DNA from: Thermoanaerobaculia bacterium
GTDB lineage: Bacteria > Acidobacteriota > Thermoanaerobaculia > UBA5066
Direction: 5' to 3'
Assembly: GCA_963816185.1 (NCBI GenBank)
Contig: CAWFJJ010000006.1
Location: 1,326 to 65,325, forward strand
Length of the DNA: 64,000 nt
A program made the translations under genes and the position numbers. Within the stretch, counting starts at the first letter, position 1; each line of letters opens with the position of its first letter. The notes under the pieces are model-generated. The model worked only from the letters and a program-made list of their open reading frames with translations, searched no databases and was not told where the DNA came from. Shown piece after piece: positions 1 through 64,000 of this stretch.

Positions 1-429
1 ATCGTCGCCCGTCACCTGGATCTGCGCGGCGAAGGCGCAGCTTTCATCGCCGGTCCGGCGCGCGGCCTTGCGATTCGCGGCCGACACCGTGTACGCGACG
101 CCTCCGAGCGATCCTCCGCTCTGGGCAAGGAGCTCCGTCGTGAGAGGCACGGGTTCGTCCCGACCCTGCACGACGGCCCAAAGCTCGAAGAAGGGAGCCA
201 CGGGACGGAACGCGGTACCGTCGCGAAACTGGATCGAGGAGGGGATGGTCGGCTGTACGGAGCCGTCCGACTTCACGAGAAGCGTCGTGGCAGGCTGGAT
301 CATCGTCGAAGCGCCGCCGTGCGTCGAGGGGTCTTCCACCCAGACGAAGCTCTCGAGCGGAACATCGCTTCCACCCAGGCGCGCGACGGCCATCGGCGGT
401 AGAAAGAAGAGCTGTTCGATTACACTCAT
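1..429 (-). CDS. LodA/GoxA-like quinoprotein amine oxidase, N-terminal 143 codons (rest of gene lies outside the window)
   Basis: Absent from the ORF track because there is no stop inside the window. Manual reverse-strand translation from ATG (429..427, GGGAG 7 nt upstream) runs stop-free to position 1: MSVIEQLFFLPPMAVARLGGSDVPLESFVWVED...IQFRDGTAFRPVAPFFELW...VAYTVSAANRKAARRTGDE. The pattern (AVARLGxS ... FRDxxxxxRxxAxFFxLW ... YTVxxANRKAA) recalls the LodA N-terminal domain (Marinomonas LodA: HPSIGVARLGN ... VHLANKKAAW, from memory). Confidence 0.55.
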   Translation of the reverse strand, partial: MSVIEQLFFLPPMAVARLGGSDVPLESFVWVEDPSTHGGASTMIQPATTLLVKSDGSVQPTIPSSIQFRDGTAFRPVAPFFELWAVVQGRDEPVPLTTELLAQSGGSLGGVAYTVSAANRKAARRTGDESCAFAAQIQVTGDD

Positions 430-488
430 TCGGGAGCTCCCTGCACGTCCCGTTTCGGAATCGCTCCGTCGTCTGCCTGAGCATTGCG

Positions 489-1655
489 ATGGACAAGTTC
501 GCAAATCGCGAGGTCGTAATCGCCGGGGCCGGAATTGCGGCCGCCGCGACCGCGCTGCGTCTCGTTTCGCTCGGTTTTCTCCCGCGGCTCATCTCGCTGG
601 GCCGCACCATGACGCCGGGAGTCGAGGCCGTTCCCGAGGGTGCGTTCCCGCTGATCGCGGAGCTCGGTCTGGAGGGAGCCGTGTCCCGCGCTGGCGGAAA
701 GACTTTCGAGGGATTCGAGAACGCGTGGAACTCTTCCGCGCCCCTCGTCCGCTCCGGGCGGTGGCTTCGGGTCGAGCGGAGCACCTTCGCCGCCGCCGCC
801 ATCGAGTGTGCCGTGACGCGGGGCGCTCGCGTTTCGCGCGCGAAGAAGCTGCCCCCCGCGCCGGACGGCTCGTTCATCGCGGTCGACGCCACAGGCCGAT
901 CCGCGGCCTGGTCGCAGCCCATCCGACGCCGGGGGAATCAGATCGCGGACCTTTTCGAGATGCCATCCTCGGTCGCCCGCGGCCGCATCGAGCGTTGCTC
1001 GGGAGGCTGGACGTATCGGGTCGGGACCACGTTGGGAGTCGTGAGCACGCACCGCGGCCGCCCGTGCGTTCCGGCCGGGGCTCGCTACATGGGCCGCCGG
1101 CCCGCGTTTCCCCAGTGGTGCGAAGAGCCGGTCCGAGGCCGCAGGATCGCCGTGGGCGACGCCGCCCTGGCCTACGATCCCCTGGCCGGTCAGGGCGTAC
1201 GGTTCGCGCTCGCGTCGGCCATCGCCGCCTCGACCGTCATCCGCGCCTGGGCCGGGACGGGCGATGCCGACGCCGCCACCCGCTTCTACCGTGACTTCGT
1301 CGCCCACGCCCGGACCCGCCACCTGGAGTTTCTCGCGAATCTGGATCGGGATGAGGCCCCCGAAGCATCGAAGCCCCTGCCCGCGCGGATTCGATTCTGC
1401 GGCCGCATCGGCAGAGCCGAGCTGAGCGTCGACTCGCGGGTCGTCACCGATCACGTGATCCTCCTCGCCGACAAGACCGCGGTCCGCTGGGTCGGCGGCG
1501 TCGATCTCCTGGAGATTTCGCGGCTGGCGCGATCGTCCATAACTTCGAAGTTCCTGATCAGCGAGCTCGAATCGGCGGGTATCGCCCCGGTCACGGCCGG
1601 GGCGGTTCTCGGCTGGTGCTTGCGCAAGGGCGTGCTCAGGGCGACGGATCGATGA
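489..1655 (+). CDS. FAD-dependent oxidoreductase, LodB/GoxB-like candidate
   Basis: 388-aa ORF. N-terminal dinucleotide-binding motif VVIAGAGIAAAATALRL and later GDAALAYDPLAGQGV, typical of FAD monooxygenase/halogenase-like flavoproteins. Lies 59 nt from the LodA-like gene and is divergent to it. Confidence 0.6.
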   Translation: MDKFANREVVIAGAGIAAAATALRLVSLGFLPRLISLGRTMTPGVEAVPEGAFPLIAELGLEGAVSRAGGKTFEGFENAWNSSAPLVRSGRWLRVERSTFAAAAIECAVTRGARVSRAKKLPPAPDGSFIAVDATGRSAAWSQPIRRRGNQIADLFEMPSSVARGRIERCSGGWTYRVGTTLGVVSTHRGRPCVPAGARYMGRRPAFPQWCEEPVRGRRIAVGDAALAYDPLAGQGVRFALASAIAASTVIRAWAGTGDADAATRFYRDFVAHARTRHLEFLANLDRDEAPEASKPLPARIRFCGRIGRAELSVDSRVVTDHVILLADKTAVRWVGGVDLLEISRLARSSITSKFLISELESAGIAPVTAGAVLGWCLRKGVLRATDR

Positions 1656-1839
1656 GGGGCTGGAGCGGTCGGCGTCCTCTGTCCTCGTTTTGGGACTGCG
1701 TCTCAATATGGGCAGTAGCAGCGTCTCTGTCAAGGGTTCGCGGCGGATGAGCCCTCCCGAAAATTGCGCGAGCGACGAAGTCCGGGGTCAAACGCCCGGA
1801 TTCACTTGTCCGAATACCTGAGACACAGGGAGGTCACTC

Positions 1840-2178
1840 GTGGCACGTCACGATTTGAAACCAGGGCTCATGGGCGCCGGGCTCATCCGGGCGCTCGTCG
1901 TCGTCCTCGCCTTTGCGCGCGCCCCTCTCGACGCTCAGCGTCCCGATACATCCTGCAACGACAAGGCTCCGAGCGAGTGCGCGAACGTGAAGTTTCTGGG
2001 GGAAAGCGACGGCTGCGCGTGCTTCGTCTGCAACCCGAACACCCCGAAGCGCAAGGTCGTCTGCACCAAGAATGCCGCCGAGAAGAGAGCTCTCTACAAG
2101 CTTCGCGACCAGGCGGTAAAGCCTGCTTCAGCCGGAGCGGGCCCGACCGCTGGAAAGGCTTCCAGGAGGGATCTGTGA
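1840..2178 (+). CDS. small secreted Cys-rich hypothetical protein
   Basis: 112-aa ORF, GTG start. Signal-like GLMGAGLIRALVVVLAFARAPLDAQ followed by 7 Cys (CNDKAPSEC...GCACFVCNP...VVC). Stop overlaps the next ORF start (GTGA). Confidence 0.4.
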   Translation: MARHDLKPGLMGAGLIRALVVVLAFARAPLDAQRPDTSCNDKAPSECANVKFLGESDGCACFVCNPNTPKRKVVCTKNAAEKRALYKLRDQAVKPASAGAGPTAGKASRRDL

Positions 2179-2813
2179 GCGCCACACAGCCGTCAGCTTC
2201 CCGAGAAGACGTCGCGCAGATGATCGAAAAGGCGAAGGCCGAGATCATCGCGGCCTTACCACGAGATGACTCTCGCGTCTGGAAGCTGACCTCCCTCATT
2301 CTTCCGATCGTCCTGACGAGTCTCCTCGGCCTCTTCGTCTACCTCATCCAGAGCGGCATAGAAGCTCGCTTGGACGACAGCTCGAAGCGCCTTCAAGCCA
2401 CGCTGAGCCTGACGCAGGACTTCTATCAAAGCCGCCTCAAGATCTACCTGGCGATCCACGAGGGCGCCGTGAGGATCGAGGAGAAAGCGGCCATCGCGGG
2501 CGGCGTCCCCGGCGGAGATTCGGGTCTCGAGGACAACGTCATCTCGTTCCACGACGCGTATTCGATCAATTCGATCCTTCTGTCGAGGGACCTTCGGCTC
2601 CTCTTGAAAGACTTCTGGAATGACGCGACCTCGGCCGTTCGTCGGGATGAGATCAGCCCGGACGATGTCTCCAAGATCCTGTCGGGCTTCGATAGGCTCG
2701 AGTGGCAGATGAGGCGCGATCTTCTCGTCGACGAGCTCTTTCCGCCGCAAGCCCCTCCCGCCCGGACGTCCTGGCCGACCCGCGCGTCTTCCGCATCCAC
2801 GGCCTCTCCCTAG
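2175..2813 (+). CDS. hypothetical single-pass membrane protein
   Basis: In-frame part of ORF 1764..2813 starting at GTG 2175, which overlaps the upstream stop (GTGA). One TM helix (WKLTSLILPIVLTSLLGLFVYLI). I recognise no family. Confidence 0.4.
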   Translation: MSATQPSASREDVAQMIEKAKAEIIAALPRDDSRVWKLTSLILPIVLTSLLGLFVYLIQSGIEARLDDSSKRLQATLSLTQDFYQSRLKIYLAIHEGAVRIEEKAAIAGGVPGGDSGLEDNVISFHDAYSINSILLSRDLRLLLKDFWNDATSAVRRDEISPDDVSKILSGFDRLEWQMRRDLLVDELFPPQAPPARTSWPTRASSASTASP

Positions 2814-2883
2814 GGGCGGGACGAGCGTCAGATTCCGCTTCGTGCTTTCACCTTCCCGGCCTTGATCGCCTTTAGGCGAGTCG

Positions 2884-5133
2884 TTATTTCGCGGCGAACT
2901 CGGGGTCCCCGGCGACGCGCAGGAAGAAGGCCCACACGTCGGCAATCTGGGCTACGGCCTGGTCGCGTGTCGAGCCCATGCCGTGCCCCGCGTCGGGGTC
3001 GATCCGGATCAGCACCGGCTTGCCGCTCTCCGTCGCCGCTTGCAGACGTGCCGCCATCTTGGCCGTCATCCACGGCGCGACCCGACGGTCGTTGAGTCCG
3101 ATCGTGAAGACGACCGCCGGATACGCCCCGCGAGGCGCCACGTGCTGGTACGGATCGACCTCGAGGATCGACTTGAAGCCGGCTTCCGCGTCCGGGTCTC
3201 CAAACTCCATCTTCTGGTTCGCGCCGTTCTCGGCGGCCAGGAGGCGCAGAGGGTTGACCATACCCACGGCGATGTGGGCGCCTGCGAACAGGTCGGGCCG
3301 CTCCGTGATCGCGCGGCCGACCAGAACCCCGCCGGCGCTGCCCCCTTGAGCGAAAAGGCGCGACGGAGTCGTCAGCTTCCTGGCGACGAGGTACTCGCCG
3401 CAGGCGATGAAGTCGCGGATGCCGTTCATCTTCTTCTCGTGGCTCCCGTCGACGTGCCAGCGTTCGCCTTTCTCGCCGCCGCCGCGCACGTGAGCCACCG
3501 CGAGAACGCCGCCGCGTTCGAGCCACGCCAGGAAGGAGGGGCGGAAGAACGGCGTCGCGGAGATGCCGTAGGCGCCGTACCCATGAAGGATCGCCGGGTG
3601 CGAGCCGTCGAGGACGAGGTCCTTGCGGTGCAGGATCGACAGCGGCACGTGCGCGCCGTCAGGGCTGACCGCCTCCACTTCCTCGGCGGCAATCTGCGAA
3701 AAGTCGGCGACCGAGGTGCTGCCGATGCCGATCGCCCGGACCTGCTTCGTTTCGGGACCGTAGGCGAAATAGGTACCGGGTCGAGTCCACGTCGTGAGGT
3801 CGAAGCTCGCACCGTCGCGGAGCGCGTCCGTCGCCAGGTCGTCGATCCACCCGTCCGCCGGAAGCGCGAGCGCCGCGGCGGTCTTCGCCTTCCAGGCGAG
3901 GCGCCAGAGCTGCGCGCGACCGTTCGCCATCTTCCGGACGTAGAGCGCGTCGCGCGCCGGCGCGATCGTGTCGATGGTCGCGTTCGGGTCCTCGGCGATC
4001 TCGACGCGTGCCTTGGCGAGATCCGGGTTCTCGAGCGGCACCGAAACGAGTCGCCGGTTCGAGGCGCCCTTGTAGGTGAGAAGGTAGAGGCGGCCGCCAT
4101 GGACGACGGCGGCCTCGACGTCGTCGTCGTAGTTCGCAACCGGACGCCATGCTGTCTTCGCGCTGCCGCTGCGGTCCAGATCCGCGATCGCGGCGACGGC
4201 GAACCGGCTGTTGCTGTGGGCGCCTCCAGCGGATGCGACGAGCCAGCGCGAATCGGGCGAGGCGGAAACACCCGGGAACTCGTCCGGCGCGATTTTCATG
4301 GTCTGCGAGTCGCCGCCTTCGAGGATCAGGACATCCTTCTCGACGGGTTCGCCAAGAACATGGAGCCGCACTTTCATGTTGAGCATCGGATCGGCGCCCG
4401 ATGCCGGCGCGGCCATTTGCGTGTAGAAAAAGCCTTTGCCGTCGGGCAGCCACTCCGCCGGAAACTCGCCCCAGATCCGCTCGACGACGTCGGGAAGCTG
4501 CTTCCCGCTGTCGACGTCGATCACGTGGATCGCGCAGACTTCGCTCCCGCCGGTCGAGAGGTTGTAGGCCACGCGTGCACCGTCGGGCGACGGCGCGTAG
4601 CTGTTGAGCGAGGCATGCGTGTCCTTGCCGCCGAGCGCAGCAGGGTCGACAAGAACCTTCATCTTCGCATCGGCGTCGCGGACGGAAAGCTTGGGAAGCT
4701 GCTCCCCGGCGGCGAGAGCCAAATAGAAGGCTCGCCCGCCGGCGAGCTGCATGGAGGATGCCGTCGACGTGTCGCTCGCGAGGTGGCGCACACGTTCGAA
4801 CAGCTTCGTACGGCCGGGGACGCCCGCGAGGAACGTAGTGGTGTATGCACCCTGCGCGCGGAGCCAACCCTCGAGCTCCGGGTTCTTGGCGCCCTCCATC
4901 CAACGGTACGGGTCGACCACCTTCACGCCGAAGCGCTCCTCGACGACATCCGTCTTTCGCGCCACCGGGAGAGTCGCATGGGGCGCAACCGCGGACGGCA
5001 CGGCCTGCCGCTCTTTCGTCGTCGGCGTCGTGAGGGCCGTGGGCGACGGCTGGCCGAAGCCGGCCCGCGCGAGGAACAAGATCGTCCAGGTCAGAAGCAC
5101 GAGGCGAACCGTTCGGGTCGTCATGTGACGCAT
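2884..5133 (-). CDS. prolyl oligopeptidase family (S9A) serine peptidase, secreted
   Basis: 749-aa ORF. Signal-like N-terminus, DPYRWME motif, beta-propeller region, catalytic Ser motif GGSAGGVLVG and C-terminal DPDAGHG. Confidence 0.9.
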   Translation of the reverse strand: MRHMTTRTVRLVLLTWTILFLARAGFGQPSPTALTTPTTKERQAVPSAVAPHATLPVARKTDVVEERFGVKVVDPYRWMEGAKNPELEGWLRAQGAYTTTFLAGVPGRTKLFERVRHLASDTSTASSMQLAGGRAFYLALAAGEQLPKLSVRDADAKMKVLVDPAALGGKDTHASLNSYAPSPDGARVAYNLSTGGSEVCAIHVIDVDSGKQLPDVVERIWGEFPAEWLPDGKGFFYTQMAAPASGADPMLNMKVRLHVLGEPVEKDVLILEGGDSQTMKIAPDEFPGVSASPDSRWLVASAGGAHSNSRFAVAAIADLDRSGSAKTAWRPVANYDDDVEAAVVHGGRLYLLTYKGASNRRLVSVPLENPDLAKARVEIAEDPNATIDTIAPARDALYVRKMANGRAQLWRLAWKAKTAAALALPADGWIDDLATDALRDGASFDLTTWTRPGTYFAYGPETKQVRAIGIGSTSVADFSQIAAEEVEAVSPDGAHVPLSILHRKDLVLDGSHPAILHGYGAYGISATPFFRPSFLAWLERGGVLAVAHVRGGGEKGERWHVDGSHEKKMNGIRDFIACGEYLVARKLTTPSRLFAQGGSAGGVLVGRAITERPDLFAGAHIAVGMVNPLRLLAAENGANQKMEFGDPDAEAGFKSILEVDPYQHVAPRGAYPAVVFTIGLNDRRVAPWMTAKMAARLQAATESGKPVLIRIDPDAGHGMGSTRDQAVAQIADVWAFFLRVAGDPEFAAK

Positions 5134-5177
5134 CCTTCAACAATCCTCGTGCGTCGGCAAGGTCCTCGTGCAGGCGG

Positions 5178-5969
5178 TCATCCTTTCGGTGCCGTGCCGA
5201 CCTCGAACACCTCTCGCACCTCTCCGAGCGGCGCGCCGCCTTCCCCGAAGCTCCTCTCCGCGAACCGTGCCGTGCCGTCCGTTCCAACGACGAGGGCCGT
5301 CTGGGCACGCGTCCCGTAGCCTGGGAGCAGGACGAACGCCGCAGAGAGAGCCCGCTCCCAATCCGGCGGCAGGCCCGTCGCCGGGAGGTCGCCGTCGGGC
5401 GCAACGGTCCGGTCCGCGAGAAGGTCCAGGAGCCGGCGCTCGAGGTCTTCCGCGCCGTCGGCGGTCTCGAGCGCCGCCTGGACGCGCGAGCGGGCGGTCG
5501 TCACCTTGGGCCACGGCGTTTCGAGGAGGTGATTCGAGAGGCCCCAGACGCCGGGACCGAGGAGCTTGGGGTCTCCCTCCACGTTCGAGAAGGACCATAG
5601 CTCGGCTTCGTCCGAGACGAGGAGGTTGAAACCGTGGTAACGGCCTGCGCCGGCCCGAGCCGCGGCGACATAGTCCGCCGCGGCGGCATCGCCCCGCAGG
5701 AAGTCCGCAACGAGCGCGCCGCGCGAGGGCGCGCCGTCCTTCTTCGGAGCCGACGCGTCCCGGAAGTTCGTGAGCGCGGCGAACCGGCCCCGTCGCGTGA
5801 CTCCCATCCACGTCCCGCCCGCCTCGAGGTCGCGACCCGCGAGAACATCCGGCGCGTCGGCCCACCATGCGGCCGGTGCGGCGTGGCGCGCGAAGAACTC
5901 ATCGCGGTTGGCCGCGACGGCGAGGCGCGTCCTCGGCGACGCCTCCCACGCAAGGACGATCAGGCACAT
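5178..5969 (-). CDS. NRDE family protein (DUF833/TANGO2-like)
   Basis: 263-aa ORF starting MCLIVLAW with the eponymous VAANRDEF motif and GGTWMGV. Confidence 0.85.
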   Translation of the reverse strand: MCLIVLAWEASPRTRLAVAANRDEFFARHAAPAAWWADAPDVLAGRDLEAGGTWMGVTRRGRFAALTNFRDASAPKKDGAPSRGALVADFLRGDAAAADYVAAARAGAGRYHGFNLLVSDEAELWSFSNVEGDPKLLGPGVWGLSNHLLETPWPKVTTARSRVQAALETADGAEDLERRLLDLLADRTVAPDGDLPATGLPPDWERALSAAFVLLPGYGTRAQTALVVGTDGTARFAERSFGEGGAPLGEVREVFEVGTAPKG

Positions 5970-6098
5970 GGCGGCATGCCCATTCCTCCGAGAGCGGGCA
6001 GCCCGTCAGGCCAGAACGGAATTTCGTGCGACACGATCTCAATCGCCATATCATTTCGCGCGGTTTCCGGGCGGTTGACCGACGCCAGAGAGGTCGGG

Positions 6099-7100
6099 GT
6101 GCAGGCTCTCTTTCGGCAGGAAGTATTCCACGCGGGCAGCCGGGTGTTCCGGTGGGAGGACGTCGTCCTGGCGGCGGAGCTGTGGGGCGACTGGAAGCTC
6201 ATCGAAGAGAGGGCGCTTCAGAATCTCGCCGTCCTCGCCTCCGTGGACTCCGGAACCGAATCCGCGGTGCCGGAAGATGAGATCGACAAGGCGGCGGACG
6301 ACTTCCGGTACGAGCGGGATCTCATCACGGCCGAGGAGCTCGAGCGTTGGCTCTCACGCTGGCGCCTCGACGCCGAGACCTGGCTCGGCTGGATTCACGC
6401 CACCCTGCTCCGCGACCGTCTGCCGGGCATCGTCTTTTCAGGCCGGCCGGAAGCAGAGGTTCGTCAGGTCGAGCTGGCCGTCCTCGCCGAGGCCGTCTGC
6501 TCCGGGGAACTGGAGCGTCTCGGTCGGCAGCTCGCCGCCCGCGCCGCGATCGCAGAGCGGGAGAGAGAACGAGAGAAGGTCGCCGACGACGAGGATCGAA
6601 ACTCGGCCGGGTCGCTCGCCGAGCGTCGGGAAGTCCTCGCCCGGCTGGAGCTTTCGTACGAGCGGTTCCGTGAGGAGGTGCTCACTCCGGACGCCCTGGC
6701 TGCGCGGGTCAAGGCGCGCCTTACCGATTGGACCCGAATCAGCTGCAGCGTCCTGAGGCTTTCGGCCGAAGACGCCGCGCGCGAGGCGGCGATGGCGGTG
6801 CGCCAGGAGGGAGTCGACCTCGGAACGCTGGCGGAGGAGATCGGCGAGGCCACGGAAGACGGCGTGGAGTTTCTCGAGGAGGCGGAGCCGGAGGTCCGTG
6901 ACATCCTTCTCTCGGCGAGGCCGGGAGAGCTCGTCGGGCCGGTGAACGTCGGCGACGAGTTCGTGCTCGTCTCTGTCCGCGCGAAGACCCCGCCGGCGCC
7001 CGACGATCCCGAGGTGCTCGAGAGAGCCGAGTCGAGCCTCCTGGAAGGGCTCGTCGCACGCGAGGTCGACAACAGGATCACGTGGACATGGAAGCCGTGA
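6099..7100 (+). CDS. hypothetical accessory protein of the exporter operon (parvulin/SurA-like C-terminal tail?)
   Basis: Downstream part of ORF 5634..7100. The upstream part is antisense to the NRDE gene and is discarded. GTG 6099 has GAGAGG upstream, but the start is uncertain. The C-terminus ARPGELVGPVNVGDEFVLVSVRAK resembles the end of PpiC-type PPIase domains. The 3' end overlaps the exporter start by ~19 nt. Confidence 0.45.
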   Translation: MQALFRQEVFHAGSRVFRWEDVVLAAELWGDWKLIEERALQNLAVLASVDSGTESAVPEDEIDKAADDFRYERDLITAEELERWLSRWRLDAETWLGWIHATLLRDRLPGIVFSGRPEAEVRQVELAVLAEAVCSGELERLGRQLAARAAIAEREREREKVADDEDRNSAGSLAERREVLARLELSYERFREEVLTPDALAARVKARLTDWTRISCSVLRLSAEDAAREAAMAVRQEGVDLGTLAEEIGEATEDGVEFLEEAEPEVRDILLSARPGELVGPVNVGDEFVLVSVRAKTPPAPDDPEVLERAESSLLEGLVAREVDNRITWTWKP

Positions 7101-10100
7101 CGAGCAAGGCGAGCTCGGCCGCCGCATCGGAGATCGAGGCGGCCCGGATCTTCCTCGACGACCTGCCGCTCCTGAAGTTCCTCTCGCCCGCGTCGCGCGC
7201 CGCCGTGACCGCGAAGTTCGTTCCCGTCGCCTTTCCCTTCGGCGCCGTCATTCTCCGCGAGGGCGACCCCGCCGACGCCTTCTTCGTCGTCGTCGCCGGG
7301 AAAGCGCGGGCGGTGAAGACGGGGGAACAGGGCGAGGAGGTTTCGCTTGGCGTACTTCGGCCCGGAGACAGCTTCGGCGAGATGGGTCTTCTGGATCCTT
7401 CAGCAAAGCGGCAGGCCACCGTACGCGCCTCGAGCGCGGCGACGGTCCTCCGGCTCGACCGGAACGCCTTCGACGCGCTTCTTTCCGGTGATCCGGAGAT
7501 CCGGACCTGCCTGGAGCTCCACGTCAGGTACCGGAGCCTCCAGAACCTCTTCCGTCTCTACACTCCTTTTTCCACCCTTCCGCCGTCCGTCCTCGCCGGG
7601 CTCCTCCACCGGTTCGAGACGATCTCCGTCGCCGCCGGTGAGGCCGTCTTTCGACAGGGGGATGGCGAGGGGCCTCTCTTCGTCGTCGAGGAAGGGCGGC
7701 TTCGCGTCTTCACCGAAGACGATGGGCACCGGCGAAACATCGCTTATCTGCGAAAAGGCGACGTCTTCGGAGAGATCTCGGCCTTCACGGGGGAACCGAG
7801 AAAGGCCACGGTCGAGGCTGTCACGCCCTGCCGGCTCCTGAGCCTTCACCCGAGCGCCTTCCGGGCGGTCACGGACGCTCACCCGGAATTTCGCGCGGCC
7901 ATCGGACGACGTATCGCCCAGTACGACTATCGAAAAGAGGCCAGGGTGCCGCTCGACTTCGCCGACGAGCTCCTGCCCGCGGAGGCGCAGGTGGAGGAGG
8001 TGGGACCCGACCAGATCGACGAGGACGCCGATCGTCCGCCGGACGAATCTTCAGCGGAGGGATCCGCCGCTCCCTTCGCGACGGAAGACGGTCGGTTCGT
8101 CAAGGGGCCTCGGCGGATCCGCCGCTTTCGCTTCGTCCGGCAGATCGACGAAATGGACTGCGGCGCGGCCTCCCTCGCGATGGTCTGCCGCCACTTCGGC
8201 CGCGCGGTGAGCCTCGCGCGGATCCGGCAGCTCCTCTTCACGTCGACTGACGGCACCAGCCTCCGGGCGGTCTGCCGCGGTGCGGAGGAGCTGGGGCTCG
8301 CCGCGCGCTCCGTCAAGGCCTCGGCGAGGCACCTGGACCAGATGCCGCTCCCCGCGATCCTGCACTGGGGCGGCAACCACTGGGTCGTCCTTTACGACGT
8401 GAGCCCGACGGAGGCTCGCGTGGCCGACCCGGGGGTCGGGCTCAGGCGCCTTCCCCGCGCGGAGGTCGAGAAGGAGTGGACCGGCTACGCCGCCCTCTTC
8501 GACTACACGGAGGCGTTCGAGAAGGCTCCGGTGGGGCGCTCCAGCTTCGCCTGGCTCACCCGGTTCTTCCGGCCGCACGCGGGCGTCCTCGCGAAGGCGG
8601 CCGGCCTCGCCCTGATCGTCAGCGTCCTGCAGATGGTCCTCCCGGTCTTCAGCCAGGTCATCGTCGACCGGGTTCTCGTCGAGCGCGACGAGGGGCTGCT
8701 CCGGATCCTCCTTTTCGGGATGGGAGGCGTCCTCGTCTTCTCGACTCTCGCGATGGTCCTGCAGCGATATCTCCTGAGCTTCGCCGCGGTCCGGATCGAC
8801 GCCTCGACGCTCGACTTCGTCACGCGGCGCCTCCTGTCGCTTCCGATGTCCTACTTCTCGACGCGGAAGACAGGCGACATCCAGCGCCGCCTCATGGGCC
8901 TCCGGCAGGTGCGAGAGCTCCTCGTCCAGTACGGGGTCTCCTCGCTGACCGCCCTCTCGCAGCTCTCCGCGGTCCTGATCCTGATGTTCGTCTACAGCCC
9001 CCTCCTCGCGGGCGTCTTTCTCGCGACCGTCCCCCTCTACGCCCTTCTCATGCGGTACTCGAGGCGCCGGCTGCGTCCCGTCTTCGACACGCTCGAGGAG
9101 GCGTTCGGAAAGTATTCCGCCCAGCAGATCGACACCATCAAGGGGATCGAGACCGTCAAGTCGCTCGGGGCCGAAGGCTCCCTCCGTCAGCTGATGCTGG
9201 AGAGGTTCCTCGGCCTCGCCCGAAAGCAGTTCCGCGCCGACTTCACGGTCATGACCTACGAAGGCGCCGTCCAGGCCGTGAGCTTCCTCTCGACCGCCCT
9301 CTTCCTCTGGGCGGGGGCCGTCCAGGTGATGCGCGGGTCGCTCACCATCGGCGGGCTCGTCGCGTTCAACACCCTCGTCGCCCTCGCGAACGCCCCGATC
9401 GGGATCCTGCTCGCGACCTGGGACCACCTCCAGTACGGAACGGTTCTCCTCGACCGCCTGAACGACGTCTTCGAGCAGAAGCCCGAGCAGGGCGACGACC
9501 GGTCCCAGCTTCTCCCGGTCCGGACGCTCGCGGGAAAGGTGTCGCTCCGAAACGTCGGCTTCCGATTCGGCGGGCCCGAGTCGCCGTTGATCCTCGACGG
9601 CCTGACGTTCGACGTGGACCCGGGAAAGATGGTGGCGATCGTCGGCCGGAGCGGCTCCGGCAAGACGACCCTCGCCAAGCTCCTCTCCGGCCTCATGGAG
9701 CCGACCGAAGGATCGATTCTTTTCGACGGAGCGGACCTCAAGACGCTGAATTACCGGGACCTCAGGCGCCGCGTCGGCTTCGTCCTCCAGGAGAACTACC
9801 TCTTCGACGAGACGATCGCCCGGAACATCGCCTTCGGCGACGGCGAGCCCGACGTGGACCGGGTCCTTTGGGCCGCCCGGGTCGCGAGCGCCCACGAGTT
9901 CGTCGAGAGGTTTCCGCTCGGCTACGACACCCGGGTCGGCGAGTCGGGCCTCGCCCTCTCCGGCGGGCAGAAGCAGCGCGTCGCCATCGCGCGGGCCGTC
10001 TACAACCGTCCCCCGGTCCTGATCTTCGACGAGGCGACCAGCTCTCTCGACACCGAATCGGAGCGGGCGGTCAAGGAGAACCTCGACCGCCTTCTGGAGG

Positions 10101-10264
10101 GCCGGACGTCGTTCGTGATCGCCCACAGGCTCAGCACCATCCGCGACGCGGACGTCATCCTCGTCCTGGAGAAGGGACGTCTCGTCGAGCACGGGACTCA
10201 CGACGAGCTGATGGACCGCCAGGGGCTCTACTACTACCTGTCGAGCCAGCAGCTCGGGATCTAG
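7082..10264 (+). CDS. peptidase C39 domain-containing ABC exporter with two N-terminal cyclic-nucleotide-binding-like domains
   Basis: 1060-aa ORF. Two CAP/cNMP-type segments (..GDSFGEMGLL.. and ..GDVFGEISAF..). C39 catalytic motifs QIDEMDCGAASLAMV (Cys) and GGNHWVVLYDV (His). ABC membrane domain, Walker A GRSGSGKTT, signature LSGGQKQR, Walker B VLIFDEATS. Confidence 0.9.
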   Translation: MDMEAVTSKASSAAASEIEAARIFLDDLPLLKFLSPASRAAVTAKFVPVAFPFGAVILREGDPADAFFVVVAGKARAVKTGEQGEEVSLGVLRPGDSFGEMGLLDPSAKRQATVRASSAATVLRLDRNAFDALLSGDPEIRTCLELHVRYRSLQNLFRLYTPFSTLPPSVLAGLLHRFETISVAAGEAVFRQGDGEGPLFVVEEGRLRVFTEDDGHRRNIAYLRKGDVFGEISAFTGEPRKATVEAVTPCRLLSLHPSAFRAVTDAHPEFRAAIGRRIAQYDYRKEARVPLDFADELLPAEAQVEEVGPDQIDEDADRPPDESSAEGSAAPFATEDGRFVKGPRRIRRFRFVRQIDEMDCGAASLAMVCRHFGRAVSLARIRQLLFTSTDGTSLRAVCRGAEELGLAARSVKASARHLDQMPLPAILHWGGNHWVVLYDVSPTEARVADPGVGLRRLPRAEVEKEWTGYAALFDYTEAFEKAPVGRSSFAWLTRFFRPHAGVLAKAAGLALIVSVLQMVLPVFSQVIVDRVLVERDEGLLRILLFGMGGVLVFSTLAMVLQRYLLSFAAVRIDASTLDFVTRRLLSLPMSYFSTRKTGDIQRRLMGLRQVRELLVQYGVSSLTALSQLSAVLILMFVYSPLLAGVFLATVPLYALLMRYSRRRLRPVFDTLEEAFGKYSAQQIDTIKGIETVKSLGAEGSLRQLMLERFLGLARKQFRADFTVMTYEGAVQAVSFLSTALFLWAGAVQVMRGSLTIGGLVAFNTLVALANAPIGILLATWDHLQYGTVLLDRLNDVFEQKPEQGDDRSQLLPVRTLAGKVSLRNVGFRFGGPESPLILDGLTFDVDPGKMVAIVGRSGSGKTTLAKLLSGLMEPTEGSILFDGADLKTLNYRDLRRRVGFVLQENYLFDETIARNIAFGDGEPDVDRVLWAARVASAHEFVERFPLGYDTRVGESGLALSGGQKQRVAIARAVYNRPPVLIFDEATSSLDTESERAVKENLDRLLEGRTSFVIAHRLSTIRDADVILVLEKGRLVEHGTHDELMDRQGLYYYLSSQQLGI

Positions 10265-11466
10265 ATGGACGAGGCGCCGTTCCTCCCGAGCGACCCGCCG
10301 CCCTTCGCGGCCCGGAGCCTCGCATGGCTCCTGATCGCCCTCTTCGCAGTGGCCGCTGTCGTATCGGTGGCGGTCAAGGTTCCCGAAACGGTCGTCGCCC
10401 CGTTCGCCCTTGTGCCCATGCGCGGCACCGATCCGGTTCGCGCTCCGCACGGAGGCACGGTCACGGAGGCTCTTGCCGTCGAGGGGCGCCCCGTGGCCAA
10501 GGGCGCGAGGCTCTTTGCCATCCGGTCGCAGGAGTTCGGGGACAGGGCCTCCGAGCGGAAGGCGCTCGAAGCAGGCCTCGGCGGACTTGCCGAGAGCCTT
10601 TCCAACGCCCGGAAGAGATTCGACAGCGAGGCCGGCGAGAGGCGTGAGGAGGCCCGGAGTCTCGCCGATCGCGCGGCCTATCTCGATCGGATGCTGGCTT
10701 TGAAGAGGGAGCAGCTCGCCTTGACGCTGGAGCAGTCCGAGCGGGCGAAGAAGCTCGCCGACCAGGGGCTCGCGAGCTTCAACGACCGTTCCGACGCCCA
10801 GATCCGGCACAGCCAGACCGTCATGGAGCTCGAGCAGCTCCAGTCCGACCGGAGCGCGACCGGGAGCGCCATCGAGAAGCTTCGCGACACCGAAGCGGCG
10901 AAGGGGACCGAGTTCCACGAGGAGGAGCGGGTCCTCGAGGAGAAGATCGCTCAGGCGAGAATCAGGATCGGCGCGCTCAGCGGGGGGCGCCCTCCGCCGG
11001 CGGAGACGAATCTGGAAACGAGCTGGCCGTCACTTCTCCGTGCGACGGCACCGTTCTCGGCGTCACGGCGCGGCGGGCCGGGGCGGTGGTCCGCGAAGGC
11101 GACGTCCTCGCCGAGGTCGCCTGCTCCGCCGAGACCCTGCAGGCCGAGCTGAGCCTCCCGCAGGGAGGGCTCTCCCGGATCCACCCCGGCCAGAGCGTCC
11201 GCCTCCTCCTCGACGCGTTCCCGTACCAGCGCTACGGCGTCCGCGGGGGAAGGGTCCGGTGGGCCAGCCCCTCCGGGGTCGGGACCCGCGAGGCCGCGAC
11301 CTTCCCCGTCCTCGTCGACCTGGACGAGCAGGCCGTCCCGGCGGACGGCGAGCGCAAGCCGCTCCTGGCGGGAATGCGCGGCACCGCGCGCGTCGTCGTC
11401 GGCCGCCGCACGCTCGTCGAGTACGCCTTCGAGCCTCTCCGGCAGCTTCGGGAGAACCTCCGGTGA
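10265..11466 (+). CDS. HlyD-family membrane-fusion/adaptor protein, reading frame interrupted once
   Basis: The ATG abuts the exporter stop (TAGATG). The N-terminal ~240 codons (TM helix LAWLLIALFAVAAVV, long coiled coil) are in one frame. The C-terminal barrel part (NELAVTSPCDGTVLGVTARRAGAVVREGDVLAEV...GMRGTARVVVGRRTLVEY) is in another. The two join only if the run GGGGGG at 10982-10987 gains or loses one G. Confidence 0.75.
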
Positions 11467-11532
11467 CGCGGAAGAGCTTCGCTCGACGCGACGCAACTCA
11501 CGCTCGAGACCTTCCGGAGCGCCGACGCCGCG

Positions 11533-12438
11533 ATGCGCCGCTGCCTCGACGTGGCGCGTGCCGCCTGCCGGACCGAGCTTCCGCTCCTCCTCCTCGGCGA
11601 GTCGGGGACCGGAAAGACGCTCCTCGCCCAGGCGATCCACAACTCCTCTCCGAGAGCGTCGGCTCCCTTCGTCTCCTTCAACGCCGCGGCCCTCTCCGAC
11701 ACGCTCCTCGACAGCCAGCTCTTCGGCCACGAGAAAGGGGCGTTCACGGACGCCAAGCAGCCGCTGCGCGGCAAGTTCGAGGTCGCCGACGGCGGGACCC
11801 TCTTCATCGACGAGATCGCCGACATGAGCCCGCTCGCCCAGGCGAAGATCCTCCGGGCGGTCGAATACGGAGAGTTCGAGAGGCTCGGATCCGAGCGGCT
11901 CCGCAAGGCGGACGTCCGCCTGATCTCGGCCACCCGCCACCCGCTGGAGCGGTTTGCGAACACCGAGCAGTTCCGGAGCGATCTCTTCTACAGGCTCGCG
12001 GGGCTCACCGTCACCCTTCCCCCGCTGCGCGAGCGGCCGAACGACCTGCGCGAGCTCGTCGCGGCCTCGATCCATCGCGCCGCTCACGCACAGGGACGGA
12101 CCATCTCCGGTCTCTCCCAGAAGGCCGCCGATGCCCTTTTCTCGTATCACTGGCCCGGGAATCTCCGGGAGCTCGACCTCGTCATCCACGCCGCAGTCGC
12201 GATGACCGAGGGCTCGGTGATCGAGGAATTTGCGATCCTGGTCCGAAACAACGGCGGGCCCGGGACGTCCCCTTCCGCCGCGCGGCCGGTCCCTGCGGCC
12301 GACCTGAGCCTCCGGGCCGTCGAGCGAGACCACATTCACCGGGTCCTCCGGGAGCTCGGGGGGAACAAGACGAGGGCCGCCAGGACCCTCGGCATCTCGC
12401 GCTCCCGCCTCGAGAGGAAGCTCAACGACGCGAAGTGA
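11533..12438 (+). CDS. sigma-54-dependent transcriptional activator (bEBP) lacking an N-terminal sensory domain
   Basis: 301-aa ORF. AAA+ core GESGTGKT, GAFTDA (GAFTGA variant), LFIDEIADM, WPGNLRELD. C-terminal Fis-type HTH NKTRAARTLGISRSRLERKL. Only ~22 in-frame codons separate the HlyD stop from the first ATG, so there is no room for a receiver, GAF or PAS module. Confidence 0.85.
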   Translation: MRRCLDVARAACRTELPLLLLGESGTGKTLLAQAIHNSSPRASAPFVSFNAAALSDTLLDSQLFGHEKGAFTDAKQPLRGKFEVADGGTLFIDEIADMSPLAQAKILRAVEYGEFERLGSERLRKADVRLISATRHPLERFANTEQFRSDLFYRLAGLTVTLPPLRERPNDLRELVAASIHRAAHAQGRTISGLSQKAADALFSYHWPGNLRELDLVIHAAVAMTEGSVIEEFAILVRNNGGPGTSPSAARPVPAADLSLRAVERDHIHRVLRELGGNKTRAARTLGISRSRLERKLNDAK

Positions 12439-12487
12439 CCGGGCACGGGCGACGGCGACCGCGACAATGAGCCTCGGAACGAGCTAC

Positions 12488-12518
12488 TCGAAACGATGCA
12501 GCAACGCATCGAAACGAT
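12488..12518 (+). promoter_or_regulatory. candidate enhancer (UAS): two TCGAAACGAT boxes 21 nt apart flanking the inverted repeat GATGC-N6-GCATC
   Basis: TCGAAACGAT at 12488-12497 and 12509-12518. GATGCagcaacGCATC at 12495-12510. Lies 56-86 nt upstream of the -24 element. A second inverted repeat, CTGAGA-N5-TCTCAG (12554-12570), abuts the promoter. Confidence 0.3.
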
Positions 12519-12573
12519 ACAGCCCGGGTCCGGAATTCACCGCCATCGCGCGCCTGAGACTGTTTCTCAGCGG

Positions 12574-12589
12574 TGGAACGGTCCTTGCT
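12574..12589 (+). promoter_or_regulatory. sigma-54 (-24/-12) promoter heading the peptide-gene array
   Basis: TGGAAC-GGTCC-TTGCT. GG (12575-76) and GC (12587-88) have the canonical 12-nt register of TGGCAC-N5-TTGC. Located 135 nt downstream of the bEBP stop and 42 nt upstream of the first leader-type RBS and start. Confidence 0.6.
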
Positions 12590-12630
12590 CCGCCCGGGCC
12601 CGGTCCCGAATTCGAGAAAGGAGAAACGAC

Positions 12631-12772
12631 GTGAACCACGAAGAAAACCCCCTCGGGCTTCTACAAGAAGGCGGTGAAGGACCTCGACGTCAAGCCCGCC
12701 AAGGTGACGTCCGCCCGGGCGTCCAGTCTCGAACCGGCCGTCAGCGACCGCGAAGAAGGCGAAGAACCGATC
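12631..12772 (+). pseudogene. decayed copy of the Lys-rich leader peptide gene
   Basis: Preceded by the family RBS (GAAAGGAGAAACGAC-GTG). The nucleotide sequence aligns to the leader consensus only with several small indels. The motif KDLDVKPAK is readable only in a shifted frame and both GG motifs are lost. Confidence 0.5.
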
Positions 12773-12913
12773 ATGAAGAAGACCCCGAAGAAAAGCGCCC
12801 GGACAAGCTTCTCAAAGAAGACGCGGTCAAGGACCTCGCACCAAGCTCCGCCAAGGGCAGGCGGCACGAGGCGGCACGGGAAGGTCTGTGACAGGGGTGG
12901 ATCGAGCATCTGA
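12773..12913 (+). pseudogene. divergent or decayed leader-peptide gene copy (46-codon ORF still open)
   Basis: MKKTPKKSARTSFSKKTRSRTSHQAPPRAGGTRRHGKVCDRGGSSI. The N-terminus (MKKTPKK) and C-terminus (..RGG-SSI) match the family, but the central AVKDLxxKPAKGG block is encoded out of frame (DAVKDLAPSSAKG in another frame). Confidence 0.4.
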
Positions 12914-12968
12914 CGAGCGACCTCCAGCTCGGCAAGGTTCTCGTCCGAGAGATTCCTGTCACTGCGAC

Positions 12969-13190
12969 ATGAAGACGGGCCGCCGCAAGACGAAGCCGTC
13001 GCCGGGGTTCGTCCCCCTCAGGGACCTCGTCCCCCGAAACGACCCCAAGGGCGGGTCGGCCGGGAAGACGGTATTCGGTGAACGTCCCCCGATCGCTCGA
13101 GACAGAAGAAAAGCACCCCTTCAAGGATGTTCCGGCCGAACGAAGGCAGAAGCCGGGTCACGACCGAAACAGGAAGAAAGGAGAAACGCC
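12969..13190 (+). repeat. R-element copy 1 (Arg-rich ORF MKTGRRKTKPSPGFVPLRDLVPRNDPKGGSAGKTVFGERPP.., fused in frame to precursor A by a 1-nt difference)
   Basis: ~225-nt element shared with 5 other copies. It ends in the conserved box CCGGCCGAACGAAGGCAGAAGCCGGGTCACGACCGAAACAGGAAGAAAGGAGAAACG plus the start codon of the next gene. Confidence 0.7.
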
Positions 13191-13376
13191 ATGAAGAAGA
13201 CCACGAAGAAAAGCTCCTCGAAGGCCTCTCACAAGAGAGCCCGCAAAAACCTCGACGTCACGCCTGCCAAGGGCGGGACCGTCCGGGGAGGCGGCAAGGC
13301 GGGCTCGGGCAGGACTACTGTCAGCGACCTCCAGATCAGCAAAGTTGTCGACAAGAGTTCAGCCGTGCTGTTCTGA
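13191..13376 (+). CDS. precursor peptide A: MKKTTKKSSSKASHKRARKNLDVTPAKGGTVRGG / GKAGSGRTTVSDLQISKVVDKSSAVLF
   Basis: ATG preceded by AAAGGAGAAACGCC. 61 codons. Family leader plus a 27-residue C-terminal part. Confidence 0.8.
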   Translation: MKKTTKKSSSKASHKRARKNLDVTPAKGGTVRGGGKAGSGRTTVSDLQISKVVDKSSAVLF

Positions 13377-13399
13377 GAGCGACCTGCTCGAAGACTGGC

Positions 13400-14542
13400 A
13401 TGGTACGGCTTCCGACGATCCCGGACACTCCCGCCAAAGGCCCGGCTCCGCTCCATGCACGCTGGCTCGAAGAGGCCCTCGGGGGAAAGATCCCCTCCGA
13501 GCCCCACGCCACGTGCGAGAGCTGCCCCATGCTCCCTGTGCCCGGCGGCGCGGACGGGGCCCGGGACGCGGTCTTCTTCAATCCCAAGACGAAGTGCTGC
13601 ACCTACCTGCCGAGGCTTCACAACTTTCTCGTCGGCGCGATCCTGGCAGACGAGGCGCCCGACATGGCCGAAGGGCAGGCGCGCGTTCTCGAGAGGATCG
13701 GAAAAAGGGTCGGCGTGACGCCGCTTTGGGTCGGCGCCGGTGGAGCGTACAGCCTCATGTACGACCACGGTGACGGGGTCTTCGGCCACAGCGAGGCGAT
13801 GCGCTGCCCCTACTACCTCGAGGATCGGATCGGCGGCGGCTGCGGGATATGGCGTCACCGCAATTCCATCTGCATGACCTGGTTCTGCAAGCACGAGCGC
13901 GGGGCCCGGGCGCTGCGGTTCTGGGACTCGGCCAAAGAGCTGCTGATGGCCGTCGAGGAGAACCTCGCGATCCACTGCCTCGTCACCCTCGGTTTCGACG
14001 ACGCGGCGCTCCGGACCAATTTCCCGTTCAAGGTTCCGAAGTCTCAGCGGACGGAAACCGTGAAGGGGGACGAGCTCGACGGCACGGTGAGCCCCGAGAG
14101 GTACAAGGCCCTCTGGGGAAGCTGGGCTGGCCGCGAGAAGGAGCTCTACCTCCTAAGCGACGGGATCGTCCGGAACATGGAGTGGAAGGACGTCGAGCGA
14201 ATCGGCGGCGCGAACGTCGCTCTCCTCTCGCAGCTCGCACGCGCTGCCTACCAGACGGCAGCCAGCGACGCTCTTCCGGAGCGCCTCGAAATCGGCAACC
14301 TCAACGTCATCGGCGCCGGGCGTAAGACCGTGCGCCTCGGCACCTACAGCCCATACGACCCCATCGATGCTCCTGCCGCGCTTCTTCCGGCATTGCCCGC
14401 CTTCGACGGCTCCAGGGTACCCGACGCCCTCCGCGCGATCGAGAAGGATCATGGGCTCGTCCTGAGCCCCGAGCTCGTCCGAAAGCTCGTCGACTACGGC
14501 CTGCTCCGCGCGGTGACCGCCCCCGAAGACGAGCGAGTCTAA
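13400..14542 (+). CDS. Cys-rich protein, paralogue 1 (YkgJ/FliB-like CxxC...CC metal-cluster motifs); candidate peptide-tailoring enzyme
   Basis: 380 codons from ATG 13400 within ORF 13127..14542, 23 nt after precursor A. Conserved Cys pattern C-ESC...KCCTYLPRL...MRCPYYLEDRIGGGCGIWRHRNSICMTWFCKHE. The CPYYLEDRxxxxC...RxxxC block resembles the PF03692 (CxxCxxCC / flagellin lysine-N-methylase FliB) family as I remember it. Confidence 0.7.
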   Translation: MVRLPTIPDTPAKGPAPLHARWLEEALGGKIPSEPHATCESCPMLPVPGGADGARDAVFFNPKTKCCTYLPRLHNFLVGAILADEAPDMAEGQARVLERIGKRVGVTPLWVGAGGAYSLMYDHGDGVFGHSEAMRCPYYLEDRIGGGCGIWRHRNSICMTWFCKHERGARALRFWDSAKELLMAVEENLAIHCLVTLGFDDAALRTNFPFKVPKSQRTETVKGDELDGTVSPERYKALWGSWAGREKELYLLSDGIVRNMEWKDVERIGGANVALLSQLARAAYQTAASDALPERLEIGNLNVIGAGRKTVRLGTYSPYDPIDAPAALLPALPAFDGSRVPDALRAIEKDHGLVLSPELVRKLVDYGLLRAVTAPEDERV

Positions 14543-14605
14543 CCAGAACTCGATGAGAAGGCCGAAGCCGGGTCATGAACAAATCAGGGCAAAAGGAGAA
14601 ACGAC

Positions 14606-14737
14606 GTGAAGAAGACCACGAAGAAAAGCCCCTCGAAGGCATCTCACAAGAAGGCGGTCAAGAACCTCGAGCTCAAAACGGTTAAGAGCGGGACGGTCCG
14701 AGGAGGAGTACCCGCGGTCCAAAAGTCAGGGAGATAG
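14606..14737 (+). CDS. precursor peptide B: MKKTTKKSPSKASHKKAVKNLELKTVKSGTVRGG / VPAVQKSGR
   Basis: GTG start 6 nt after AAAGGAGAAACGAC. 43 codons. TAG stop at 14735. Confidence 0.8.
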   Translation: MKKTTKKSPSKASHKKAVKNLELKTVKSGTVRGGVPAVQKSGR

Positions 14738-14747
14738 GAGGAGCAAC

Positions 14748-14885
14748 ATGAAAAAGATCGCGAAGAAGGGCGCCCCGAAGGCCTCTCACAAGAAATCGGT
14801 CAAGGACCTCGAGATCAAGCCCGCCAAGGGCGGGACGGGCGAGACGGTCCGTGGCGGCAAGATGATCGACAAGATCCACATCTGA
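14748..14885 (+). CDS. precursor peptide C: MKKIAKKGAPKASHKKSVKDLEIKPAKGGTGETVRGG / KMIDKIHI
   Basis: ATG after GGAGGAGCAAC. 45 codons. Leader carries the 3-residue insert GET. Confidence 0.8.
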   Translation: MKKIAKKGAPKASHKKSVKDLEIKPAKGGTGETVRGGKMIDKIHI

Positions 14886-14921
14886 CGAGCGCCGCCTGCT
14901 GCAAGGATCGCCCGACCTTCG

Positions 14922-15145
14922 ATGATGAAGACAGGCCGCCGAGGACCAAGCCGTCGCCGGGGGTTCGTCCTCCTCAGAGATCTCATCCCTCGAAACGACC
15001 CCAAAGGCGGGTCGGCCGGGAAAACGGTATTCGGTGAACGTCCCACGGTCCTCGAGACAGAAGAAAAGCACCCCCATGAGGATGTTCCGGCCGAACGAAG
15101 GCAGACGCCGGGTCACGGCCGAAACAGGAGGAAAGGAGACACGAT
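14922..15145 (+). repeat. R-element copy 2 (intact 75-codon ORF 14922..15149: MMKTGRRGPSRRRGFVLLRDLIPRNDPKGGSAGKTVFGERPTVLETEEKH...)
   Basis: Same element as 12969, 15772, 16505, 18386 and 18945. The ORF stop overlaps the precursor D start (ATGA). Confidence 0.7.
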
Positions 15146-15286
15146 ATGAAGAAGACCACGAAGAAGACCCCGAAGGCCTCGCACAAGAAGGCGGTCAGGA
15201 ACCTCGACGTCAAGCCCGCGAAGGGTGGAACGGTCCGTGGCGGAATACATGGTGGCTGGGACCAGCTCGCGAACAAGAAAGTTTGA
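15146..15286 (+). CDS. precursor peptide D: MKKTTKKTPKASHKKAVRNLDVKPAKGGTVRGG / IHGGWDQLANKKV
   Basis: ATG after AAAGGAGACACGAT. 46 codons. Confidence 0.8.
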   Translation: MKKTTKKTPKASHKKAVRNLDVKPAKGGTVRGGIHGGWDQLANKKV

Positions 15287-15373
15287 GTTCCTGGAACACC
15301 CTTCTTAGAAAGTCCGGTCGAACGAAGGTAGAAGCCGGGTCACGACCGAAACAGGAAGTAAGGAGAAGACGTC

Positions 15374-15520
15374 ATGAACAACCCCAAGAAGAAGAGCGCC
15401 TCGAAGGCCTCCCACAAGAGGAAGGTGAAGGACCTCGAGATCAAGCCCGCCAAAGGAGGGACCGTCCGTGGAGGCAAGGTCTTTCCCAAGGTGACCACGG
15501 GTTTGCTCGACAAGTACTAG
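15374..15520 (+). CDS. precursor peptide E: MNNPKKKSASKASHKRKVKDLEIKPAKGGTVRGG / KVFPKVTTGLLDKY
   Basis: ATG after GTAAGGAGAAGACGTC. 48 codons. Confidence 0.8.
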   Translation: MNNPKKKSASKASHKRKVKDLEIKPAKGGTVRGGKVFPKVTTGLLDKY

Positions 15521-15596
15521 CGAGGCTGAAGTTACCCCTTTCGTCGCGCGACCTCGCGCTCGGTCACGACCGAAACAGGAAGAAGGGAGACACGAC

Positions 15597-15734
15597 ATGA
15601 AGAAGAACGCGAAGAAGAACCCTCCGAAGGGTTCCCGAAAGAACGCAATCAAGGACCTCGAGATCAAGCCCGCCAAGGGCGGGACGGACGGGACGGTCCG
15701 TGGCGGCAAGTTCGAGACCAAGATCCACATCTGA
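15597..15734 (+). CDS. precursor peptide F: MKKNAKKNPPKGSRKNAIKDLEIKPAKGGTDGTVRGG / KFETKIHI
   Basis: ATG after AGAAGGGAGACACGAC. 45 codons. Leader insert DGT. Confidence 0.8.
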   Translation: MKKNAKKNPPKGSRKNAIKDLEIKPAKGGTDGTVRGGKFETKIHI

Positions 15735-15771
15735 CGAGGGCCGCTTGCCGTAAGGGCCGATCGGCCCCTCG

Positions 15772-15996
15772 ATGATGAAGACAGTCCGCCGAGGACCAAG
15801 CCTTCGCCAGGGATTCGTTCCCCTCAGGGACCTCGTGCCCTGAAACGACCCCAAGGGGGGGTCCGCTGGGAAGACGGTATTCGGCGAACGTCCCCCGGTT
15901 TCCGTGACAGAAATGACACAGCGCTTCCAGGATGTTCCGGCCGCACGAAGGCAGAAGCCGGGTCACGGTCGAAACAGTAAGTAAGGAGAAGACGTC
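15772..15996 (+). repeat. R-element copy 3 (ORF interrupted by TGA at 15841: MMKTVRRGPSLRQGFVPLRDLVP*)
   Basis: Nucleotide-level homologue of the other R copies, but with an in-frame stop inside the otherwise conserved PRNDPKGG block. Confidence 0.65.
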
Positions 15997-16128
15997 ATGA
16001 ACAACCCCAAGAAGAAGAGCGCCTCGAAGGCTTCCCACAAGAAGACGGTCAAGAACCTCGAGGTCACGCCCGTCAAGGGCGGGAAGGTCCGTGGGGGCTT
16101 CCCGACGCCATGGAAAAACAAGGTCTAA
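15997..16128 (+). CDS. precursor peptide G: MNNPKKKSASKASHKKTVKNLEVTPVKGGKVRGG / FPTPWKNKV
   Basis: ATG after GTAAGGAGAAGACGTC. 43 codons. Confidence 0.8.
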   Translation: MNNPKKKSASKASHKKTVKNLEVTPVKGGKVRGGFPTPWKNKV

Positions 16129-16174
16129 TGCCGCCCGAAATGACGCGCGAATCCAGAAGAAAGGAGAAACGAAC

Positions 16175-16306
16175 ATGAAAAAGACCTCGAAGAAGAGCGC
16201 CTCGAAGGCATCTCACAAGAAGGCGGTCAAGGACCTCGAGGTCAAGCACGCCAAGAGCGGGACGGTTCGCGGAGGACTGCCCCCCGGTCCACCAACCTAC
16301 AAATGA
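16175..16306 (+). CDS. precursor peptide H: MKKTSKKSASKASHKKAVKDLEVKHAKSGTVRGG / LPPGPPTYK
   Basis: ATG after GAAAGGAGAAACGAAC. 43 codons (3' part of ORF 16091..16306). Confidence 0.8.
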   Translation: MKKTSKKSASKASHKKAVKDLEVKHAKSGTVRGGLPPGPPTYK

Positions 16307-16327
16307 GTGGACAAAATGAGAACCGAC

Positions 16328-16453
16328 ATGAAGAAGACCACGAAGAAAGACCCTTCGAAGGCCTCTAAGAAGAAGGCGGTCAAAAACCTCGAGGTCAAGC
16401 CCGCGAGGGGTGGAACGGTCCGCGGAGGCTGGGACCCGACCAAAGCGCGATAG
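16328..16453 (+). CDS. precursor peptide I: MKKTTKKDPSKASKKKAVKNLEVKPARGGTVRGG / WDPTKAR
   Basis: 41 codons. No obvious SD. An in-frame ATG at 16316 would add MRTD. Starts 22 nt after precursor H. Confidence 0.7.
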   Translation: MKKTTKKDPSKASKKKAVKNLEVKPARGGTVRGGWDPTKAR

Positions 16454-16504
16454 CGTCGAAACGAGTCACTCGAAACGACCCCTTCTCCGAAAGTGAACCG
16501 CGAG

Positions 16505-16725
16505 ATGAAGACAGGCCGCGGTAAGACAAAGCCCTCGCCGGGGTTCGTCCCCCTCAGGGACCTCATCCCCCGAAACGATCCCAAGGGCGGGTCGGCCGGG
16601 AAGACGGTATTCGGCGAGCGTCCCCCGGTCCTCGAGGCAGAAGAAAAGCACCCCTTCAAGGATGTTCCGGCCGAACGAAGGCAAAAGCCGGGTCACGACC
16701 GAAACAGGAAGAGAGGAGAGACGAC
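16505..16725 (+). repeat. R-element copy 4 (ORF 16493/16505..16729: MKTGRGKTKPSPGFVPLRDLIPRNDPKGGSAGKTVFGERPPVLEAEEKH...)
   Basis: Belongs with copy 1 to a subclass that differs from copies 2, 5 and 6 by a compensated pair of 1-nt indels near the 5' end. Preceded by two TCGAAACGA boxes (16456, 16470). Confidence 0.7.
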
Positions 16726-16914
16726 ATGAAGAAGAACACGAAGAAGACAGCCTCCAAGGCAAAGGGGCCCAAGGCGACGAAGAATCTCGACGTCAAGCCC
16801 GCCAAGGGCGCGAAGGTCCGTGGTGGAACTGTAAACAAGGGGTGGATCGAAGTTTCATCCTTCAGTTTTAATGCGGAACCCACCGTCAGTGTGACCGCGA
16901 AGAAGCCGTCCTGA
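16726..16914 (+). CDS. precursor peptide J: MKKNTKKTASKAKGPKATKNLDVKPAKGAKVRGG / TVNKGWIEVSSFSFNAEPTVSVTAKKPS
   Basis: 62-aa ORF in the track. RBS GAGAGGAGAGACGAC. Stop overlaps the GT41 start (TGATG). Confidence 0.8.
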   Translation: MKKNTKKTASKAKGPKATKNLDVKPAKGAKVRGGTVNKGWIEVSSFSFNAEPTVSVTAKKPS

Positions 16915-18386
16915 TGAGCACCGGCTGGCCGAAGGGCTGCCGCATGCTCGCGGCGGGCAAGTATGCGAGCGGCCTCGCGGCCTTCGAACCGGCCGTCCGG
17001 GCGAGTCCGGACTCTGCGGCCGCACGATTCCACCTCGCCCGGGCGAGCTTCGCCCTAGGGGAGGTCGAGAGGGCGACCCGGCAGCTTCGGGCGGCACTCC
17101 GGATCCGCACGGATATCCGAGCTCTGCGGTTCCTGGCCACGATCGCCCCGTTCGACCCGCGCCTCGACCACGCGGCGATCCTGAAGGTCCGCCGCGCGCT
17201 GGCCGCTGCGGTTCGCGCTCGAACCGTCGCGCCCGCCAGGGCGATCGTCGTCGGGAGCCCGGCCAGGAAAGTGCTCAAGGTTGGCTACGTCTCGTCTTTC
17301 TTCGACAAGGACAACTGGATGAAGCCGGTGTGGGGGCTGATCGATCACCACGACGCCAAGAGGGTGGAGATCCACCTTTTTGCCGACGTGCCGCGCGTTT
17401 CTGCGGTGCGTCGGCGGGCGCGTGCGAGCGCGGCGCACGTCCACGACATCTCGCGCCTTGACAACGATGTGGCCGCGCGGCTGATCGCCCGGACGGGGCT
17501 CGACGTCCTCGTGGATCTCAATCAGTACAGCCGGGTCGGCCGGATGCCGCTTTTTTCGACCAGGCTGGCGCCGGTCGTCGTCGCGTGGTTCAACATCTTC
17601 GGGACCTCGGGAATGCCGGTTTTCGACGCGCTGATCGGCGATCGATGGCTCGTCCGCGACGTCGAGAAGCCTTGGTACCTCGAAAAGATCGTGAAACTCC
17701 CGTTCTCGTCGCTGACTTTCGCGGTGGACTATCCGGTCCCTGACGTCGGGCCGCCGCCTTTCTTGCGCAACGGCTTCGTCACGTTCGGAAGTCTTTCGTC
17801 GCTGTACAAGCTCAACGACGGCGTCGTCGGCACCTGGGCCGACATTCTGAAGCGGAGCCCGGGAAGCCGTCTTCTCCTGGGCAATGCGGATCTGGGAGAC
17901 CCCGGCAACCGAGCGCACACTCTCGAGCGATTCACCGCGCGCGGGATCGAGCCCGCGCGCGTCACGTTGCTCGGGCCCGACGAGCACTACGAGTTTCTCC
18001 GAAACTACGACGCGATTGACCTCGCTCTCGACACGTTCCCCTACAACGGAGGCACGACGACCACCGAGGCGATCTGGCAAGGAGTCCCGGTCGTCGCGTT
18101 CTTGGGGGACCGGTGGATCTCGCGTACCAGCGCCTCCCTGCTGGAAAACGCCGGTCTTGAGGGCTTCGTCAGCCGGGACGTCCGCGGTTATGTCGAAACG
18201 GCCGTCCGGTGGGGGTCGGGAGCAAAGGCGGAAGAACGGAGAGAGCTCCGCCGCACGATGAGGAAACGCCTGAAAGCCTCACCCGTCACCGACTGCGCGA
18301 GCCTCGCGCGCTGCATCGAGGACGCTTACGTCCAATTGTGGGGCGCGAGGACTCGCTCCGCTCTCCCTCAGCGGATGACAGCGTGA
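16914..18386 (+). CDS. TPR-containing GT41-family glycosyltransferase (OGT/SPINDLY-like)
   Basis: 490-aa ORF. N-terminal TPR-like helices. C-terminal block VTFGSLSSLYKLND...LLLG...IDLALDTFPYNGGTTTTEAIWQGVPVVAF matches the GT41 catalytic-domain signature (DTFPYxGxTTxxxALWxGVPVV). Confidence 0.85.
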   Translation: MSTGWPKGCRMLAAGKYASGLAAFEPAVRASPDSAAARFHLARASFALGEVERATRQLRAALRIRTDIRALRFLATIAPFDPRLDHAAILKVRRALAAAVRARTVAPARAIVVGSPARKVLKVGYVSSFFDKDNWMKPVWGLIDHHDAKRVEIHLFADVPRVSAVRRRARASAAHVHDISRLDNDVAARLIARTGLDVLVDLNQYSRVGRMPLFSTRLAPVVVAWFNIFGTSGMPVFDALIGDRWLVRDVEKPWYLEKIVKLPFSSLTFAVDYPVPDVGPPPFLRNGFVTFGSLSSLYKLNDGVVGTWADILKRSPGSRLLLGNADLGDPGNRAHTLERFTARGIEPARVTLLGPDEHYEFLRNYDAIDLALDTFPYNGGTTTTEAIWQGVPVVAFLGDRWISRTSASLLENAGLEGFVSRDVRGYVETAVRWGSGAKAEERRELRRTMRKRLKASPVTDCASLARCIEDAYVQLWGARTRSALPQRMTA

Positions 18387-18606
18387 TGAAGACAGGCCGT
18401 CGAGGACCAAGCCGTCGCCGCGGGTTCGTCCTCCTCAGAGATCTCGTCCCCCGAAACGATCCCAAGGGCGGATCGGCCGGGAAGACGGTATTCAGCGAGC
18501 GTCCCCCGGTCCTCGAGACAGAAGATAAGCATCACCTTAAAGATGTTCCGGCCGAACGAAGGCAAAAGCCGGGTCACGACCGAAACAGGAAGAAAGGAGA
18601 AACGAC
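18386..18606 (+). repeat. R-element copy 5 (ORF 18386..18610: MKTGRRGPSRRRGFVLLRDLVPRNDPKGGSAGKTVFSERPPVLETEDKHHLKD...)
   Basis: The ATG overlaps the GT41 stop (TGATG). The stop overlaps the precursor K start (GTGA). Confidence 0.7.
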
Positions 18607-18741
18607 GTGAAGAAGATCACGAAGAAAGGTCCCTCGAAGGCCCCCAAGAAGAGGACGACGAAGAATCTCGACGTCAAGCCCGCCAAGGGCGGGACGATCC
18701 GCGGGGGGAGCCTCCCCCGACAGTGGAAGTGGATCGAGTGA
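18607..18741 (+). CDS. precursor peptide K: MKKITKKGPSKAPKKRTTKNLDVKPAKGGTIRGG / SLPRQWKWIE
   Basis: GTG after AAAGGAGAAACGAC. 44 codons. Confidence 0.8.
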   Translation: MKKITKKGPSKAPKKRTTKNLDVKPAKGGTIRGGSLPRQWKWIE

Positions 18742-18776
18742 CGCCGGCCGACGGCCAGAAGGAAAGGAGAAACGCC

Positions 18777-18908
18777 ATGAAAAAGACCACGAAGAAGAAC
18801 CCTCCGAAGGTGTATCGAAAGAAGGCAATCAAGGACCTCGAGATCAAGCCCGCCAAGGGCGGGACGGGCGAGACAGTCCGTGGCGGCAAGGATAAGATCC
18901 ACATCTGA
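18777..18908 (+). CDS. precursor peptide L: MKKTTKKNPPKVYRKKAIKDLEIKPAKGGTGETVRGG / KDKIHI
   Basis: ATG after GAAAGGAGAAACGCC. 43 codons. Leader insert GET as in precursor C. Confidence 0.8.
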   Translation: MKKTTKKNPPKVYRKKAIKDLEIKPAKGGTGETVRGGKDKIHI

Positions 18909-18944
18909 CGAGAGCCGCTTCCTGCAAGGACCGCCCGATCCTCG

Positions 18945-19168
18945 ATGATGAAGACAGGCCGCCGAGGACCAAGCCGTCGCCGGGGGTTCGTCCTCCTCAG
19001 AGATCTCGTCCCCCGAAACGATCCCAAGGGCGGGTCGGCCGGGAAGACGGTATTCGGCGAGCGTCCCCCGGTCCTCGAGACAGAAGATAAGCATCACCTT
19101 AGAGATGTTCCGGCCGAACGAAGGCAGAAGCCGGGTCACGACCGAAACAGGAAGAGAGGAGAAACGAC
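18945..19168 (+). repeat. R-element copy 6 (ORF 18945..19172: MMKTGRRGPSRRRGFVLLRDLVPRNDPKGGSAGKTVFGERPPVLETEDKHHLRD...)
   Basis: Near-identical to copies 2 and 5. Most differences from them fall on third codon positions of this frame (manual comparison). Confidence 0.7.
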
Positions 19169-19312
19169 GTGAAGAAGATCACGAAGAAAGGTCCCTCGAA
19201 GGCTTCCAAGAAGAGGACGACGAAGAATCTCGACGTCAAGCCCGCCAAGGGCGCGACGGTTCGTGGCGGAGTGCATGGCGGTTGGGACCAGATCGCGAAC
19301 AAGAAGATTTGA
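19169..19312 (+). CDS. precursor peptide M: MKKITKKGPSKASKKRTTKNLDVKPAKGATVRGG / VHGGWDQIANKKI
   Basis: GTG after AGAGGAGAAACGAC. 47 codons. Confidence 0.8.
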   Translation: MKKITKKGPSKASKKRTTKNLDVKPAKGATVRGGVHGGWDQIANKKI

Positions 19313-19393
19313 GTTCCTGGAACACCCTTCATAGGTCTGGTCGAACCACTACAAGCCGGGTTACGACCGAAACAGGAAGAGAGGAGACACGAC

Positions 19394-19537
19394 ATGAAGA
19401 AGAACACGAAGAAGACAGCCTCCAAGGCAAAGGGGCCCAAGGCGACGAAGAACCTAGAGGTCAAACCCGCCAAGGGGGCGTCGGTCCGTGGCGGAGTGCA
19501 TGGTGGCTGGGACCAGGTCGGGAACAAGAAGTATTAG
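19394..19537 (+). CDS. precursor peptide N: MKKNTKKTASKAKGPKATKNLEVKPAKGASVRGG / VHGGWDQVGNKKY
   Basis: ATG after AGAGAGGAGACACGAC. 47 codons. The stop abuts the Cys-rich paralogue 2 ORF. Confidence 0.8.
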   Translation: MKKNTKKTASKAKGPKATKNLEVKPAKGASVRGGVHGGWDQVGNKKY

Positions 19538-20782
19538 TTGCCCTCTGATCAAGTGACCTCTCCGAAGACCCGCGCGGTCCGGCTCCCGTCGATCACCGAT
19601 GCTCCCGCCAGGGGCCTGGCACCGCTTCATGCGCGCTGGCTCGAGGCGGCGCTCGGGGGCAAGATTCCTTCCGAGCCACACGCGGCGTGCGACAACTGCG
19701 CGATGCTGCCGGTGTCCGGAGGCGCGGATGAAGAGCGCGGCGCAGTCTTCTTCAACCCCAGGACGAAGTGCTGCACTTACCTGCCGAGACTTCACAACTT
19801 TCTCGTCGGGGCGATCCTCGCAGACGAAGCGACCGATATGGCCGAAGGGCGTGCCCGCGTCCTGGAGAGGATCGGGAAGAAGGTCGGCGTGACGCCGCTC
19901 TGGGTCGGCGCCGGCGGCGCGTACAGCCTCGTGTACGACCACGGAGACGGGGTCTTCGGCCACAGCGAGGCGATGCGCTGCCCCTACTATCTCGAAGACC
20001 GGATCGACGGCGGCTGCGGGGTGTGGCGTCACCGCAATTCCATCTGCATGACCTGGTTCTGCAAGCATGAGCGCGGGGCCCCGGCGCTGCGGTTCTGGGA
20101 CTCGGCCAAAGAGCTGCTGATGGCCGTCGAGGAGAATCTCGCGATCCATTGCCTCGTCACTCTGGGTTTCGACGACGCGGCGCTCCGGACCAATTTCCCG
20201 TTCAAGGTTCCGAAATCTCAGCGGTCGGAAACCGTGAAGGGGGACGAGCTCGACGGCACGGTGAGCCCGGAACGATACAAGGCTCTCTGGGGGAGCTGGA
20301 CGGGCCGCGAGGAGGAGCTCTACCGCCAATGCGACGCGATCGTCCGAGACATCGAGTGGAAGGACGTCGAGCGCATCGGCGGCGCGAGCGTCGCACTCCT
20401 GTCGCAGCTCGCGCGCGCGGCCTATCAGGCGGTGATCCGTGACGACCTTCCCGAGCGGCTCGAGATCGGCAATCTCAGCGTCATCGGCACGGGGCGCGGG
20501 ACCTTGCGCCTGGCCACGTACAGCGCCTACGACCCCATCGACGCCCCGGCCGCGCTTCTCCCCGTGCTTCCCGCGTTCGACGGCTCCAGGGTGCCCGACG
20601 CCCTTCGCGCGATCGAAAGGGACCATGGGCTCGTCCTGAGCCCCGAGCTCGTCCGAAAGCTCGTCGACTACGGCCTGCTCCGCGCGGTGGACGCCCCCGA
20701 AGACGAGCAAGTCTGGCGAAACTCCATGAAAAGGCGGAAGCCGGGTCATCGCCAAAACAGGATGAAAGGAGAAACGACATGA
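19538..20782 (+). CDS. Cys-rich protein, paralogue 2 (YkgJ/FliB-like motifs)
   Basis: 414-aa ORF. Start is TTG 19538 or GTG 19553. About 47 substitutions over ~378 aligned residues versus paralogue 1 (manual count), and all 9 Cys of paralogue 1 are conserved. It lacks the stop used by paralogue 1 and reads 22 codons further, ending in an ATGA overlap with precursor O. Confidence 0.7.
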   Translation: MPSDQVTSPKTRAVRLPSITDAPARGLAPLHARWLEAALGGKIPSEPHAACDNCAMLPVSGGADEERGAVFFNPRTKCCTYLPRLHNFLVGAILADEATDMAEGRARVLERIGKKVGVTPLWVGAGGAYSLVYDHGDGVFGHSEAMRCPYYLEDRIDGGCGVWRHRNSICMTWFCKHERGAPALRFWDSAKELLMAVEENLAIHCLVTLGFDDAALRTNFPFKVPKSQRSETVKGDELDGTVSPERYKALWGSWTGREEELYRQCDAIVRDIEWKDVERIGGASVALLSQLARAAYQAVIRDDLPERLEIGNLSVIGTGRGTLRLATYSAYDPIDAPAALLPVLPAFDGSRVPDALRAIERDHGLVLSPELVRKLVDYGLLRAVDAPEDEQVWRNSMKRRKPGHRQNRMKGETT

Positions 20783-20910
20783 AGAAGATCACGAAGAAAG
20801 GTTCCTCAAAGGCTTCCAAGAAGAAGGCGGTCAGGAACCTCGACGTCAAGCCTGCGAAGGGCGGGACGGTCCGTGGAGGGGCAACCAGACTCGACAAGTG
20901 GCCCGGGTAG
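20779..20910 (+). CDS. precursor peptide O: MKKITKKGSSKASKKKAVRNLDVKPAKGGTVRGG / ATRLDKWPG
   Basis: ATG after GAAAGGAGAAACGAC. 43 codons. Confidence 0.8.
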   Translation: MKKITKKGSSKASKKKAVRNLDVKPAKGGTVRGGATRLDKWPG

Positions 20911-20934
20911 ACGCTTGGCGGCCGGCAGCACGCG

Positions 20935-21149
20935 AGGCCGGCTACGCGGTACTTCCGCGCGAAGAGCGTGAGCCGCGCGGAGAGGTGGAGAAGCTGAGCG
21001 AGCTGCGTCGCACGATGAGGATACGGTTGCGGGCTTCGCCGGTCACCGATTGCCCAAGGCTCGCGCGCCGCATGGACGATGTCTACCTCCGGCTATCGGG
21101 CGCGAGCCCTCGTCGGAAACGACCCCGGGCCGCGCTCCCGCGTAATTGA
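20935..21149 (+). pseudogene. C-terminal remnant of a second GT41 glycosyltransferase gene
   Basis: ..ELRRTMRIRLRASPVTDCPRLARRMDDVYLRL.. aligns to the last ~45 residues of the intact GT41 protein (ELRRTMRKRLKASPVTDCASLARCIEDAYVQLW). Nothing corresponding to the TPR or catalytic parts precedes it. Confidence 0.7.
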
Positions 21150-21227
21150 GATTGACTCTCGGTACAAACCCGCGTCAGAATTCGCGGCCTTCAACGAGTG
21201 CCAAACGGGAATTTCGGAGGTGATGCC

Positions 21228-22404
21228 ATGCCGGTCGCGATGAAACCTGTGCTCACGGACGCCCTTCTCGAAAAGTGCCGCGAGAGGGCTCCTCTCTACG
21301 ACCGCGAGAACCGCTTCTGCCAGGAGGACTTCGACGACCTGAAGGCTGCCGGGCTATCTCCTCATGGCGGTTCCGAAGGAGTTTGGGGGGGCCGGCCTGA
21401 CGGTCGAGGAGGTCGGGCTCGAGACGCGCCGGCTCGCCTATTACGCTCCCGCGACCGCGCTCTGCCTCAACATGCACAACTACTGGGTGGGCGACGCGGC
21501 GGATCTCTGGCGGAGCGGCGACAAGTCCTGCGAGTGGGTCCTCAGGGAGGCGGCGGCCGGAGAGGTCTTCGCCGCTGGCCACGCCGAGCACGGCAACGAC
21601 ATCCCGGGTCTCCTGTCGACCTCGAAGGCCGAGCGCGTCGACGGGGGTTGGCGCATCACGGGAAAGAAGGCCTTCGGCAGCCTCACTCCGGTCTGGACGC
21701 GCCTCGGGCTCCACGCCATGGACACGAGCGACCCCGCCGCCCCGAAGATCGTGCATGTGTTCCTGCCGAAGGGGACGAAGGGCGTCACGGTCAAGGAGAC
21801 CTGGGACGTGCTCGGCATGCGCGCGACGAAGAGCGACGACACGATCCTCGACGGCGCGTTCGTCCCCGACAAGTACGTCGCACGTGTCGTCCCCGCCGGC
21901 GTCGCCGGGGTGGATATGTTCATCCTCGGCTTCTTCACGTGGGGCCTCGTCGGCTTCGCGAACGTCTACTACGCGATCGGGCAGAGGGCGCGCGACGTCA
22001 TCGTCGAGCAGCTCAAGACGAAGACGTCGATCGGCCTGACCCGGCCGATGACCTATCACCCGGAGATCCAGCACGGCGTCGCGGAGATCGCGCTCGAGCT
22101 CGAGTCGATCGGCCCGCACGTCGACGCGATCGCGCACGACTGGACACGCGGCGCCATCGGGCCGGACTGGTTTCTCAGGCTTGTCGCGATGAAGTACCAC
22201 GCGGTCGAGGGGGCCTTCCGCGTTGCGGACCGCGCGCTCGACCTCTCCGGCGGATTCGGCATGTTCAGGAAGAGCGAGCTCGAGCGGCTCTTCCGCGACT
22301 CGCGCGCGGGGCGGTTCCACCCGGCGAACTCGGCGCTCGCTCACGAGATCGTCGGAAAGCTGACGCTCGGGATCAGCCCGGACGAGCAGCCGCGCTGGGG
22401 CTGA
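21228..22404 (+). CDS. acyl-CoA dehydrogenase family protein, reading frame interrupted once
   Basis: N-terminal 41 codons (MPVAMKPVLTDALLEKCRERAPLYDRENRFCQEDFDDLKAAG, GGAGG 8 nt upstream) are in one frame. The rest (YLLMAVPKEFGGAGLTVEE... = ORF 21364..22404) is in another. The frames join if GGG at 21351-21353 were GG. Confidence 0.75.
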
Positions 22405-22563
22405 CGGCTTCCTCGACCCGGGCAGACACTGAGCCGAGCCCGGCGTCGGGGCGCAGACGACGTTACGCCAGAGTTACACCGCTCCGTCCCCGTTACGGCC
22501 GCCCAAGGCCGTGCTGCGCAAGGCAAGCCATTCTCTAGAGAGCGTTTCGGCTCTCGTCTCGGC

Positions 22564-22579
22564 TGGCAGCGTACTTGCT
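22564..22579 (+). promoter_or_regulatory. sigma-54 (-24/-12) promoter
   Basis: TGGCAG-CGTAC-TTGCT with canonical GG/GC register (22565-66 / 22577-78). Lies ~30 nt upstream of the probable TTG start of the next gene. Confidence 0.55.
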
Positions 22580-22607
22580 CCGTCAGGGGGTTGTCCTAGG
22601 GGGACGA

Positions 22608-23420
22608 TTGTCGTCTGTCCTCATCTCTCGCGGCACCATGTCGGGCGGCGAGGCATTGGCTCATCGCCTGGCGGAGCGTCTCTCCCTCCGTTACGTCTCC
22701 CGGGAGGACCTCATCGAGGTGGTCGACGCCCAGGGCGAGCACGCGAAGAAAGTCAGGGCGAGCCTCGACCGCGCCACCCGCGCGTACGACCAGTTCGGCC
22801 AGCTCCGCCGCCCGTACCTCGTGCTGATGCGACGTGCCTTGCTGGGTTTCATCCGGGAAGGCAACGTCGTGTACGCCGGGTACGCGAGCCATCTCCTCGT
22901 GCCCACCGTGCCCTGTTGCATGCGCGTTCGAATCAACGCCCCCATGTCCCTCCGGGTCAAGAATGCAATTCAGCGGCTCGGCCTGGGGGAGGAAGAGGCG
23001 CGCGAAGCGGTTCTGCGCGAGGACGAGCAGCGCGTCCGGTGGGGTCGCTTCATGTATGGGCACGACATTCGCGACCCGAATCTCTATGACGTCTGTTTTC
23101 TGCTCGACAGGATGTCGGTCGACGCGATCTGCACCATGATCGCCGCGGGTCTCGGTGAGAAGGATTTCCAGCCCACGCCCCAGGCTGCGAAGGCGCTTCA
23201 GGATCTTTTCGTCGCCGCGAGCGTCGAGGCGGCGCTCGTGAGCGATCCCCGCACGCTCTCCTGGGAGATCGGGGCGCGTTCGCGGGGTGGAAACGTCCTG
23301 CTGGAGGGGCCGTTCCTCGAAGATCGCAAGCTTATCGACGTCCTCGAGGTCGCGCGAGGAGTCGAGGGCGTCGAGGCCGCCGAGTACCAGCCTGGATGTG
23401 TGTCGAGTTTCGACCACTGA
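22608..23420 (+). CDS. cytidylate-kinase-like (PF13189-type) P-loop protein with C-terminal BON-like domain
   Basis: In-frame part of ORF 22575..23420. The track start (TTG 22575) lies inside the sigma-54 promoter, so TTG 22608 (GGGGGA upstream) is preferred. VLISRGTMSGGEALAHRLAERL matches the family N-terminus (ITIsRexGSGGxxIaxxLA). Confidence 0.6.
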   Translation: MSSVLISRGTMSGGEALAHRLAERLSLRYVSREDLIEVVDAQGEHAKKVRASLDRATRAYDQFGQLRRPYLVLMRRALLGFIREGNVVYAGYASHLLVPTVPCCMRVRINAPMSLRVKNAIQRLGLGEEEAREAVLREDEQRVRWGRFMYGHDIRDPNLYDVCFLLDRMSVDAICTMIAAGLGEKDFQPTPQAAKALQDLFVAASVEAALVSDPRTLSWEIGARSRGGNVLLEGPFLEDRKLIDVLEVARGVEGVEAAEYQPGCVSSFDH

Positions 23421-23451
23421 CCGATTGCCAGCGTATGCCGGGAGTCAATCC

Positions 23452-24339
23452 ATGCCCATAACAGCCGACACCAGCCGCCGCGCCGCCTTCGAAACGATAA
23501 GAGAATTCCTCGTGCGAGCCGCCGAGGCCGAGGAATCGCTGATCCAGCTCGCCGCGGCTCGCAACGAGCTGCTCCGGCACTCGAGCAAGACCGGCGACGA
23601 CCTACTGGGCTTCACCTCCAACACGACGGACCTGACCGAACGACAGACCTCCATGGCCCAGGAGCGGACCGCCCTGACCCGCGAGCAGACGCGCCTCTCG
23701 ACCCGAAGCACCGAGCTCGCGAACATCCGTACGGAGCTCGGCCGCGAGCGAACTTCACTCGCCGGCGAACGAACCGACATGGCGGTGGCCCGGACCGAAA
23801 TGGCGCGCCGCCGCTCCTCGCTGGCCGAAGGACGCACGGGTCTCGCGCAGTCGCGAACGGTTCTCGCCGAAGAGCGCACAGGGCTCGCGAAGCAGCGCAC
23901 CGGCATGGCGCACGAGCGGACGGACCTCTCCGTCACGCGCACCAGCATGGCGCGTGAACGCAACGAGCTCGCTCTCCAGCGCACCGACTACTCCGTGCGC
24001 CGAACCAACCTCGCCGGGGAGCGAAACCAGCTCGCGACGGTGCGTACGGTCAGGGCCGCGTCGCGCACCCGGCTTTCGTTCCAGAGGACCGAAATGGCCC
24101 GGGAGAGGACGTACCTTGCTCTCCTGCGCACGGGCCTCGCCTTGCTCACTTTCGGAGTCGTTCTCTTCCGGACGTTCGGAGTCTCCTGGTGGAGCCTCTT
24201 CGACGGGGCACTCGTCCTCATCAGCATCGGCCTCGTCGTCGTGGGATCCTCGGGTTATGTCAAGAGTCACCGGCTGGTGCAGAAGCTCGGCATTCTGATC
24301 CAGTCCGACAGGGGGCTGACGGATCTCGAAGCGGGCTGA
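23452..24339 (+). CDS. DUF202/YidH-like membrane protein with ~23 tandem xRTxLAx heptads
   Basis: 295 codons from ATG 23452 within ORF 23287..24339. Residues ~60-225 are an uninterrupted heptad series (ERTALTR EQTRLST RSTELAN IRTELGR ERTSLAG ERTDMAV ...). It ends in the DUF202-type ERTYLALLRTGLAL motif and two TM helices. Confidence 0.65.
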   Translation: MPITADTSRRAAFETIREFLVRAAEAEESLIQLAAARNELLRHSSKTGDDLLGFTSNTTDLTERQTSMAQERTALTREQTRLSTRSTELANIRTELGRERTSLAGERTDMAVARTEMARRRSSLAEGRTGLAQSRTVLAEERTGLAKQRTGMAHERTDLSVTRTSMARERNELALQRTDYSVRRTNLAGERNQLATVRTVRAASRTRLSFQRTEMARERTYLALLRTGLALLTFGVVLFRTFGVSWWSLFDGALVLISIGLVVVGSSGYVKSHRLVQKLGILIQSDRGLTDLEAG

Positions 24340-24353
24340 TTCCGATACGAAGG

Positions 24354-24956
24354 TCAGGTTGCAGCGGTTCCGGCATCGCGACGCCCGCCGTGCTCTGCCG
24401 TGTCAGTGTCTGCCTGAAATTTCTCGACTTGATAGACCGCAAGCTGCACGGCACCAGCCCAAAGGCCGGCGGGAACCCCGGCCTTTTGCTTGAGAAGAGC
24501 CATGAACTCGCGCGGCTCCGGGTGCTGGCTCCAGACCTGCGGCAGAAAAGTGGCGCGCCGCCCGCCGTACTGAAAAATGACGCCGTCGACGCCCGGACGA
24601 AGGAGGCTCAGGGCTTCCGCCTCGCTGCTGAACTGGAGCGGTTGCGGCGCGGTCAGCACGGAGACCTCGATGCTCACGGCAGACAATTCCTCGGATGCAA
24701 GGGTTGGAAAGCGCGGGTCGCCAAAAGCGGCGGCGCAGGCGTTCCGAGTCACGTCGTCGTAGAGGGAACGATGCGCCTCGAGCGAGCCGATGCAGCCGCG
24801 CAGCCGCCCGTGAAGGGTGAGGGTGACGAAGGTGGCAGCCGGCTCGTCGAGCCAGAGGGGACGTGGCAACGCGGGCCAAGCCTCGCCGAATTCGGCCGCT
24901 ATGGCGGCGCGTGCCAGTGAGGTGAGAAGCCGCCCTCTGGCCTGATGCTCCGTGAG
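24354..24956 (-). CDS. AMMECR1 domain protein (AmmeMemoRadiSam system protein A-like); start codon unresolved
   Basis: C-terminal ~200 codons of ORF 24354..25262. Motif LHGRLRGCIGSLEAH. The family-like N-terminus (LTEHQARGRLLTSLARAAI) has no ATG, GTG or TTG nearby. The long upstream extension is Arg-rich and overlaps the divergent gene at 25162. Confidence 0.65.
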   Translation of the reverse strand, partial: LTEHQARGRLLTSLARAAIAAEFGEAWPALPRPLWLDEPAATFVTLTLHGRLRGCIGSLEAHRSLYDDVTRNACAAAFGDPRFPTLASEELSAVSIEVSVLTAPQPLQFSSEAEALSLLRPGVDGVIFQYGGRRATFLPQVWSQHPEPREFMALLKQKAGVPAGLWAGAVQLAVYQVEKFQADTDTAEHGGRRDAGTAAT

Positions 24957-25161
24957 CGAATGAGTTCCTTCCGTAAGGCCACCGCCGCGTAACCGACGAC
25001 GCGCCCTTTGTCGACGACCGCCTCGTCGGGAGTTCCGCGAGTCTATCAGGCGGGCACGAACGTGTCGCCGTGAACCGCGGACCTTTACGCTATAGAATCG
25101 TCGCGCGTTCAAACCAACCCGGCGCGACGCACGTTCGCGCCCTTTCCAGAAAGGAAGGTCC

Positions 25162-25602
25162 ATGAGACGTTTCCTCACTTTCACCGTCGCCGCGCTGTTC
25201 GTGGTCGCGGCCTTCTCCGTCTCCGCGGGCGATCCGCCGAAGGGCGGAGGCGACGCGGCCAAGAGCCCGCAGGCGAAGGTCTACCTCGACTGGGTCAAGG
25301 CCGTGAAGGCTGGGAACCTCGACGCGTGGAAGAAGGTCGTTCCGGCCGAGGCGTCGCAGCAGATCGAAGCCCAGGCCAAGGAGATGAAGAAGACGCCCAA
25401 GGACGTGCTCGAGTTCCTCGGGGCGATGACCCCGGACGACAGCAAGATCACGGGCCTCAAGGTCGACGGAAAGAAAGCCACGCTCAAGGTGACCGGGAAG
25501 ACGAAGGGCGATCCCAAGCCCTCGTATGGGAGCGTCGAGATGATCCAGGAGGGAGGCGGCTGGAAGGTCGGCAAGCAAAGCTGGAGCGACAAGCCGGAGT
25601 AG
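25162..25602 (+). CDS. secreted hypothetical protein
   Basis: 146-aa ORF. RBS GAAAGGAAGG. Signal peptide MRRFLTFTVAALFVVAAFSVSAG. Lys-rich mature part. Confidence 0.6.
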   Translation: MRRFLTFTVAALFVVAAFSVSAGDPPKGGGDAAKSPQAKVYLDWVKAVKAGNLDAWKKVVPAEASQQIEAQAKEMKKTPKDVLEFLGAMTPDDSKITGLKVDGKKATLKVTGKTKGDPKPSYGSVEMIQEGGGWKVGKQSWSDKPE

Positions 25603-25651
25603 CGGGGATCGACGGAGCTCCTTCGACTGCCGGGCCTTTGAACATGAGACC

Positions 25652-25681
25652 CTAGGGGGGGCCGCTCTTGGCCCCCCCTAG
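25652..25681. terminator. perfect 12-bp GC hairpin between convergent genes (bidirectional terminator candidate)
   Basis: CTAGGGGGGGCC-gctctt-GGCCCCCCCTAG. The right arm contains the stop codon (25678-25680, reverse strand) of the M1 peptidase gene. Confidence 0.55.
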
Positions 25682-27705
25682 CGAGGTAGTCCCATCCCCC
25701 AGTAGTTCGCCTCGAAGAACGGCATGTAGTCCTTCTTCGTCAGGAAACCGAGCAAGCCGGCGACGTGCTTCGTCGTGCCGAACTTCCAACGAAACGTCTT
25801 TTGATACGACTTGAGGAACGTCAGGAAGGTCGCCTCGCCGATTTCCTTGTGCAGCACCGACAGAAGGTACGGACCCTTTCCGTACAGGAGCCCTGTACGG
25901 TATTGGTCCTCCATCTCGCGGTCGTTCGGCATGTCGATGCGGTTGGCGAGCGCGATCGGCGCGACGCCATTGGCGAGCTTCGCACGCGATTTCCAGCCCG
26001 CCACGAGCATCTCGTAGTCACCCTTGCCCTTGGCGTCGCGAATGAAGAGCGCCGCGCAGTATTCCGCGAATGCCTCCTCCAGCCACTGCTCTTCCGGGCC
26101 CGGGCTCTTCACCACCGTGCCCCAATACTGGTGGGCGATTTCGTGGGCGAAGCGGTGATTGACGCCTCCGGAGAAAAGCTGGTTCGCCTCACCCATGATC
26201 GGGTTGAACGCCTCCTTGGTGATGAAGAGAGTGCCCGGCGGCGCCTGCCCCCAGCCGTAGTCGTTGATCTCGATGATGTTGAGCTCCCGGAACGGGAAAG
26301 GCCCGAGGAAGCCTTCGTAGTACTTGATTACGCTGAATGCGAGGTTCGTGAGCTTCTTGAACGCGTGCGGATGGTTCATCGCGTACGAGGCCACGCGCAC
26401 GGTCATTCCCTCGCGCGTCTCCTCCTGGTAGCGGTAGTTGCCCGCCAAGACAACGGGAAAGTCCACTGGGTCGGCGATCTCCGTCTCGACGACGTTCTCG
26501 TCTCCGTCCACCCGACGGCTCGTTGTGACGCCAGGCGCGAACGGCAAGAACGGCTTCTTGACCCGCACCGTGGCGCGCATCGTGAATGAGCGGCCCGTCT
26601 GCTGCGGCAGCGGCAGCCAGTTGCCCTCCAGGAGCCAGAAGTTATCGCCCTGCGGGCGCACGAGAAAATCGCCTTCAACCTCGAAGGTCAGCTTGAACGG
26701 CCTGTTCGCTGCGGCGACCGTGGGGAGACCCACCAGGAGCGCGCCGCGGTCGTGGTGGAACGGTAGAGACGTCCCGTCCTCAGCCTTCACCGAGCGCAGC
26801 CGCTCGGAGCGCAACCGCACGACGCCCGTTCCCGTCACGTCCCAGCGCGTGTTCGTCAGGCCGAAGTCGAAGACGGAGCGCGGTCGCCGGAGGGGCACGA
26901 TCGTCTCGACGACCGTGAGGGTTGTGTCGCGGCCGTCCGTCGCGCGAAGCGTGTAGTCGATATTGGTCACGACGAAGGGGGCCGGCTGCAGGTCCCGTCG
27001 GTCTCGAGCGGACTGGCTCGATAGCGTCGTCCTCCAAAGGCGCTTCTTCACCTCGTCGTCGGCCAGACTGTCTTTGATCTTCCGGATCACGTCGAGGCGT
27101 TCGACGTCGCCCTCGATGGAATCGGAGACGTAGACGTAGGCCTCCTGCCCACCGGAGATCTCGAGGCGCAGCACTTTTGCCGAGGGCGCGTCGAGCCGCT
27201 GGAGGATGAACGGATGCGAAGGAGGGCTCTCCTGTATCCGCCCGAACCATCCTCGGTGCGCCTTGAACGCTCCGTCGAGTGGCGCGCCTTGCGCAGCGGC
27301 CGCGGCGGCATCGGGGTCCGTGGTCAGGACGAGGAGCTCCGTGAAGGTGTCCCTGAGCGTGAGGGACTTGTCGCCCTTCTCCAGCTTGAGCGACGTCGCC
27401 TTCTTGACGTTGAACTCGACGGCCGGCAGCTCGATCGGATCGGCGGCTCGATACTCGAAGGAGCCTCTTCCCGTGAAGAAGAAGCCGACGACGTCGTCAC
27501 CGGCCTTGACTGGCACACGCCAGCCGTCGGCTAGCAGCACCACCATGTGCCCGGACTCAATGCGGGTTCCTCGTACCTGTGTCGATGCGCCCGCCGCGGC
27601 AAGGGCTTCGTAGCTCTTCGCAAGCGCGGCCACACTCGGCGCAGCGGCGGATGCAGGACCGGAGAGCGCGAGGACTGCTCCTGCCATCCGGAAAAAGTCT
27701 CTCAT
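25678..27705 (-). CDS. M1-family zinc metallopeptidase (aminopeptidase N-like), secreted
   Basis: 675-aa ORF. Signal-like N-terminus. HEIAHQYWG...(18)...WLEEAFAEY gluzincin motif. Confidence 0.85.
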   Translation of the reverse strand: MRDFFRMAGAVLALSGPASAAAPSVAALAKSYEALAAAGASTQVRGTRIESGHMVVLLADGWRVPVKAGDDVVGFFFTGRGSFEYRAADPIELPAVEFNVKKATSLKLEKGDKSLTLRDTFTELLVLTTDPDAAAAAAQGAPLDGAFKAHRGWFGRIQESPPSHPFILQRLDAPSAKVLRLEISGGQEAYVYVSDSIEGDVERLDVIRKIKDSLADDEVKKRLWRTTLSSQSARDRRDLQPAPFVVTNIDYTLRATDGRDTTLTVVETIVPLRRPRSVFDFGLTNTRWDVTGTGVVRLRSERLRSVKAEDGTSLPFHHDRGALLVGLPTVAAANRPFKLTFEVEGDFLVRPQGDNFWLLEGNWLPLPQQTGRSFTMRATVRVKKPFLPFAPGVTTSRRVDGDENVVETEIADPVDFPVVLAGNYRYQEETREGMTVRVASYAMNHPHAFKKLTNLAFSVIKYYEGFLGPFPFRELNIIEINDYGWGQAPPGTLFITKEAFNPIMGEANQLFSGGVNHRFAHEIAHQYWGTVVKSPGPEEQWLEEAFAEYCAALFIRDAKGKGDYEMLVAGWKSRAKLANGVAPIALANRIDMPNDREMEDQYRTGLLYGKGPYLLSVLHKEIGEATFLTFLKSYQKTFRWKFGTTKHVAGLLGFLTKKDYMPFFEANYWGMGLPR

Positions 27706-27846
27706 CTATGTTTATGCGGCTCCCACCGTGCGCTCTGACATGGCCAGCCACGCGCAACAAATCATCATACCCTTCCGATTTCATGAGCTCCCGCCCGTTT
27801 GGGCTCGAGAAGCTCGAAAGATCGTCGGCCGGAAGGACCGCACGGC

Positions 27847-29127
27847 CTACCTGCGGTCCGGCGACTGGATATGCCCGGCGCCCGTGTGGAGGTCGAGGCG
27901 GAGAATCCCCCTGCTCACCACGCTGGCTCGTGTGGAGTCCGTGACTCGGATGTCGCCTTGGCGCAGCCGCACGACGACCTGTTCCAGGCCGGCGGCTGGA
28001 ACGCGGAGGCTTGCGAAGCAATTCAGGTCCGTAAACAGGCCGCGCTGCTCGATCCGGAACAGGAGCCTCGGCACGGGACCCGGGATGAATTCGACGTGCG
28101 CGCCAAGCCGGCTCAGTGGCAGCCCGAAGCCGTGCAGCTCGCCCCGAATCGTCACCTGCGAAGACGGTGCGTCGACGAGAGCGATTTCGATCGTCCCTTT
28201 CGGGGCCTGGACCTCCAGAACCCGCGGCGCCTGCGGCAGGGAGGGGAGTGGCACGACCGAGTCGATCGGCGTGCCGTGCGGCGTCGCGAAGAGCGCGACG
28301 AGGACACCCGCAGCTCCGAGGACGGCTGTGACACTCGAAGCCCTGGGCCAGCGCCACTCGGGGCGGGCTGCAAGTGGAGCGGCGTCCAGCGCTTCGTCGC
28401 GGGGAAGGTGCAGCACATGGTAGTAGAGGACGTGCGATACCCCGGCCGCAAGGAGCGCCGACCAGAGGATATCGGAGAGGAAATGGGCGCCCGCGGCCAT
28501 GCGTCCCACCCCCAGGAGCCCTCCCGCGAGGAGACCCGTTGAGAGCGAAGTGAGCGCCGGCGCTCGGCGGCGTTTCCAGATCCACCAGCCGATGCCGTAG
28601 AGGAAGCCAACCGTGCAATGGCCGCAGGGAAACGAGGCCCCTCCTTCGCGACCGGGAAGAGGCGTCGGGACGTAGCGCAACGCCCCCCCGAATTCGACGA
28701 TCTCGCGGGGCCGCGGGTGATTCCAGTGATCCTTGAGCAGCACGTTGCCGAGAAGGCCGGGGCCCAGAACAACGCTCAGCAGGACGAAGACCCCGTGCCG
28801 GCTCCACGGCCTGCGCCTGAGGTGGGCGCCGGCCGCGAGCATCGCGAGGCCCGCGATCACGAGCGACGCCGTGATCCAGGGTGACGCGCGATAAAGCAAC
28901 GGCCAAGGGGCTTGCGTCGCGAGAGGCCAGTGGTCGGTGCCGGTCGGCCGGTAGAACCAGCGTGCGACGGCGACGTCGAGGGACGAGACGCCGAAGAGGA
29001 GCGTTACAGCCAGCGCCGACAGCACGAGCAGCGCCCCTTCCTGCAGCCGCCCTGATTCGGGCGGAGGCGAGCTGCCGACGATCACGCCGTCGTCCGTTCG
29101 CATCCGCCGATTATCGGTTTCGTCCAC
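27847..29127 (-). CDS. PAP2-family phosphatase with extra C-terminal domain
   Basis: 426-aa ORF. Multiple TM helices. PAP2 motifs KDHWNHPRP, FPCGH, GRMAAGAHFLSD. Confidence 0.8.
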   Translation of the reverse strand: MDETDNRRMRTDDGVIVGSSPPPESGRLQEGALLVLSALAVTLLFGVSSLDVAVARWFYRPTGTDHWPLATQAPWPLLYRASPWITASLVIAGLAMLAAGAHLRRRPWSRHGVFVLLSVVLGPGLLGNVLLKDHWNHPRPREIVEFGGALRYVPTPLPGREGGASFPCGHCTVGFLYGIGWWIWKRRRAPALTSLSTGLLAGGLLGVGRMAAGAHFLSDILWSALLAAGVSHVLYYHVLHLPRDEALDAAPLAARPEWRWPRASSVTAVLGAAGVLVALFATPHGTPIDSVVPLPSLPQAPRVLEVQAPKGTIEIALVDAPSSQVTIRGELHGFGLPLSRLGAHVEFIPGPVPRLLFRIEQRGLFTDLNCFASLRVPAAGLEQVVVRLRQGDIRVTDSTRASVVSRGILRLDLHTGAGHIQSPDRR

Positions 29128-29255
29128 CGTCGGGCTCCCGACATCGGGTACGACGTCGAGACCACTGATATCCGCCCACTCACGTGCCCGCCGTCGGACA
29201 CGATATCGTCAGCTCGTCGAGTGCCAGATTCGCTCGACCGGGTCGGAGGGCGTCG

Positions 29256-30935
29256 ATGAATACGGCGGGAAAAGAGTTTCTCAAGGCTCGCGACTTTCTG
29301 CAGGAGCATCGCGAGGACTACGAATCGGCGTACCGCGGCTTCCGCTGGCCCGAGCTCGAGGAGTTCAACTGGGCCCTCGACTTCTTCGACCCCTGGGCCG
29401 AGGGTAACCAACGCCCGGCTCTCTGGATCGTCGACGAACAGGGTCGCGAGTGGAAATACTCGTTCGCCGAGATGCGGGAACGCTCGAACCGCGTCGCGAA
29501 CTTCCTCCGACGGCTGGGGCTTCAGCGCGGAGGCCGGGTCCTTCTCATGCTCGACAACCAGCCCGAGCTGTGGGAGACGGTTCTGGCCGCCATCAAGCTC
29601 GGCGCGGTCCTCATCCCGTCGTCGCTTCTCCTGACGAAGAGCGACCTTCAGGACCGGATTCGCCGCGGACAGGTGACGCTCGTCGCCGCGACACCCGAGA
29701 ACACTGGCAAGTTCGAGGGGCTCGAAGGGAGTTTCGTGAAGGTCCTCGTCGGCGGAAAAGCGGACGGCTGGGTCTCGTACGAGGAGGCGGGCGAGGCCCC
29801 CGCAGCCTTCCGCGCCGACTTCGTGACGAAGATCTCCGACGCCCTCTTCCTCTATTTCACGTCCGGAACGACCGCGCTTCCCAAGATGGTGCTTCACACG
29901 AACGGCTCCTATCCGGTCGGGCATCTTTCGACGATGTACTGGGTCGGGCTGAAGGAGGGCGACCTTCACCTGAACATCAGCTCGCCGGGGTGGGCCAAGC
30001 ACGCATGGAGCTCTTTCTTCGCGCCCTGGAACGCCGGCGCGACGATCTTCGTCCACAAGTACGCACGCTTTTCCCCGGCTTCCCTTCTCGAGACGCTGCG
30101 GAAATACCGGATCAACACGCTCTGCGCACCGCCGACCGTCTGGAGGATGGTGATCCTCGAGACCCTGGGAGCGCGGCCCGAAGGGCTGCGCGAGCTCGTG
30201 AGCGCCGGCGAGCCGCTGAACCCGGAGGTCATTGCACGGGTCGAGAAGGAGTGGGGCCTCACGATCCGCGACGGCTACGGCCAAACGGAGACGACGCTGC
30301 AGGTGGGAAACATGCCCGGCCTCCCCGTGAAGGTCGGCTCCATGGGGCGTCCCGCGCCCGGCTACCGGCTGGAGTTGCTCGACTCCGACGGCCGGGAGGC
30401 CGACGAAGGAGAGCTGGCTGTCCACCTCGAGCCGCGCCCCCTCGGTTTGATGGTCAACTACGCGGACGATCTCGCCCGCACCCGCGCTGCGATGTCGGGG
30501 GGCTACTACCGGACGGGCGACACGGCCTCGCGCGATTCGGAGGGGTACTTCTGGTTCATCGGCCGCGCGGACGACGTCTTCAAGAGCTCGGACTACCGGA
30601 TCAGCCCGTTCGAGATCGAGAGCTCCCTCCTCGAGTGCGGCCCCGTCGCCGAGGCGGCCGTCGTTCCCTCTCCCGACCCGATCCGCGGCTTCGTTCCGAA
30701 GGCCTACGTCACGCTCAAGCCCGGCTTCAAGCCGGATGCGGCGACCGCGGCGATGATCTTCGAGACGCTCCGGGCGAAGGTGGCCCCTTTCCGCCGCGTC
30801 CGGCGCCTCGAGTTCGTCACGGACCTCCCGAAGACCGTATCGGGCAAGATCCGCCGCGTCCAGCTTCGCGGCCAGGAGACGAACCGCGACGCGATGAGGC
30901 CGCAAGAGTTCCGCGAGGAGAGTTCGAAGGGTTGA
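29256..30935 (+). CDS. AMP-forming acyl-CoA synthetase (medium-chain type)
   Basis: ATG 29256 with GGAGGG upstream, inside ORF 29184..30935. Motifs YFTSGTTALPKMV, GYGQTET, YYRTGD, LPKTVSGKIRR. Confidence 0.85.
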   Translation: MNTAGKEFLKARDFLQEHREDYESAYRGFRWPELEEFNWALDFFDPWAEGNQRPALWIVDEQGREWKYSFAEMRERSNRVANFLRRLGLQRGGRVLLMLDNQPELWETVLAAIKLGAVLIPSSLLLTKSDLQDRIRRGQVTLVAATPENTGKFEGLEGSFVKVLVGGKADGWVSYEEAGEAPAAFRADFVTKISDALFLYFTSGTTALPKMVLHTNGSYPVGHLSTMYWVGLKEGDLHLNISSPGWAKHAWSSFFAPWNAGATIFVHKYARFSPASLLETLRKYRINTLCAPPTVWRMVILETLGARPEGLRELVSAGEPLNPEVIARVEKEWGLTIRDGYGQTETTLQVGNMPGLPVKVGSMGRPAPGYRLELLDSDGREADEGELAVHLEPRPLGLMVNYADDLARTRAAMSGGYYRTGDTASRDSEGYFWFIGRADDVFKSSDYRISPFEIESSLLECGPVAEAAVVPSPDPIRGFVPKAYVTLKPGFKPDAATAAMIFETLRAKVAPFRRVRRLEFVTDLPKTVSGKIRRVQLRGQETNRDAMRPQEFREESSKG

Positions 30936-31021
30936 GGGGCGGACTTTTCGCCTCGGGATCAAGCAGCTGAATGTCCGTCCTCTATGAACTGCCTCCGCGT
31001 ACCCTTCCAGCGACAGTGCCG

Positions 31022-31037
31022 TGGCATAGGTGTTGCT
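31022..31037 (+). promoter_or_regulatory. sigma-54 (-24/-12) promoter
   Basis: TGGCAT-AGGTG-TTGCT with canonical GG/GC register. Lies 55 nt upstream of the DUF3300 gene ATG. Confidence 0.5.
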
Positions 31038-31091
31038 GCGCCCTGTCATGGGTCCCGTTCGGCGTGAACCAAGACCCAGCGGAGGTATGAG

Positions 31092-32522
31092 ATGGCATAC
31101 CGAATGGCCCGGCAGGTCTGTGTCTTAGCGGCTATGTCAGGAAGTCCGCTTCTCTTGATGGCTCAGGAGCAGGGGCCGGCAGCAGAGGCTTCCGGGAACG
31201 AGGCATCGGTCCAGTCGCAAAATCTGGCCCCGGAGCAACTCGCCGACCTGGTCGCGCCCATCGCGCTGTATCCCGATCCGCTTCTGAGTCAGGTCCTGGT
31301 CGCGAGCACCTACCCGTTGGAGGTCGTCGAGGCGCAGCAGTGGCTGCAACGGAATAGACGTCTGAGGGGCCGGCAGCTGATGGACGCAGCCCAGGAGCAG
31401 AACTGGGACGCCAGCGTTCAGGGACTGGTGGCCTTTCCGGACGTGCTGGACACGCTGAACCAGGACGTCCAATGGACCACGGCATTGGGCAATGCCTTCC
31501 TCGCGCAGCAAGCGGACGTCATGAACGCGGTGCAGCGACTGCGCGCACGGGCGCAGGCGAACGGTACGCTCTCCTCCACCCGGGAGCAGACGGTTACCAC
31601 CGAGACGCCGGGCGAGCAGTCGGTCATAGAGATCGTGCCGGCCGATCCGCAGGTGATTTACGTGCCGGAATACGATCCAGACTCCATCTGGGGACCCCCG
31701 GAGTGGGGCACCTATCCGCCGCTGGATTACGTCAGCTACGGCTTCGGTTTCGGTCCGGCGATTGACATCGGATTTTGCTTCGGCGGGTGGAACGGCTGGG
31801 GCTGGCGCGGCTGGGGTTGGGGCTGGGGCCCGAACTGGTTTGGCGGCTCGGTGTTCGTCAACGGAGCGTTCTTCCGACATCATGGTTTCCACGGCCGGTT
31901 CCTGGCCGGCGGGTTTGCCGGCAGGAGGGTGTGGCGGCACGATCCAGGCCACCGGTCGGGAGTCTCGTACCCGAACGCTCGACTGGCAGCCCGGTATCAG
32001 TCTGCCTCGCTGGCTTCCCGGAGCACGATGGCAAGGCCGGAAAGCTTCAATTCGGCCCGATCGGCCGGCACGGGAAGCTGGAACCGGCTCGGGCCTGGGA
32101 CCGCGTCGACACGCGGAAGCCGACCGGTCACGCAGGGCGTTCGCGCCGCGACACCGCGGAGCACACGGCGCACAACCGAGGAAGCGTGGCGACGCTCTCC
32201 CGGTGCGCAACGCGAGCAGGTTCCCGTGCAGCGTTACTCGGCTCCGATGCGGCGCTATTCGGCCCCGGTGCGGCAGTACTCGGCTCCGGTGCAGCGGTAT
32301 TCGGCTCCGATCCAGCGGTATTCGGCTCCGGTGCAGCGGTATTCGGCTCCGGTCCAGCGCTACCCTTCTTCTACGCCGCGAGTGTCCCCGACGGGAAGTG
32401 GCGGGCGCAGCTTCGGCGGCGGTGCCGGCTCATACGGCTCAAGCCGTGGCGGAGGCGTGAGCAGCACGGGCGGCGGCCATGCCTCCGGTGGCGGCTCACA
32501 CGTTGGCGGCCACCGCCGGTGA
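31092..32522 (+). CDS. DUF3300 domain protein with C-terminal YSAP heptad repeats and Gly/Ser-rich tail
   Basis: 476-aa [35 protein letters not shown] is the DUF3300 signature. Also has a GW-rich segment and a VQRYSAP x7 block. Confidence 0.8.
32226..32364 (+). repeat. 21-nt tandem repeat (~6.5 copies) encoding (V/M/I)(Q/R)(R/Q)YSAP
   Basis: gtgcagcgttactcggctccg / atgcggcgctattcggccccg / gtgcggcagtactcggctccg / gtgcagcggtattcggctccg ... read directly from the sequence. Confidence 0.9.
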
Positions 32523-32682
32523 CTCGGATGAAGGAGTCGACCGCCTAGACGCCCCCGCGGCGCCCCCGCGCGCCTCGCCCGCGCTCCGCATCGCTCACGG
32601 GTCGGCCCTCGGTCGGCTTCCGGCTCTCCGCTTGATGATTGACGCGGGAAGAGCGGGAGTTCACTTTAGCCACGGAGGTTCC

Positions 32683-35214
32683 GTGCCGAAGATCGCTTTG
32701 TCGCTGCTGGAGGCGACCCTCGAGTCCACGGCGGACGGCATCCTCGTGGTGGACCTGAACGGGCGCATCGTCTCGTACAACCAACGGTTCGCCGAGATGT
32801 GGCGGATTCCCCCGGAAGTCCTGCAGACACACGACGACGATCGGGCGCTCGGCTTCGTCATCGAGCAACTCGCGGATCCGGAGGCCTTCCTCGAAAAGGT
32901 ACGGGAACTGTACGCAACCCCCGAGGCGGAGAGCATGGACGTCCTCACATTTCGCGACGGCCGGGTCTTCGAGCGCCTCTCGAGACCCCAGCTTCTGCAG
33001 GGACGCCCCGCGGGACGAGTCTGGAGCTTCCGAGACGTCACCGAGAGGAAGCGCTCCGAACTGCTACAGCAGGCGACCTATCGGATTTCCGAATCGGCGC
33101 ACGAGGCCACGAGCCTCGAGGAGCTCTTCCGGGCTCTTCACGCCATCGTCAGCGAGCTGATGCCGGCCCAGAATTTCTACATCGCTCTCCACGACCGGCA
33201 GAGCGACACCATCAGCTTCCCCTACTTCGTCGACGAGTTCGATGCTCCGCCCGCCCCCAAGCCCCTCGGACGGGGGCTCACCGAATACGTTCTTCGGACC
33301 GGCCAGCCGATCCTGGCCTCTCCGGAGGTTTTCGAGGAGCTTGTTCGCCGGGGGGAAGTCGAGCTCCTCGGCGCCCCCTCGGTCGACTGGCTCGGCGTTC
33401 CGTTGCGGACGGCTCAGGAGACGATCGGGATCGTCGTGGTCCAGAGCTACACGGAAGGTGTCCGGTTCCGCGACACCGACCGGGACCTCCTCGCGTTCGT
33501 GTCGACCCAGCTCGCGATGGCCATCGAGCGCAAGGCAGCCGAAGCGGCCATGCGGGCGTCAGAGCTTCGCTACCGACTTCTGTTCGAGCGGGGTCTGGCC
33601 GGCGTGTACCGGATGACTGCCGACGGGTACGTCGTGGAATGCAACCGGGCTCTCGCCAGCCTGCTCGGGTACGCTTCGCCCGGTGAAGTTCGCGGCCTCG
33701 GCCCCGCCGAGCTCTTCGTGGACCCTGCCGAGCGGCTGGCCGGACTCGAGCGTTTGCGCACACAGCGCATCGCCGTCAACCAGGAGGTGTGGATGCGTCG
33801 CCGCGACGACACATCCGTCTGGGTTCTCCTGAACGAGAGTCTCGTCCAGGAGGCCGGTGCCCCTCCCGTCGTGGACGGCAGTCTCATCGACATCACCGAC
33901 CGGAAGGTGGCGGAGGAGAAGAGCTGGAAGATGGCGCACCACGACTCGCTGACCGGCCTTCCCAATCGGACGCTCTTCAACGACCGTCTCGAGCTGGCCA
34001 TCCAGCGAGCTCGGCGAGGCAGCCAGCGGCTCGCCATCATGTTTCTGGACCTGGACGACTTCAAGCACGTCAACGACACGCTCGGGCATTCGGCAGGGGA
34101 CGAGCTGCTCGTGCAGGTCGGAGGGCGCCTCCGGCATATTCTTCGCGGAGAGGACACGGTGGCGCGACTGGGAGGAGACGAGTTTCTTCTCCTGATAACC
34201 GACGTTAAGGATTCGACCGGCGTCGGCGTGATGGCACGGAAGGTCCTCGCGGTCTTTGAATCTCCCTTCCTCGTCAAGAAAAGGGAGCTCTTTCTCTCCG
34301 CCAGCCTCGGCATCGTGCTCTACCCTGAAGACGGAAGCGACCCGGAGGTCCTGCTCTCCAACGTCGACACCGCGATGTACCGGGCGAAGAAGATCGGTCG
34401 TAACAACTACCAGTTCTTCACCGCCGAGATGCAGCAGCACGCACAGGAGCGGGCCCGGCTCGAGAGCGGTCTCAGGCGCGCCTTGCCGCGAGACGAGTTC
34501 GTGCTCCACTATCAGCCTATCCGGGACCTGCGCAGCAGAAAAATCGTCGGTCTCGAGGCGCTCGTGCGATGGCAGCACCCCGAGCACGGTTTGCTTCCCC
34601 CGCGAAACTTCGTTGCGCTCGCCGAGGACGTTGGCCTGATCATGCCGCTGGGAGCCTGGGTTCTCCGACGGGCCTGCGAACGAACGCGCGCCTGGCGGGA
34701 GCAAAACGTCCGCAACCTCACGATCGCCGTGAATCTGTCGGCCCGCCAGGTCCAGAGCGAGGAATTCGCGCGCCAGGTGACCCAGATTCTCCATGAAACA
34801 GGTCTGCCGCCGATCGGCCTCGACCTGGAGATCACCGAGTCCGCCGCCATGCAGAACGTCGAGGTCACCGGCCATGTCCTCGGTCAACTCTCGGCGCTGG
34901 GAGTGAGGATCTCCATCGACGACTTCGGCACGGGGCACTCGTCGCTCAGCTACCTGAAGCACTTCCCCATCAATCGCCTGAAGATAGACCGCTCGTTCAT
35001 CGACGGAATGACTCGCGACACGCGCGACCGCGCCATCGTCGCCGGAATCCTTTCCATCGCCCACAATCTCGGACTGAGGGTCGTAGCCGAAGGCGTCGAA
35101 ACCAAAGAGCAGGCTGCCCTCCTCGGAGATCTCGACTGTGACGAGGTGCAGGGGTTCTTCTTTGGCGCGCCTGTGCCCGAGAGCCAGGTCGAGAAGCTGC
35201 TTGCCGAGGGATAG
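32683..35214 (+). CDS. PAS-GAF-PAS-GGDEF-EAL signalling protein (c-di-GMP turnover)
   Basis: In-frame part of ORF 32479..35214. GTG 32683 has GGAGG 5 nt upstream (alternative ATG at 32635). Motifs RLGGDEFLL and [12 protein letters not shown]-like [16 protein letters not shown]. Confidence 0.85.
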
Positions 35215-35431
35215 GACCGGGTACTCAGGGTAGGTTCCGGGGGGTCAACCAGTTGCGCGCCTGAGTCGCCATCAACTGAAGACTGCCCTCTCTCGCGCAG
35301 GTTCCAGACTGCCGGCTTAGGCGGGCTGGCCGTCGGCCGCGCAGGCCGGCAATTTTTCGATGTCAACTTCAAGCCGTGGGGAATATTCCCGGGCTTCCGC
35401 CAGTCCACTCATCAGCTTGGAGGGAGGCGTG

Positions 35432-35887
35432 ATGAGAAACGTCCGCCCACGCATGGAGTCTGCTCTGCTCGACGCCTCGTCCGTGTCGTCGGCGAGACGG
35501 CAGACTCCTGCGGTTGCAGCGCACGAACATGACGGACAGTGCAGACTTGCGGTATCCGCCACGACGTGGGTGTGTGCGCTCTTCCTGGCGTTCGCCTTGC
35601 TCGGCCCAAGCGGCGGCAACGCGCAAGCCCAGGTCGTCACCGAGTTCAGTTCCGGCATTACCGCCAGCGCAAGCCCCCTCGGCATCACGGCAGGCCCCGA
35701 CGGCAACCTGTGGTTCACGGAATACAGCGGCCACCGCATCGGGCGGATCACCCCGCTCGGAGCCGTGACCGAGTTCAGCGCCGGCATCACCGCCGGCGCG
35801 CGGCCCGTCGGCATCGCGTCCGGCCCCGATGGCGATTTGTGGTTCGCGGAAGACGACGGCAACCGGGTGAACGGCTTCTTCAGGTGA
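35432..35887 (+). CDS. truncated Vgb/streptogramin-lyase-like beta-propeller repeat protein
   Basis: ATG 35432 after GGAGGGAGG. TM/signal segment, then only two blades ([23 protein letters not shown] / [19 protein letters not shown]) before the stop. Confidence 0.5.
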
Positions 35888-35954
35888 GCACTTGCGATCT
35901 TTCCGCCCGGAATCACTTTCAATGTGGGCACTTCTCAAGGAGGAGATTCGAATC

Positions 35955-36794
35955 ATGAAGTCACCGGCCGTTCGGGGGTACGCAGTCATCTTCGCTTTCG
36001 CTCTGCAACTCGTCGTCATGGGCCGCGCCTTGGCCGACGACCAAAAACACGATCCGCTCATCCTGGCGGCCGTGCCGGACTCGTCCGTCAGCCCGACTCA
36101 ACTCACGATCATGGGAGAGAACTTCGGTACGCTGAAGCCGGCAGTCACCCTCGATTCGATCCCGCTGACGGTCGTCAACTTCGGATCCACTTCTGTCACG
36201 GCGCTGCTTCCGGCAGGGCTGACTCCGGGCTCCTACCTGCTGACGTTGCAGCGGAACGGACAAAAGCAGAACACGGCGGAGTTCGATGTCGCACTCGGCG
36301 CGATCGGGCCAAAAGGCGAGAAGGGCGATCCGGGGGCTCTCGGACCGGCGGGGCCAGCGGGGCCATCCGGACCGACGGGGCCCGTCGGACCGACGGGTCC
36401 ACAGGGTCCAGAGGGAGCACCGGGCGCCGGTGCGAGTGACGTCTTCTCCGTCACGGGGCCGAGTGTCTCACTTCGCATCTTCGCCAAGAGCGTGGCCACC
36501 CTGGACGTGCCGGCTGGCGAATACTGGATCGTGTTCACGTCCACCGTGACGAATACGACGGGCGATATCTTGAACCCGACGGATACGATTGCGTGCTCGA
36601 TCGCCGGCGTCGGATCTCCGAACTCGGTTCGCCTTGGGCAGGACGCCAATCAGGGCGTCATGGCGCTTCAAGGGGTGGCCGCCTTTGGCGCGCCGACTTC
36701 GATAGACGTCACGTGTCAGGGATCCACCATATTCTTCAGTGGACGGTCCGACAACAACGTGCTGACCGCATTGAAGGTAGGCGCGATTCACTGA
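35955..36794 (+). CDS. secreted IPT/TIG-like plus collagen-triple-helix-repeat protein
   Basis: ATG 35955 after AAGGAGGAG. Signal peptide. 13 uninterrupted GXY triplets ([40 protein letters not shown]). Globular C-terminal domain. Confidence 0.75.
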
Positions 36795-36847
36795 GCCCGA
36801 TCCGTTTGTCGACCGATTCGTGCGCGTAAACTGCGGCGAGGGAGTCG

Positions 36848-37309
36848 GTGCCACAGCGTCTTCAGATCTCCGGTTCGCGGGCGATCATCCTCATCCGGCT
36901 GATGGTGGGGATCGTGTTCCTCTCCGAGGGGATCCAGAAATTCCTCCACCCGGCTGAGATGGGGGCGGGACGCTTCGCGAAGATCGGAATCCCGTCGCCC
37001 GAGCTCATGGGACCCTTCGTCGGCGTGGCCGAGATCGTGTGCGGGACCCTGGTCCTCTTAGGGCTCTTCATCCGTCTCGCGGCCGCCGTCATGCTGATCA
37101 ACATCTCGGTCGCGCTGCTGTCGACGAAGCTGCCGATCCTGCTCGGACGTGCCATAGGACCTTTTGCTCTCCCGAAGGTCCCGCGATACGGCGTCTGGAG
37201 CTCGCTGCACGAGGCGCGCGTCGATCTCTGCATGTGGCTCGGCTCGCTCTTCCTGATCCTGGTGTCGGCGAAAACGAGAGCCGGGCAGGTCAAGGATCCG
37301 CCTCGTTAG
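36848..37309 (+). CDS. DoxX family membrane protein
   Basis: 153-aa ORF with four TM helices. RLMVGIVFLSEGIQKF and GVAEIVCGTLVLLGLF are typical of DoxX. Confidence 0.7.
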   Translation: MPQRLQISGSRAIILIRLMVGIVFLSEGIQKFLHPAEMGAGRFAKIGIPSPELMGPFVGVAEIVCGTLVLLGLFIRLAAAVMLINISVALLSTKLPILLGRAIGPFALPKVPRYGVWSSLHEARVDLCMWLGSLFLILVSAKTRAGQVKDPPR

Positions 37310-37348
37310 AAGGCGACCGCCGCCCCGTGCGCGGGCGATAATGAGTTC

Positions 37349-37708
37349 ATGAATCTTTTGAACGAGCGTCTCCATGGCGTTCTCGACCTCGTCACCGTAG
37401 CCGTCTTTCTTCTCGCGCCATCTTTCTTCGGGCTCGGTGGCTACGTGGCCGCCGTGGCTTGGGCGCTCGCGGTCGTCCATCTTCTGATGACACTCTTCAC
37501 GCGTTTTCCGCTTGGCGTCGTCAAGGTGATCCCTTTCCCGATTCACGGGGTGGTCGAGCTCGTCGCCGGAGTCGTCCTCGTGCTCGCCATGCCGCGTTTG
37601 CTCCGCGCCGGCCCCGGCTCGCCTGCACGAACGTTCTTCATCGGCGCGGGCGTGGCCATCCTCATCGTCTGGCTGCTGACGCGCTACCGGGAGTCTCCGC
37701 GGCGCTGA
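37349..37708 (+). CDS. hypothetical 4-TM membrane protein
   Basis: 119-aa ORF, hydrophobic throughout. I recognise no family. Confidence 0.5.
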   Translation: MNLLNERLHGVLDLVTVAVFLLAPSFFGLGGYVAAVAWALAVVHLLMTLFTRFPLGVVKVIPFPIHGVVELVAGVVLVLAMPRLLRAGPGSPARTFFIGAGVAILIVWLLTRYRESPRR

Positions 37709-37728
37709 CGCTCGGGGCCTTACGCAGC

Positions 37729-40425
37729 TCACGGCTTCGCCGCGAGCCGCGCGTCCAGGTTCTCGAGCCAGTGGAACGTGGCGATCACGGTGCGGGTCGG
37801 GGCCGTCCCGTCCTGCGAGCTGGTCGGCTCGAGGAAGACGAAGGAGCCGTCCGGAAAAACGTCGTAGGTGGTATGCGCGGCACCCTGCGGCCGCGCGAAG
37901 CGGTCCTTGAAAACGGTGACCGGCGGCTGGAAGGCGGGCGCCGGAGCCGTGCCGAGGCGCGCCACCATCAGATCGGCGTCGGAGCGGAAGTAGAGTGACC
38001 GGCCGTCGCGCGCCCAGACGGGCTGGATACCCCCGTCGGTCGAGATCGGTACTTTGCCGCCACCGTTCGGCAAGGGCTGCAGATAGACCTCGTCCCGCCC
38101 GGACTCGTTCGACCGGTACGCGAGCCACCGGCCGTCGGGGGAGACCCGGCCCGAGGACTCGTCGAACGGCGTTTCGAGGAAAGGCCGCGGCATCGGCTTC
38201 TCTTCCAGGTCCAGGCGCACGATGTCGGTGCGCGATTTCGTTCGATACACGTCCACCAACAGGAACCGGCCGTCGGGGGACCAGTCGGTCACGTGGGCGT
38301 GGTCGGAAAGAGTCCAGAGCACCTCCTCGGCGCCGCTGCCGTCGGCGGGCCTCCGGATCACGCGCCGCTTCTCCCCCCGCGTTGCGCTGAACGCGATCCA
38401 CCGGCCGTCGGGGGACCAGACCGGCGTCTCGTCCTCCCCCGGCTCGAACGTCAGCCGCGTCAGCGAGTCGCGCACGAGGTCGAGCGTCCAGACGTCGTCT
38501 CCCTCTTCCTGCACGTGGAGCGCGAGGCGGCGTCCGTCGGGCGAAACGCGCGAGTCCGAGTACTCGTGGACCGTCTTCGACAGGGGCGTGGCGAGACCGG
38601 TCGCCTTCACGCGCCGCAGGAGACAGGGCGACTCGTTGAGGACGCTCCCCGGCAGGTGGACCAGAGTACCCGTCTCCGAGACGTCGTATTGCGCGGCGCT
38701 GCCCACCAGCGCGACTCCCGGGACCACGAGGACGGGCTCCTTCGTGAGCCGTCGCTCGCGGAGCGACAGGGGCGCCGCGAATAGGCCTTCGGCGCGGGCC
38801 ACGAGCAGCATCCCGGTGGCGAGCCAGGTCGGGCTGGTTCCCGTCGTGAGCGTGGTCTCCTTCCCGTCCTCGAGCGACCGCAGGACGACCTGGCCGTCGG
38901 GCGCGAACGAGATCGCCGCCTGGCGAGCGTAGAGAAGCCAGCGGGAGCCCGGGAGCATCTGCGGGTGTGCGAGGCTCGAGCCGGCGACGACCAGCTGCGA
39001 CGTGCCTCCGGTCGCCGGGACGACGCGGATACCGTCGAGCGCGCCGAAGTAGATGAGGCCGTTGTCTCCCCATGCGATGCCGCTCGGACCGGACGAGAGG
39101 TTCGTCCCGATCTCCGCCACGAGCACGACCTCGCTCGACCCGACCGCGACCTTCTTGATGGCGGTGTCGGTGGTGAAGCCGATGAAGCGGCTGTCGGGCG
39201 AGAAGAAGACGCTCTGGATCCCGTCCGATCCCGGGACCCGCGACGACCCCAGCTCGTCGAGGTGCCGGACCTCGAGGTACGAGCCCGTTCCGACCGACCC
39301 AACGACCGAGGCGAGGGTGCGGCCGTCGGGCGCGATCGCGAGAAGGCGCCGCTGGATCGTGAGGCCGAGTCGGGGTCCCATCGGGTAGCTCGTCCGGATG
39401 AGCGGGTGCCGGCGGACCGCCGGCGCGGGCTTCAGCATCCACGCCGCGGCGGCCGCGAGGGCGGCCGCACCGAGCACGGCGATTGCGAGGGGGAGAGAAG
39501 GGCTCCGGCGGGTCGCGGCGGGGGCTTCGGCGAGCCGGTCGGTGCCGGCGACGTCGAGCTCGAGGCGCGCGTCGCCGATGTCGCGGAGCCGCAGTTTCGG
39601 TTCGCGCACGAGGCAGCGGATCAGGAGGCGGCGAACGTGGTCGGGAGTCTCCGCCGGGAGCGCGGCAAGGTCCAGGTCCTGCCTCAGGACCGCAGCCAGC
39701 GTGTCGCTGACCGTCTCGCCACCGAAGAGGCGCTTGCCCGCGAGCATCTCGTGGAGGACGACGCCGAAGGACCAGATGTCGGTCCTCTTGTCGACCGGTT
39801 TGCCGCGCGCCTGCTCGGGGCTCATGTAAGCCGCGGTGCCGAGGATCATTCCCGCCTCGGTCAAATGTCGAGACATCGTCGGCGACTGCGTGAGGGACGC
39901 TACACTCGAGGCCGCGGCGTCGTCTCCCCCGAACGCCTTCGCGAGCCCGAAGTCGAGGATCTTCACGACCCCGTCGCGCGTGAGTTTCACGTTCGCGGGC
40001 TTCAGGTCGCGGTGGACGATCCCCTTCTCGTGCGCCGCCTCGAGCCCCTCGGCGATCTGCTTCGCGATCGCGATTGCCTCGTCCACCGGGATCGCGCCGC
40101 GCGCGAGGCGCCGCGCGAGGTCCTCGCCGTCGACGAGCTCCATGACGAGGATGTGGCGCGTCGAAGAGGAAGAGGAAGAGGGGATTTCTTCGAAGGAATA
40201 GATGGCGGCGATCCCGGGATGGTTCAGGCTAGCCAGCGTGCGGGCTTCCCTTTCGAAGCGCGCTCTTCTTTCTTCACCTTCAAAGAATTTTTCCGGCAGC
40301 ACCTTGATCGCAACGTCTCTCGCGAGCCGAGGGTCCCGGGCGCGGTAGACCTCGCCCATCCCGCCCGCGCCGAGAGGCGAGGACACCTCGTAGGGACCGA
40401 GCCTAGTACCGGGCTCGAGAGCCAT
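37729..40425 (-). CDS. Ser/Thr protein kinase fused to TolB-like beta-propeller
   Basis: 898-aa ORF. Motifs GAGGMGEVYRA, VAIKVL, HRDLKPANV, DFGLAKA. One TM helix. Many SPDGR-type propeller repeats. Confidence 0.9.
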   Translation of the reverse strand: MALEPGTRLGPYEVSSPLGAGGMGEVYRARDPRLARDVAIKVLPEKFFEGEERRARFEREARTLASLNHPGIAAIYSFEEIPSSSSSSTRHILVMELVDGEDLARRLARGAIPVDEAIAIAKQIAEGLEAAHEKGIVHRDLKPANVKLTRDGVVKILDFGLAKAFGGDDAAASSVASLTQSPTMSRHLTEAGMILGTAAYMSPEQARGKPVDKRTDIWSFGVVLHEMLAGKRLFGGETVSDTLAAVLRQDLDLAALPAETPDHVRRLLIRCLVREPKLRLRDIGDARLELDVAGTDRLAEAPAATRRSPSLPLAIAVLGAAALAAAAAWMLKPAPAVRRHPLIRTSYPMGPRLGLTIQRRLLAIAPDGRTLASVVGSVGTGSYLEVRHLDELGSSRVPGSDGIQSVFFSPDSRFIGFTTDTAIKKVAVGSSEVVLVAEIGTNLSSGPSGIAWGDNGLIYFGALDGIRVVPATGGTSQLVVAGSSLAHPQMLPGSRWLLYARQAAISFAPDGQVVLRSLEDGKETTLTTGTSPTWLATGMLLVARAEGLFAAPLSLRERRLTKEPVLVVPGVALVGSAAQYDVSETGTLVHLPGSVLNESPCLLRRVKATGLATPLSKTVHEYSDSRVSPDGRRLALHVQEEGDDVWTLDLVRDSLTRLTFEPGEDETPVWSPDGRWIAFSATRGEKRRVIRRPADGSGAEEVLWTLSDHAHVTDWSPDGRFLLVDVYRTKSRTDIVRLDLEEKPMPRPFLETPFDESSGRVSPDGRWLAYRSNESGRDEVYLQPLPNGGGKVPISTDGGIQPVWARDGRSLYFRSDADLMVARLGTAPAPAFQPPVTVFKDRFARPQGAAHTTYDVFPDGSFVFLEPTSSQDGTAPTRTVIATFHWLENLDARLAAKP

Positions 40426-40538
40426 CCGCCCCCTCCGACTCGACGGGTTACGTGGTCCGAGCTGTCGGCGGGCAGTCTACCCTTCACCTCAAGAGGCGGA
40501 TGCCTCATCCGAGCCCGGCTCCGCGGCCGAAGAATGAA

Positions 40539-41210
40539 TCAAGGCACGGCGTCCTGAACCACGACCTCTACGCGGCGGTTCTGACTCCGGCCCTCTGGCG
40601 TGCCGTTACTCGCTACCGGTTTTGTCGAACCGTAACCGTGGGTCTCGATTCGGTCCCCCGAAACGCCGTTCTTGATGAAGATGGCTCTTACGGACTCGGC
40701 CCTGAGCTCTGAGAGCCTCATGTTGAACTTGGCCGGCCCGGTCGAGTCGGTGTGGCCTTCCACGAGGATTTTTCCGTCGGCGGCGCCGGCCAGCGCCTGA
40801 CCGATCCGGGCGAGGCGCTCGCGGGCGCGACGCTTCACATCCGAGTGGCCGGAATCGAAGTACACGCTACCGGGAAGCGTCAGAACGATCCCTCGCGGCT
40901 CGATCCGCGCGGACTGCTCGATCTGCTGGAGACGGACCAGGAGCTCGCCTTGCCTCTTCTCGCGCTCGGCGGCCTGCCTCCGGGCTTCGTCGGCCCGGGC
41001 GCGCTCTTCATCCGCCCGCCGGGCAGCGGCAACCTGCTCGTCGGCCTGGCGCTTCTCTGCGGCAGCCTGCTCCTCGGTCTGCTTCTTCTCCTCTCCGTCC
41101 GGCTTAGGTTTCGTTTCCGCGCAGGCGCCGAGGAAGAGGAGAACGGCGGCCGCAGAGAGGACCGCCGACGCGGAGGTCCGTCGCGAGAGAGCGTCACGAA
41201 TCATTGTCAT
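40539..41210 (-). CDS. OmpA-family lipoprotein with coiled-coil linker
   Basis: ATG 41210 with GGGAGGA upstream, inside ORF 40539..41318. Lipobox LFLGAC. OmpA C-terminal domain (VEGHTDSTGPAKFNMRLSELRAESV). Confidence 0.8.
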   Translation of the reverse strand: MTMIRDALSRRTSASAVLSAAAVLLFLGACAETKPKPDGEEKKQTEEQAAAEKRQADEQVAAARRADEERARADEARRQAAEREKRQGELLVRLQQIEQSARIEPRGIVLTLPGSVYFDSGHSDVKRRARERLARIGQALAGAADGKILVEGHTDSTGPAKFNMRLSELRAESVRAIFIKNGVSGDRIETHGYGSTKPVASNGTPEGRSQNRRVEVVVQDAVP

Positions 41211-41392
41211 TCCTCCCACGGGCCCCGCGCTTGCGCGTTGAATTCCCGATTCCGCTTGTCGAGGTCGTCGAGCTGTTCTTGGAGCGTGGCCGCTTGCTCC
41301 GCGAGCTGAACAGAGCACGCTTTACCCCAAGGCGGCACGGGAGGGCCTCGATCCACTGGTGGCGCGCCCCGCGTGCGCGCCGATGATCGAGA

Positions 41393-41977
41393 TCACTGAA
41401 GCGCGCCGGCAAAGCCCGCGCTCCCGGATCCCCGGGTCCTTCCCACCCTCGCCTCACTGACGACCGCAACAGCGACCGGATCCCGATTGGGAATCCCGCG
41501 GTCGAGGGCCTTCTCAACCTTGGTGGCGACCTCGCTCTCCGGCAGTCCGTTGATCTGCGCGATCTCGGAGACGATGAGATACCGGGCGTGCTCGTACATC
41601 TTCTTCTCTTGAGAGGAGAGCGCCTTCTGCGTCTGGGCACACGCCAGGTTCCTGAGGACGTCGGCGATATCCGTGAGGTGGCCCGAGCGCATTCTGTCTA
41701 GGTTCTGCTTGTACCGGCCTTTCCAGTCGGCGCTCGGCGGGAGCGTCGCGTTCTCGAGGACGCGGAACACCGACCCCACATCCGTGCGCCGTGTGAGCAG
41801 GCGCAGCCCAATGCGGTCGGAGTTTCCCACCGGCACCATCACGCGCGAATTGTTTCCGAAAAGGCGAAGGTGGTACCAGGGGACGGGCGAGCCTCCGAGG
41901 AGGGAGTCCTGAATCGTTTCGACGACCCCGACACCGTAGTTCGGGTAAACAAGCCTATCGCCGATCTTGAAGGACAC
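41393..41977 (-). CDS. carD: CarD/CdnL family RNA-polymerase-binding regulator with ~30-residue C-terminal extension
   Basis: 194-aa ORF. FKIGDRLVYPNYGVGVVETI is the Tudor-like N-terminus of the family. The tail ..RTRGSGSAGFAGALQ is encoded by a 64-nt sequence repeated at 46172. Confidence 0.85.
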   Translation of the reverse strand: MSFKIGDRLVYPNYGVGVVETIQDSLLGGSPVPWYHLRLFGNNSRVMVPVGNSDRIGLRLLTRRTDVGSVFRVLENATLPPSADWKGRYKQNLDRMRSGHLTDIADVLRNLACAQTQKALSSQEKKMYEHARYLIVSEIAQINGLPESEVATKVEKALDRGIPNRDPVAVAVVSEARVGRTRGSGSAGFAGALQ

Positions 41978-42289
41978 GGAATTGCCTCCTTTAGAAGCGC
42001 AACTGCGAGGATACTCCTACGCCTCTCATCCGTCAATGGCGTCTATGGCGGACGCGGCCGATGGCGGACTGTTGCAAGCATGCGAAACATACGTCCTATG
42101 GTGGGAGATTGGTTAACTGCGCCGGCCTCGCAAAGAGAAGCAGAGCTTGCAAGCCTCTAAGAACCGTACCCCACGAACGTACGCGCGCCGACGTAGTCGT
42201 ATCCCTCGGTCGAAGGGGTTATAAGCTAGCGGGAGTCCGCCCCTGCGGATTTCTGCCTGATCGGATGGCTCCTGAAAGGAGAACAACCC

Positions 42290-44437
42290 ATGAAGCGGTT
42301 CGCCCCCCTCGCTCTCGTTTTGCTGACGGCCGCCCCCTGCGCCGCGCAGTGGCGCTACCCACCCTCCAGGACTGTCGACGCTGCGGATACGTACTTCGGG
42401 AAGACCTACAAGGATCCCTACCGCTGGCTGGAGAACCTCAAGGACAAGGAGGCCGAGGCATGGTTCAAGGCGCAGGGGGAGCTGACGGAACGCCTCCTGG
42501 CGAAGATCCCGGCACGGGATGCCCTCGCCAAGGAGTGGATGGAGCTGGACAAGCTGAAGCCCGCAACGTACTCGTCCATCACCTACGAGAACGGGCGGAT
42601 CTTCTACAAGAAGACCCTCGGAGGCGAGAACGTGGGCAAGCTCTTCTTCCGCCAGGGTTGGAACGGGACGGAAAAGCTGCTCTTCGACGCCTCCACCTAC
42701 AAGGCGGGGGTGACGACGACGATCGAGAGCCTGCTCCCCTCTGTTGACGGGCATTACGTCGCCATAGGCCTCTCAGCGAACGGGGCCGAATACTCCGAGA
42801 TCCGGATCCTGGACGTCGACCGGGGGGCCCTGCTCCCCGAGAGCATCTACCCTTCCTACGGCCCGTATGGTTGGACGCTGGACAGCAAGTCTCTCTTCTA
42901 CGACGCAGGGAAGGTCACCGACATCAAGAGCCTCGACATCGAACTGAACCGCAAGACCAGGCTGCACAAGATCGGCACGAACTTCGCCGCCGACCGCGAC
43001 TTCTTCAGCAACGAGAGCAACCCCGAACTCGGGATCGCTCCGAAGGAATTCCCGTCGGCCTTCATCGACGAGTCGTACCCCGACACGATCGTGGGAACGG
43101 CCGGCACGGTGCAGAACGAGATGCGGGTCTTCTACGCTCCTGCTTCCGAGTTGAAGTCCCCGAAGATCAAATGGAAGGTCCTCTGTACACCTTCGGACAA
43201 CCTCGTCCGCGGCATGGCCTTCCACAAGGGCTTCGTCTACGCCGTCACCCATACGAACGCCCCCCGCTACAAAGTGGTCCGGACAAGCGTGAAGCATCCC
43301 GACTGGGCGCACGCGGAGACCGTCCTTCCGGAAGCGAAGGACTCCATCCAGTCCATTACCAAGACCAAGGACTTCCTCTTCGTCGTGTACTCCAACGGGA
43401 TCCTCGCCCGCATCGTCAAGTACGAATTCGCGACCGGGAAGGCGAACGAGATCAAGCTTCCCGGTTCGGGTACGGTCTTTGTAGTCTGTCCCGACTGGCA
43501 TACCAACCGGTGCATCGTCTACCTAACCTCGTGGACCAGCCCCACGACCCTCTACGATTTCGACGGGGACAAGGACACCTTCGCAAAGAGCATCTTCAAC
43601 ACGGACGTCTCGTACCCGGGCTTCGACACCCTCGTCACGGAAGAGGTGGAGGTTCCGGGACACGACGGCGCCCTGATCCCCCTCTCCATCATCCACAAGA
43701 AGGGCATTCCGCTCGACGGGAGCAGCAGCTGCATCCTGGGGGGCTATGGCGCCTACGGGATCAGCGCTTCGCCGTACTTCGACGTGAAGCGTTCGATCGC
43801 CTTGCGGGGTGTCGTCCTGGCCTACGCTCATCCCAGGGGTGGAAGTGAGAAGGGCGAGGCCTGGTACAAGGCGGGCTACAAGACGACCAAGCCGAACACT
43901 TGGAAGGACTTCATCTCCTGCGCGGAATTCCTGGTGAAGAAGGGCTATACCAGCCCCGAGCATCTCGCGGGCACCGGCACCAGTGCCGGAGGGATCCTGA
44001 TCAGCCGGGCCGTCACCTCGCGCCCGGACCTCTTCGCCGCCGCCGTCTGTAACGTCGGATGCGCCAACGCCATGCGCATGGAGTTCTCCCCGAACGGCCC
44101 TGTCAATACTCCCGAATTCGGCACGGTCAAGGATCCCGTCGAATGTGAAGCCCTATACGAGATGGACGGGGTCCAGCACGTCCAGCCGGGGGTGAAGTAC
44201 CCGGCCGTGCTCTGCGTCGGCGGCTGGAACGATCCGCGCGTCGCCCCGTGGGAGCCCGGGAAGTTCGCGGCCGCCCTCCAGAACGCGAGCACCTCGGGAA
44301 AGCCCGTCCTGATGAAGGTCAACTACGACAACGGCCACTTCACCGAGGAGAAGATCGTCACCTTCAAGAATTTCGCGGGCCAGTTCGCGTTTCTGCTCTG
44401 GCAGACCGGCCACAAGGAGTTCCAACCGGTGAACTAG
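42290..44437 (+). CDS. prolyl oligopeptidase family (S9A) serine peptidase, secreted (second paralogue)
   Basis: 715-aa ORF. RBS AAAGGAGAA. Signal peptide. DPYRWLEN. Catalytic GTSAGGILIS. C-terminal NYDNGHF. Confidence 0.9.
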   Translation: MKRFAPLALVLLTAAPCAAQWRYPPSRTVDAADTYFGKTYKDPYRWLENLKDKEAEAWFKAQGELTERLLAKIPARDALAKEWMELDKLKPATYSSITYENGRIFYKKTLGGENVGKLFFRQGWNGTEKLLFDASTYKAGVTTTIESLLPSVDGHYVAIGLSANGAEYSEIRILDVDRGALLPESIYPSYGPYGWTLDSKSLFYDAGKVTDIKSLDIELNRKTRLHKIGTNFAADRDFFSNESNPELGIAPKEFPSAFIDESYPDTIVGTAGTVQNEMRVFYAPASELKSPKIKWKVLCTPSDNLVRGMAFHKGFVYAVTHTNAPRYKVVRTSVKHPDWAHAETVLPEAKDSIQSITKTKDFLFVVYSNGILARIVKYEFATGKANEIKLPGSGTVFVVCPDWHTNRCIVYLTSWTSPTTLYDFDGDKDTFAKSIFNTDVSYPGFDTLVTEEVEVPGHDGALIPLSIIHKKGIPLDGSSSCILGGYGAYGISASPYFDVKRSIALRGVVLAYAHPRGGSEKGEAWYKAGYKTTKPNTWKDFISCAEFLVKKGYTSPEHLAGTGTSAGGILISRAVTSRPDLFAAAVCNVGCANAMRMEFSPNGPVNTPEFGTVKDPVECEALYEMDGVQHVQPGVKYPAVLCVGGWNDPRVAPWEPGKFAAALQNASTSGKPVLMKVNYDNGHFTEEKIVTFKNFAGQFAFLLWQTGHKEFQPVN

Positions 44438-44581
44438 GGGGCTTGGCCCTGTCGGTGAGGATTCTCTGAGATCGGCTAGCTTCGGTATTCGCGCAGGAAC
44501 AATGGCTCCAACCCTCGGGTGCAGAGAGGAAGGTGTAATCGATGAGGCCGAGATCGTCCATGACTTGCGGGCCAGCCGGGG

Positions 44582-45526
44582 TTATGGGACGACGTGGGTG
44601 CCCGCCTTGCCGGCGAGGGCGAGGCCGACGTGGGCAGGGTCGGTGATGATCGCCTCGCGGCCGCCTCCCTCCAGGAAGTCGATCACCGCCTCGATCTTCG
44701 GAAGCATGCTCCCCGCCTTGAAATGACCTTCGGCCATGTAGCGCCGCGCATCGGCGACGGTCATCCGGTCGATGTCCTTCTGGTGCGGCGTCCCGAAGTC
44801 GAGGCAAACCGTCGCGACGCCCGTCGAAACGACGAACAACGCGGCTCCCAGCTCGCGCGCCAGGAGGCTCGACGCATGGTCTTTGTCGATGACCGCGGCC
44901 GCGCCCCGGATAACCCCCGCGGCGTCTTCGACCACGGCGATCCCCCCTCCGCCCGCCGCGACGACCACGAAGCCGGCGTCGAGCAGACTCTTTACCGCGC
45001 CGAGCTGAAGGATCGCGGTCGGCGCCGGCGAGGCGACGACGCGCCGCCATCCCCGCCCAGCGTCCTCGACCAGGTCCCACCCGTCCGCCGCGCGGTGGAA
45101 CTCCGCCTGCTCCTTAGACAGGAACGATCCGATGGGTTTGTTCGGCTTCTCGAACGCGGGATCGGCGCGGTCCACGAGACAGAGCGTGACCAACGTGGCC
45201 GTTGCCTTCTCGATGCCGAGACGCCGGAACTCATTGAAGAGCGCGAGCTGGATGTGGTAGCCGAGCGCCCCCTGCGTGTCCGCCACGCAGGAGTCAAGCG
45301 GCACCGTGTGGAGCTCTTTCGACGCGAGCTCGGACCGGCGCAGGATGAAGCCCACCTGCGGGCCGTTTCCGTGCGTGATCACGAGCCTGAGGTTCGGCTC
45401 TCGGAGGAGCGGCGCGATGTGGCGGCACGTTTCGGAGCACGCCTGGTATTGGTCCGGGACGCGCTGGTGCTCCTTGTCCGTGATGAGCGAGTTCCCGCCG
45501 ATTGCGATGACGGCCGTCCTGATCAC
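44582..45526 (-). CDS. arcC: carbamate kinase
   Basis: 314 codons from GTG 45526 (AAGGAGG 5 nt upstream), inside ORF 44582..45853. Motifs AIGGNSL, ITHGNGPQVG, VVAAGGGGIAV. Confidence 0.85.
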   Translation of the reverse strand: MIRTAVIAIGGNSLITDKEHQRVPDQYQACSETCRHIAPLLREPNLRLVITHGNGPQVGFILRRSELASKELHTVPLDSCVADTQGALGYHIQLALFNEFRRLGIEKATATLVTLCLVDRADPAFEKPNKPIGSFLSKEQAEFHRAADGWDLVEDAGRGWRRVVASPAPTAILQLGAVKSLLDAGFVVVAAGGGGIAVVEDAAGVIRGAAAVIDKDHASSLLARELGAALFVVSTGVATVCLDFGTPHQKDIDRMTVADARRYMAEGHFKAGSMLPKIEAVIDFLEGGGREAIITDPAHVGLALAGKAGTHVVP

Positions 45527-45989
45527 GTGAACCTCCTTCCTCCGGCACGCCGAGGATGTCAGTCCGCCGCCCGCTACGCTTTCTGGCGTCAGTCTAACAT
45601 CAAGCGGTAGAGAGACCTGTGACGCAGGTGGCCAGTCTTGCCCCTTGAGTGTAGGGGTGCAATCGGAATTGGCGAAGGCACGATGGATCTGCCGTTTCGC
45701 GTCGACTACCTCGACGCCGAGCGGATGCTGCCGGTGCTGAATCGAAAAGCAGCCTGAAGGGTGGTTACGAAAGGCGTGGGCCGTGTGCGCGCCGAGAAAG
45801 GAGCCGAGGGCGTGACTCTGGTCTCTACCCGCTACAGCGTCCCGCAATCCCACTGCCTCTTACACCGTCGGTCACGTTCTCAATCCCCGGCCCCGTAGAC
45901 GGCACTCTGTCCAGACTGATATCGTCGGGCGAACCACCCGGAGTCGACGGCAACGCAGACAACGAGATCGGACCGAAGGGGACACGCTC

Positions 45990-46262
45990 GTGAAGGTCAA
46001 CGTATCGAGGTTCAACGCGTCCATTTTCGAGCTCGTCTACCCGGACAAGAAGGAGCGCGCCTTCCTGCGCCGCGTGGACCCGGAGTTCCTCGAAGCCCTG
46101 CAAGCCGAGGCCGCGTACGAGAGCAAGCTCAAGAAATTGCCGTTCGGCCTGGGGAAGAAACTGCTCTCCCCGCCGACGATCGAGATCACTGAAGCGCGCT
46201 GGCAAAGTCTGCGCGCCCGGATCTCCGGCTCCTTCCCGGCCGTGAAGATCGGTGGATCATGA
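45990..46262 (+). CDS. hypothetical protein (lower-GC patch)
   Basis: 90-aa ORF, GTG start. Normal amino-acid composition, unlike the overlapping reverse ORFs. The C-terminal part is encoded by the 64-nt repeat shared with the carD 3' end. Confidence 0.4.
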   Translation: MKVNVSRFNASIFELVYPDKKERAFLRRVDPEFLEALQAEAAYESKLKKLPFGLGKKLLSPPTIEITEARWQSLRARISGSFPAVKIGGS

Positions 46263-46743
46263 GGCTAGTCCTCACCAGGATCGCATCCGACTCTCGAATG
46301 GGACGCCGGTGAGCGAGGAAAGCGTTCTCTTGGTGGTTCCACGGCTCAGTCTCGATGGAGATAGCCGCGAGGTTGGAGACCTCGTCTTCACAACCCGGCA
46401 AGTCTTCCTGGTCAAGACGGCCGACAACGCGGTCGCACGAACGTTCGGCCTTATCGAAGCAGCCGCAGCAGCGGCCCAACGCAGCAGAAACTCCTTCCAA
46501 CAGCTTCAGGCTCGGCCTCTCAAGACTCTTCTCGCCATGGCGGAGCCACGCACGCGGTTCGAGTATCGTGAGCTTCAGAGCATCACCGTCAAGCTCGGCG
46601 GCCTCTTTTCCTGCCCCGCCGTCAGGATGATCCCCCACCACGGCCGGCGCCTCAAGCTCTCGGGTAAGCGGTCGACTCTCATACACCTCGCCACCGCCAT
46701 TTCCCTCCTGGCTCGTGTTGGAGCACCTATATCGCTTTCGTAG
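46252..46743 (+). CDS. hypothetical protein (lower-GC patch)
   Basis: 163-aa ORF, GTG start overlapping the previous stop. I recognise no family. Confidence 0.4.
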   Translation: MDHEASPHQDRIRLSNGTPVSEESVLLVVPRLSLDGDSREVGDLVFTTRQVFLVKTADNAVARTFGLIEAAAAAAQRSRNSFQQLQARPLKTLLAMAEPRTRFEYRELQSITVKLGGLFSCPAVRMIPHHGRRLKLSGKRSTLIHLATAISLLARVGAPISLS

Positions 46744-47535
46744 CGTCGCGTCGCCCAACCCCGCGCTCAGGCCTGGGCGCCTGACGCCGGCAAGCTCGCC
46801 GAATGGCCCTCGAAGGCGAGGCGCGCAGCGTCGGCGTGTCGTGATACAGCCTGCAGCAGTCGCTGAGCCAGATTTTGTCTGATGAAAGTGACCGGCAGGC
46901 ATCAAAAACTGGCATCGCAAGCGCTTCTAGCCAAGGCATCGCCCTGGTCCACAACTTGCGTAAAGGGCACGCGACCAGCTCCGGTCCGTCCGGAGTCTAT
47001 TGCCTAACCGATAGGAGGCTTGCTTGACGTTCGCTGTTTCGTTGCAGGCTGTTCTGCTCGCGGGAACTTCTTCTGGGCGCGGCACGCGCGTCCGCTATCC
47101 TGGCATCCACGAGGACGCCGAGTACTTTGCTAAGCGCTGGAATCAGGGGAGCGACTTGCTCCACATCAACCAGGATGGGCGCTCGCTGCGTCTTGATGGG
47201 GGGGTGGAAAGTGAGTAGGGTCTATGCTTGTCCTGCCTGCCGTGATTCAGGGTTCCGTTTCGTCGCAGTCCACGATGCGGCCAACACCAACGTCAATTCG
47301 ACAGGATATGTGTTTCGCTGGCAACCATGCAACGCTAATCCGTGCCTCGCTCCCGATGACGAAGAGACACTTTCCGTCCGGAGGAAGAACGAGCCAAGAC
47401 ACGCTCCGAGCGGACTTGAATCAAGCGGCGTCGAGAATCGCTCGACACGTGCCCATCAGATTCCTCGTTCCTAGCCGCTTTCCCCCGTCCGGTTCAAATA
47501 GCCAGTCGTTCATTCAGTAGGGGTTTTGGCGGTGC

Positions 47536-47736
47536 TCAACTCTTCGGCTTCCAGACCGCCGCGTCAATCGTGGCGAGGATGTGTCCTATCCAGCCGAGGA
47601 GGAGGAACCAAAGAACGCCGGACAGAATGAAGAACCCGAGGGCGGCGAGTACACGCCCCTGAATGAGCTGCCCGAGCCCCGGGATGAAGAAGCTGACGAG
47701 CGCGGCGATCACGTTCCCAGCCGATCCCTGTCCCAT
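47536..47736 (-). CDS. small two-TM membrane protein
   Basis: 66 codons from ATG 47736 (MGQGSAGNVIAALVSFFIPGLGQLIQGR...). The upstream part of ORF 47536..48003 looks non-coding. Confidence 0.45.
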   Translation of the reverse strand: MGQGSAGNVIAALVSFFIPGLGQLIQGRVLAALGFFILSGVLWFLLLGWIGHILATIDAAVWKPKS

Positions 47737-47990
47737 GCCGGAATGATACGGCTCGGCGACGAGGCGGTTTTCCCGCGGGTTCTGCAGCCGACGAGCGCGC
47801 CCACACCGCCTTGCCTCGATCATCGGCAGTCCTGTTAACCAGCGAAGCATCGCCCCAGCGGATCTGTTGACCGTTCTCAGCCGCTCTCGACACTTCAGGC
47901 CCCGAATCCACCAAAGAGGCCCTGCTGACAAACACTCGGAACAGGGCCATTCTGGGCTCGCGTCGCGAGGCGCGGCCGCGAAGGAGGACG

Positions 47991-49001
47991 ATGGACAATT
48001 CACGGACGTACCGCGCCGTGATGCTCACGAGGAAAGGCGGCCCGGAGGCGCTAGAGGTGGTGGAGCTGCCTGTCCGCGAGCCGGCCCCAGACGAGCTGCG
48101 TGTGCGCGTACGCGCAGCGGGCGTCGGCTCCACCGACGTCGTCATGCTCAGCGGTTCGTACCCGTACGCGCCGAAGATCCCCTTCGTGCCGGGCTACGAG
48201 GTGGCCGGCGTCGTCGACGCGGTCGGGTCGGGCGTGACGGGCTTCGCGCCCGGACAGCGCGTCGCCGCGCTCACGGTTCACGGCGGCTTCGGCGAGCTCC
48301 TCTATCGCGAGGCGGAGCATTTCCTGCCGATACCCGACGGGGTGTCCGATGTCGAAGCAGCTGCGGTCATCCTCAACTACGTGACCGCCTGGCAGGCGAT
48401 CCACCGCAAGGCCAAGGTCCGCGAAGGAAGGACCGCGCTCGTCACGGCGGCGGCCGGCGGCGTTGGCACGGCGGTACTGCAGCTCTTGCGGCTCGCCGGA
48501 CTGAGGACCTACGGCGCGGCGTCGGCCGGCAAGCACGGCACCGTGCGCGCGCTCGGCGCCACGCCGATCGACTACCGCGCCGGGCGCCTCGACCGCCTCG
48601 TTCGCGCATTCGAGCCACAGGGCGTCGACTACGTCTTCGACGGCGTGGGCGGAAGCGGCCTAAGCGCGTGCATCGGCGCGCTCCGCCGCGACGGCACGCT
48701 GGTCGGCTATGGTTTCATGGCAACCCGAGGACCGGTCGAAACCGTAGCAATGTTCGCGCGGATCTTCGTCGGCGCGCGCCTTCGTGGGCGGCGCGGAGCC
48801 TTCTACGGCATCACCATGCTCTACCGCAAAGACCCGCAGCCTCTGCGCGAGGACCTGCCCAAGATCTTCACGCTTCTCACCGAGAAGAAGATCGACCCGC
48901 TGGTGACGCGCCGCTTCCCGCTGCTCGGAGCGCGCCAGGCGATCGAGCTGCTGGCCGCCGGCAGCGTAGAGGGCAAGATCGTGCTCGAGAACCCGGGATG
49001 A
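47991..49001 (+). CDS. zinc-type alcohol dehydrogenase/quinone oxidoreductase (MDR superfamily)
   Basis: 336-aa ORF. PGYEVAGVV substrate-domain motif and AAAGGVGTAVLQL NAD(P)-binding motif. Confidence 0.85.
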   Translation: MDNSRTYRAVMLTRKGGPEALEVVELPVREPAPDELRVRVRAAGVGSTDVVMLSGSYPYAPKIPFVPGYEVAGVVDAVGSGVTGFAPGQRVAALTVHGGFGELLYREAEHFLPIPDGVSDVEAAAVILNYVTAWQAIHRKAKVREGRTALVTAAAGGVGTAVLQLLRLAGLRTYGAASAGKHGTVRALGATPIDYRAGRLDRLVRAFEPQGVDYVFDGVGGSGLSACIGALRRDGTLVGYGFMATRGPVETVAMFARIFVGARLRGRRGAFYGITMLYRKDPQPLREDLPKIFTLLTEKKIDPLVTRRFPLLGARQAIELLAAGSVEGKIVLENPG

Positions 49002-49184
49002 GCGCCGGTGAGCCCGCTCAATAGGCGGTACGGCCAAGCCTCTCGTTGTCGCGTCAGTCGTGCTTGCTGCCGAGCTCTGCGAACCGGAATCTCTGATGAG
49101 ACATTCAGCTTCAACCCGCTCTCAACGGATAACCGAAGGCAGCTCTGTGTCTTACAGATCGTCGACCGATAGGACCGAACACTG

Positions 49185-49349
49185 CCCCGGGGATTGACTT
49201 TTGCCGCGCCCAGCACCACGTTGAGACGAAGACGATGTTGAGGCGTTGACCTGCCGGGCCCTTCGTGGCCACCCATGCCCGTCAGCGAGCCACTAGTGAA
49301 ACCGGCAACGTCTCGTTGCCGGTTCTTGCTTTCTCCGACGGTTTGAGGG
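49185..49349 (+). other. conserved non-coding element, copy 1 (candidate sRNA or 5' leader with terminator-like hairpin)
   Basis: ~165 nt, almost identical to 63427..63593. Contains TTGACT/TTGAGA/TTGAGG/TTGACC boxes, the stem CTGCCGGGC/GCCCGTCAG with a variable loop, and the hairpin ACCGGCAAC-gtctc-GTTGCCGGT (49301-49323) followed by TCTTGCTTTCT. Lies ~100 nt upstream of the S8 peptidase start. Confidence 0.5.
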
Positions 49350-49447
49350 GGCCCTCGTATCTCTCAACCCTCTCAAACTCCTGGCCACACAGCTTCTCGC
49401 CCTTCTCCATCTTCTGCTCGTGGGATTTCCCCCAAGGAGGTTTCTCG

Positions 49448-51634
49448 ATGAGTATAGGAATACTTCGATCCACCTTTCTGCTCGGTGTCGCGGCTCTGTT
49501 GACCGCGGCCGAGCTCGCAGCGGACCAGGCGGTCATCGTGCGGACGATGAAACCGTACGGCGCGGTCAAGCAGAAGATTGCCGCCCTCGGCGGGACCGTG
49601 ACATACGAGTTCAAGAATGCGAACGGTCTGGCGGTGAGCATTCCCGACAACAAGCTCGACGCGTTGAACCTGACCGACGGAGTCCTTTACACCGTGCGCG
49701 ATGAAACCGTGCCTGCCCCGAAGCCCAAGCTGATCGTCGACGTCACAGGCGACGTTCAGTCGGACCTGGGCTCGGATGCGGCACCGGCGAACTACTACCC
49801 CTACAACAGCGATCTGACCGATGCGCTGCCGCTGCAGACGGCGGGAATTCTCGGGCAGGGGGTCGTGGTCGGAGTCATCGACACGGGCACCTCTCGCTCG
49901 GCGACGGCTCTCTGCACGGGCGCCTGCGCGACGGGGACACGCGTCCTCGGCGGCGAGAGCTTCGTCCCGGGCGAGCCGGACGCCACGGCCCCCACAAACG
50001 GCGCTCACGGAACCTGGGTCGCCTGCATGATCGGCGCGAATCGCACGTTCGGGTTCGCCAGCACCAGCGCGCTCGCGATCGCTGTCCGCACGTACTGCAC
50101 ACCGGCGGCTTCCTCCCCCTGCTCGTTCACGGCGGCTCCGGGTGTCGATGGGATCCCGATGGTCGGCCAGGCTCCCGCAGTGCAATTCTTTGCCCTGAAG
50201 GTCTTCCCGGCGTCGGGAGCCGGAGCGCCGACCAGCCGCATCATGGCGGCCATGGATCGCGCGATCGATCTGAAGAACTCCACCCAGCCGAATATGAAGG
50301 TCGTCAACATGAGCCTGGGCGGGCCGACGCTTCTTGCGGGCGGAGACATCGAAGATGAGCTCGCGACTTCCATGGCCAACTCAGGCATCACCCTCGCCGT
50401 CTCGGCAGGCAACGCGGGGCCGAGCGGCATGACGGTCGGAAGCCCCGGTACGGCGCACGGCATCCTGACGGTGGGCGCGGCCTCGAGCCCCGTCCATGAG
50501 CGCATCCTGCGAGACCTACAGTACGGGGCCGGCGTCGGGCCGCTCTATCGCCCGGACAACAACCAGCAGATGGCCTACTTCAGCTCGCGCGGCCCCGACG
50601 CGGATGGCCGCATCGATCCGGAGGTCGTCGCCAACGGCTTCGCCTCCTACGCCCAGGGCGCCGACGGCTCGATCTCCCTGGTCTCCGGAACTTCCTTCTC
50701 CGCGCCGACCATCTCCGGCGTCGCGGCCCTCCTCTACAGCGCGAAGCCGTCGGCGACGCCGGCGCAAATCCGCTCCGCGATCGTCGGCTCGGCGCGTTCG
50801 ACAGTCATTCCGACCGCGACCGCTGTCGATCAGGGCCACGGCTACGTCGACGCGGCTGCTGCGGAGACGCTTCTGAATACGAATCCCGGCCCGATCGCCG
50901 ACACCGGTCCCGCAAAGAAGAAGGTGACGCAGAATGTCCAGGAGGGCGCCGGCATTCAGCCGATCAACAGCTCCTCGTTCACCACGCACGTTGCCGATCT
51001 GCGGCCCGCGGAGCGCCGCGAGTACTACTACGTCGTCAGCAAGAACACGGCCCAAGTCCGCGTTACCCTCTCCAACGTGACGCCGGCGCTCCCGGCCTCA
51101 CAGCAGAACGCGTTGTTCGGCGACGACCTCCTCTTTGCCGTCCACTCCGCCAAGACCTCGGCGATCGGCGAAGGGGACTACCTCGCCTTCGATTTCGTCA
51201 ACGGCGCGAGATCCTTCGTTTTCGACCGGCCGGAAAACGGCGTCATGCGCGTCACCGTCAACGGAGACTGGACCAACGCCGGGAAGATCGCGACCGACCT
51301 CGCGATCGAGGAAGTCACGGCGCCCCGCTCCAAGAAAGACTTCAAGGGGAAGATCTCGCAGGGCGAGCTCGTCACGCAGACAGTCGACATCCCGGCGGGA
51401 ACCGCGTCCGTCACGTTCAGCCTCTCCTGGGACAACGACTGGAGCAGCTACCCAACCAACGATCTCGATCTGTACCTCGTGTCTCCCGGCGGCGTCCTGA
51501 ACACCAGCGGTGCGACGTTGAACAGCCCGGAAGTCGTCACGATCACGAACCCGCTGCCGGGCACCTGGACGATCTTCGCCGACGGGTTCACGATCTTCGG
51601 CAAGGATGACAAGTACGAAATCCGGATCGACTAA
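49448..51634 (+). CDS. secreted subtilisin-like (S8) serine peptidase with C-terminal beta-sandwich domain
   Basis: ATG 49448 after AAGGAGG, inside ORF 49265..51634. Signal peptide. Catalytic triad motifs VGVIDTGTS, HGTWVACM, SGTSFSAPTISG. Confidence 0.9.
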   Translation: MSIGILRSTFLLGVAALLTAAELAADQAVIVRTMKPYGAVKQKIAALGGTVTYEFKNANGLAVSIPDNKLDALNLTDGVLYTVRDETVPAPKPKLIVDVTGDVQSDLGSDAAPANYYPYNSDLTDALPLQTAGILGQGVVVGVIDTGTSRSATALCTGACATGTRVLGGESFVPGEPDATAPTNGAHGTWVACMIGANRTFGFASTSALAIAVRTYCTPAASSPCSFTAAPGVDGIPMVGQAPAVQFFALKVFPASGAGAPTSRIMAAMDRAIDLKNSTQPNMKVVNMSLGGPTLLAGGDIEDELATSMANSGITLAVSAGNAGPSGMTVGSPGTAHGILTVGAASSPVHERILRDLQYGAGVGPLYRPDNNQQMAYFSSRGPDADGRIDPEVVANGFASYAQGADGSISLVSGTSFSAPTISGVAALLYSAKPSATPAQIRSAIVGSARSTVIPTATAVDQGHGYVDAAAAETLLNTNPGPIADTGPAKKKVTQNVQEGAGIQPINSSSFTTHVADLRPAERREYYYVVSKNTAQVRVTLSNVTPALPASQQNALFGDDLLFAVHSAKTSAIGEGDYLAFDFVNGARSFVFDRPENGVMRVTVNGDWTNAGKIATDLAIEEVTAPRSKKDFKGKISQGELVTQTVDIPAGTASVTFSLSWDNDWSSYPTNDLDLYLVSPGGVLNTSGATLNSPEVVTITNPLPGTWTIFADGFTIFGKDDKYEIRID

Positions 51635-51654
51635 TTTCTGGCTTCACTGATATC

Positions 51655-51682
51655 GAGAGGCCGCCCGAGAGGGCGGCCTCTC
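51655..51682 (+). terminator. rho-independent terminator
   Basis: GAGAGGCCGCCC-gaga-GGGCGGCCTCTC followed by TTTCT, 20 nt after the S8 stop. Confidence 0.7.
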
Positions 51683-51948
51683 TTTCTAGGCTCCTCGCGC
51701 TTGGCCCGAAGGGTTGCCTCCTGAGATGTCCGTCGCTTTCACCTGCCGCTAGCCTGAACATGGCCCGAGAAAGCGCGCCGGCGACGAAAACGCGGCGGCT
51801 TTCCCAGAATCCCACGCGGAAAGTGAACCGCTCGTGATCTCCGACACTCTCGCTGCGTTCAATGTGGTGAGACGCTGGGAAGCGTCCGCCATTTCGGGCG
51901 GACACGCGTCGCGGCCGCCCCTTGCGACGCATTGAGAGGAGCAACTCG

Positions 51949-53004
51949 ATGAGAACACCGGCGTCCGTACGTTTCGTCACACCCCTCGCTTTGACCCTCG
52001 CGTTTGCCGCCGCCGCGGCGAGGGCCGACGTCGTGATCCCGTCGACTGTCTACCGCCGCGGCGCCGGCGGCGCCGAGTTCCGGAGCGACGTCCGGGTCTT
52101 AAACCCGACCGCCTCGCCGATCAACTACACGCCCGTCCTCTACGACCAGGTCTCCGGCCAGACGCTCACGGCTCCCCTTCAGACGATCCCCGCACGGACA
52201 CAACAGTCCTTCGACAACATCGTCGGGACGCTCTTCGGCAAGACGCTCGTGGACGGTGCGTTCGGGCCGATCCGTTTCCAGACGTCCGGCGCCATCCTCG
52301 TCTCGTCCTCCGTCAACAACTACAACGCCTGCGGCAACGGCGCGATCTCCGGCCAGTGGCTGCCCGGACTCGACGCGACGGCCGCCGTGAAGGCCGGGAC
52401 GCTTGTTCAACTGGCCTCGAGCGTGGACCTGAACAGCGGGTACCGGACGAACGTCGTCTTCACGAATCCCGGCACGCAGCCCGCGATCGTCACGGCGAAG
52501 GTGCGGAAGGGCGACGGTTCGCAGGTCTCGAGCGCGACGCTCGACCCGCTCGGGGCGAACGGGTTCGTCCAGATCGGCAACTGGGGCTCGTTCCCGGGCG
52601 TCGCGGGCACCGCAGACACGAATCTCTGGCTCGAGTTCACGAGCGACCAGCCCGTCCTCGCCTTCGCGTCCGTCATCAACAACGCGTCCGGAGATCCGTT
52701 CGCGATTGTCATGACGGCCGAGCCGAACGTCTCGTCGCCGGCTCCCGTCGCCTCCTATACCGTCTCCGACAGCCCCACGACGGGCCAGCTGGTCACGTTC
52801 ACCGACACGTCCTCGAATTCCCCCGTGAATCGGTTCTGGGCGTTCGGCGACGGCACGGTCAGCACGACGACGACCAGCACCACGACGCATACATACTCGA
52901 CGTCAGGGACGTACCACTCGGCGTTCTTCGTCGAAAATGCGAGCGGCTCGAGCAGCGCGACCAAGGACGTCGTCGTGGTGGGCAAACCCCCGGTGGGGTA
53001 CTGA
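51949..53004 (+). CDS. secreted protein with C-terminal PKD domain
   Basis: ATG 51949 after GAGAGGAG, inside ORF 51922..53004. Signal peptide. PKD signature FTDTS...WAFGDGT...HTYSTSGTY. Confidence 0.7.
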   Translation: MRTPASVRFVTPLALTLAFAAAAARADVVIPSTVYRRGAGGAEFRSDVRVLNPTASPINYTPVLYDQVSGQTLTAPLQTIPARTQQSFDNIVGTLFGKTLVDGAFGPIRFQTSGAILVSSSVNNYNACGNGAISGQWLPGLDATAAVKAGTLVQLASSVDLNSGYRTNVVFTNPGTQPAIVTAKVRKGDGSQVSSATLDPLGANGFVQIGNWGSFPGVAGTADTNLWLEFTSDQPVLAFASVINNASGDPFAIVMTAEPNVSSPAPVASYTVSDSPTTGQLVTFTDTSSNSPVNRFWAFGDGTVSTTTTSTTTHTYSTSGTYHSAFFVENASGSSSATKDVVVVGKPPVGY

Positions 53005-53092
53005 TTCACTGGAAGAAGGTAGATCTCCGGAAAGCCGAACTCCCGCGGGAATAGAATCGCAGCCGCTCTTCGTCTCCGGAGGTTTCACGCCG

Positions 53093-55663
53093 ATGCTCGC
53101 CCCGGGGACCCGGCTGGGCCCGTACGAGATTCTCTCTCCGCTCGGGGCCGGCGGAATGGGGGAAGTCTACCGGGCAGTCGACGAGCGGCTGAAGCGCGAG
53201 GTCGCCGTGAAGGTGCTGTCGCGTTTCGGCAGCCACGACCCGGAGCGTCTGAAGCGCTTCGAGCAGGAGGCGCGCGCCGCCTCGGCGCTCTCCCACCCAA
53301 ACATCCTGACGATCTTCGATGTCGGCGAAAACGAAGGCGTCCCGTTCGTCGTGTCGGAGCTCCTCGAGGGCGAGACGCTGAGGGAGCGTCTCGCCCGGGG
53401 ACCGCTCCCGTCACGGAAGGTCGTCGAGCTCGCCCGGGAACTGGCGCGCGGCCTCGCCGCCGCGCACGAGGCCGGCATCGTGCACCGCGATCTGAAGCCG
53501 GAAAACGTCTTCCTGACAAAGGATGGGAGGCTGAAGATCCTCGACTTCGGCCTCGCGAAGATCGTCTCGGGGTCCGAGGGCCGGAAGGCCGCCCCTGAGG
53601 CGACGACGATGACGGTCCTGACGGATTCCGGCTTCGTCGTGGGGACGGCGGGTTACATGTCGCCGGAGCAGGTGCGGGGCTTGCCCGTGGATCACAGGTC
53701 GGACATCTTTTCGTTCGGCTCGATCCTCTACGAGATGCTGACGGCACGGCGTGCGTTCCAAGGCGCGTCGGCCGTCGAGACGATGAACGCCGTTCTCACG
53801 ACGGACCCGCCCGAGCTCGCGGGAATTTCGGCGGTCATGCCGCCGGGTCTCGAGAGAATCCTTCGGCACTGTCTCGAGAAGGAGCGGGACGACCGCTTCC
53901 AGTCGACGCGCGACCTCGCGTTCCACCTCGACGCGCTCTCGTCGATCTCGTCGGCTGCCCTTCCGGTTCCCGCCGTACCCGCGGTGCCGCGGCGACGGCC
54001 GCTTCTCCTCGCCGGCGCGGGCGTCCTCGCGGCAGCCGTCGTGGCGGGTGCGGTCTGGCTTCTTGCGACGCTGAATACGGTGGAGCCGGCCCGGTACCGC
54101 CAGCTCACGTTCCGACGGGGAACGATCCTGACGGCGCGCTTCGCGAAGGACGGCGAGTCGATCGTCTACGGCGCCGCCTGGGATGGCGAGCCGTTCCGCG
54201 TCTTCTCCATGCGCGCGGGGAGTCCCGAGTCGGCGGCGGTCGCGCTTCCGCCCGCCGACGTCCTCTCGATTTCGGCGTCCGAGGAGCTCGCCCTCGCGCT
54301 GAACCAGCGCTTCGCGTTCGGATGGATCACCTCCGGGACGCTCGCTCGGGTGCCGTTCGCGGGCGGGGCGCCGCGGGAGCTCCTCGAGCGCGTGCAGGAG
54401 GCTGACTGGGCGCCGGACGGGAGCCTTGCCATCGTCCGGCGGGTCGAAGGACGGACGCGGCTCGAATGTCCGCAGGGACGCGTCCTGTTCGAGACGCCGA
54501 GCTGGGTCAGCCACCCGCGCGTCTCGCCCGACGGCAGCCGGATCGCGTTCCTCGACCATCCGGTCTACGCCGACGACCACGGCGCCGTGACCGTCGTCCG
54601 CGCCGGCGAGGCGCCGCGCCGTCTGACGCTCGTCTACGCCTCTGCGCAGGGGATCTCCTGGACCCCGAACGGCCGCGAGATCTGGTTCTCGGCCTCCGAG
54701 AAGGGAGCGAATACGGCGCTCCTTGCGGTCACCCCCGCGGGCCGGGTCCGGACGGTGGTCCGGGCTCTCGGGCGTCTGCGGCTCCTCGACATCTCCCGCG
54801 CGGGGCGAGTCCTCGTCACCCGGGAAAGCTCGGTCGCCAGCGTCTTCGTCCGCGGACCCGGGGGCCGCGAGGAACGTGATCTCTCGTGGCTCGACCGCTC
54901 CACCGCCGAGGACCTTTCGGCCGACGGTACGAAGCTGCTCCTCAACGAGGAAGGGGAAGGGGCCGGCGCCTCGTCGAGCGTCTACCTCCGCGGGACCGAC
55001 GGCTCCCCGGCCGTGCGGCTCGGCGAAGGGGTCGGCACGTCGCTCTCCGCCGACGGGAAATGGGCGGTCGCCATCAACTACGGCTCACCGCCCCAGCTCT
55101 GGCTCCTTCCCACCGGACCCGGAGAGCCGAGGCTCGTTCCCCGGGGGCCGATGGAGCAATACCACTGGGCGCGCGTGCTCCCCGACGGGCGGCGCGTTTT
55201 GATCTCGGGCAATGAGAAGGGTGGAGGCGTCCGGCTCTTCGTCCAGGAGATCACCGGGGCAACCGCGCGTCCGATCACGCCGGAAGGAACCGGCTACCTC
55301 CTGCCCCCGTCGCCGGACGGCAGGTTCGTCCCGTCGGCCGATCCGGAAGGACGGGTGAATCTCTACCCGGTCGACGGCGGCGAGCCCCGGCCGCTTCCCG
55401 GCATCGCGCGCGGGGACGAGGTCCTTCTCTGGAAGGCCGACGGCCGCTCGTTGCTCGTCCGGCGTGGGCTCAGCATGCCCGTCCGCATCGACCGCGTCGA
55501 CGTCGCCACGGGCAAGGCAGAACTCTGGCGCGAGATCGCTCCGGCCGACCGGACAGGGATGACCGAGGTCCCTTCGATCCGGGTTTCGGCGGACGAAAGC
55601 ACGTTCACGTATACGGTGCATCGGCTTCTCTCCGAGCTCTACGTCGCCGACGGGTTACGCTGA
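53093..55663 (+). CDS. Ser/Thr protein kinase fused to TolB-like beta-propeller (paralogous architecture to 37729..40425)
   Basis: ATG 53093 (GGAGG upstream), inside ORF 52937..55663. Motifs GAGGMGEVYRA, VAVKVL, HRDLKPENV, DFGLAK. TM helix. SPDGS/SADGK propeller repeats. Confidence 0.9.
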   Translation: MLAPGTRLGPYEILSPLGAGGMGEVYRAVDERLKREVAVKVLSRFGSHDPERLKRFEQEARAASALSHPNILTIFDVGENEGVPFVVSELLEGETLRERLARGPLPSRKVVELARELARGLAAAHEAGIVHRDLKPENVFLTKDGRLKILDFGLAKIVSGSEGRKAAPEATTMTVLTDSGFVVGTAGYMSPEQVRGLPVDHRSDIFSFGSILYEMLTARRAFQGASAVETMNAVLTTDPPELAGISAVMPPGLERILRHCLEKERDDRFQSTRDLAFHLDALSSISSAALPVPAVPAVPRRRPLLLAGAGVLAAAVVAGAVWLLATLNTVEPARYRQLTFRRGTILTARFAKDGESIVYGAAWDGEPFRVFSMRAGSPESAAVALPPADVLSISASEELALALNQRFAFGWITSGTLARVPFAGGAPRELLERVQEADWAPDGSLAIVRRVEGRTRLECPQGRVLFETPSWVSHPRVSPDGSRIAFLDHPVYADDHGAVTVVRAGEAPRRLTLVYASAQGISWTPNGREIWFSASEKGANTALLAVTPAGRVRTVVRALGRLRLLDISRAGRVLVTRESSVASVFVRGPGGREERDLSWLDRSTAEDLSADGTKLLLNEEGEGAGASSSVYLRGTDGSPAVRLGEGVGTSLSADGKWAVAINYGSPPQLWLLPTGPGEPRLVPRGPMEQYHWARVLPDGRRVLISGNEKGGGVRLFVQEITGATARPITPEGTGYLLPPSPDGRFVPSADPEGRVNLYPVDGGEPRPLPGIARGDEVLLWKADGRSLLVRRGLSMPVRIDRVDVATGKAELWREIAPADRTGMTEVPSIRVSADESTFTYTVHRLLSELYVADGLR

Positions 55664-55758
55664 TTGCGCCCACCTGTGACGCAGATCAACTCTGGAGACG
55701 AGGCGATGGAGCTAGCATCGCGGCCGGGAGCCGGCCCAGCAGCGGCGCCGAAACATCG

Positions 55759-56463
55759 ATGCAGAGTGCGGAACAGGTTGCACGGATACGCTCGATCTTC
55801 GGGGGCACCGCTTCTGTCTACGACGAAATCGTGGACGCGGCGACGCAGGGTGAGGATCGCTACTGGAAAGAGCGGGTGCTGGAGAAACTGGACCAGCCAC
55901 GGCGTGTCCTCGACCTCGCCTGCGGGACCGGAATTCTCGCCTTCATGATCAGGGACCGCTTTCCCGCCACGCGGGTGGTCGGCCTCGACATCTCGGAGGA
56001 GTACCTCGACCGCGCTCGGGCGCGCGCCCACGGGCGGCGCGACGACGGCGTCGAGTTCGTGTGCGGGGCCGCCGAGGAGCTGGACGTCCCGAAGGCCTTC
56101 GACGCCATCACCTCGTGCTACCTCCCGAAATACGCGAACCTGCCGCTCCTCGCGAGCCGCCTCGGAGAAAAGCTCGAGAGAGGAGCGCGCCTCGTGATGC
56201 AGGACTTCGACTACCCCGAGCGCGCGGAGGTTCAGGCCGTCTGGGAGGCCCGCTTCGAATCGCTTCGCCGCTGGGCGCACGCGTCGCGGCCCGAGGCCGA
56301 GCGCATGATGACCGTGCTTCCCGGGATCATCCGGGAGTCACGGTGGAGTCGCAACCTGCCGGAACTGCTCGTTCGGGAGGGTTTCACCGACGTGACGCTC
56401 GAGCGGCTGAGTCTTGGAACGTCCTCGATCGTGTCGGCACGATGGAAACTTCCGGTCCAGTAG
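55759..56463 (+). CDS. class I SAM-dependent methyltransferase
   Basis: 234-aa ORF with motif I VLDLACGTGIL. UbiE/COQ5-like N-terminal region. Confidence 0.8.
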   Translation: MQSAEQVARIRSIFGGTASVYDEIVDAATQGEDRYWKERVLEKLDQPRRVLDLACGTGILAFMIRDRFPATRVVGLDISEEYLDRARARAHGRRDDGVEFVCGAAEELDVPKAFDAITSCYLPKYANLPLLASRLGEKLERGARLVMQDFDYPERAEVQAVWEARFESLRRWAHASRPEAERMMTVLPGIIRESRWSRNLPELLVREGFTDVTLERLSLGTSSIVSARWKLPVQ

Positions 56464-56605
56464 CCTCTCCCTAAGGCAAGAAAGTCGCTCGGAAGCTCTT
56501 CGACGAAACCCTAAACAAGGGTGAGTGGGACACCTACCTCGCCACCCACGCCCCGGCGTTTCAGGCGCACTCCCTTGACAGAATCCGAGTCGCAATCGAG
56601 ACTGA

Positions 56606-59600
56606 ATGATCAGCGGAACGCCCGCCGACGACGCCGAAACGACACTGGACACGCCGGGCCTGAAGGACGGGGCGGGTCGTCCGATCCTGCCGGCCGATCG
56701 GGCAGCCGCGGGCGAAGCGTCCGAGGCCACGGACTCGTTCATCCGGCCGGGCCTCGTCATGAACGGGCGCTACCGGGTCGACCGTCTCCTCGCGCGCGGG
56801 GGAATGGGAGGCGTCTACCGCGTCGACGATCAGCTCTTTCCGGGGCGTCCGACGGCCCTCAAGATCTTCCTTCACCCGCTCCGGAACACGGTCGAGCTGT
56901 TCCGCGCCGAGTTCAGAACCATGGCGTCGCTGCGCCACCCGAACGTCGCCCGCGTGTACGACTTCGAGCAGGTCGCGGGCCAGGACGCGTTCTTCTTCAC
57001 GATGGAGCTCCTGCCCGGCGTGCCGCTCGACCGCTTCCTGGCCGAGCCGCGCGCCGAAGCGGAGACGTCCGATGCGGGGTCTCCGCCGCCCGCCTCCACG
57101 GTCGACGCGTCGGCCGTGCGCGGCCCCTCGGCCGGGCGGATCGTGCCGTGGGGGGACGCTCTCGAGCTTCTCGTCCCCGTCATCCGCGCGCTCGCGTACC
57201 TTCACGGCCGCGGCGTCGTCCACTTCGACCTCAAGCCCGGCAACATCGTGGTCAGCTCGCGCGGCGCCCAGCGCCACGTGAAGGTCCTCGACTTCGGCCT
57301 CGCGGGCCTGCGCGGCGTCCGCGGGCTCGTGATGGGCACTCCGCATTACCTCTCGCCCGAGATCGCGAGCGCGAAGGAAGGCGACCACCGCTCCGACCTC
57401 TACAGCCTCGGCATCATGGCGTACCGCCTGCTGACGGGCGAAACGCCATTCAGCACGACGCAGGGCCTCAGCGTCCTCCTCAAGCGGAAGCTCACCGAGC
57501 CGGTGCGCTTCACGAGTGCGCACGCGGAACGCGTGCCGGACTGGCTCCGCACGATCGTCGAGCGCCTCTGCTCCGTCGATCCGGCCGGGCGACCCGCGAG
57601 CGCCGGCGACCTCCTCGACGAGATCAACCGCGCGGGCGGCCTCGCGTACGAACTCGAGACGCGCGACGCCCGCGAGAACTATCTCTTCTCGAGCGCCTTC
57701 GTCGGCCGCTCTCACGAGATGGAGGACGTGAACCGCTCGATCGACGCGGCCCTCAAGGGCGATCGGCACGCCGGCCTCTTCGTCACGGGCCGGAGCGGCA
57801 TGGGGAAGTCGCGCCTCATGCGCGAGGTGCGGCTGGCCGTCCAGCTGCGCGGCGTCCCGTTCCTCGAGGTCGACTGCTTCGAGCGCGACCTGACCGAGTC
57901 CGGGCCGATGGCGAACCTCGTCCTGCAGGCCGCCCGCCTCGCGACATCCGTGGGCGCGCAGTCGCTCCTCAATGCGCACGCGCCGGAGATGGTCAAGCTC
58001 GTTCCGTCGCTCCCGCTCGACGCGGGGGTCGCGCCGACGCCGCCGCTCCCGAACGCGGACGCCGAACGCCGGCGCGTCCTCGAGGCCATCGCCGCGTTCC
58101 TCGTCGGGCTCGGCCGCATCACGCCGTACGTCGCGTACGTGAACGACTTTCAGTGGGCGCGCGACGGCACCGTCGACGTCGCCTCGTCGCTCCTCGCGAT
58201 CCGCTCGGGCGCGGCTGTCGCGGCCACGGGCTCGAAGTTCTGCCTCCTCGGCAGCTACCGCGTCGACGACGTGACGGGCCGGCCGCTCGCGCGCCTCGTC
58301 CAGCCGGGACCCGAGCGCCCGGCGCCGCGCGTCGTCGAGCTCTCCCCGCTTCGCGACGAGGACGTCGCCGGCCTCCTCAGGTCCATGCTCGGCCTCTCCG
58401 AGCTGCCCGATTGGCTCGCCGCGCACGTCGCCGAGTCGAGCGAGGGCCTCCCGTTCTTCGTCGAGGAGATCCTGCGCGACCTCCTCGAAGAGGGCCGGCT
58501 CGGGATGGCGGACGGAAGGGGTGCAAAGCTCGCCGAGGGCCTGCGCATCGACGCGGCCGCGTCCTTCCTGAAGCGCGCGGCGCGCGTCTCGCCCGGCGAG
58601 CGGAGCCTCCTCGACATCCTCGCCGTCTCGGGGCGGCCCTTGGACACGGACGTCCTGCAGGAGGTGAGCGGCCTTCCGCGGCCGGCGGCCCGCGAGGCCC
58701 TCCAGATCCTCGGCGAGAAGCAGATGGTCGTCGCGATCCAGGGCGAGAAGGAGCGCTACAACCTCGCCCACGACCGCATGCGCGAGGCGCTCTACGTGGG
58801 CCTGCACGCGGACGCGCAGACGGCCCTCCACCTGCGCCTCGGGAGGAGCCTCGCCCGCGCGCTCGCGGCGGGCGGCCGGTGGGAGACGCTCTTCGAGGCC
58901 GTCGCCCACTTCGGCCAGGCCCTCGACCGCGACGGCCCCGGGGCGCTCGCCGACGAAGCCGAGCGCACGGGCGTCGCGCGCCTTCAGCTTCGGGCGGCCG
59001 TGGCCACGAACGCGACGGGAGCCTTCTCGACCGGCGTCTCCTACCTCGAGCGCGCGCTCTCCCTCCTCCCCGAGCGCGCGTACGAGCGTACGTACGACCT
59101 TGCCCTCGCCGTCGACCACGCGCTCGCCGCGACGCTCATCCCGCTCGGGCGCGTCGACGAGGCGCTAAGGGCCGCGGACCGCATCGTCGCGAACGCGCGC
59201 GGCGCCCTCGACGAGTCGCCCGGATGGGAGGCCCGCATTCTCGCGTACGCCGCGCTCAACGAGTATCCGAAGGCGATCGCGGCCGGCATCGAGATCTGCG
59301 GGCGGCTCGGCCTCGCGCTGCCCACGGACCCCACGCGCCTCGACATCGCCCGGATCCTCGGCCGCGTCCTCTGGAAGGTCCGCAACATGACGGACGAGAC
59401 GCTCGCCACGCTCCCAGAGGTCGAGGACCCGCGCGCCCTGCGCCTCATTCGCATCATGTCGTCGATGACGGCGTGCGCGTACGTCTCGCGGCCGTACCTG
59501 TGGCCCGTCCTCATCGGCAATTGCCTGACGCTCATGCTGCGCCACGGCCGCGGGCCCACGCACGCGCTCCTCTTCGTCTGGTTCGCGACGGCGCTCAACG

Positions 59601-60596
59601 CCGTGGGCCTCTACGGCGCGTCGGTGCGCTTCTCGCGCCTCGGCACGCGCCTCATGGGCGCGCCCGACGGCGCCGCGTTCCTCCCGAAGCTGCACCACGC
59701 GATGGGGCAGTTCGTGTCGCACTGGAGGGAGCCGATCGCCCGCTCGGCCGAGTGGTGCCGCGAGGGCTACGCGCTCGGCCGGCGCGTGGAGGACGCGGAG
59801 TTCGCGGGCTACTGCCACATGGGCTGGGCGAAGGCGCGGCTCGAGATGGGCGAGCCGCTCTCCGAGGTGCGGACGACGGCGCTCGACGCCCTCGAGACGA
59901 TCCGGGCTTCGGGACAGATCGGCACCGAGGTCATGCACCGGACGACGATCGAAGTCGTCGACGCCCTCATGGGCCTCGCCCCCGTGCCGGCCGCCGGCGC
60001 CGGCGACGCCGCGCGCTCCGCCGAGCTCAGCAACACGCAGAACGCTTTCCGCCTCCTCGACCGCGCGCGCCTCCTCTGCTTCTTCCGGAGGAGCGGCGGC
60101 TCCGCGCTGGGACGCGAGCTCCTGAAGGTGAGCGAGATCGGCCTGCCGGCGACGTTCTTCCTCTCCATCGCGCACTACGTCGCGTGCCTGGGCTGGATGC
60201 TCGAGGCGCGCCGCGGCGGCGCCTTCACGCGGCTCGCAGTGCCTCGTTCGCGTGCGCCTTGCGCGCGGCCGGATTCGCAAATGGGCGCGCCTCTGCCCCC
60301 ACAATTTCGAGCACCGCGCGCTCCTCGTGGACGCCGAGTGGCTGCGCACGACGGGACGCCCCGGGCGCTCGCTTCGCAGATACGAAGAGGCGATCGCGGC
60401 GGCGTACGACCACGGGTTCGTCCAGGACGCGGGGCTCGCGCACGAACTCGCGGCCGAGATGCTGGTCGACCGCGGGGACGAGCGCGCGGCGCGGACGCAC
60501 GTCCTCGCGGCGCTGGAGAGATACCGCGCGTGGGGCGCCGACGCGAAGGTCCTGGACCTGCAGACGCGTTACGCCCGATTCCTCGCCGCCGCCTGA
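56606..60596 (+). CDS. Ser/Thr kinase - AAA(STAND) ATPase - TPR multidomain protein, frame interrupted near the 3' end
   Basis: ORF 56606..60664 carries the kinase (RGGMGGVYRV, HFDLKPGNIV, DFGLAG) and P-loop (VTGRSGMGKSRLM), then turns into Arg/Pro-rich sequence after ~60240. The family-typical C-terminus (NFEHRALLVDAEWLR...ALERYRAWGADAKV) is ORF 60252..60596 in another frame. A single-nt shift lies between ~60236 and 60252. Confidence 0.8.
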
Positions 60597-60615
60597 CGCG
60601 TGACCGCCCGGCCGG

Positions 60616-62791
60616 TCAGATCGAGATGCTGTTCGGAATCATCGAGGGCAGCTGGTTCTCGTAAGGCAGCGGGCGCGTCCGGTTGCGCTTGCGGATCTCG
60701 GCCTCGATGGCGGCGAGCGCCATCCTGAAGTCGACGTTGACGGCCTCGGCCCGCGCGTCGGCGAAGTAGGGCCGGCGGGGATTGTCGGAGTACGTGCCGA
60801 ACGTGTCGTACTGCACGCTGCTCAGGAGGTACCCGAACGCCACCTGGTAGAGCGCGACGTCGACGGGCGGCAGCAAGCCGAGCAGGGGGTCGGGAGAACC
60901 GGCGGCCCTCGAGCCCGAGGGCGGCGGCGCGTACGCCGTGCCCGAGACGCTCGGCAGGTACGACATCAGGGGGTACTGCGCGTAGTTCACGTTCGCGTGC
61001 TGCGGTCCGGCCGTGTAGACGATGAGCGACACCATGTCGACGAGGTAGTCGAAGCTGTCGAGCTGCGCCGTGCCCTGTCCCTCGGCGCCGCCTGTCGAAC
61101 GTCAGGCCGCCGAGCCCGCGGAACGCCGCGCCGGCCGGGCTCGTGATCTCCTCGACCCACGCCTGCACTTCCTTGTCCGCGCGCACGTCGTCGTTGCCCG
61201 CCGTAGTAGCACGCGAGATACGCGCGCACGTACTCGCGGATCGCGTCCCAGAGGAGGAGGGTGTCGTCGCGGAACGGGAACTCGGGCAGCCGCTCGCGGT
61301 CGACTCCCCGGAGCGCGAACAGGCGGTGCGGCAGGTTCTGGTCGAAGCGCCACGCGAGCCGCGCGTCCCGCACCATCCCGAGGCTTCCGGCGATGCTCGG
61401 CGACAGCACCGACGCCACGACGCCGTGCGGAATGATGAGGCTGTGCTTGGCGCCCTCGTTGATGTCGAGCGTGAACCGGAAGTGCGGCGCCAGGAGCGCG
61501 AGGATCGGATGCTCGACCGAGAGCTGGCGGTTCGTGGCGACGACGAGCGTCTCGACGGTGAGATGGCAGGCGCCGAGGTGCGCGACCGTCTCGTGCTGCA
61601 CGGCGACGGCGTTCAGCACCCAGAACTTCGCGACCTTCCACGCCGTGGCGTCGCCGCCGGGAAGGAAGATCGGACAGGTCACGGGGTCGTGCTTCTGGCC
61701 GACCTGGATCGCGACCGGCTGCAGGCTGCCGCGCCCCTCCGGGAAACCCGGCCCCGGCTCGGGGTTCCAGTAGAAGAGGGCGATCGGCGCGGCGAGGTAG
61801 CGCTGGTCCCCGTGGAGCCTGCTCGCCTCTACGCCGTCGAACATCGTGAGGTCGAGCGCGTAGAGACGGCCGATCTCCGCCGCCCGCTGCAGCGTGAGGG
61901 ACGAGTCGCCGGAGGCGGCCTTCAAGCATCGCGTCGGTCACGGGCATCTTCGAAAGCAGAGCGCCGAGGTCGACCGCGAGCTCGGGTGCCATACCCCTCG
62001 GGAAGACGCCCTTGAGGTTCGAAGTGTTGAAGCCGGCGATCTGGAGCCAGCCGAAATACCAGTCGCTCTCCCACACCTCCTGGCCGGGCGCGAGGCGCAT
62101 CCACGGCTGCGGCTCGAAGTTCGATCACGGCGGGCGGTCCGGGGAAGCCCGGGTACAGCGTCTTGAACTCCGCGAGGTCCTTCGCGTGCAGGTACCCGTC
62201 GCCCGTCTGTGGCGTCCGGAGAACTTCGTAGAGCGTGTCCCTCAGGAACGACGTGATGCCGACGTCCTTCATGTCCTGGAGCGACTTCGAGACCGCCTTC
62301 TCGAGCCCCTCGACGAGCGGCGGGATCTCGGACATCTTCTTGTACGCCTCAGCGAGCTCCGGCGGGCCGCCTTCGAGCGACTCGAAGATCCTGACGATTG
62401 CAGCGAGGTCCGCGGGGACGTTCAGCGGGTTGAGACCCGAGAACTGTTTCTTCGCGGCGTCGATCGCGCTCTGCAGCGCGACCATCCACGGCATCGGCAT
62501 CGCCGGAAGGTCCGCGCGCAGCTGCGCCTCGAATCGGGCGACGAGGACGCTCTTGAGGTTCTCGGCGACCTCGAGGAGGACGGGCGCGACCTTCGCCTTG
62601 TACGCGAGCGAGAACCTCTCGGAGTCGGGCACCTGCGCCGCGAGCGGCGCGGGGTACAGGTAGCTCGTCGTGTAGTTGTATCGCGTGCGCGCGAGCGAGA
62701 GCTCGTAGCTCCGGTGATGGGCACGTTTCTCGTCGTCCTTCTGCGGGAGGGATGGAAGGGAGCCAATCACGAAGCCTCCTCGACACGTCAT
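60616..62791 (-). pseudogene. lipoxygenase gene broken by four single-nucleotide frameshifts
   Basis: Four consecutive reverse-strand pieces in different frames: (1) ..SLPQKDDEKRAHHRSYELSLARTRYNY..LYPGFPGPPAV. (2) NFEPQPWMRLAPGQEVWESDWYFGWLQIAGFN..PVTDAML. (3) KAASGDSSLTLQRAAEIGRLYALD..WKVAKFWVLNAVAVQHETVAHLGACH..LLLWDAIREYVRAYLACYYG, then NDDVRADKEVQAWVEEITSPAGAAFRGLGGLTFD. (4) GGAEGQGTAQLDSFDYLVDMVSLIVYTAGPQHANVNYAQY...IPNSISI. Shifts lie near 62120-62130, 61919-61928, 61197-61202 and 61088-61097. Metal-ligand motifs and the C-terminal Ile are retained. Confidence 0.8.
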
Positions 62792-62963
62792 CGGACGACC
62801 GGGTTACGTGCAGGCAGTATACAGACGCGTCAACCAGTCTCAACCGCAGGCGGGCTGGGCGAGGTCTACGGGGCGAATAACACGAAGATCGAACGCGGCG
62901 CTGCTACTCGTGTGTAATAGTTGACGTCTGGGGTTCAGAAGTAATTGGGCCTGAGGTGGAACG

Positions 62964-63368
62964 ATGAACAAGAGCGCAGATCGCTACACCATTAGTTTGC
63001 TTGGGCCATTTGGTCCAGCGAGGCTCGTGGGCAGTTTCTCCGGCACGTCCGGGATCTTCCCCACCCACCACATTCAAAAGGTCGCCGGCATAAACAAGGC
63101 GGGTGACGTCACGTTGAAGCGCGGAGTGGTCGATTCTTCGTGCTTGTGGAATTGGATTTCGCAAGTCAGGCAGTCGGGAGGCGCGAGCGAACACGACGTC
63201 ATTATCACGCGGCTGGTTACCGCCAACCGCCCGATCCAGGCGTGGAGGCTGCGCAACGCCAAGCCGACGAAGTACACAGGTCCGCCGCTGGGTGGAAAGA
63301 GTGGCAAGGTAGCTATGGAGGAACTCGTTCTGTCCGCAGAAGCGATCGAGATCGTGCCTCCGGGCTGA
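62964..63368 (+). CDS. phage-tail-tube-like protein (T4 gp19 / eCIS tube family, TIGR02241-like)
   Basis: 134-aa ORF. ..GDVTLKRGVVDSSCLWNWISQV...HDVIITRL...IQAWRLRNAKPTKYTGPPLGGKSGKVAMEELVLSAEAIEI follows the family pattern (nvtLkrGvxxdxxLwdW ... WxLxnawPxkxxGPxLxAxxxevAiEeLxLxhe). Confidence 0.65.
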   Translation: MNKSADRYTISLLGPFGPARLVGSFSGTSGIFPTHHIQKVAGINKAGDVTLKRGVVDSSCLWNWISQVRQSGGASEHDVIITRLVTANRPIQAWRLRNAKPTKYTGPPLGGKSGKVAMEELVLSAEAIEIVPPG

Positions 63369-63426
63369 AGCCGGAGATCGGCGACGCTCGTCCGCATCTC
63401 GAGGGCTTCGCGGCGCTGGGGGCTGG

Positions 63427-63593
63427 CCCCGGGGATTGACTTTTGCCGTGTCCGGCACCACGTTGAGACAAAGACGATGTTGAGGCGTTGACCTGCCGGG
63501 CCCTTCGTGGACACCTACGCCCGTCAGCGAGCCACTAGTGAAACCGGCAACGTCGCGATACCGGTTTTTTGCTTTCTCCGACGGCTTCGAGGG
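63427..63593 (+). other. conserved non-coding element, copy 2
   Basis: Near-identical to 49185..49349. The hairpin is AACCGG-N13-CCGGTT followed by TTTTGCTTTCT. Lies ~85 nt upstream of the CsbD-like gene. Confidence 0.5.
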
Positions 63594-63675
63594 TACCCGA
63601 GCCCGAAGTTGAAGCGACGTGTTTGCATGCAGGCGAGCGCAATCTTTGTAAACGTTTGTGGAAAGGAAAACCCCC

Positions 63676-63879
63676 ATGAAAAAGCAGGAAGTTCGCGGAA
63701 AAGTGAAGAAGGTCAAGGGGAAGGCTAAGGAGACCGTCGGGATCCTCACCGGCAACAAGAAGATGGAAGGTGAGGGGTCCCTTCAGCGCGCCGCGGGCGC
63801 GGTCCAGGAGGGGTTCGGCAGGGCTGGCCGCATGGTCGGCGATGCCGTGACCAGTCTCGGCAACGTTTTCAAGAAGTAG
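63676..63879 (+). CDS. CsbD-family general-stress protein
   Basis: 67 codons from ATG 63676 (AAAGGAAAA upstream), inside ORF 63658..63879. KGKAKETVGILTGNKKMEGEG matches the CsbD repeat. Confidence 0.75.
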   Translation: MKKQEVRGKVKKVKGKAKETVGILTGNKKMEGEGSLQRAAGAVQEGFGRAGRMVGDAVTSLGNVFKK

Positions 63880-64000
63880 CGGACTACGACAGGCGAAAGC
63901 CCGAGTCTCGCCAAGGCCGTCACGCCGTTCCTCGACACCCCAATGCCGGGAGGCAGGTGAGGCGGACAGATTGAACGGACCGCGCTGATCTGAATGCATC

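Follow-up and report, generated by a model that had tools for sequence, protein, structure and literature searches.

Organization of the locus

The window analyzed here is a 64,000-nucleotide stretch of contig CAWFJJ010000006.1 from a Thermoanaerobaculia bacterium (GCA_963816185.1). It contains 15 tandem small precursor genes (W01 to W15) on the forward strand, together with genes for a peptidase-containing exporter, a transcriptional activator, a partner protein, a glycosyltransferase, and two copies of an uncharacterized 8-Cys protein. The coordinates of these features are presented in the table. Related loci in other genomes are designated by L numbers, of which L001 is syntenic with the window.

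Coordinates of the features of the precursor locus within the window
Positions	Strand	Feature	Remarks
6099-7100	+	SurA/PpiC-like partner protein	end overlaps the start of the transporter gene
7082-10264	+	peptidase-containing ABC exporter	two cNMP-binding domains, C39 peptidase, ABC membrane domain, ATPase
10265-11466	+	HlyD-type membrane fusion protein	ORFs 10265-11152 and 11086-11466; apparent frameshift near a G-run at about 10983-10990
11533-12438	+	sigma-54-dependent activator (PspF-like)	AAA+ domain and HTH only; no receiver or sensor domain
12574-12589	+	sigma-54 promoter-like site	TGGAACGGTCCTTGCT, at the head of the precursor array
about 12632-12890	+	two decayed precursor copies	indels and frameshifts
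12969-13194	+	second small ORF	frameshifted
13191-13376	+	precursor W01	core GKAGSGRTTVSDLQISKVVDKSSAVLF, equivalent to Hcp residues about 45-70
13400-14542	+	8-Cys enzyme, copy 1	N-terminal domain resembles the CxxCxxCC family; C-terminal predicted RRE
14606-14737	+	precursor W02	GTG start
14748-14885	+	precursor W03	
14925-15149	+	second small ORF	
15146-15286	+	precursor W04	core IHGGWDQLANKKV
15374-15520	+	precursor W05	
15597-15734	+	precursor W06	
15775-16000	+	second small ORF	internal stop
15997-16128	+	precursor W07	
16175-16306	+	precursor W08	
16328-16453	+	precursor W09	
16505-16729	+	second small ORF	
16726-16914	+	precursor W10	core TVNKGWIEVSSFSFNAEPTVSVTAKKPS, equivalent to Hcp residues about 21-41
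16914-18386	+	TPR plus GT41 (SPY/OGT-like) glycosyltransferase	accessory, lineage-specific
18386-18610	+	second small ORF	
18607-18741	+	precursor W11	GTG start
18777-18908	+	precursor W12	
18948-19172	+	second small ORF	
19169-19312	+	precursor W13	GTG start
19394-19537	+	precursor W14	
19538-20782	+	8-Cys/RRE enzyme, copy 2	start codon uncertain; stop overlaps the ATG of W15
20779-20910	+	precursor W15	

The partner protein was identified by a Pfam match to Rotamase_2 (E 1.4e-5) and by a weak match to NCBIfam TIGR04500, "putative peptide maturation system protein" (28 bits against a cutoff of 180). Orthologues lie next to the transporter in about 18 related loci. The exporter matches Pfam cNMP_binding (two stretches), Peptidase_C39 (1.2e-32), ABC_membrane, and ABC_tran, and its best NCBIfam match is TIGR03796 at 527 bits, below the cutoff of that model. 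The catalytic Cys, His, and Asp of the C39 domain are present in the motifs DEMDCGAASL, GNHWVVLY, and VADP. The two HlyD ORFs match the N- and C-terminal halves of TIGR01843/TIGR03794, and the orthologue in L001 is intact at 400 aa. The N-terminus of the activator is also frameshifted in this window, and these frameshifts could represent either a long-read assembly error or real decay. The activator matches the AAA+ region of the NCBIfam NifA, PspF, and NtrC models with E-values down to 1e-84, and orthologues occur in related loci. No outer-membrane channel gene was identified among the ORFs annotated in the locus.

The promoter-like site matches 11 of 12 sigma-54 consensus positions and is the only such site in the locus. 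Similar sites precede precursors in L001, L015, L017, L030, L032, and L080. In the two decayed precursor copies, alignment of the DNA with intact copies shows deletions of 5 nt and 3 nt in the first copy and a 2-nt insertion in the second. The glycosyltransferase was identified with Pfam (Glyco_transf_41 at 3.6e-35, plus TPR) and was found only in the window and in L001 among 88 related loci. The second conserved small ORF encodes about 74 aa with the pattern MKTGRR..PGFV.LRDLVPRNDPKGG|SAGKTVFGERP... and is present in six copies, each with a stop that overlaps the start of the next precursor. In its conserved part, 16 of 27 variable columns fall at the third codon position, and homologues with the core xGK(R/T)xFG(E/D) occur in L001, L015, L017, L030, L032, and L060.

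The two copies of the 8-Cys enzyme are 87% identical over 383 aa, and the C-terminal domain is predicted to fold as a RiPP recognition element (RRE). No recognized RiPP enzyme family was detected with Pfam or NCBIfam. Weak hits to PF03692 were obtained for 18 of 50 members, with a best E-value of 0.0018, and there was no hit to the NCBIfam FliB model. The enzyme lies next to K-rich GG peptides in 30 of 72 loci, as counted by a loose motif screen that includes some spurious hits, and next to a LanB/LanC cluster in L005. Many homologues have no exporter within 10 kb, but the co-occurrence with K-rich GG peptides is found across phyla even in such loci. The module of PpiC-like protein, cNMP-C39-ABC transporter, HlyD, 8-Cys enzyme, and sometimes the activator recurs in about 20 of 80 species-representative loci from several phyla.

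Precursor leaders and the probable cleavage site

The original prediction described 15 small ORFs with a conserved Lys-rich leader, an AGGAGA-type ribosome binding site, and an abrupt change to variable sequence, and this observation was confirmed. The encoded peptides are 41-62 aa in length. Twelve copies have AGGAGA 5-8 nt upstream of the start codon, and three have the variants AGGAGG, GGGAGA, and ATGAGA. Alignment of the 15 sequences identified M1, K6, K7, K11, the L of (D/N)L, and R-G-G as invariant residues. The leaders are 33-37 aa in length with 8-11 Lys, 1-3 Arg, and only 1-3 acidic residues. The border directly after V-R-G-G is sharp, with a mean pairwise nucleotide identity of 0.75 over the last 30 nt of the leader and 0.30 over the first 18 nt of the core. 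A substitution pattern inconsistent with coding had been specified beforehand as grounds for rejecting these genes. The leader pN/pS is 0.43 (pS 0.41, pN 0.18), consistent with coding sequence under purifying selection.

The proposed leader consensus, (A/T)(V/I)(K/R)(D/N)L(E/D)(V/I/L)KPAKG(G/A)xVRGG, has exceptions. W02 and W08 have KSG, W10, W13, and W14 have KGA, and a 3-aa insertion (TGE or TDG) is found in W03, W06, and W12. The statement that the cores diverge completely was overstated, since subfamilies with K..KIHI (three copies) and (I/V)HGGWDQxxNKK (three copies) are present.

The interpretation that accompanied these observations was partly supported. The assignment as double-glycine-leader precursors adjacent to a C39 transporter, with an unusually Lys-rich leader, was supported. 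The proposal of two alternative cleavage sites, after PAKGG and after VRGG, was not supported as posed, since the two sites are not equivalent. The second GG is invariant in 112 of 112 family members, with Val/Ile at -4 in all 112 and Arg/Lys at P3 in 108. The first GG is found at the same position in only 64 of 112, is absent in 5 of the 15 copies here, is displaced by the 3-aa insertion in 3 more, and is deleted in the relative P0141. It sits at -7/-6, where relatives in other phyla have Ala-(Lys/Arg) in an otherwise canonical double-glycine leader. The 66 leaders from other lineages have a single GG, aligned with the second site, with hydrophobic residues at -4 (100%), -7 (83%), and -12 (91%). 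In several lineages the residue directly after the second GG is exactly Ala2 of Hcp, at which cores of the N-terminal type begin. The similarity of the cores to Hcp had been missed, as had the presence of an RRE-bearing 8-Cys enzyme, which makes this more than a plain class II bacteriocin array.

Similarity of the cores to Hcp

[quoted passage not shown] Of 163 unique cores, 34 score ≥8 bits against an Hcp profile, compared with 0 of 3260 shuffled sequences, and these cores cover about 140 of 160 profile positions. Pfam T6SS_HCP is the top hit for 9 of 10 long relatives and for W01. Concatenated cores align end to end with Hcp1 (1Y12, E 8e-35) and with real Hcp proteins at up to 55% identity over 99% coverage. 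Only about one-fifth of all cores (32 of 118 of those ≥12 aa) are demonstrably Hcp-like. The same pattern of leader plus Hcp fragment recurs in Acidobacteriota, Methylomirabilota, Gemmatimonadota, and Myxococcota.

In this window W01, W04, W10, W13, and W14 match clearly. The W01 core matches Pfam T6SS_HCP at E 0.0011 and a local Hcp HMM at E 8e-7, and its only hits in the PDB are Hcp1 1Y12 residues 47-70 and two fusion constructs containing Hcp. The W10 core matches the local HMM at E 0.012 with p = 0.01 in a shuffle test, and its sole PDB hit is an Hcp1-family protein, 4W64 residues 25-46. The W04 core matches the exact C-terminus of a real Hcp (p ≤ 0.003), and W13 and W14 match the Hcp C-terminus (p ≤ 0.003). 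The W12 core KDKIHI resembles Hcp KDEIHI (p = 0.01), whereas W03 and W06 (K..KIHI) resemble Hcp KHKDEIHI only weakly. Six of the 15 cores (W05, W07, W08, W09, W11, and W15) show no similarity. Single cores searched against the whole PDB returned only Hcp, and three non-Hcp cores returned nothing.

Proposed pathway and comparison with known systems

The locus is best explained, with reasonable confidence, as a multi-precursor, RiPP-like peptide export system under sigma-54 control. Expression of the array from a single sigma-54 promoter by the PspF-like activator is inferred from sequence. Each precursor has a cationic, Lys-rich N-terminal segment followed by a double-glycine leader. The fold of the RRE is shown by prediction, whereas binding of the leader to this domain is inferred, and the SurA/PpiC-like protein probably assists. 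The N-terminal Cys-rich domain may modify the core, but no modification is demonstrated and the chemistry is not known; a Lys-directed, Fe-S-dependent reaction is a speculative guess by distant analogy to FliB. Cleavage by the C39 domain of the cNMP-gated exporter after the second Gly-Gly, followed by export of a mildly cationic core of 6-28 residues through the ABC/HlyD machinery, is inferred from conservation. That a large share of the cores, here and in other phyla, are overlapping fragments of Hcp is shown by sequence statistics. In this view the products would be Hcp-mimetic peptides, whose role after export is not known. No published description of this gene set, which is conserved across several soil phyla, was found.

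Processing at the first Gly-Gly, or sequentially at both sites, is unlikely but not excluded, and the mature peptides would then carry, at least transiently, a constant TVRGG N-terminus. Relative to PAKGG the leader has E/D at -8, V/I/L at -7, A at -4, and V at -12, which fits the classical rule better than the second site, where -7 is Gly in this lineage. GA, seen in 3 copies, is an accepted cleavage variant, and a tandem xKGGxV(K/R)GG appears in a few distant loci, L049 and L079. The conservation of the second site described above, the conserved/variable border, and the start of Hcp homology directly after it argue against this reading.

It is similarly unlikely that the products are plain unmodified double-glycine peptides (class II bacteriocins or signals) on which the 8-Cys proteins, the GT41, and the PpiC-like protein do not act. 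In favor of this possibility, no recognized RiPP enzyme family is detected with Pfam or NCBIfam, the cores are very short and lack Cys, and exporters with adjacent GG peptides often need no tailoring. However, the enzyme has a predicted RRE, is interleaved with the precursors, and co-occurs with K-rich GG peptides, a TIGR04500-type partner is functionally required in another RiPP pathway, and the 18-residue Lys-rich extension is conserved beyond what C39 recognition needs. It is very unlikely that the array is debris of a broken hcp gene or a repeated intergenic element that happens to contain ORFs. The decayed precursors, two defective copies of the second small ORF, a GT41 remnant, and the HlyD and activator frameshifts are in keeping with decay. 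The leader pN/pS and the ribosome binding site of every copy argue otherwise, as does the recurrence of the same design in four phyla with diverged DNA and leaders. The fragments are also not colinear with hcp, and each is fused precisely to a leader.

The leaders resemble those processed by C39 peptidase-containing ABC transporters (class II bacteriocins, ComC, colicin V; PCAT1, LahT) in ending in GG with Val at -4, next to an exporter with a catalytic C39 domain and a HlyD partner. They differ in an extra segment of about 18 residues that is one-third Lys with a net charge of about +9, in the additional GG located 5 residues upstream, in the two N-terminal cNMP domains of the exporter, and in the short cores, many of which are Hcp fragments. 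Prochlorosin-type systems with NHLP/Nif11 leaders and TIGR03796 exporters similarly have many tandem precursors with one leader, an abrupt switch to diverse cores, and one promiscuous enzyme directed by the leader. The leaders described here match neither the NHLP nor the Nif11 model (no NCBIfam hit), the enzyme is not LanM or a radical SAM enzyme, and the cores are tiles of a known protein rather than random variants.

Short peptides that copy β-strand segments of a target protein, flanked by Lys/Arg, are also found among synthetic Pept-ins, which copy aggregation-prone segments between charged gatekeeper residues (for example PMC10065276, PMC10492782). This is only a functional analogy for what Hcp-mimetic peptides could do, since Pept-ins are man-made, no natural system of this type is described, and nothing here shows uptake, co-aggregation, or T6SS inhibition. 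The FliB flagellin lysine N-methyltransferase and the PF03692 (CxxCxxCC, YkgJ) superfamily (PMC8598068) share eight conserved Cys with an N-terminal CxxC...CC motif and Lys-rich substrates, as 157 of 163 cores contain Lys, usually near the C-terminus. The motif spacing is CxxC-x23-CC here and Cx4Cx3CC in FliB, no hit passes threshold, FliB has no described RRE, and neither cofactor nor chemistry has been tested.

The rosaritide graspetide cluster (MirA/B/C/D; PMC13097080) is a proven RiPP module in which a SurA/PpiC-like TIGR04500-type protein, the essential partner MirC, is paired with a TIGR03796-type exporter and GG-cleaved precursors. In the locus described here no ATP-grasp ligase was seen among the proteins scanned with Pfam, the PpiC-like protein scores far below the TIGR04500 cutoff, and the catalytic enzyme would be the 8-Cys protein. 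HetC of Nostoc (PMC10986499) also has an N-terminal cyclic-nucleotide-binding domain fused to a C39-ABC exporter, and this domain binds ppGpp and is required for function. HetC has no known substrate gene nearby, whereas in this locus the substrates are adjacent and there are two cNMP domains.

Precursor genes and surrounding features

The original prediction of 15 small precursor genes was confirmed, and all of the ORFs are present on the + strand at the stated places. Three of the ORFs start with GTG. The sequence AGGAGA is found 5-8 nt upstream of the start codon in 12 copies, and variants of it precede the other three. A protein alignment of the 15 copies was used to define a leader of 33-37 aa, M(K/N)(K/N)xxKK...K..(D/N)L(E/D)(V/I/L)..K...(V/I)RGG, which contains 8-11 Lys and almost no acidic residues. 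A substitution pattern inconsistent with coding had been named in advance as grounds for rejecting these genes. The pN/pS value across the 15 paralogous leaders is 0.43, and the mean pairwise nucleotide identity falls from 0.75 in the last 30 nt of the leader to 0.30 in the first 18 nt of the core. The genes are therefore coding, and the conserved/variable border is located exactly after V-R-G-G. The cores had been described as diverging completely from the next codon on, but they are not wholly unrelated, as K..KIHI and (I/V)HGGWDQxxNKK subfamilies of three copies each are found. Two additional decayed and frameshifted copies lie directly downstream of the sigma-54 promoter-like site. The features of the locus and of two related loci are summarized in the table.

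Coordinates of the features in the window and in related loci (L numbers denote the related loci retrieved)
Sequence	Coordinates	Feature
Window	2884-5133 (-) and 42290-44437 (+)	S9 prolyl-oligopeptidase-family genes
Window	6099-7100	SurA/PpiC-like protein, weak TIGR04500 match
Window	7082-10264	Exporter with two cNMP domains, a C39 peptidase with catalytic Cys/His/Asp, and ABC domains; nearest model TIGR03796
Window	10265-11466	HlyD, apparently frameshifted at a G-run
Window	about 10983-10993 and 11463-11533	Apparent frameshifts in the HlyD gene, at the G-run, and between the conserved start of the sigma-54 activator and its AAA+ domain
Window	11533-12438	Sigma-54 activator with only AAA+ and HTH domains
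Window	12574-12589	Sigma-54 promoter-like site, TGGAACGGTCCTTGCT
Window	about 12632-12890	Two decayed precursor copies
Window	12969-13194, 14925-15149, 15775-16000, 16505-16729, 18386-18610, 18948-19172	Six copies of a 225-nt stretch, second conserved small ORF of about 74 aa
Window	13400-14542	8-Cys protein of about 380 aa, interleaved with the precursors
Window	16914-18386	TPR-GT41 glycosyltransferase, interleaved with the precursors
Window	19538-20782	8-Cys protein of about 380 aa, interleaved with the precursors
Window	21000-21146	Remnant of the C-terminus of a second GT41 gene
Window	32479-35214, 37729-40425 (-), 52937-55663, 56606-60664	A PAS-GAF-GGDEF-EAL protein and three large Ser/Thr kinases (two with PD40 beta-propellers, one with an AAA_16 ATPase)
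L005 / L021 (uncultured Acidobacteriota MAG)	11319-19437	Homologue of the 8-Cys/RRE enzyme beside a class I lanthipeptide cluster
L048 (Planctomycetales MAG)	13844-20014 (-)	Rhs/YD-repeat protein of 2056 aa

The conserved start of the sigma-54 activator overlaps the HlyD stop. The orthologues of HlyD and the activator in L001, the syntenic relative of this locus, are intact. The frameshifts in the window represent either a long-read assembly error or decay of the exporter in this genome. The GT41 remnant is 60% identical to residues 444-486 of the intact copy (E 3e-14) and is located just after the last precursor, which indicates that the array grew by segmental duplication. The repeated three-gene cassettes W03-ORF-W04, W06-ORF-W07, and W12-ORF-W13 (precursors are numbered W01 to W15), each with spacers of 40-41 nt, point the same way. 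The best NCBIfam hit of the S9 gene that flanks the cluster is oligopeptidase B, far below the cutoff. An orthologue near the 8-Cys enzyme was seen only in locus L075, and a role in peptide trimming is therefore unproven. The PAS-GAF-GGDEF-EAL protein and the three kinases lie downstream and appear to be unrelated to the cluster.

The 225-nt stretch is found upstream of six precursors. An Rfam scan of 11-22 kb returned only one chance-level hit, and the stretch is therefore not a known RNA. No sigma-54 site was found inside the stretch, and the promoter-like site listed in the table is the only one in the locus. The encoded peptide reads MKTGRR..PGFV.LRDLVPRNDPKGG|SAGKTVFGERP..., where four copies are intact, one has a stop, and one is frameshifted. 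Each stop overlaps the start of the following precursor (ATGA or GTGA). Third-codon-position bias and homologues in loci of other phyla, with the core xGK(R/T)xFG(E/D), argue for a second small ORF family and suggest a distinct precursor or regulatory peptide with a conserved core. No significant similarity of this family to Hcp was detected.

The 8-Cys protein and the conserved module

The two copies of the 8-Cys protein are 87% identical to each other. Neither the precursors nor this protein gave a hit passing threshold in Pfam or NCBIfam. The protein contains eight invariant Cys, arranged as CxxC-x23-CC followed by CPYY..CGIW..C....C. A RiPP recognition element (RRE; winged-helix, PqqD-like fold) is predicted in this enzyme, whose C-terminal domain comprises the last 96 aa. 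PF03692 (CxxCxxCC) was matched by 18 of 50 members of the family, with a best E of 0.0018 and none above threshold, and no FliB hit was obtained in NCBIfam. FliB, the [4Fe-4S]/SAM flagellin lysine methylase, also has eight conserved Cys (PMC8598068) and is the only characterized enzyme of the PF03692 family known to us. These matches leave the assignment to PF03692 undecided, and the link to FliB is a lead rather than a membership. A profile search of PDB sequences with the enzyme alignment gave only noise, and a Foldseek search against the PDB gave no significant whole-chain match. No structural comparison with FliB or YkgJ was made, and a search of representative proteins listed only close relatives and so did not bridge to FliB.

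The family is large. There are 226 relatives in species-representative genomes, all MAGs, from Acidobacteriota, Methylomirabilota, Gemmatimonadota, Myxococcota, Chloroflexota, Planctomycetota, and others, and 2043 cluster representatives at E<=1e-3. In about 20 of the 80 retrieved loci the enzyme lies with orthologues of the cNMP-C39-ABC exporter, HlyD, the PpiC-like protein, and often the sigma-54 activator. Sigma-54-like sites precede precursors in several of these loci. The GT41 gene is restricted to the window and to L001. In L005 / L021 the enzyme homologue sits beside LanB and LanC with GG-leader precursors, which suggests that the enzyme family also serves as a tailoring enzyme in other RiPP contexts.

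Gly-Gly sites of the leader and similarity of the cores to Hcp

Two Gly-Gly sites had been proposed as alternatives for cleavage, after PAKGG or after VRGG, and this interpretation was only partly supported. V-R-G-G is invariant in 15/15 copies of the window, and the second GG is invariant in 112 family members. P4 is Val in 109 and Ile in 3 of these members, and P3 is Arg in 98 and Lys in 10. The first GG appears at the same position in only 64/112 members. In the window it is K-S-G in two copies and K-G-A in three, and it is shifted by a 3-aa insertion in three more. One relative, P0141, lacks it entirely. Sixty-six leaders from other lineages have a single GG with hydrophobic residues at -4 (100%), -7 (83%, Ala), and -12 (91%, Leu), which is a canonical double-glycine leader. 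The first GG of the window occupies -7/-6, where those leaders have Ala-(Lys/Arg). In the window lineage -4 is V and -12 is V/L, but -7 is G and -15 is D/N, and hence the agreement with the pattern of hydrophobic residues at -4, -7, -12, and -15 is partial and does not decide whether the rule applies in this lineage. The cores that correspond to the N-terminus of Hcp begin, right after GG, with the residue equivalent to Hcp Ala2, as in AVDVFAKLGDIKGES, AIDIFAKIGDIKGES, and ASDIFAKIGDIKGES, against MAFDAFLKLDGIKGES in real Hcp. Cleavage after V-R-G-G is therefore considered likely from the comparative data. Cleavage at the first site, or sequential cleavage, is not excluded because PAKGG does fit the E-8/V-7/A-4 rule, and neither cleavage nor export was assayed. 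The C39 domain of the adjacent exporter, at about residues 340-480 of the protein encoded at 7082-10264, was identified with Pfam (Peptidase_C39, E 1.2e-32), and the Cys (DCGAASL), His (NHWVVLY), and Asp motifs expected of a catalytically competent domain are present.

The cores were then compared with Hcp, the T6SS tube protein (PF05638). Several relatives are named 'Hcp' by JGI. Pfam T6SS_HCP is the top hit, below its cutoff, for 9/10 longer relatives and for W01 (E 7e-5 to 0.018), and different peptides match different parts of the profile. A hand-made concatenation of cores from different precursors aligns colinearly with residues 10-162 of P. aeruginosa Hcp1 (1Y12) at E 8e-35, and with real Hcp proteins at up to 55% identity over 99% of its length. 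Against an HMM built from 116 real Hcp proteins, 34 of 163 unique cores score >=8 bits, compared with 0 of 3260 shuffles, and they cover 140 of 160 profile positions. Four single cores searched against all PDB sequences return only Hcp, at colinear positions. Three long cores that do not resemble Hcp return nothing from the PDB, and no second source protein was identified.

Within the window, the core of W01 matches Hcp residues 45-70 and that of W10 matches residues 21-41. The cores of W04, W13, and W14 match the exact C-terminal 13 residues (p<=0.003). The core of W12 matches KDEIHI (p = 0.01), W03 and W06 show a weaker resemblance to the same segment, and W02 is borderline. No similarity was found for W05, W07, W08, W09, W11, and W15. 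The cores are 6-28 aa here and 5-35 aa in relatives, and they match only segments of the profile rather than a complete beta-barrel domain of about 160 aa. They are derived from Hcp or mimic it, but they are not Hcp proteins. Lys is present in 157/163 cores, and the last Lys lies within five residues of the C-terminus in 117/157 cores, against 88 +/- 5 expected from shuffles.

The same design recurs next to the enzyme in loci from Acidobacteriota (L015, L017, L030, L032), Methylomirabilota (L022), Gemmatimonadota (L027, L028, L059), and Myxococcota (L056, L057). It is therefore conserved and presumably selected. Some relatives encoded near the enzyme in L049, L060, L079, L027, L059, and L073 have extremely short, strongly basic cores of 4-9 aa, such as LARQK, RIKK, LRAQK, LRRRS, and ALRKRLRN, which cannot be Hcp mimics and hint at a second class of products. 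The longer Hcp homologues start with the normal MAFDAFLK, and no ancestral leader-Hcp fusion was found. No Hcp or T6SS genes were found among the window ORFs scanned or in the related loci, apart from the Rhs protein of L048, which ends in a complete Hcp-like domain and lies about 3 kb from an 8-Cys enzyme homologue.

Interpretation and comparison with known systems

The anatomy of the precursors, a catalytically competent C39 domain, the predicted RRE fold, the conserved module, and the Hcp tiling are demonstrated by the sequence analysis. Expression driven by sigma-54, capture of the leader by the RRE with the assistance of the partner protein, cleavage after VRGG, and export through ABC/HlyD gated by a nucleotide ligand are inferred. 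An Fe-S-dependent, possibly Lys-directed modification and an anti-T6SS or Hcp-decoy function for the peptides are speculative. Modification of the core was not measured, and no chemistry can be inferred with confidence.

It is possible, but unlikely on the present evidence, that the system makes and secretes a library of short peptides, perhaps modified and many ending in or near a Lys, that copy overlapping segments of Hcp and act as sequence-specific antagonists of type VI secretion. Such peptides could act by strand competition or homotypic co-aggregation with Hcp, as a natural counterpart of synthetic 'Pept-ins', or as decoys for Hcp-binding effectors. That would be a peptide-based anti-T6SS strategy made by a new Fe-S/RRE enzyme family. 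If the peptides interfere with T6SS, or report on it, a new type of interbacterial interaction in soil communities would be opened and ready-made peptide probes against Hcp would be supplied. A genuinely new type of interbacterial mechanism is the less probable outcome.

Literature searches on Hcp-derived precursor peptides, PF03692 in RiPPs, and Acidobacteria GG precursors found nothing relevant. In the searchable literature there is no description of the leader family, the 8-Cys/RRE enzyme family, the conserved second small ORF, or, above all, cores that tile a T6SS structural protein. Natural secreted peptides whose sequences tile a structural protein of a bacterial weapon have, to our knowledge, no precedent. 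We also found no published description of the multi-phylum module of sigma-54 activator, SurA-like partner, cNMP-gated C39 exporter, and 8-Cys/RRE enzyme. The analysis provides a probable substrate class and a genomic context for this uncharacterized enzyme family.

The architecture of leader and core, RRE enzyme, and PCAT is that of the known RiPP/bacteriocin paradigm. Eight precursors scanned against NCBIfam at E<=1 gave no hits, and homology of the leader to nitrile hydratase alpha or Nif11 (TIGR03793 / TIGR03798) was therefore not found. In the rosaritide pathway, a TIGR04500-type SurA-like protein (MirC) is an obligatory partner of the modifying enzyme, and a TIGR03796 exporter is also used (PMC13097080). 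The PpiC-like protein of the window scores 28 bits against the TIGR04500 cutoff of 180, and none of the locus proteins scanned with Pfam has the ATP-grasp domain of a graspetide ligase. PCATs with cNMP domains are known from HetC (PMC10986499), and the locus provides a cNMP-domain PCAT with its substrates encoded alongside, which HetC lacks.

Follow-up and report, generated by a model that had tools for sequence, protein, structure and literature searches.

Leader-tagged precursors of an acidobacterial peptide-export locus carry segments homologous to the T6SS protein Hcp

Precursor array and identity of the cores

The cores of two small precursor peptides, named here J and A, are, as judged by sequence, homologous to adjacent segments of the T6SS tube protein Hcp, far past what chance or beta-strand composition would give. 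They belong to an array of fifteen small leader-tagged precursor genes on the + strand, at 13191-20910 of the window (the whole 64-kb stretch of DNA analysed), from a Thermoanaerobaculia-type soil acidobacterium. All of these precursors share a Lys-rich leader terminating in ..KGGTVRGG; the RGG closes it in 15/15 cases, as it does in the family alignment, and the core, 6-33 residues long, starts directly after. The leaders of six precursors gave no match at E<=10 to NCBIfam leader models (NHLP/Nif11 included), and no description of a peptide family with Hcp-segment cores behind an export leader was found in the literature searched. Residue numbering refers to P0029, a 161-aa acidobacterial Hcp that matches P. 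aeruginosa Hcp1 (1Y12) at 2.5e-31 and whose close relative P0037 sits within a canonical T6SS cluster. The precursor genes are:

13191..13376, + strand: precursor A, leader MKKTTKKSSSKASHKRARKNLDVTPAKGGTVRGG, core GKAGSGRTTVSDLQISKVVDKSSAVLF, matches Hcp 45-71
14606..14737, + strand: precursor B, core VPAVQKSGR, without Hcp match; class kept in L006 and P0292
14748..14885, + strand: precursor C, core KMIDKIHI, like Hcp 'KDEIHI', too short for proof
15146..15286, + strand: precursor D, core IHGGWDQLANKKV, matches the Hcp C-terminus (149-161)
15374..15520, + strand: precursor E, core KVFPKVTTGLLDKY, Hcp match not significant
15597..15734, + strand: precursor F, core KFETKIHI
15997..16128, + strand: precursor G, core FPTPWKNKV, class shared with P0020
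16175..16306, + strand: precursor H, core LPPGPPTYK
16328..16453, + strand: precursor I, core WDPTKAR, like the C-terminal 'WDLTK', not significant
16726..16914, + strand: precursor J, core TVNKGWIEVSSFSFNAEPTVSVTAKKPS, matches Hcp beta2 (about 20-40)
18607..18741, + strand: precursor K, GTG start, core SLPRQWKWIE
18777..18908, + strand: precursor L, core KDKIHI, 5/6 identical to Hcp 'KDEIHI' (p about 0.02-0.03)
19169..19312, + strand: precursor M, GTG start, core VHGGWDQIANKKI, matches the Hcp C-terminus
19394..19537, + strand: precursor N, core VHGGWDQVGNKKY, matches the Hcp C-terminus; abuts Cys-rich gene 2
20779..20910, + strand: precursor O, core ATRLDKWPG

An earlier note on this DNA had given the genes and cores of A and J exactly as they were recovered here, and its reading of the cores as adjacent Hcp segments is supported, J covering about residues 20-40 and A about 45-71. 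When the concatenated cores J+A were compared with PF05638 (T6SS_HCP), as that note had proposed, a significant match was obtained (E=5e-10, 40.2 bits; gathering cut-off 23.5) in a single stretch running from query 4-55 to profile 17-67 of 129; with the order swapped to A+J, the score reached 27.2 bits only, in two stretches. The single cores stay lower, with 18.3 bits for core A (E=0.003, profile 43-67) and 12.6 bits for core J (E=0.17, profile 16-39), and neither single gene product reaches the 23.5-bit cut-off of PF05638 (precursor A, 19.7 bits). At the residue level, core A is identical to P0029 45-71 in 24/27 positions, and core J agrees with KGYVEVSSFSFGA (Hcp 22-34) in 10/13 aligned residues; shuffling gave p<=0.01 for each. 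Convergent beta-strand composition, which the same note had kept in play, is excluded by identities of 21/21 to 25/27 with real Hcp proteins. A core identical to core A is also present in L018, and P0277, from the public collection, is identical in sequence to precursor J.

The resemblance noticed in J and A extends beyond these two cores: D, M and N correspond to the Hcp C-terminus, and the family as a whole tiles nearly all of Hcp. Cores D, M and N each share 11 identical residues with P0029/P0032 and match the last 13 residues of Hcp, the identity being 11/12 aligned residues for D against P0032 (p<=0.01) and 11/13 for N against P0029 149-161. Two relatives of core K, TAPRHEKWIE and SLQSTRFEKWIE, match Hcp 16-26. 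The possibility that J and A are the two halves of a split Hcp gene was rejected, the fragments being overlapping, redundant, non-collinear and matched to several Hcp subfamilies.

Tiling of Hcp by the leader family

The leader family was defined by the window, 13 related loci and 62 matches among 1.84 billion representative proteins, which together supply 114 cores. Of these, 56/114 gave a match to Hcp at p<=0.01, and the matching cores cover 152/161 Hcp positions. When the fragments were arranged in Hcp order as a composite query, 336 full-length Hcp proteins were retrieved (best E=1.9e-31). The best matches are spread over several Hcp sequence clusters or subfamilies, suggesting that fragments were recruited repeatedly, and the tiling boundaries vary widely around identical Hcp motifs. 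The coverage hot-spots are the most conserved Hcp segments, where a likeness is most readily detected. About half of the cores, mostly of 6-12 residues, are individually non-significant against Hcp, and no similarity to Hcp was found for the recurrent classes VPAVQKSGR, PTAVE.., LPPGPP.. and FPTPW... Lys is present in 110/114 cores, against about 84 expected.

The controls gave 1/125 matches with reversed Hcp, chance-level matches with other T6SS proteins and 0/8 matches for outgroup cores. One peptide stretch is identical to its counterpart in 21/21 residues and in 9/21 codons, and a second one in 21/22 residues and 10/20 codons; identical peptides written with different codons point to an old divergence under purifying selection. 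Every Hcp-like fragment gene comes with a separate start, leader and stop, and core types, leaders and ribosome-binding sites are all kept across independent metagenomes. Fusions of the leader to a full-length Hcp, which the earlier note had suggested looking for, do not occur among the 1.84 billion representatives: the 58 credible leader-family matches are all 43-81 aa long, and a complete Hcp beta-barrel domain of ~130-160 residues is absent from these products.

Some cores are mosaic or permuted, such as FYAVEHG+AGSGRASLG+VDGESTNKGH, RKAGE+LKIKL and HTTIGSATGGGGSGRA+KGWIDI. On alignment, 'RKAGEKPLE' and the C-terminal 'GGWD..NKK' fall in the parts of Hcp1 that hold G90 and R157, two residues that presumably lie on opposite faces of the ring. 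The G90C+R157C form of Hcp1 was reportedly seen by Ballister et al. in 2008 to stack its rings into tubes. This double mutant is on record (PMC11011275).

Putative export, regulatory and tailoring genes

The precursors are embedded in a locus comprising the following features:

5601..7100, + strand: PpiC-type rotamase-domain protein (Pfam Rotamase_2), syntenic first gene of the locus
7082..10264, + strand: peptidase-containing ABC exporter (PCAT; Pfam cNMP_binding x2, N-terminal, then Peptidase_C39, ABC_membrane, ABC_tran)
10265..11466, + strand: HlyD-family membrane fusion protein (NCBIfam type_I_hlyD, NHLM_micro_HlyD)
11467..12438, + strand: sigma-54 enhancer-binding protein (Pfam Sigma54_activat 2.9e-59, HTH_8), AAA+, without sensory domain
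12574..12589, + strand: candidate sigma-54-like -24/-12 site TGGAACGGTCCTTGCT, one mismatch to TGGCAC-N5-TTGCW
13400..14542, + strand: Cys-rich protein 1, new N-terminal domain with 8 invariant Cys and C-terminal RiPP recognition element (RRE)
16505..16729, + strand: conserved ~74-aa upstream ORF/element, one of six copies
From 12969, 14922-15149, 15844-15984 (degenerate), 18386-18610 and 18945-19172: other copies of this element
16914..18386, + strand: TPR + GT41 glycosyltransferase, OGT-like (Pfam Glyco_transf_41 3.6e-35 plus TPR)
19538..20782, + strand: Cys-rich protein 2, paralogue of protein 1, 87% identical

The PpiC-like protein, which weakly matches NCBIfam TIGR04500 'peptide maturation system', is encoded 5' of the exporter in L001, L002 and L010 as well, and a rotamase gene is also found in the outgroup locus L021. 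In the exporter, the C39 domain (Pfam Peptidase_C39 1.2e-32) displays the motifs Q..DCGAASL, NHWVVL and VADP, with the catalytic Cys, His and Asp, and the top NCBIfam match is TIGR03796 (NHLP-type bacteriocin exporter) at 527 bits, below the cut-off of 853. Frameshifts were observed in the window in degenerate precursor-like ORFs at 12631-12960 and in the HlyD gene, which is read in two frames (10265-11152 and 11086-11466) and has an intact 400-aa orthologue in L012. The sigma-54 activator is syntenic in L001, L002, L010 and L012. The site at 12574-12589 is the sole near-consensus one, in a window-wide count not above chance, and a convincing sigma-54 promoter ahead of each operon was not found in the window. 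The ~74-aa element, without match in Rfam and Pfam, has its frame preserved by compensating indels, and its stop overlaps the start of the following precursor.

The C-terminal part of the Cys-rich proteins has an RRE fold and is predicted to bind the leader; a neighbouring RRE is a feature that the precursors share with RiPPs. The catalytic part, with its 8 invariant Cys, has no relative in Pfam, NCBIfam or PDB. Homologues elsewhere likewise adjoin GG-leader peptides and cNMP-PCATs, and the Cys-rich RRE proteins constitute an uncharacterised, phylogenetically widespread family tied to such peptides and cNMP-gated exporters. The closest PDB relatives of the GT41 protein are 5DJS (E=9e-60), SPINDLY, XcOGT and human OGT; 5DJS, deposited under the title 'Tetratricopeptide TPR_2 repeat protein', is taken here to be a bacterial OGT. 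This kinship suggests a predicted Ser/Thr O-glycosylation of the cores.

Precursors A and J, both double-glycine-led, each lie directly 5' of a candidate tailoring gene, as had been pointed out before: the stop of A is 23 nt 5' of Cys-rich gene 1, and the GT41 gene begins with an ATG that overlaps the stop of J. These pairings recur within a synteny kept in L001/L012, L002/L010, L003 and L018. In four loci (window, L012, L002/L010, L003) GT41 comes after a gene with a GWI(E/D)(V/I)-type core, and in five (the same four and L018) the Cys-rich gene comes after one with a VDKSS/IDKASP-type core. No T6SS (tss) genes were found in the 64-kb window or in L001, L002, L003, L010, L012 and L018. The outgroup loci, which share the Cys-rich enzyme and the cNMP-PCAT, have Pro/Lys/Thr-rich, non-Hcp cores, and the machinery itself would thus have no intrinsic link with T6SS.

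Possible functions of the predicted exported peptides

Since the cores are Hcp segments held near-identical by purifying selection, the function considered most likely is Hcp mimicry, and the locus is probably, with some reserve, a RiPP-like export array whose cargo imitates parts of a presumed T6SS target. The leader would be bound by the RRE of the Cys-rich proteins, the core probably tailored by the Cys-rich enzyme and the OGT-like GT41, and the cNMP-gated C39 exporter with HlyD would cleave after GG and export the core, expression being presumably governed by the sigma-54 activator. The released linear peptides would copy Hcp strands, loops and ring-face segments, would bind Hcp or an Hcp-recognising partner, and would thereby disturb or report on T6SS tube assembly or attack. 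Several observations count against Hcp mimicry: exported peptides must reach Hcp, which is assembled in the attacker's cytoplasm; about half of the cores are non-significant and some classes non-Hcp; outgroup cores are non-Hcp and T6SS genes are absent from the loci; the hot-spots fall on easily detected conserved segments, HlyD is frameshifted in the window and convincing sigma-54 promoters were not found. More tentatively, the array may represent an evolved library of Hcp interface mimics, built by repeated recruitment of pieces from several Hcp subfamilies behind one leader and secreted as a T6SS countermeasure or sensor ligand against neighbours; this extension is possible but doubtful.

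The Hcp pieces could also be mere raw material for short Lys-containing beta-strand peptides that, once tailored, work as bacteriocins, microcins or pheromones on unrelated targets. The cargo of PCATs is usually a bacteriocin or a signal, several window cores are not Hcp-like, the outgroup enzyme and exporter are encoded with non-Hcp cores, and the Lys enrichment suggests that the Cys-rich enzyme perhaps needs only a Lys-containing substrate. The residue-for-residue conservation despite strongly diverged codons, the best matches in several subfamilies and the many boundaries around the same motifs would not, however, be expected if only general physicochemistry were important; this exaptation is rather unlikely. 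With cores that are linear, mosaic and permuted, short linear epitopes seem to matter instead of a fold, and the cNMP-gated export and sigma-54 activator gene point to regulated, not constitutive, production; both would suit peptides that imitate Hcp breakdown products as a kin alarm or priming signal, jam the attack-sensing of competitors or soak up Hcp-chaperoned effectors. Yet no Hcp-peptide receptor is encoded in the locus and we know of none elsewhere; a role as signal or decoy appears improbable. The likeness to Hcp might also be put down to accident or to convergence in beta-strand composition, to the remains of a decayed Hcp pseudogene or to an assembly artefact, in view of the chance matches of short peptides and the frameshifts; this reading is hardly credible and is refuted by the clean shuffle, reversed-database and outgroup controls, along with the Pfam E-value, the features kept across metagenomes and the non-collinear, individually complete genes.

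Were Hcp their target, the peptides would provide a new diffusible defence against, or manipulation of, T6SS, and a natural ready-made set of interface peptides to try as T6SS inhibitors; should the interface-mimic library be real, this would be the first bacterium to tile a weapon's structural protein into exported peptides. Whatever the target, the locus shows that a conserved structural protein can furnish precursor cores, which then stay under its sequence constraints. Leader-borne Hcp pieces also explain the 'Hcp' labels on several 50-70-aa ORFs in JGI's metagenome annotation.

Comparison with known systems

Like the GG-leader cargo of PCATs of the CvaAB/ComAB type (class II microcins, bacteriocins, competence pheromones), the precursors have a leader ending in GG, a C39 ABC exporter with an HlyD-type adaptor and many small cargo genes alongside; here, however, the leader is unusually Lys-rich, the exporter bears tandem cNMP-binding domains, and the cargo consists of Hcp fragments instead of a folded bacteriocin. 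NHLP/Nif11-leader RiPPs and prochlorosins also have multi-copy precursors in which highly diverse cores follow a conserved leader, and TIGR03796 is the best, though sub-threshold, NCBIfam match of the present exporter. They set a precedent for a precursor part derived from a housekeeping protein, the leader in their case and the core here. The present locus has no LanM or cyclodehydratase, its tailoring candidates being the Cys-rich RRE protein and GT41. In contrast to the RRE-dependent RiPP maturases MccB, NisB, McbB, lasso B1 and PqqD, the catalytic part is Cys-rich and without relatives. As for Hcp/TssD itself (PF05638; Hcp1, 1Y12), each peptide amounts to at most about 20% of the domain, which precludes a beta-barrel or hexamer, and the genes lie in a peptide-export locus instead of a T6SS cluster; the cores are nevertheless homologous to it, often near-identical, and the C-terminal ones stop where Hcp does.

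Precursor cores derived from the T6SS tube protein Hcp

The plus strand of the window carries, at 13191-20910, an array of 15 small genes (precursors A to O), each encoding a core of 6-28 residues behind a Lys-rich leader of consensus MKKTTKKSxSKASHKKAVKNLDVKPAKGGTVRGG. The leaders had no match among the NCBIfam leader models.

Precursors A and J and the enzyme genes of the array
13191-13376, plus strand: precursor A, ending 23 nt upstream of the Cys-rich gene
13400-14542, plus strand: Cys-rich gene 1 (380 aa), candidate tailoring enzyme
16726-16914, plus strand: precursor J, its stop overlapping the start of the TPR+GT41 gene
16914-18386, plus strand: TPR+GT41 gene (OGT-like glycosyltransferase)
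19538-20782: Cys-rich paralogue 2, 87% identical to Cys-rich protein 1

The region 12000-20000 has a G+C content of 0.61-0.65, vs 0.66-0.70 in the flanks, and its AT skew is strongly positive (up to +0.34); GC3-poor codons (e.g. AAA, GTT, AGT, TCA), unusual for this genome, are used in the cores. Just upstream of the locus, the minus strand encodes an S9 prolyl oligopeptidase (2884-5136) and a TANGO2-family protein (5178-6005).

An earlier note had proposed that the cores of J and A are consecutive segments of Hcp. The cores that it quoted match the window genes exactly, and the two genes do lie directly ahead of the GT41 and Cys-rich genes, respectively. Using hmmscan, the J+A concatenate matched PF05638 (T6SS_HCP) with 40.2 bits (E=5e-10; cut-off 23.5) in a single uninterrupted stretch, query 4-55 onto profile positions 17-67 of 129. 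Core A alone scored 18.3 bits (profile 43-67), core J alone 12.6 bits (profile 16-39) and the reversed concatenate A+J 27.2 bits, in two stretches. The single stretch, the profile ranges and the lower score in reverse order bear out the proposal that the cores of J and A are adjacent Hcp segments; neither gene by itself qualifies as an Hcp.

Tiling of Hcp by the leader family

A word-indexed search with precursor A retrieved 28 small proteins sharing the leader, whose cores correspond to further, overlapping Hcp pieces. These comprise N-terminal pieces (e.g. FGDIKGESTDKDHKDWVV), many versions with varying start and end points of the region around ..LQISKVVDKSSAVLFQKC.., the pieces LFQKCATGEHFPKAKLL, VRKAGEKPLEF and ..MKIKLNDVLITGA, and C-terminal pieces (e.g. 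HGGWDLIGNKKY). Several leader-family ORFs of 50-70 aa are already labelled 'Hcp' by the JGI annotation. When such fragments were joined in Hcp order, the composite query brought up 336 Hcp proteins at full length (160-165 aa; best E=1.9e-31). The best hit, P0029, is a genuine protein of the Hcp1 type: it matches 1Y12 at E=2.5e-31, and its close relative P0037 sits in a canonical T6SS cluster (TssBC, TssA, TssE/F/G, ClpV, VgrG).

P0029 contains GGAGSGRTTVGELQISKVVDKSSAVLF, identical to core A at 24/27 positions, and terminates in IHGGWDQIGNKKY, which is matched by cores D, M and N (IHGGWDQLANKKV, VHGGWDQIANKKI, VHGGWDQVGNKKY), ending at the Hcp stop. Taken one by one, five window cores reach p<=0.01 (A, J, D, M and N), and core L is borderline (p about 0.02-0.03; KDKIHI vs Hcp KDEIHI). 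Hcp-like motifs (..IHI, KWIE, DKWPG vs DKYPG, WDPTK vs WDLTK) also occur in cores C, F, K, O and I, which are too short for proof; cores B, E, G and H have no similarity to Hcp.

Cores were gathered from the window, from 13 related loci and from 1.84 billion representative proteins scanned exhaustively with a profile. The scan gave 62 leader matches, 58 of them credible (43-81 aa), and the leader::full-length Hcp fusions whose search the earlier note had suggested were absent from these 58. Each core was aligned by Smith-Waterman to 120 Hcp proteins and its score compared with those of 100 shuffled versions, so that the minimum attainable value is p<=0.01. This level was reached by 56 of the 114 cores, many short ones being impossible to place on Hcp. 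The significant cores jointly cover 152 of 161 Hcp positions, missing only 1-3 and 109-114, the most conserved segments being those where similarity is easiest to detect. With Hcp sequences clustered by single linkage at 60% identity, the best matches fell on the P0029 type (26 cores), the Hcp1 type (13) and two 'FGDIKGESTDKDHKDW' clusters (10). With the Hcp database reversed, 1 core of 125 scored above the maximum of its own null, and none of 8 cores from outgroup loci was significant against Hcp. The comparison shows that the cores are homologous to Hcp and that the family as a whole tiles it.

An Hcp gene split collinearly through repeated insertion of an element does not explain fragments that overlap, are redundant and lie out of order. 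Other T6SS proteins (locus L015), considered as a source of the non-Hcp cores, matched at chance level. An Hcp origin of the leader itself was likewise discarded, its best alignment (DVKPAKGGTVRGG vs Hcp 142-154) being not significant (p=0.16-0.31).

Some cores are mosaics, such as RKAGE+LKIKL and FYAVEHG+AGSGRASLG+VDGESTNKGH, suggesting that short linear epitopes matter and not the fold. Of the 114 cores, 110 contain Lys (random Hcp fragments would give about 84), and so do all 15 window cores (P about 0.001); this residue may be a tailoring site or a binding determinant. The few Hcp relatives with an organism name belong mainly to Terriglobia (Bryobacteraceae, Acidobacteriia, Candidatus Acidoferrales); the named producers of leader-family peptides are Thermoanaerobaculia.

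A second leader type, (M)VAKKGKTTKKMKDLAARKVTSAQANKVKGG, with cores such as HTTIGSATGGGGSGRAKGWIDI, occurs in the related loci L018 (8695-8880), L002/L010 (7792-7932, preceding GT41) and L007 (116-253). Such cores fuse the Hcp 38-52 loop directly to a beta2-like KGWIDI strand. In Candidatus Acidoferrum (L016/L017, 10001-10724, on a 589-kb contig), a 46-aa gene, MKAKKTTKRLRKSKKLESTKPLSTGKVSVGDLQISKVVDKSSAVLF, combines the Hcp piece of core A with a diverged leader without GG. The genomic context differs: the gene has a SET-domain gene (of the protein Lys methyltransferase type) as its neighbour and is flanked by two genes for MacB/FtsX permeases.

Age and selection

The core of the protein P0003 is identical to Hcp P0030 at 21/21 residues and at 9/21 codons, including a Ser encoded by AGC vs TCC. 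An N-terminal core in L002 shares 21/22 residues and 10/20 codons with P0118, and window core A shares 21/27 residues and 9/21 codons with P0030. Identical residues with differing codons indicate an old divergence of the cores under strong purifying selection, and this codon divergence rules out recent fragment capture from the Hcp genes compared. Between the window and L018, precursor A differs by five amino-acid changes in the leader, the 81-nt core being identical.

Synteny of the precursor loci

The locus is conserved: the same gene order is found in a Thermoanaerobaculia MAG (L001/L012, 871-kb contig) and in L002/L010, and parts of it in L003 and L018. A GWI(E/D)(V/I)-type core gene lies directly upstream of GT41 in all four loci that include GT41, and a VDKSS/IDKASP-type core gene directly upstream of the Cys-rich gene in five loci. 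This recurrent order speaks for a dedicated pairing of substrates and enzymes. Neither a full-length Hcp gene nor other T6SS genes were found in the window or in the related loci searched.

Each precursor operon is preceded by an element of ~230 nt (window 12969-13190, 14922-15149, 15844-15984, 16505-16729, 18386-18610, 18945-19172; also L002/L010 9554-9778, L003, L004, L007, L012 and L018). The element holds a conserved ORF of ~74 aa, MKTGRRKTKPSPGFVPLRDLVPRNDPKGG|SAGKTVFGERPPVLETEEKHPFKDVPAERRQKPGHDRNRKKGETT, with its own ..DLxPRNDPKGG motif and a stop that overlaps the start of the next precursor. Its frame is preserved by two compensating 1-nt indels, which suggests that it is translated; ahead of precursor A, the copy differs by 1 nt and is thereby fused in frame to A. 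The element has no similarity to Hcp and no Pfam match, and a structured RNA was rejected on account of the lack of Rfam match and covariation support.

A promoter scan revealed no enrichment of sigma-54 sites. At 12574-12960, a sigma-54-like site (TGGAACGGTCCTTGCT) and a ribosome-binding site precede degenerate, frameshifted precursor-like ORFs, in order ..TTKKTPSGFYKKAVKDLDVKPAK.., MKKTPKKSARTSFSKK.. and ..QGWIEHLTSDLQLGKV..., possibly decayed or mis-sequenced extra precursors.

Predicted export and tailoring machinery

Four genes lie upstream of the array; exporter, RRE (RiPP recognition element) and GT41 domains are recognized at the locus.

Genes upstream of the array
PpiC-like gene
ABC exporter: 1060 aa, two cNMP-binding domains and a C39 peptidase domain, catalytic motifs readable in the translation
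10265-11466: HlyD adaptor, in two frames (10265-11152, 11086-11466); the L012 orthologue is intact (400 aa)
Sigma-54 activator: no sensory domain

The HlyD frame is split either by an indel introduced in sequencing or because the gene was recently inactivated. The nearest PDB entry to GT41 is 5DJS (E=9e-60), a bacterial OGT, followed by SPINDLY, XcOGT and human OGT. The Cys-rich protein had no match in Pfam or NCBIfam, even at E<=10, and its catalytic part none in the PDB using Foldseek. A presumed resemblance to YkgJ/FliB (CxxCxxCC) is unsupported by these profile searches. Cys-rich homologues adjoin GG-leader peptides in Ktedonobacterales (L014, 7672-9089), Blastocatellia (L021, 630-8660) and Tepidisphaeraceae (L022, 4651-10636), the last two loci also carrying cNMP-binding PCATs (peptidase-containing ABC exporters). 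Their cores are Pro/Lys/Thr-rich (e.g. IAVSDPGPDDPPYKPPTKPKGTK) and not Hcp-like. The Cys-rich RRE protein family is widespread and appears to represent an undescribed RiPP-like class; the machinery belongs to this broader system, with Hcp cargo confined to the Thermoanaerobaculia-type branch.

Proposed function and comparison with known systems

The RRE would bind the leader, and the cores would be tailored, cleaved after the GG and exported. The residue-level constraint common to peptides and Hcp finds its simplest explanation if the peptides bind what the matching Hcp segments bind, either Hcp, by mimicry of its strands or ring faces, or a partner that recognises Hcp. As inhibitors, peptides outside a cell would face the problem of reaching cytoplasmic Hcp. 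Suggestively, residues G90 and R157 of Hcp1 lie in the regions to which 'RKAGEKPLE' and the C-terminal 'GGWD..NKK' piece align. The G90C+R157C mutant reportedly stacks rings into tubes (Ballister and colleagues in 2008), which would place the two residues on opposite ring faces. This Hcp1 double mutant is on record (PMC11011275).

Full-text searches returned no description of Hcp-fragment peptides, and a literature search on T6SS in Thermoanaerobaculia nothing relevant. Export and maturation follow a logic of a kind already known; what is new is the cargo, together with the Cys-rich RRE enzyme.

Follow-up and report, generated by a model that had tools for sequence, protein, structure and literature searches.

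Paralogous eight-cysteine proteins with a C-terminal RiPP recognition element, probable maturases of a lysine-rich peptide array in a Thermoanaerobaculia bacterium

Five groups of described proteins and systems are close to the locus analyzed here, a cluster of small peptide genes within a 64,000-nucleotide window (the whole stretch of DNA that was analyzed) of a Thermoanaerobaculia genome. RiPP maturases that depend on a RiPP recognition element (RRE), such as PqqD/PqqE, MccB, NisB/MibB, TigE, lasso B1 proteins and TglHI, combine a PqqD-like β3-α3 leader-binding domain with a catalytic domain, and their genes adjoin precursors with one leader type and hypervariable cores. NHLP/Nif11-type systems (TIGR03796/TIGR03797) have many precursors with a conserved GG-ending leader, exported by a C39-ABC exporter with an HlyD partner. 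YkgJ (PF03692) is a single-domain protein of ~135 amino acids, of unknown function and with eight invariant cysteines. FliB, the flagellin lysine-N-methylase (~400 amino acids) encoded in a flagellar operon, acts on a folded 50-kDa protein, carries no RRE and has resisted mechanistic study. It binds a [4Fe-4S] cluster via an N-terminal cysteine motif and has eight conserved cysteines (PMC8598068). Hcp (PF05638) is the 160-amino acid tube protein of type VI secretion.

The genes and sites of the locus are as follows.

6099..7097, + strand: rotamase-like protein of the PpiC type, encoded 5' of the exporter (PF13145, E = 6.9e-6)
7082..10264, + strand: exporter with two cNMP-binding domains, a C39 peptidase and an ABC transporter (Pfam; PF03412, E = 1.2e-32)
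10265..11466, + strand: HlyD-type membrane-fusion protein (weak HlyD Pfam matches)
11485..12438, + strand: sigma-54 activator, AAA+ and Fis-type HTH, no receiver domain (PF00158, E = 2.7e-58; extent taken from the orthologue in related locus L001)
12574..12588, + strand: TGGAACGGTCCTTGC, resembling a sigma-54 promoter and lying where the array begins, one mismatch to TGGCAC-N5-TTGC
12969.., 14922..15149, 16505..16729, 18386..18610, 18945..19172, + strand: five intact type-2 precursors (span 12969..19172)
13191..13376, + strand: type-1 precursor directly 5' of A, Lys-rich leader ending ...KNLDVTPAKGGTVRGG, core GKAGSGRTTVSDLQISKVVDKSSAVLF (Hcp-like)
13400..14542, + strand: paralogue A, 380 amino acids (ORF and translation), in three parts: eight-Cys domain at the N-terminus, helical domain in the middle, RRE at the C-terminus
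13487..13903, + strand: eight-Cys domain of A (~residues 30-168; C39xxC42...C66C67...C136...C148...C158...C163)
14255..14515, + strand: RRE of A, PqqD-like β3-α3 (residues 286-372)
14606..14737, 14748..14885, 15146..15286, 15374..15520, 15597..15734, + strand: first part of a set of nine type-1 precursors, interleaved with type-2
15997..16128, 16175..16306, 16328..16453, 16726..16914, + strand: the rest of these nine, likewise interleaved with type-2 (whole block 14606..16914)
16914..18386, + strand: TPR plus GT41 (SPY/OGT-like) glycosyltransferase inside the array (PF13844, E = 3.6e-35)
18607..18741, 18777..18908, 19169..19312, 19394..19537, + strand: four type-1 precursors, the last directly 5' of B
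19538..20782, + strand: paralogue B, 414-amino acid ORF with a TTG start, three domains as in A plus a 22-codon tail
20779..20910, + strand: final type-1 precursor, with core ATRLDKWPG and an ATG that overlaps the stop of B

The array thus holds 15 type-1 and 5 intact type-2 precursors, so that no fewer than 20 small genes encode Lys-rich peptides with a Gly-Gly leader (ending in ...V(R/K)GG). Precursors with a shared leader lie beside the putative maturase genes both here and in related loci of several phyla, and in the window GG-site precursors occur together with a C39 ABC exporter. Lysine makes up 28% of the leaders and 15.3% of the cores, compared with 3.3% of the neighboring large proteins, which bears out an initial annotation of this DNA that had described the adjacent substrates as unusually Lys-rich. 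Every one of the 15 type-1 cores contains lysine, with K outnumbering R by 28 to 5 (background: 3.3% K, ~9% R), and none contains cysteine. Cores so biased towards lysine fit the hypothesized Lys-directed, Fe-S- or Zn-dependent reaction. Two cores in the 18607..19537 block read VHGGWDQ(I/V)(A/G)NKK(I/Y). Type-2 precursors have a leader ending ...LRDL(V/I)PRNDPKGG and a core beginning SAGKTVFGERP; one further copy, at ~15772..15996, is interrupted by an in-frame stop, and the family is conserved at the protein level in five related loci (L001, L016, L017, L034, L060). The leader at the related locus L073 resembles nitrile hydratase faintly and below significance (PF02979, E = 0.069).

The many precursors, GG-ending leaders, C39-ABC exporter and HlyD partner resemble NHLP/Nif11-type systems. 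Compared with these, the leader is short, extremely Lys-rich and has no NCBIfam match, the maturase is new, and the exporter scores below the cut-off of TIGR03796, its best NCBIfam match, and carries two cNMP-binding domains. The exporter presumably both cleaves the Gly-Gly leaders and secretes the products. Its HlyD partner gene is frameshifted near position 10990 relative to an intact 400-amino acid orthologue (tblastn, one piece in frame 2 and one in frame 1). The rotamase-like protein has an orthologue in L001, and a rotamase also occurs in L005; the GT41 glycosyltransferase recurs in L001, is absent from the other loci and is a candidate lineage-specific tailoring enzyme. The position of the sigma-54-like site is suggestive, but the window-wide number of such matches is not above chance; it is the one good site found when the regions 5' of each precursor were searched. 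The 5' region repeated among the precursors has no predicted RNA structure (z-score 0.10).

Paralogues A and B are collinear; BLASTP aligned them without gaps, at 332/379 identities and 92% positives. The initial annotation had counted about 47 differences between them, and there are exactly 47; its nine invariant cysteines are likewise all common to A and B (positions 39, 42, 66, 67, 136, 148, 158, 163 and 193), with a tenth, at position 253, in B only. A precursor gene ends 0-23 nt upstream of each paralogue, also as annotated: 23 nt separate the stop of 13191..13376 from the start of A, and the B ORF (TTG at 19538) begins immediately after the stop of 19394..19537. This upstream start is plausible because the N-terminal extension that it adds (SDQVTSPKTRA) is kept in both orthologues from one related genome. 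At its other end, B continues for 22 codons beyond the stop point of A, across the repeated 5' region of the following precursor, up to an ATGA at 20779. Differences between A and B are evenly distributed (~0.11 per site in every one of the three domains), and we therefore rejected the idea that divergence is concentrated in the RRE, matching two leader types. The dN/dS of 0.165 at a dS of 0.40 (Nei-Gojobori) indicates that both copies are under purifying selection; since two copies are also retained in a related Thermoanaerobaculia MAG, A and B are both maintained genes. Neither matches any Pfam or NCBIfam model at E ≤ 1. The AF2 model of A has a pLDDT of 85.6 and a pTM of 0.86.

The best structural matches of the C-terminal domain are all peptide-binding RREs (66-88 residues aligned), and they include the three-stranded sheet that is missing from DNA-binding winged helices. 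The domain has the PqqD-like β3-α3 leader-binding fold and is predicted to bind leaders; Pfam's PqqD model does not detect it, and one homologue has two PqqD domains fused to it. More than 200 homologues of A were found. Clustering at 50% identity divides the family into 1,988 clusters, spread over many soil phyla (Acidobacteriota, Chloroflexota, Methylomirabilota, Gemmatimonadota, Myxococcota, Proteobacteria and Planctomycetota), and members were found in 259 species genomes. Small Gly-Gly peptide genes are the usual neighbors of the family, and they lie beside homologues of 38-47% identity, whether or not an exporter is nearby (loci L002, L004, L005, L010, L015-L017, L029, L031, L033-L035, L056, L058, L064, L072, L073, L082 and L083). 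When the ORFs of 84 loci were clustered all-against-all, the recurrent neighbors besides the peptide genes were the exporter (a cNMP-C39 ABC exporter within 10 kb at ~25 of the 84), HlyD and the sigma-54 activator; no second conserved enzyme family recurred among the neighboring ORFs. The C-terminal RRE, the PqqD-fused homologue and the Gly-Gly peptide neighbors across phyla strongly support the earlier proposal that A and B are peptide-modifying enzymes. As in RRE-dependent RiPP maturases, a PqqD-like domain is fused to a putative catalytic domain and the gene adjoins precursors with one leader type and hypervariable cores. Unlike in the known examples, the partner domain is not a radical SAM, YcaO, ThiF/E1, LanB or MNIO domain, and the RRE is C-terminal.

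The eight cysteines of the N-terminal domain are invariant among 41 homologues, down to 37% identity, and C193 is conserved in at least 90% of them, a pattern far beyond chance. Other invariant residues in the same set are W22, E34, R99, Y121, W151, R154, the TWFCKHxRG block, E186, W239 and W242. The initial annotation had likened this region to the CxxCxxCC/YkgJ family (PF03692) and had named a Pfam run as the check. In that run A and B gave no match at E ≤ 1, and 17 of the 41 homologues matched below threshold (best score 18.5 bits, E = 0.0033, against a gathering cut-off of 23 bits), so membership in the family was not found; PF03692 is nonetheless the only recurrent Pfam family among the homologues. 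Profile-profile comparison (hhalign) of the A/B family with YkgJ gave E = 0.004 at a probability of 8%, and aligned the CC pair in register, likewise the block C..C..C, whose pattern is C-x(9-11)-C-(I/V)(W/Y)-x2-R-x3-C. The first cysteine group, on the other hand, is CxxC-x23-CC rather than CxxCxxCC, and relative to YkgJ the A/B family has this extra 23-residue insert, a ~120-residue helical domain and the RRE. The claimed resemblance is thus weakly supported, by the sub-threshold matches and the aligned cysteines, with A and B themselves unmatched and the first motif different. Some members of the family are named 'Fe-S-cluster containing protein' by JGI, a name that comes from COG0727 (YkgJ / CxxCxxCC). 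No solved-structure relative of the eight-Cys domain emerged from a profile search of PDB sequences (a single chance match, E = 0.69) or from Foldseek against the PDB (nothing significant; top match TbiB1, an RRE). The 41 homologues likewise matched nothing relevant in NCBIfam, their sequences lack the radical-SAM CxxxCxxC motif, and none matched Radical_SAM (PF04055) at E ≤ 10.

The initial annotation had named FliB as the best-known PF03692 member, a link that came out weaker. Precomputed database annotation places FliB homologues in their own Pfam family, PF27117, and our FliB reference sequence (272.7 bits to NF038110; 95% identical to Salmonella FliB in the database) matched PF03692 at E = 0.055 only. 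A FliB profile built from 24 sequences gave E = 0.009 against the YkgJ profile (hhalign), a level similar to that of the A/B family. An NCBIfam scan of A, B and the 41 homologues found no match to NF038110, A and B do not match PF27117, and the A/B family and FliB profiles are not significantly similar, full-length or as N-domains (hhalign, probability ≤0.5%), for which reasons we reject membership of A and B in the FliB family. Since no similarity to FliB is detectable, its chemistry can be transferred to A and B by analogy only. The likenesses are in length, in Lys-rich substrates encoded adjacent, in a marginal relationship to PF03692 and in the eight conserved cysteines, whose 4+4 layout is common to the A/B family, YkgJ and FliB (FliB: PMC8598068). 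The N-terminal C..C..CC group of FliB, its [4Fe-4S] ligand, is comparable by layout to that of A and B, with the spacing Cx4Cx3CC in FliB compared with CxxC-x23-CC here. Gene context also differs, with A and B in a peptide array with an exporter, and flagellar genes were absent both from the ORFs examined near them, at about 1-26 kb in the window, and from those related loci that were inspected.

Taken together, we consider it fairly likely that A and B are catalytic metallo-maturases acting on the cores of the array, with the reaction left general; they are probably the class-defining, Fe-S-dependent maturase of an undescribed RiPP family. The RRE would dock the leader of each precursor, while the eight-Cys domain, distantly YkgJ-like and FliB-like in layout, would hold one or two metal centers (most likely [4Fe-4S], as in FliB) and modify the core; the C39 exporter would then cleave after ...VRGG and secrete the product. 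Several points count against parts of this reading. The PF03692 link is sub-threshold, with A and B themselves unmatched; two structural Zn ions would suit eight cysteines equally well; most family loci have no exporter within 10 kb; and the window's own HlyD gene is frameshifted. By analogy to FliB, the likeliest single reaction would be a modification of lysine side chains, e.g., SAM-dependent N-epsilon-methylation, which we propose tentatively. Against it, no SAM-binding motif is recognizable in A or B, lysine is richest in the leader, which is the part removed, and cores at other loci lack lysine (e.g., LRRRS and VGTSAGRYIRFD).

The same architecture and role could instead serve another Fe-S chemistry, radical or redox, such as a C-C or C-N cross-link (for example Lys-Trp), hydroxylation, epimerization or a reaction at the new core termini. 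Tryptophan lies close to lysine in 8 of the 15 cores (WDQxxNKK, PWKNK, QWKW, DKW, NKGW) and a radical-like mechanism has been proposed for FliB; lysine is the one motif that the cores have in common, and the modification site is therefore unreadable from the sequence. With 7 cores devoid of tryptophan, and with neither a radical-SAM motif or Pfam match nor an auxiliary SPASM-type domain, we regard such a chemistry as rather unlikely. A non-catalytic role is less probable again: A and B would be leader-binding chaperones or adaptors, their Cys domain binding structural zinc, that hold the very basic precursors and pass them to the C39 exporter or the GT41 glycosyltransferase. The RRE fold is the sole part with a recognized function, RREs, whether stand-alone or fused, are frequently adaptors, PF03692 is annotated merely as 'zinc- or iron-chelating', and no active-site or cofactor motif is recognizable. 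Set against this, the ~280 residues beyond the RRE are more highly conserved than is usual for a scaffold, and at most loci the A/B-type protein is the sole conserved partner of the peptide genes; as neither GT41 nor any other enzyme is present there, a handed-over peptide would have no recipient.

A regulatory role of A and B as sensors of redox state or metals, with an Fe-S sensor and a winged-helix-like C-terminus acting on DNA or on the mature peptide, is very improbable, as is a role as peptide-binding immunity proteins. The elaborate regulation of the locus, which has a sigma-54 activator and an exporter bearing cNMP domains, would fit such a role, but the C-terminal matches are all RREs with the three-stranded sheet, one homologue is PqqD-fused, and both copies sit in the operon directly after precursor genes. 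Least credible is that they are FliB orthologues, or other lysine methylases of flagellin or another large protein, whose position in the array is incidental. Similar length (~380-400 amino acids) and eight conserved cysteines agree with that reading, which is effectively refuted by the missing NF038110 and PF27117 matches, by the hhalign probability below 1%, by the lack of nearby flagellar genes, and by an RRE and conserved small-peptide neighbors that indicate peptide substrates.

Several cores match consecutive segments of Hcp. The whole precursor 13191..13376 matches PF05638 at E = 0.0011, as does its isolated core, at E = 0.003 (18.3 bits), and the core of 16726..16914 (TVNKGWIEVSSFSF...) matches profile positions 16-39. 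Joined in Hcp order, the cores of one locus score 31-32 bits, above Pfam's threshold, and a seven-core set reaches 62 bits, collinear over PF05638 positions 1-109. About half of the cores in the window have no Hcp similarity, and no full-length Hcp gene occurs in the window or in the fetched loci; compared with Hcp itself, the cores are pieces of 8-30 residues, each with its own export leader. A bold and improbable extension of the maturase reading would make the locus an undescribed RiPP class whose products are secreted, Lys-modified mimics of single Hcp beta-strands and whose maturase is a FliB-like Fe-S enzyme with an acquired leader-binding domain.

The literature searched on YkgJ, PF03692 or FliB with RiPP, on Hcp with RiPP and on cNMP-C39 exporters held nothing relevant. 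The putative catalytic domain, for which neither Pfam nor NCBIfam has a model and the PDB has no structure, is not described in that literature and appears new to RiPP biosynthesis. Leader-tagged, Hcp-tiling peptides raise the question of whether peptides can interfere with type VI secretion or with related tail-tube assemblies; if the Hcp-mimic picture is true, such peptides could disturb Hcp ring or tube assembly or effector loading, as a peptide counter-measure to contact-dependent attack, and the YkgJ/FliB-type Cys domain would gain a tractable small-peptide substrate. The system would also offer a small, soluble peptide substrate for the poorly understood eight-Cys chemistry of the FliB/YkgJ type, and the large A/B family would give a new genome-mining handle for soil bacteria.

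Paralogues A and B, two Cys-rich ORFs, lie in a block in which all genes are co-directional (6099 to 20910). The G+C content of the window is 61-74% (2-kb windows), and the closest relative among the searched genomes is a Thermoanaerobaculia (Acidobacteriota) MAG (locus L001).

Features of the gene block
6099..7097, PpiC-like protein
7082..10264, exporter (two cNMP-binding domains, C39 peptidase, ABC transporter)
10265..11466, HlyD-type protein
11485..12438, sigma-54 activator without a receiver
12574..12588, sigma-54-like promoter
about 12631..20910, peptide array
12969.., 14922..15149, 16505..16729, 18386..18610 and 18945..19172, intact type-2 precursors
13400..14542, A, 380 aa
about 15772..15996, disrupted type-2 copy with an in-frame stop in the leader
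16914..18386, TPR-GT41 (SPY/OGT-like) glycosyltransferase, inside the array
19538..20782, B, 414-aa ORF
20898..21149, GT41 C-terminal remnant, after the last precursor

A frameshift near 10990 divides the HlyD-type gene over two frames, and the 400-aa ORF of its orthologue in the related MAG is intact; the split reflects either an error of sequencing or a frameshift that inactivates this part of the export module. The GT41 remnant of a second copy points to segmental duplication and deletion inside the array.

Translations of A and B agree with those in the initial annotation, which had described collinear paralogues with about 47 differences and nine shared cysteines, each following a precursor gene within 0-23 nt. 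All of this holds: 332 of 379 positions are identical without gaps (BLASTP), leaving 47 differences; Cys 39, 42, 66, 67, 136, 148, 158, 163 and 193 are present in both; and precursor 13191..13376 ends 23 nt before A, while 19394..19537 abuts the B ORF. B is 22 codons longer at its 3' end, where the extra codons are the repeated 5' region of the next precursor, and its stop overlaps the start of that gene (ATGA at 20779). With dN/dS at 0.165 (dS 0.40) and two family copies also retained in the related MAG, A and B are functional genes rather than decaying duplicates.

The array comprises 15 type-1 precursors, five intact and one disrupted type-2 precursors, A, B, the TPR-GT41 gene and the GT41 remnant. 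Type-1 leaders read MKKTTKKxxSKASHKKAVKNL(D/E)VKPAKGGTVRGG and are followed by cores of 6-28 residues; type-2 leaders end in LRDLVPRNDPKGG, followed by a core beginning SAGKTVFGERP. Type-2 genes lie upstream of six type-1 genes, and the type-2 protein is conserved in L001 and in four other loci around family members (L016, L017, L034, L060). Two degenerate type-1 copies, which lack the start codon or have a disturbed frame, stand at the array head (12631..12913), directly after the sigma-54-like promoter. Nine type-1 genes are preceded by a ~60-nt repeat that ends in a ribosome-binding site (13151..13176 and eight sites to 19379, located by a 26-nt core with up to 3 mismatches); it doubles as the C-terminal coding tail of B and the type-2 ORFs, and RNA folding of it is not significant (z=0.10). 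The presumed substrates are indeed Lys-rich, as had been proposed, with Lys at 28% in leaders and 15.3% in cores vs 3.3% in neighbouring proteins. Lys occurs in all 15 type-1 cores (P about 1.6e-8 at background frequency), Cys in none, and K:R in cores is 28:5 though the proteome is Arg-dominated. K-rich core ends (e.g., NKKV, TYK, PVPKK, ANKKA) are frequent in the window and other loci.

Homologues of A and B form a large family. A word-indexed search returned 219, annotated as 'hypothetical' save for a few JGI entries ('Fe-S-cluster containing protein'), and an exhaustive profile-based search over 1.84 billion representatives gave 1,988 clusters at E<=1e-3 (1,194 at E<=1e-30), nearly all 340-400 aa and matched over their full length. 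Scanning one genome per species, we found the family in 259 genomes, almost all MAGs from soil or sediment, among the Acidobacteriota, Chloroflexota, Methylomirabilota/Rokubacteria, Gemmatimonadota, Myxococcota, Alpha- and other Proteobacteria, Planctomycetota and Bacteroidota. Across 41 aligned sequences, down to 37% identity, eight cysteines are invariant (C39, C42, C66, C67, C136, C148, C158, C163), as are W22, E34, R99, Y121, W151, R154, E186, W239 and W242, among others, and the block T160-W-F-C-K164 with R167-G168; H165 is conserved in at least 90%.

The initial annotation had likened the Cys-rich block to the YkgJ family (CxxCxxCC, PF03692) and to the flagellin lysine-N-methylase FliB. 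No Pfam or NCBIfam model matched A or B, even at E<=1. Among the 41 homologues the PF03692 likeness survives as below-cut-off matches in 17, the best at E=0.0033 (18.5 bits vs a cut-off of 23), so that PF03692 membership fails at the curated threshold; no other Pfam family recurs. Against a YkgJ alignment seeded with a bona fide PF03692 protein from one family locus, the N-terminal domain scored E=0.004 with a probability of 8% (hhalign), in a register that places C66C67 on the CC of YkgJ and C136...C148-G-I-W-x-x-R-x-x-x-C158 on C78...C88-T-I-Y-x-x-R-P-x-x-C98. The FliB query sequence was confirmed by NF038110 (272.7 bits) and 95% identity to a database Salmonella lysine-N-methylase; it scored E=0.055 against PF03692 and E=0.009 against the YkgJ profile, and its homologues carry a separate Pfam family in the database's precomputed annotation (PF27117). 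Comparison of the family with a 24-sequence FliB profile was not significant, at full length or with the N-terminal domain alone, and by these profiles the family is not part of the FliB family. Eight conserved cysteines in a 4+4 arrangement are common to the family, YkgJ and FliB, and the N-terminal domain probably belongs, as a very divergent member, to the YkgJ-type Cys-cluster superfamily.

The structural model of A is confident (AlphaFold2 on the 41-sequence alignment; pLDDT 85.6, pTM 0.86), with a mostly irregular, Cys-rich N-terminal domain (~residues 30-168), a helical middle domain (169-290) and a beta-beta-beta-alpha-alpha-alpha unit at the C-terminus (295-371). This C-terminal domain is a RiPP recognition element (RRE, a PqqD-like leader-binding domain). 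An independent line to that identity comes from P0472, a 605-aa metagenomic homologue with a canonical PqqD domain at both ends (PF05402, E=3.3e-25); these come on top of its own internal RRE. The predicted architecture is that of a protein built for binding a precursor leader.

Similar neighbourhoods surround homologues of only 38-47% identity. Four loci of Methylomirabilota/Rokubacteria type (L002, L013, L021, L009) and one from Blastocatellia (L005) have an exporter, HlyD and/or sigma-54 activator, with two to six small Gly-Gly peptide genes beside the Cys-rich gene. Two cyclic-nucleotide-binding domains lie at the N-terminus of the C39-ABC exporter throughout the system (window, L002, L005, others), which suggests cAMP or cGMP gating of export. 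An exporter lies within 10 kb in about 25 of 84 loci, and a small gene with a recognisable GG site adjoins the enzyme gene in at least half. These small genes have three leader types: the first is Lys-rich; the second is longer and shows nitrile-hydratase-like similarity only faintly, below significance (L073; PF02979, E=0.069); the third reads MPISEYxLLALL...LGADAIVQPNGG, followed by a Lys-rich tail, and occurs with QP(N/S)GG in L003, L014, L018, L024, L030, L042 and L046. Genes of this third type stand just upstream of the family member in many exporter-less loci. TAT-like variants occur in L047, L049 and L061; in some Alphaproteobacteria a TAT-like SRRGLLKGALIALGAS-IVQPNGG start precedes 9-11 consecutive Lys. 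Since clustering of all neighbouring ORFs from the 84 loci revealed no other recurrent enzyme, the Cys-rich RRE protein is the sole constant partner of the peptides; GT41 is confined to the window and its close relative among the loci compared.

Many cores resemble consecutive segments of Hcp, the type VI secretion tube protein (PF05638), each behind its own Gly-Gly leader and together tiling it. Such cores occur in the window (13191..13376, 16726..16914, 15146..15286, 19169..19537) and in L016, L017, L029, L031, L033, L034, L056, L058, L063, L073 and L082. The precursor upstream of A matches PF05638 at E=0.0011; for its isolated core the value is E=0.003 (profile positions 43-67), and further cores match positions 1-24 and 16-39. 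Seven cores from several loci, concatenated in Hcp order, gave a collinear match over positions 1-109 (62.1 bits, E=8e-17), a score inflated by selection as the peptides were picked by eye. Single-locus concatenates scored 31.0 (window), 31.9 (L017) and 31.8 bits (L033), all exceeding the Pfam cut-off of 23.5; with reversed core order the match fell into three stretches, and the remaining window cores had no PF05638 match. A tblastn search with P. aeruginosa Hcp1 (query sequence confirmed by a 150.7-bit PF05638 match) located further pieces in L016, L017, L029, L031, L033, L034 and L063, and no full-length Hcp in the window or loci. Because of the per-locus scores and controls, we regard about half of the cores as genuinely resembling Hcp.

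Established for this system are its domain architecture, adjacent leader-type precursors, C39-domain exporter, purifying selection and phyletic spread. In the mechanism we propose, the RRE would bind the precursor leader, the Cys domain, probably with Fe-S as in FliB, would modify the core, and the C39 exporter would then cut after GG and export the product; output would be under the control of one sigma-54 promoter and of the cNMP domains. FliB is a precedent for Fe-S-dependent Lys methylation; given this precedent, and since Lys is the sole residue common to nearly all cores, Lys modification ranks first among the candidate reactions, though tentatively and at well below even odds. Other Fe-S chemistry would come second, and a non-catalytic role as a Zn adaptor third.

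A search of the literature outside subscription journals found no paper on Hcp-like leader peptides or on the family. In its general way of working the proposed pathway is like other RRE-guided RiPP pathways with Gly-Gly leader export; it differs from them in its new leader, its Hcp-like cores and its predicted catalytic domain, which is new to RiPPs.
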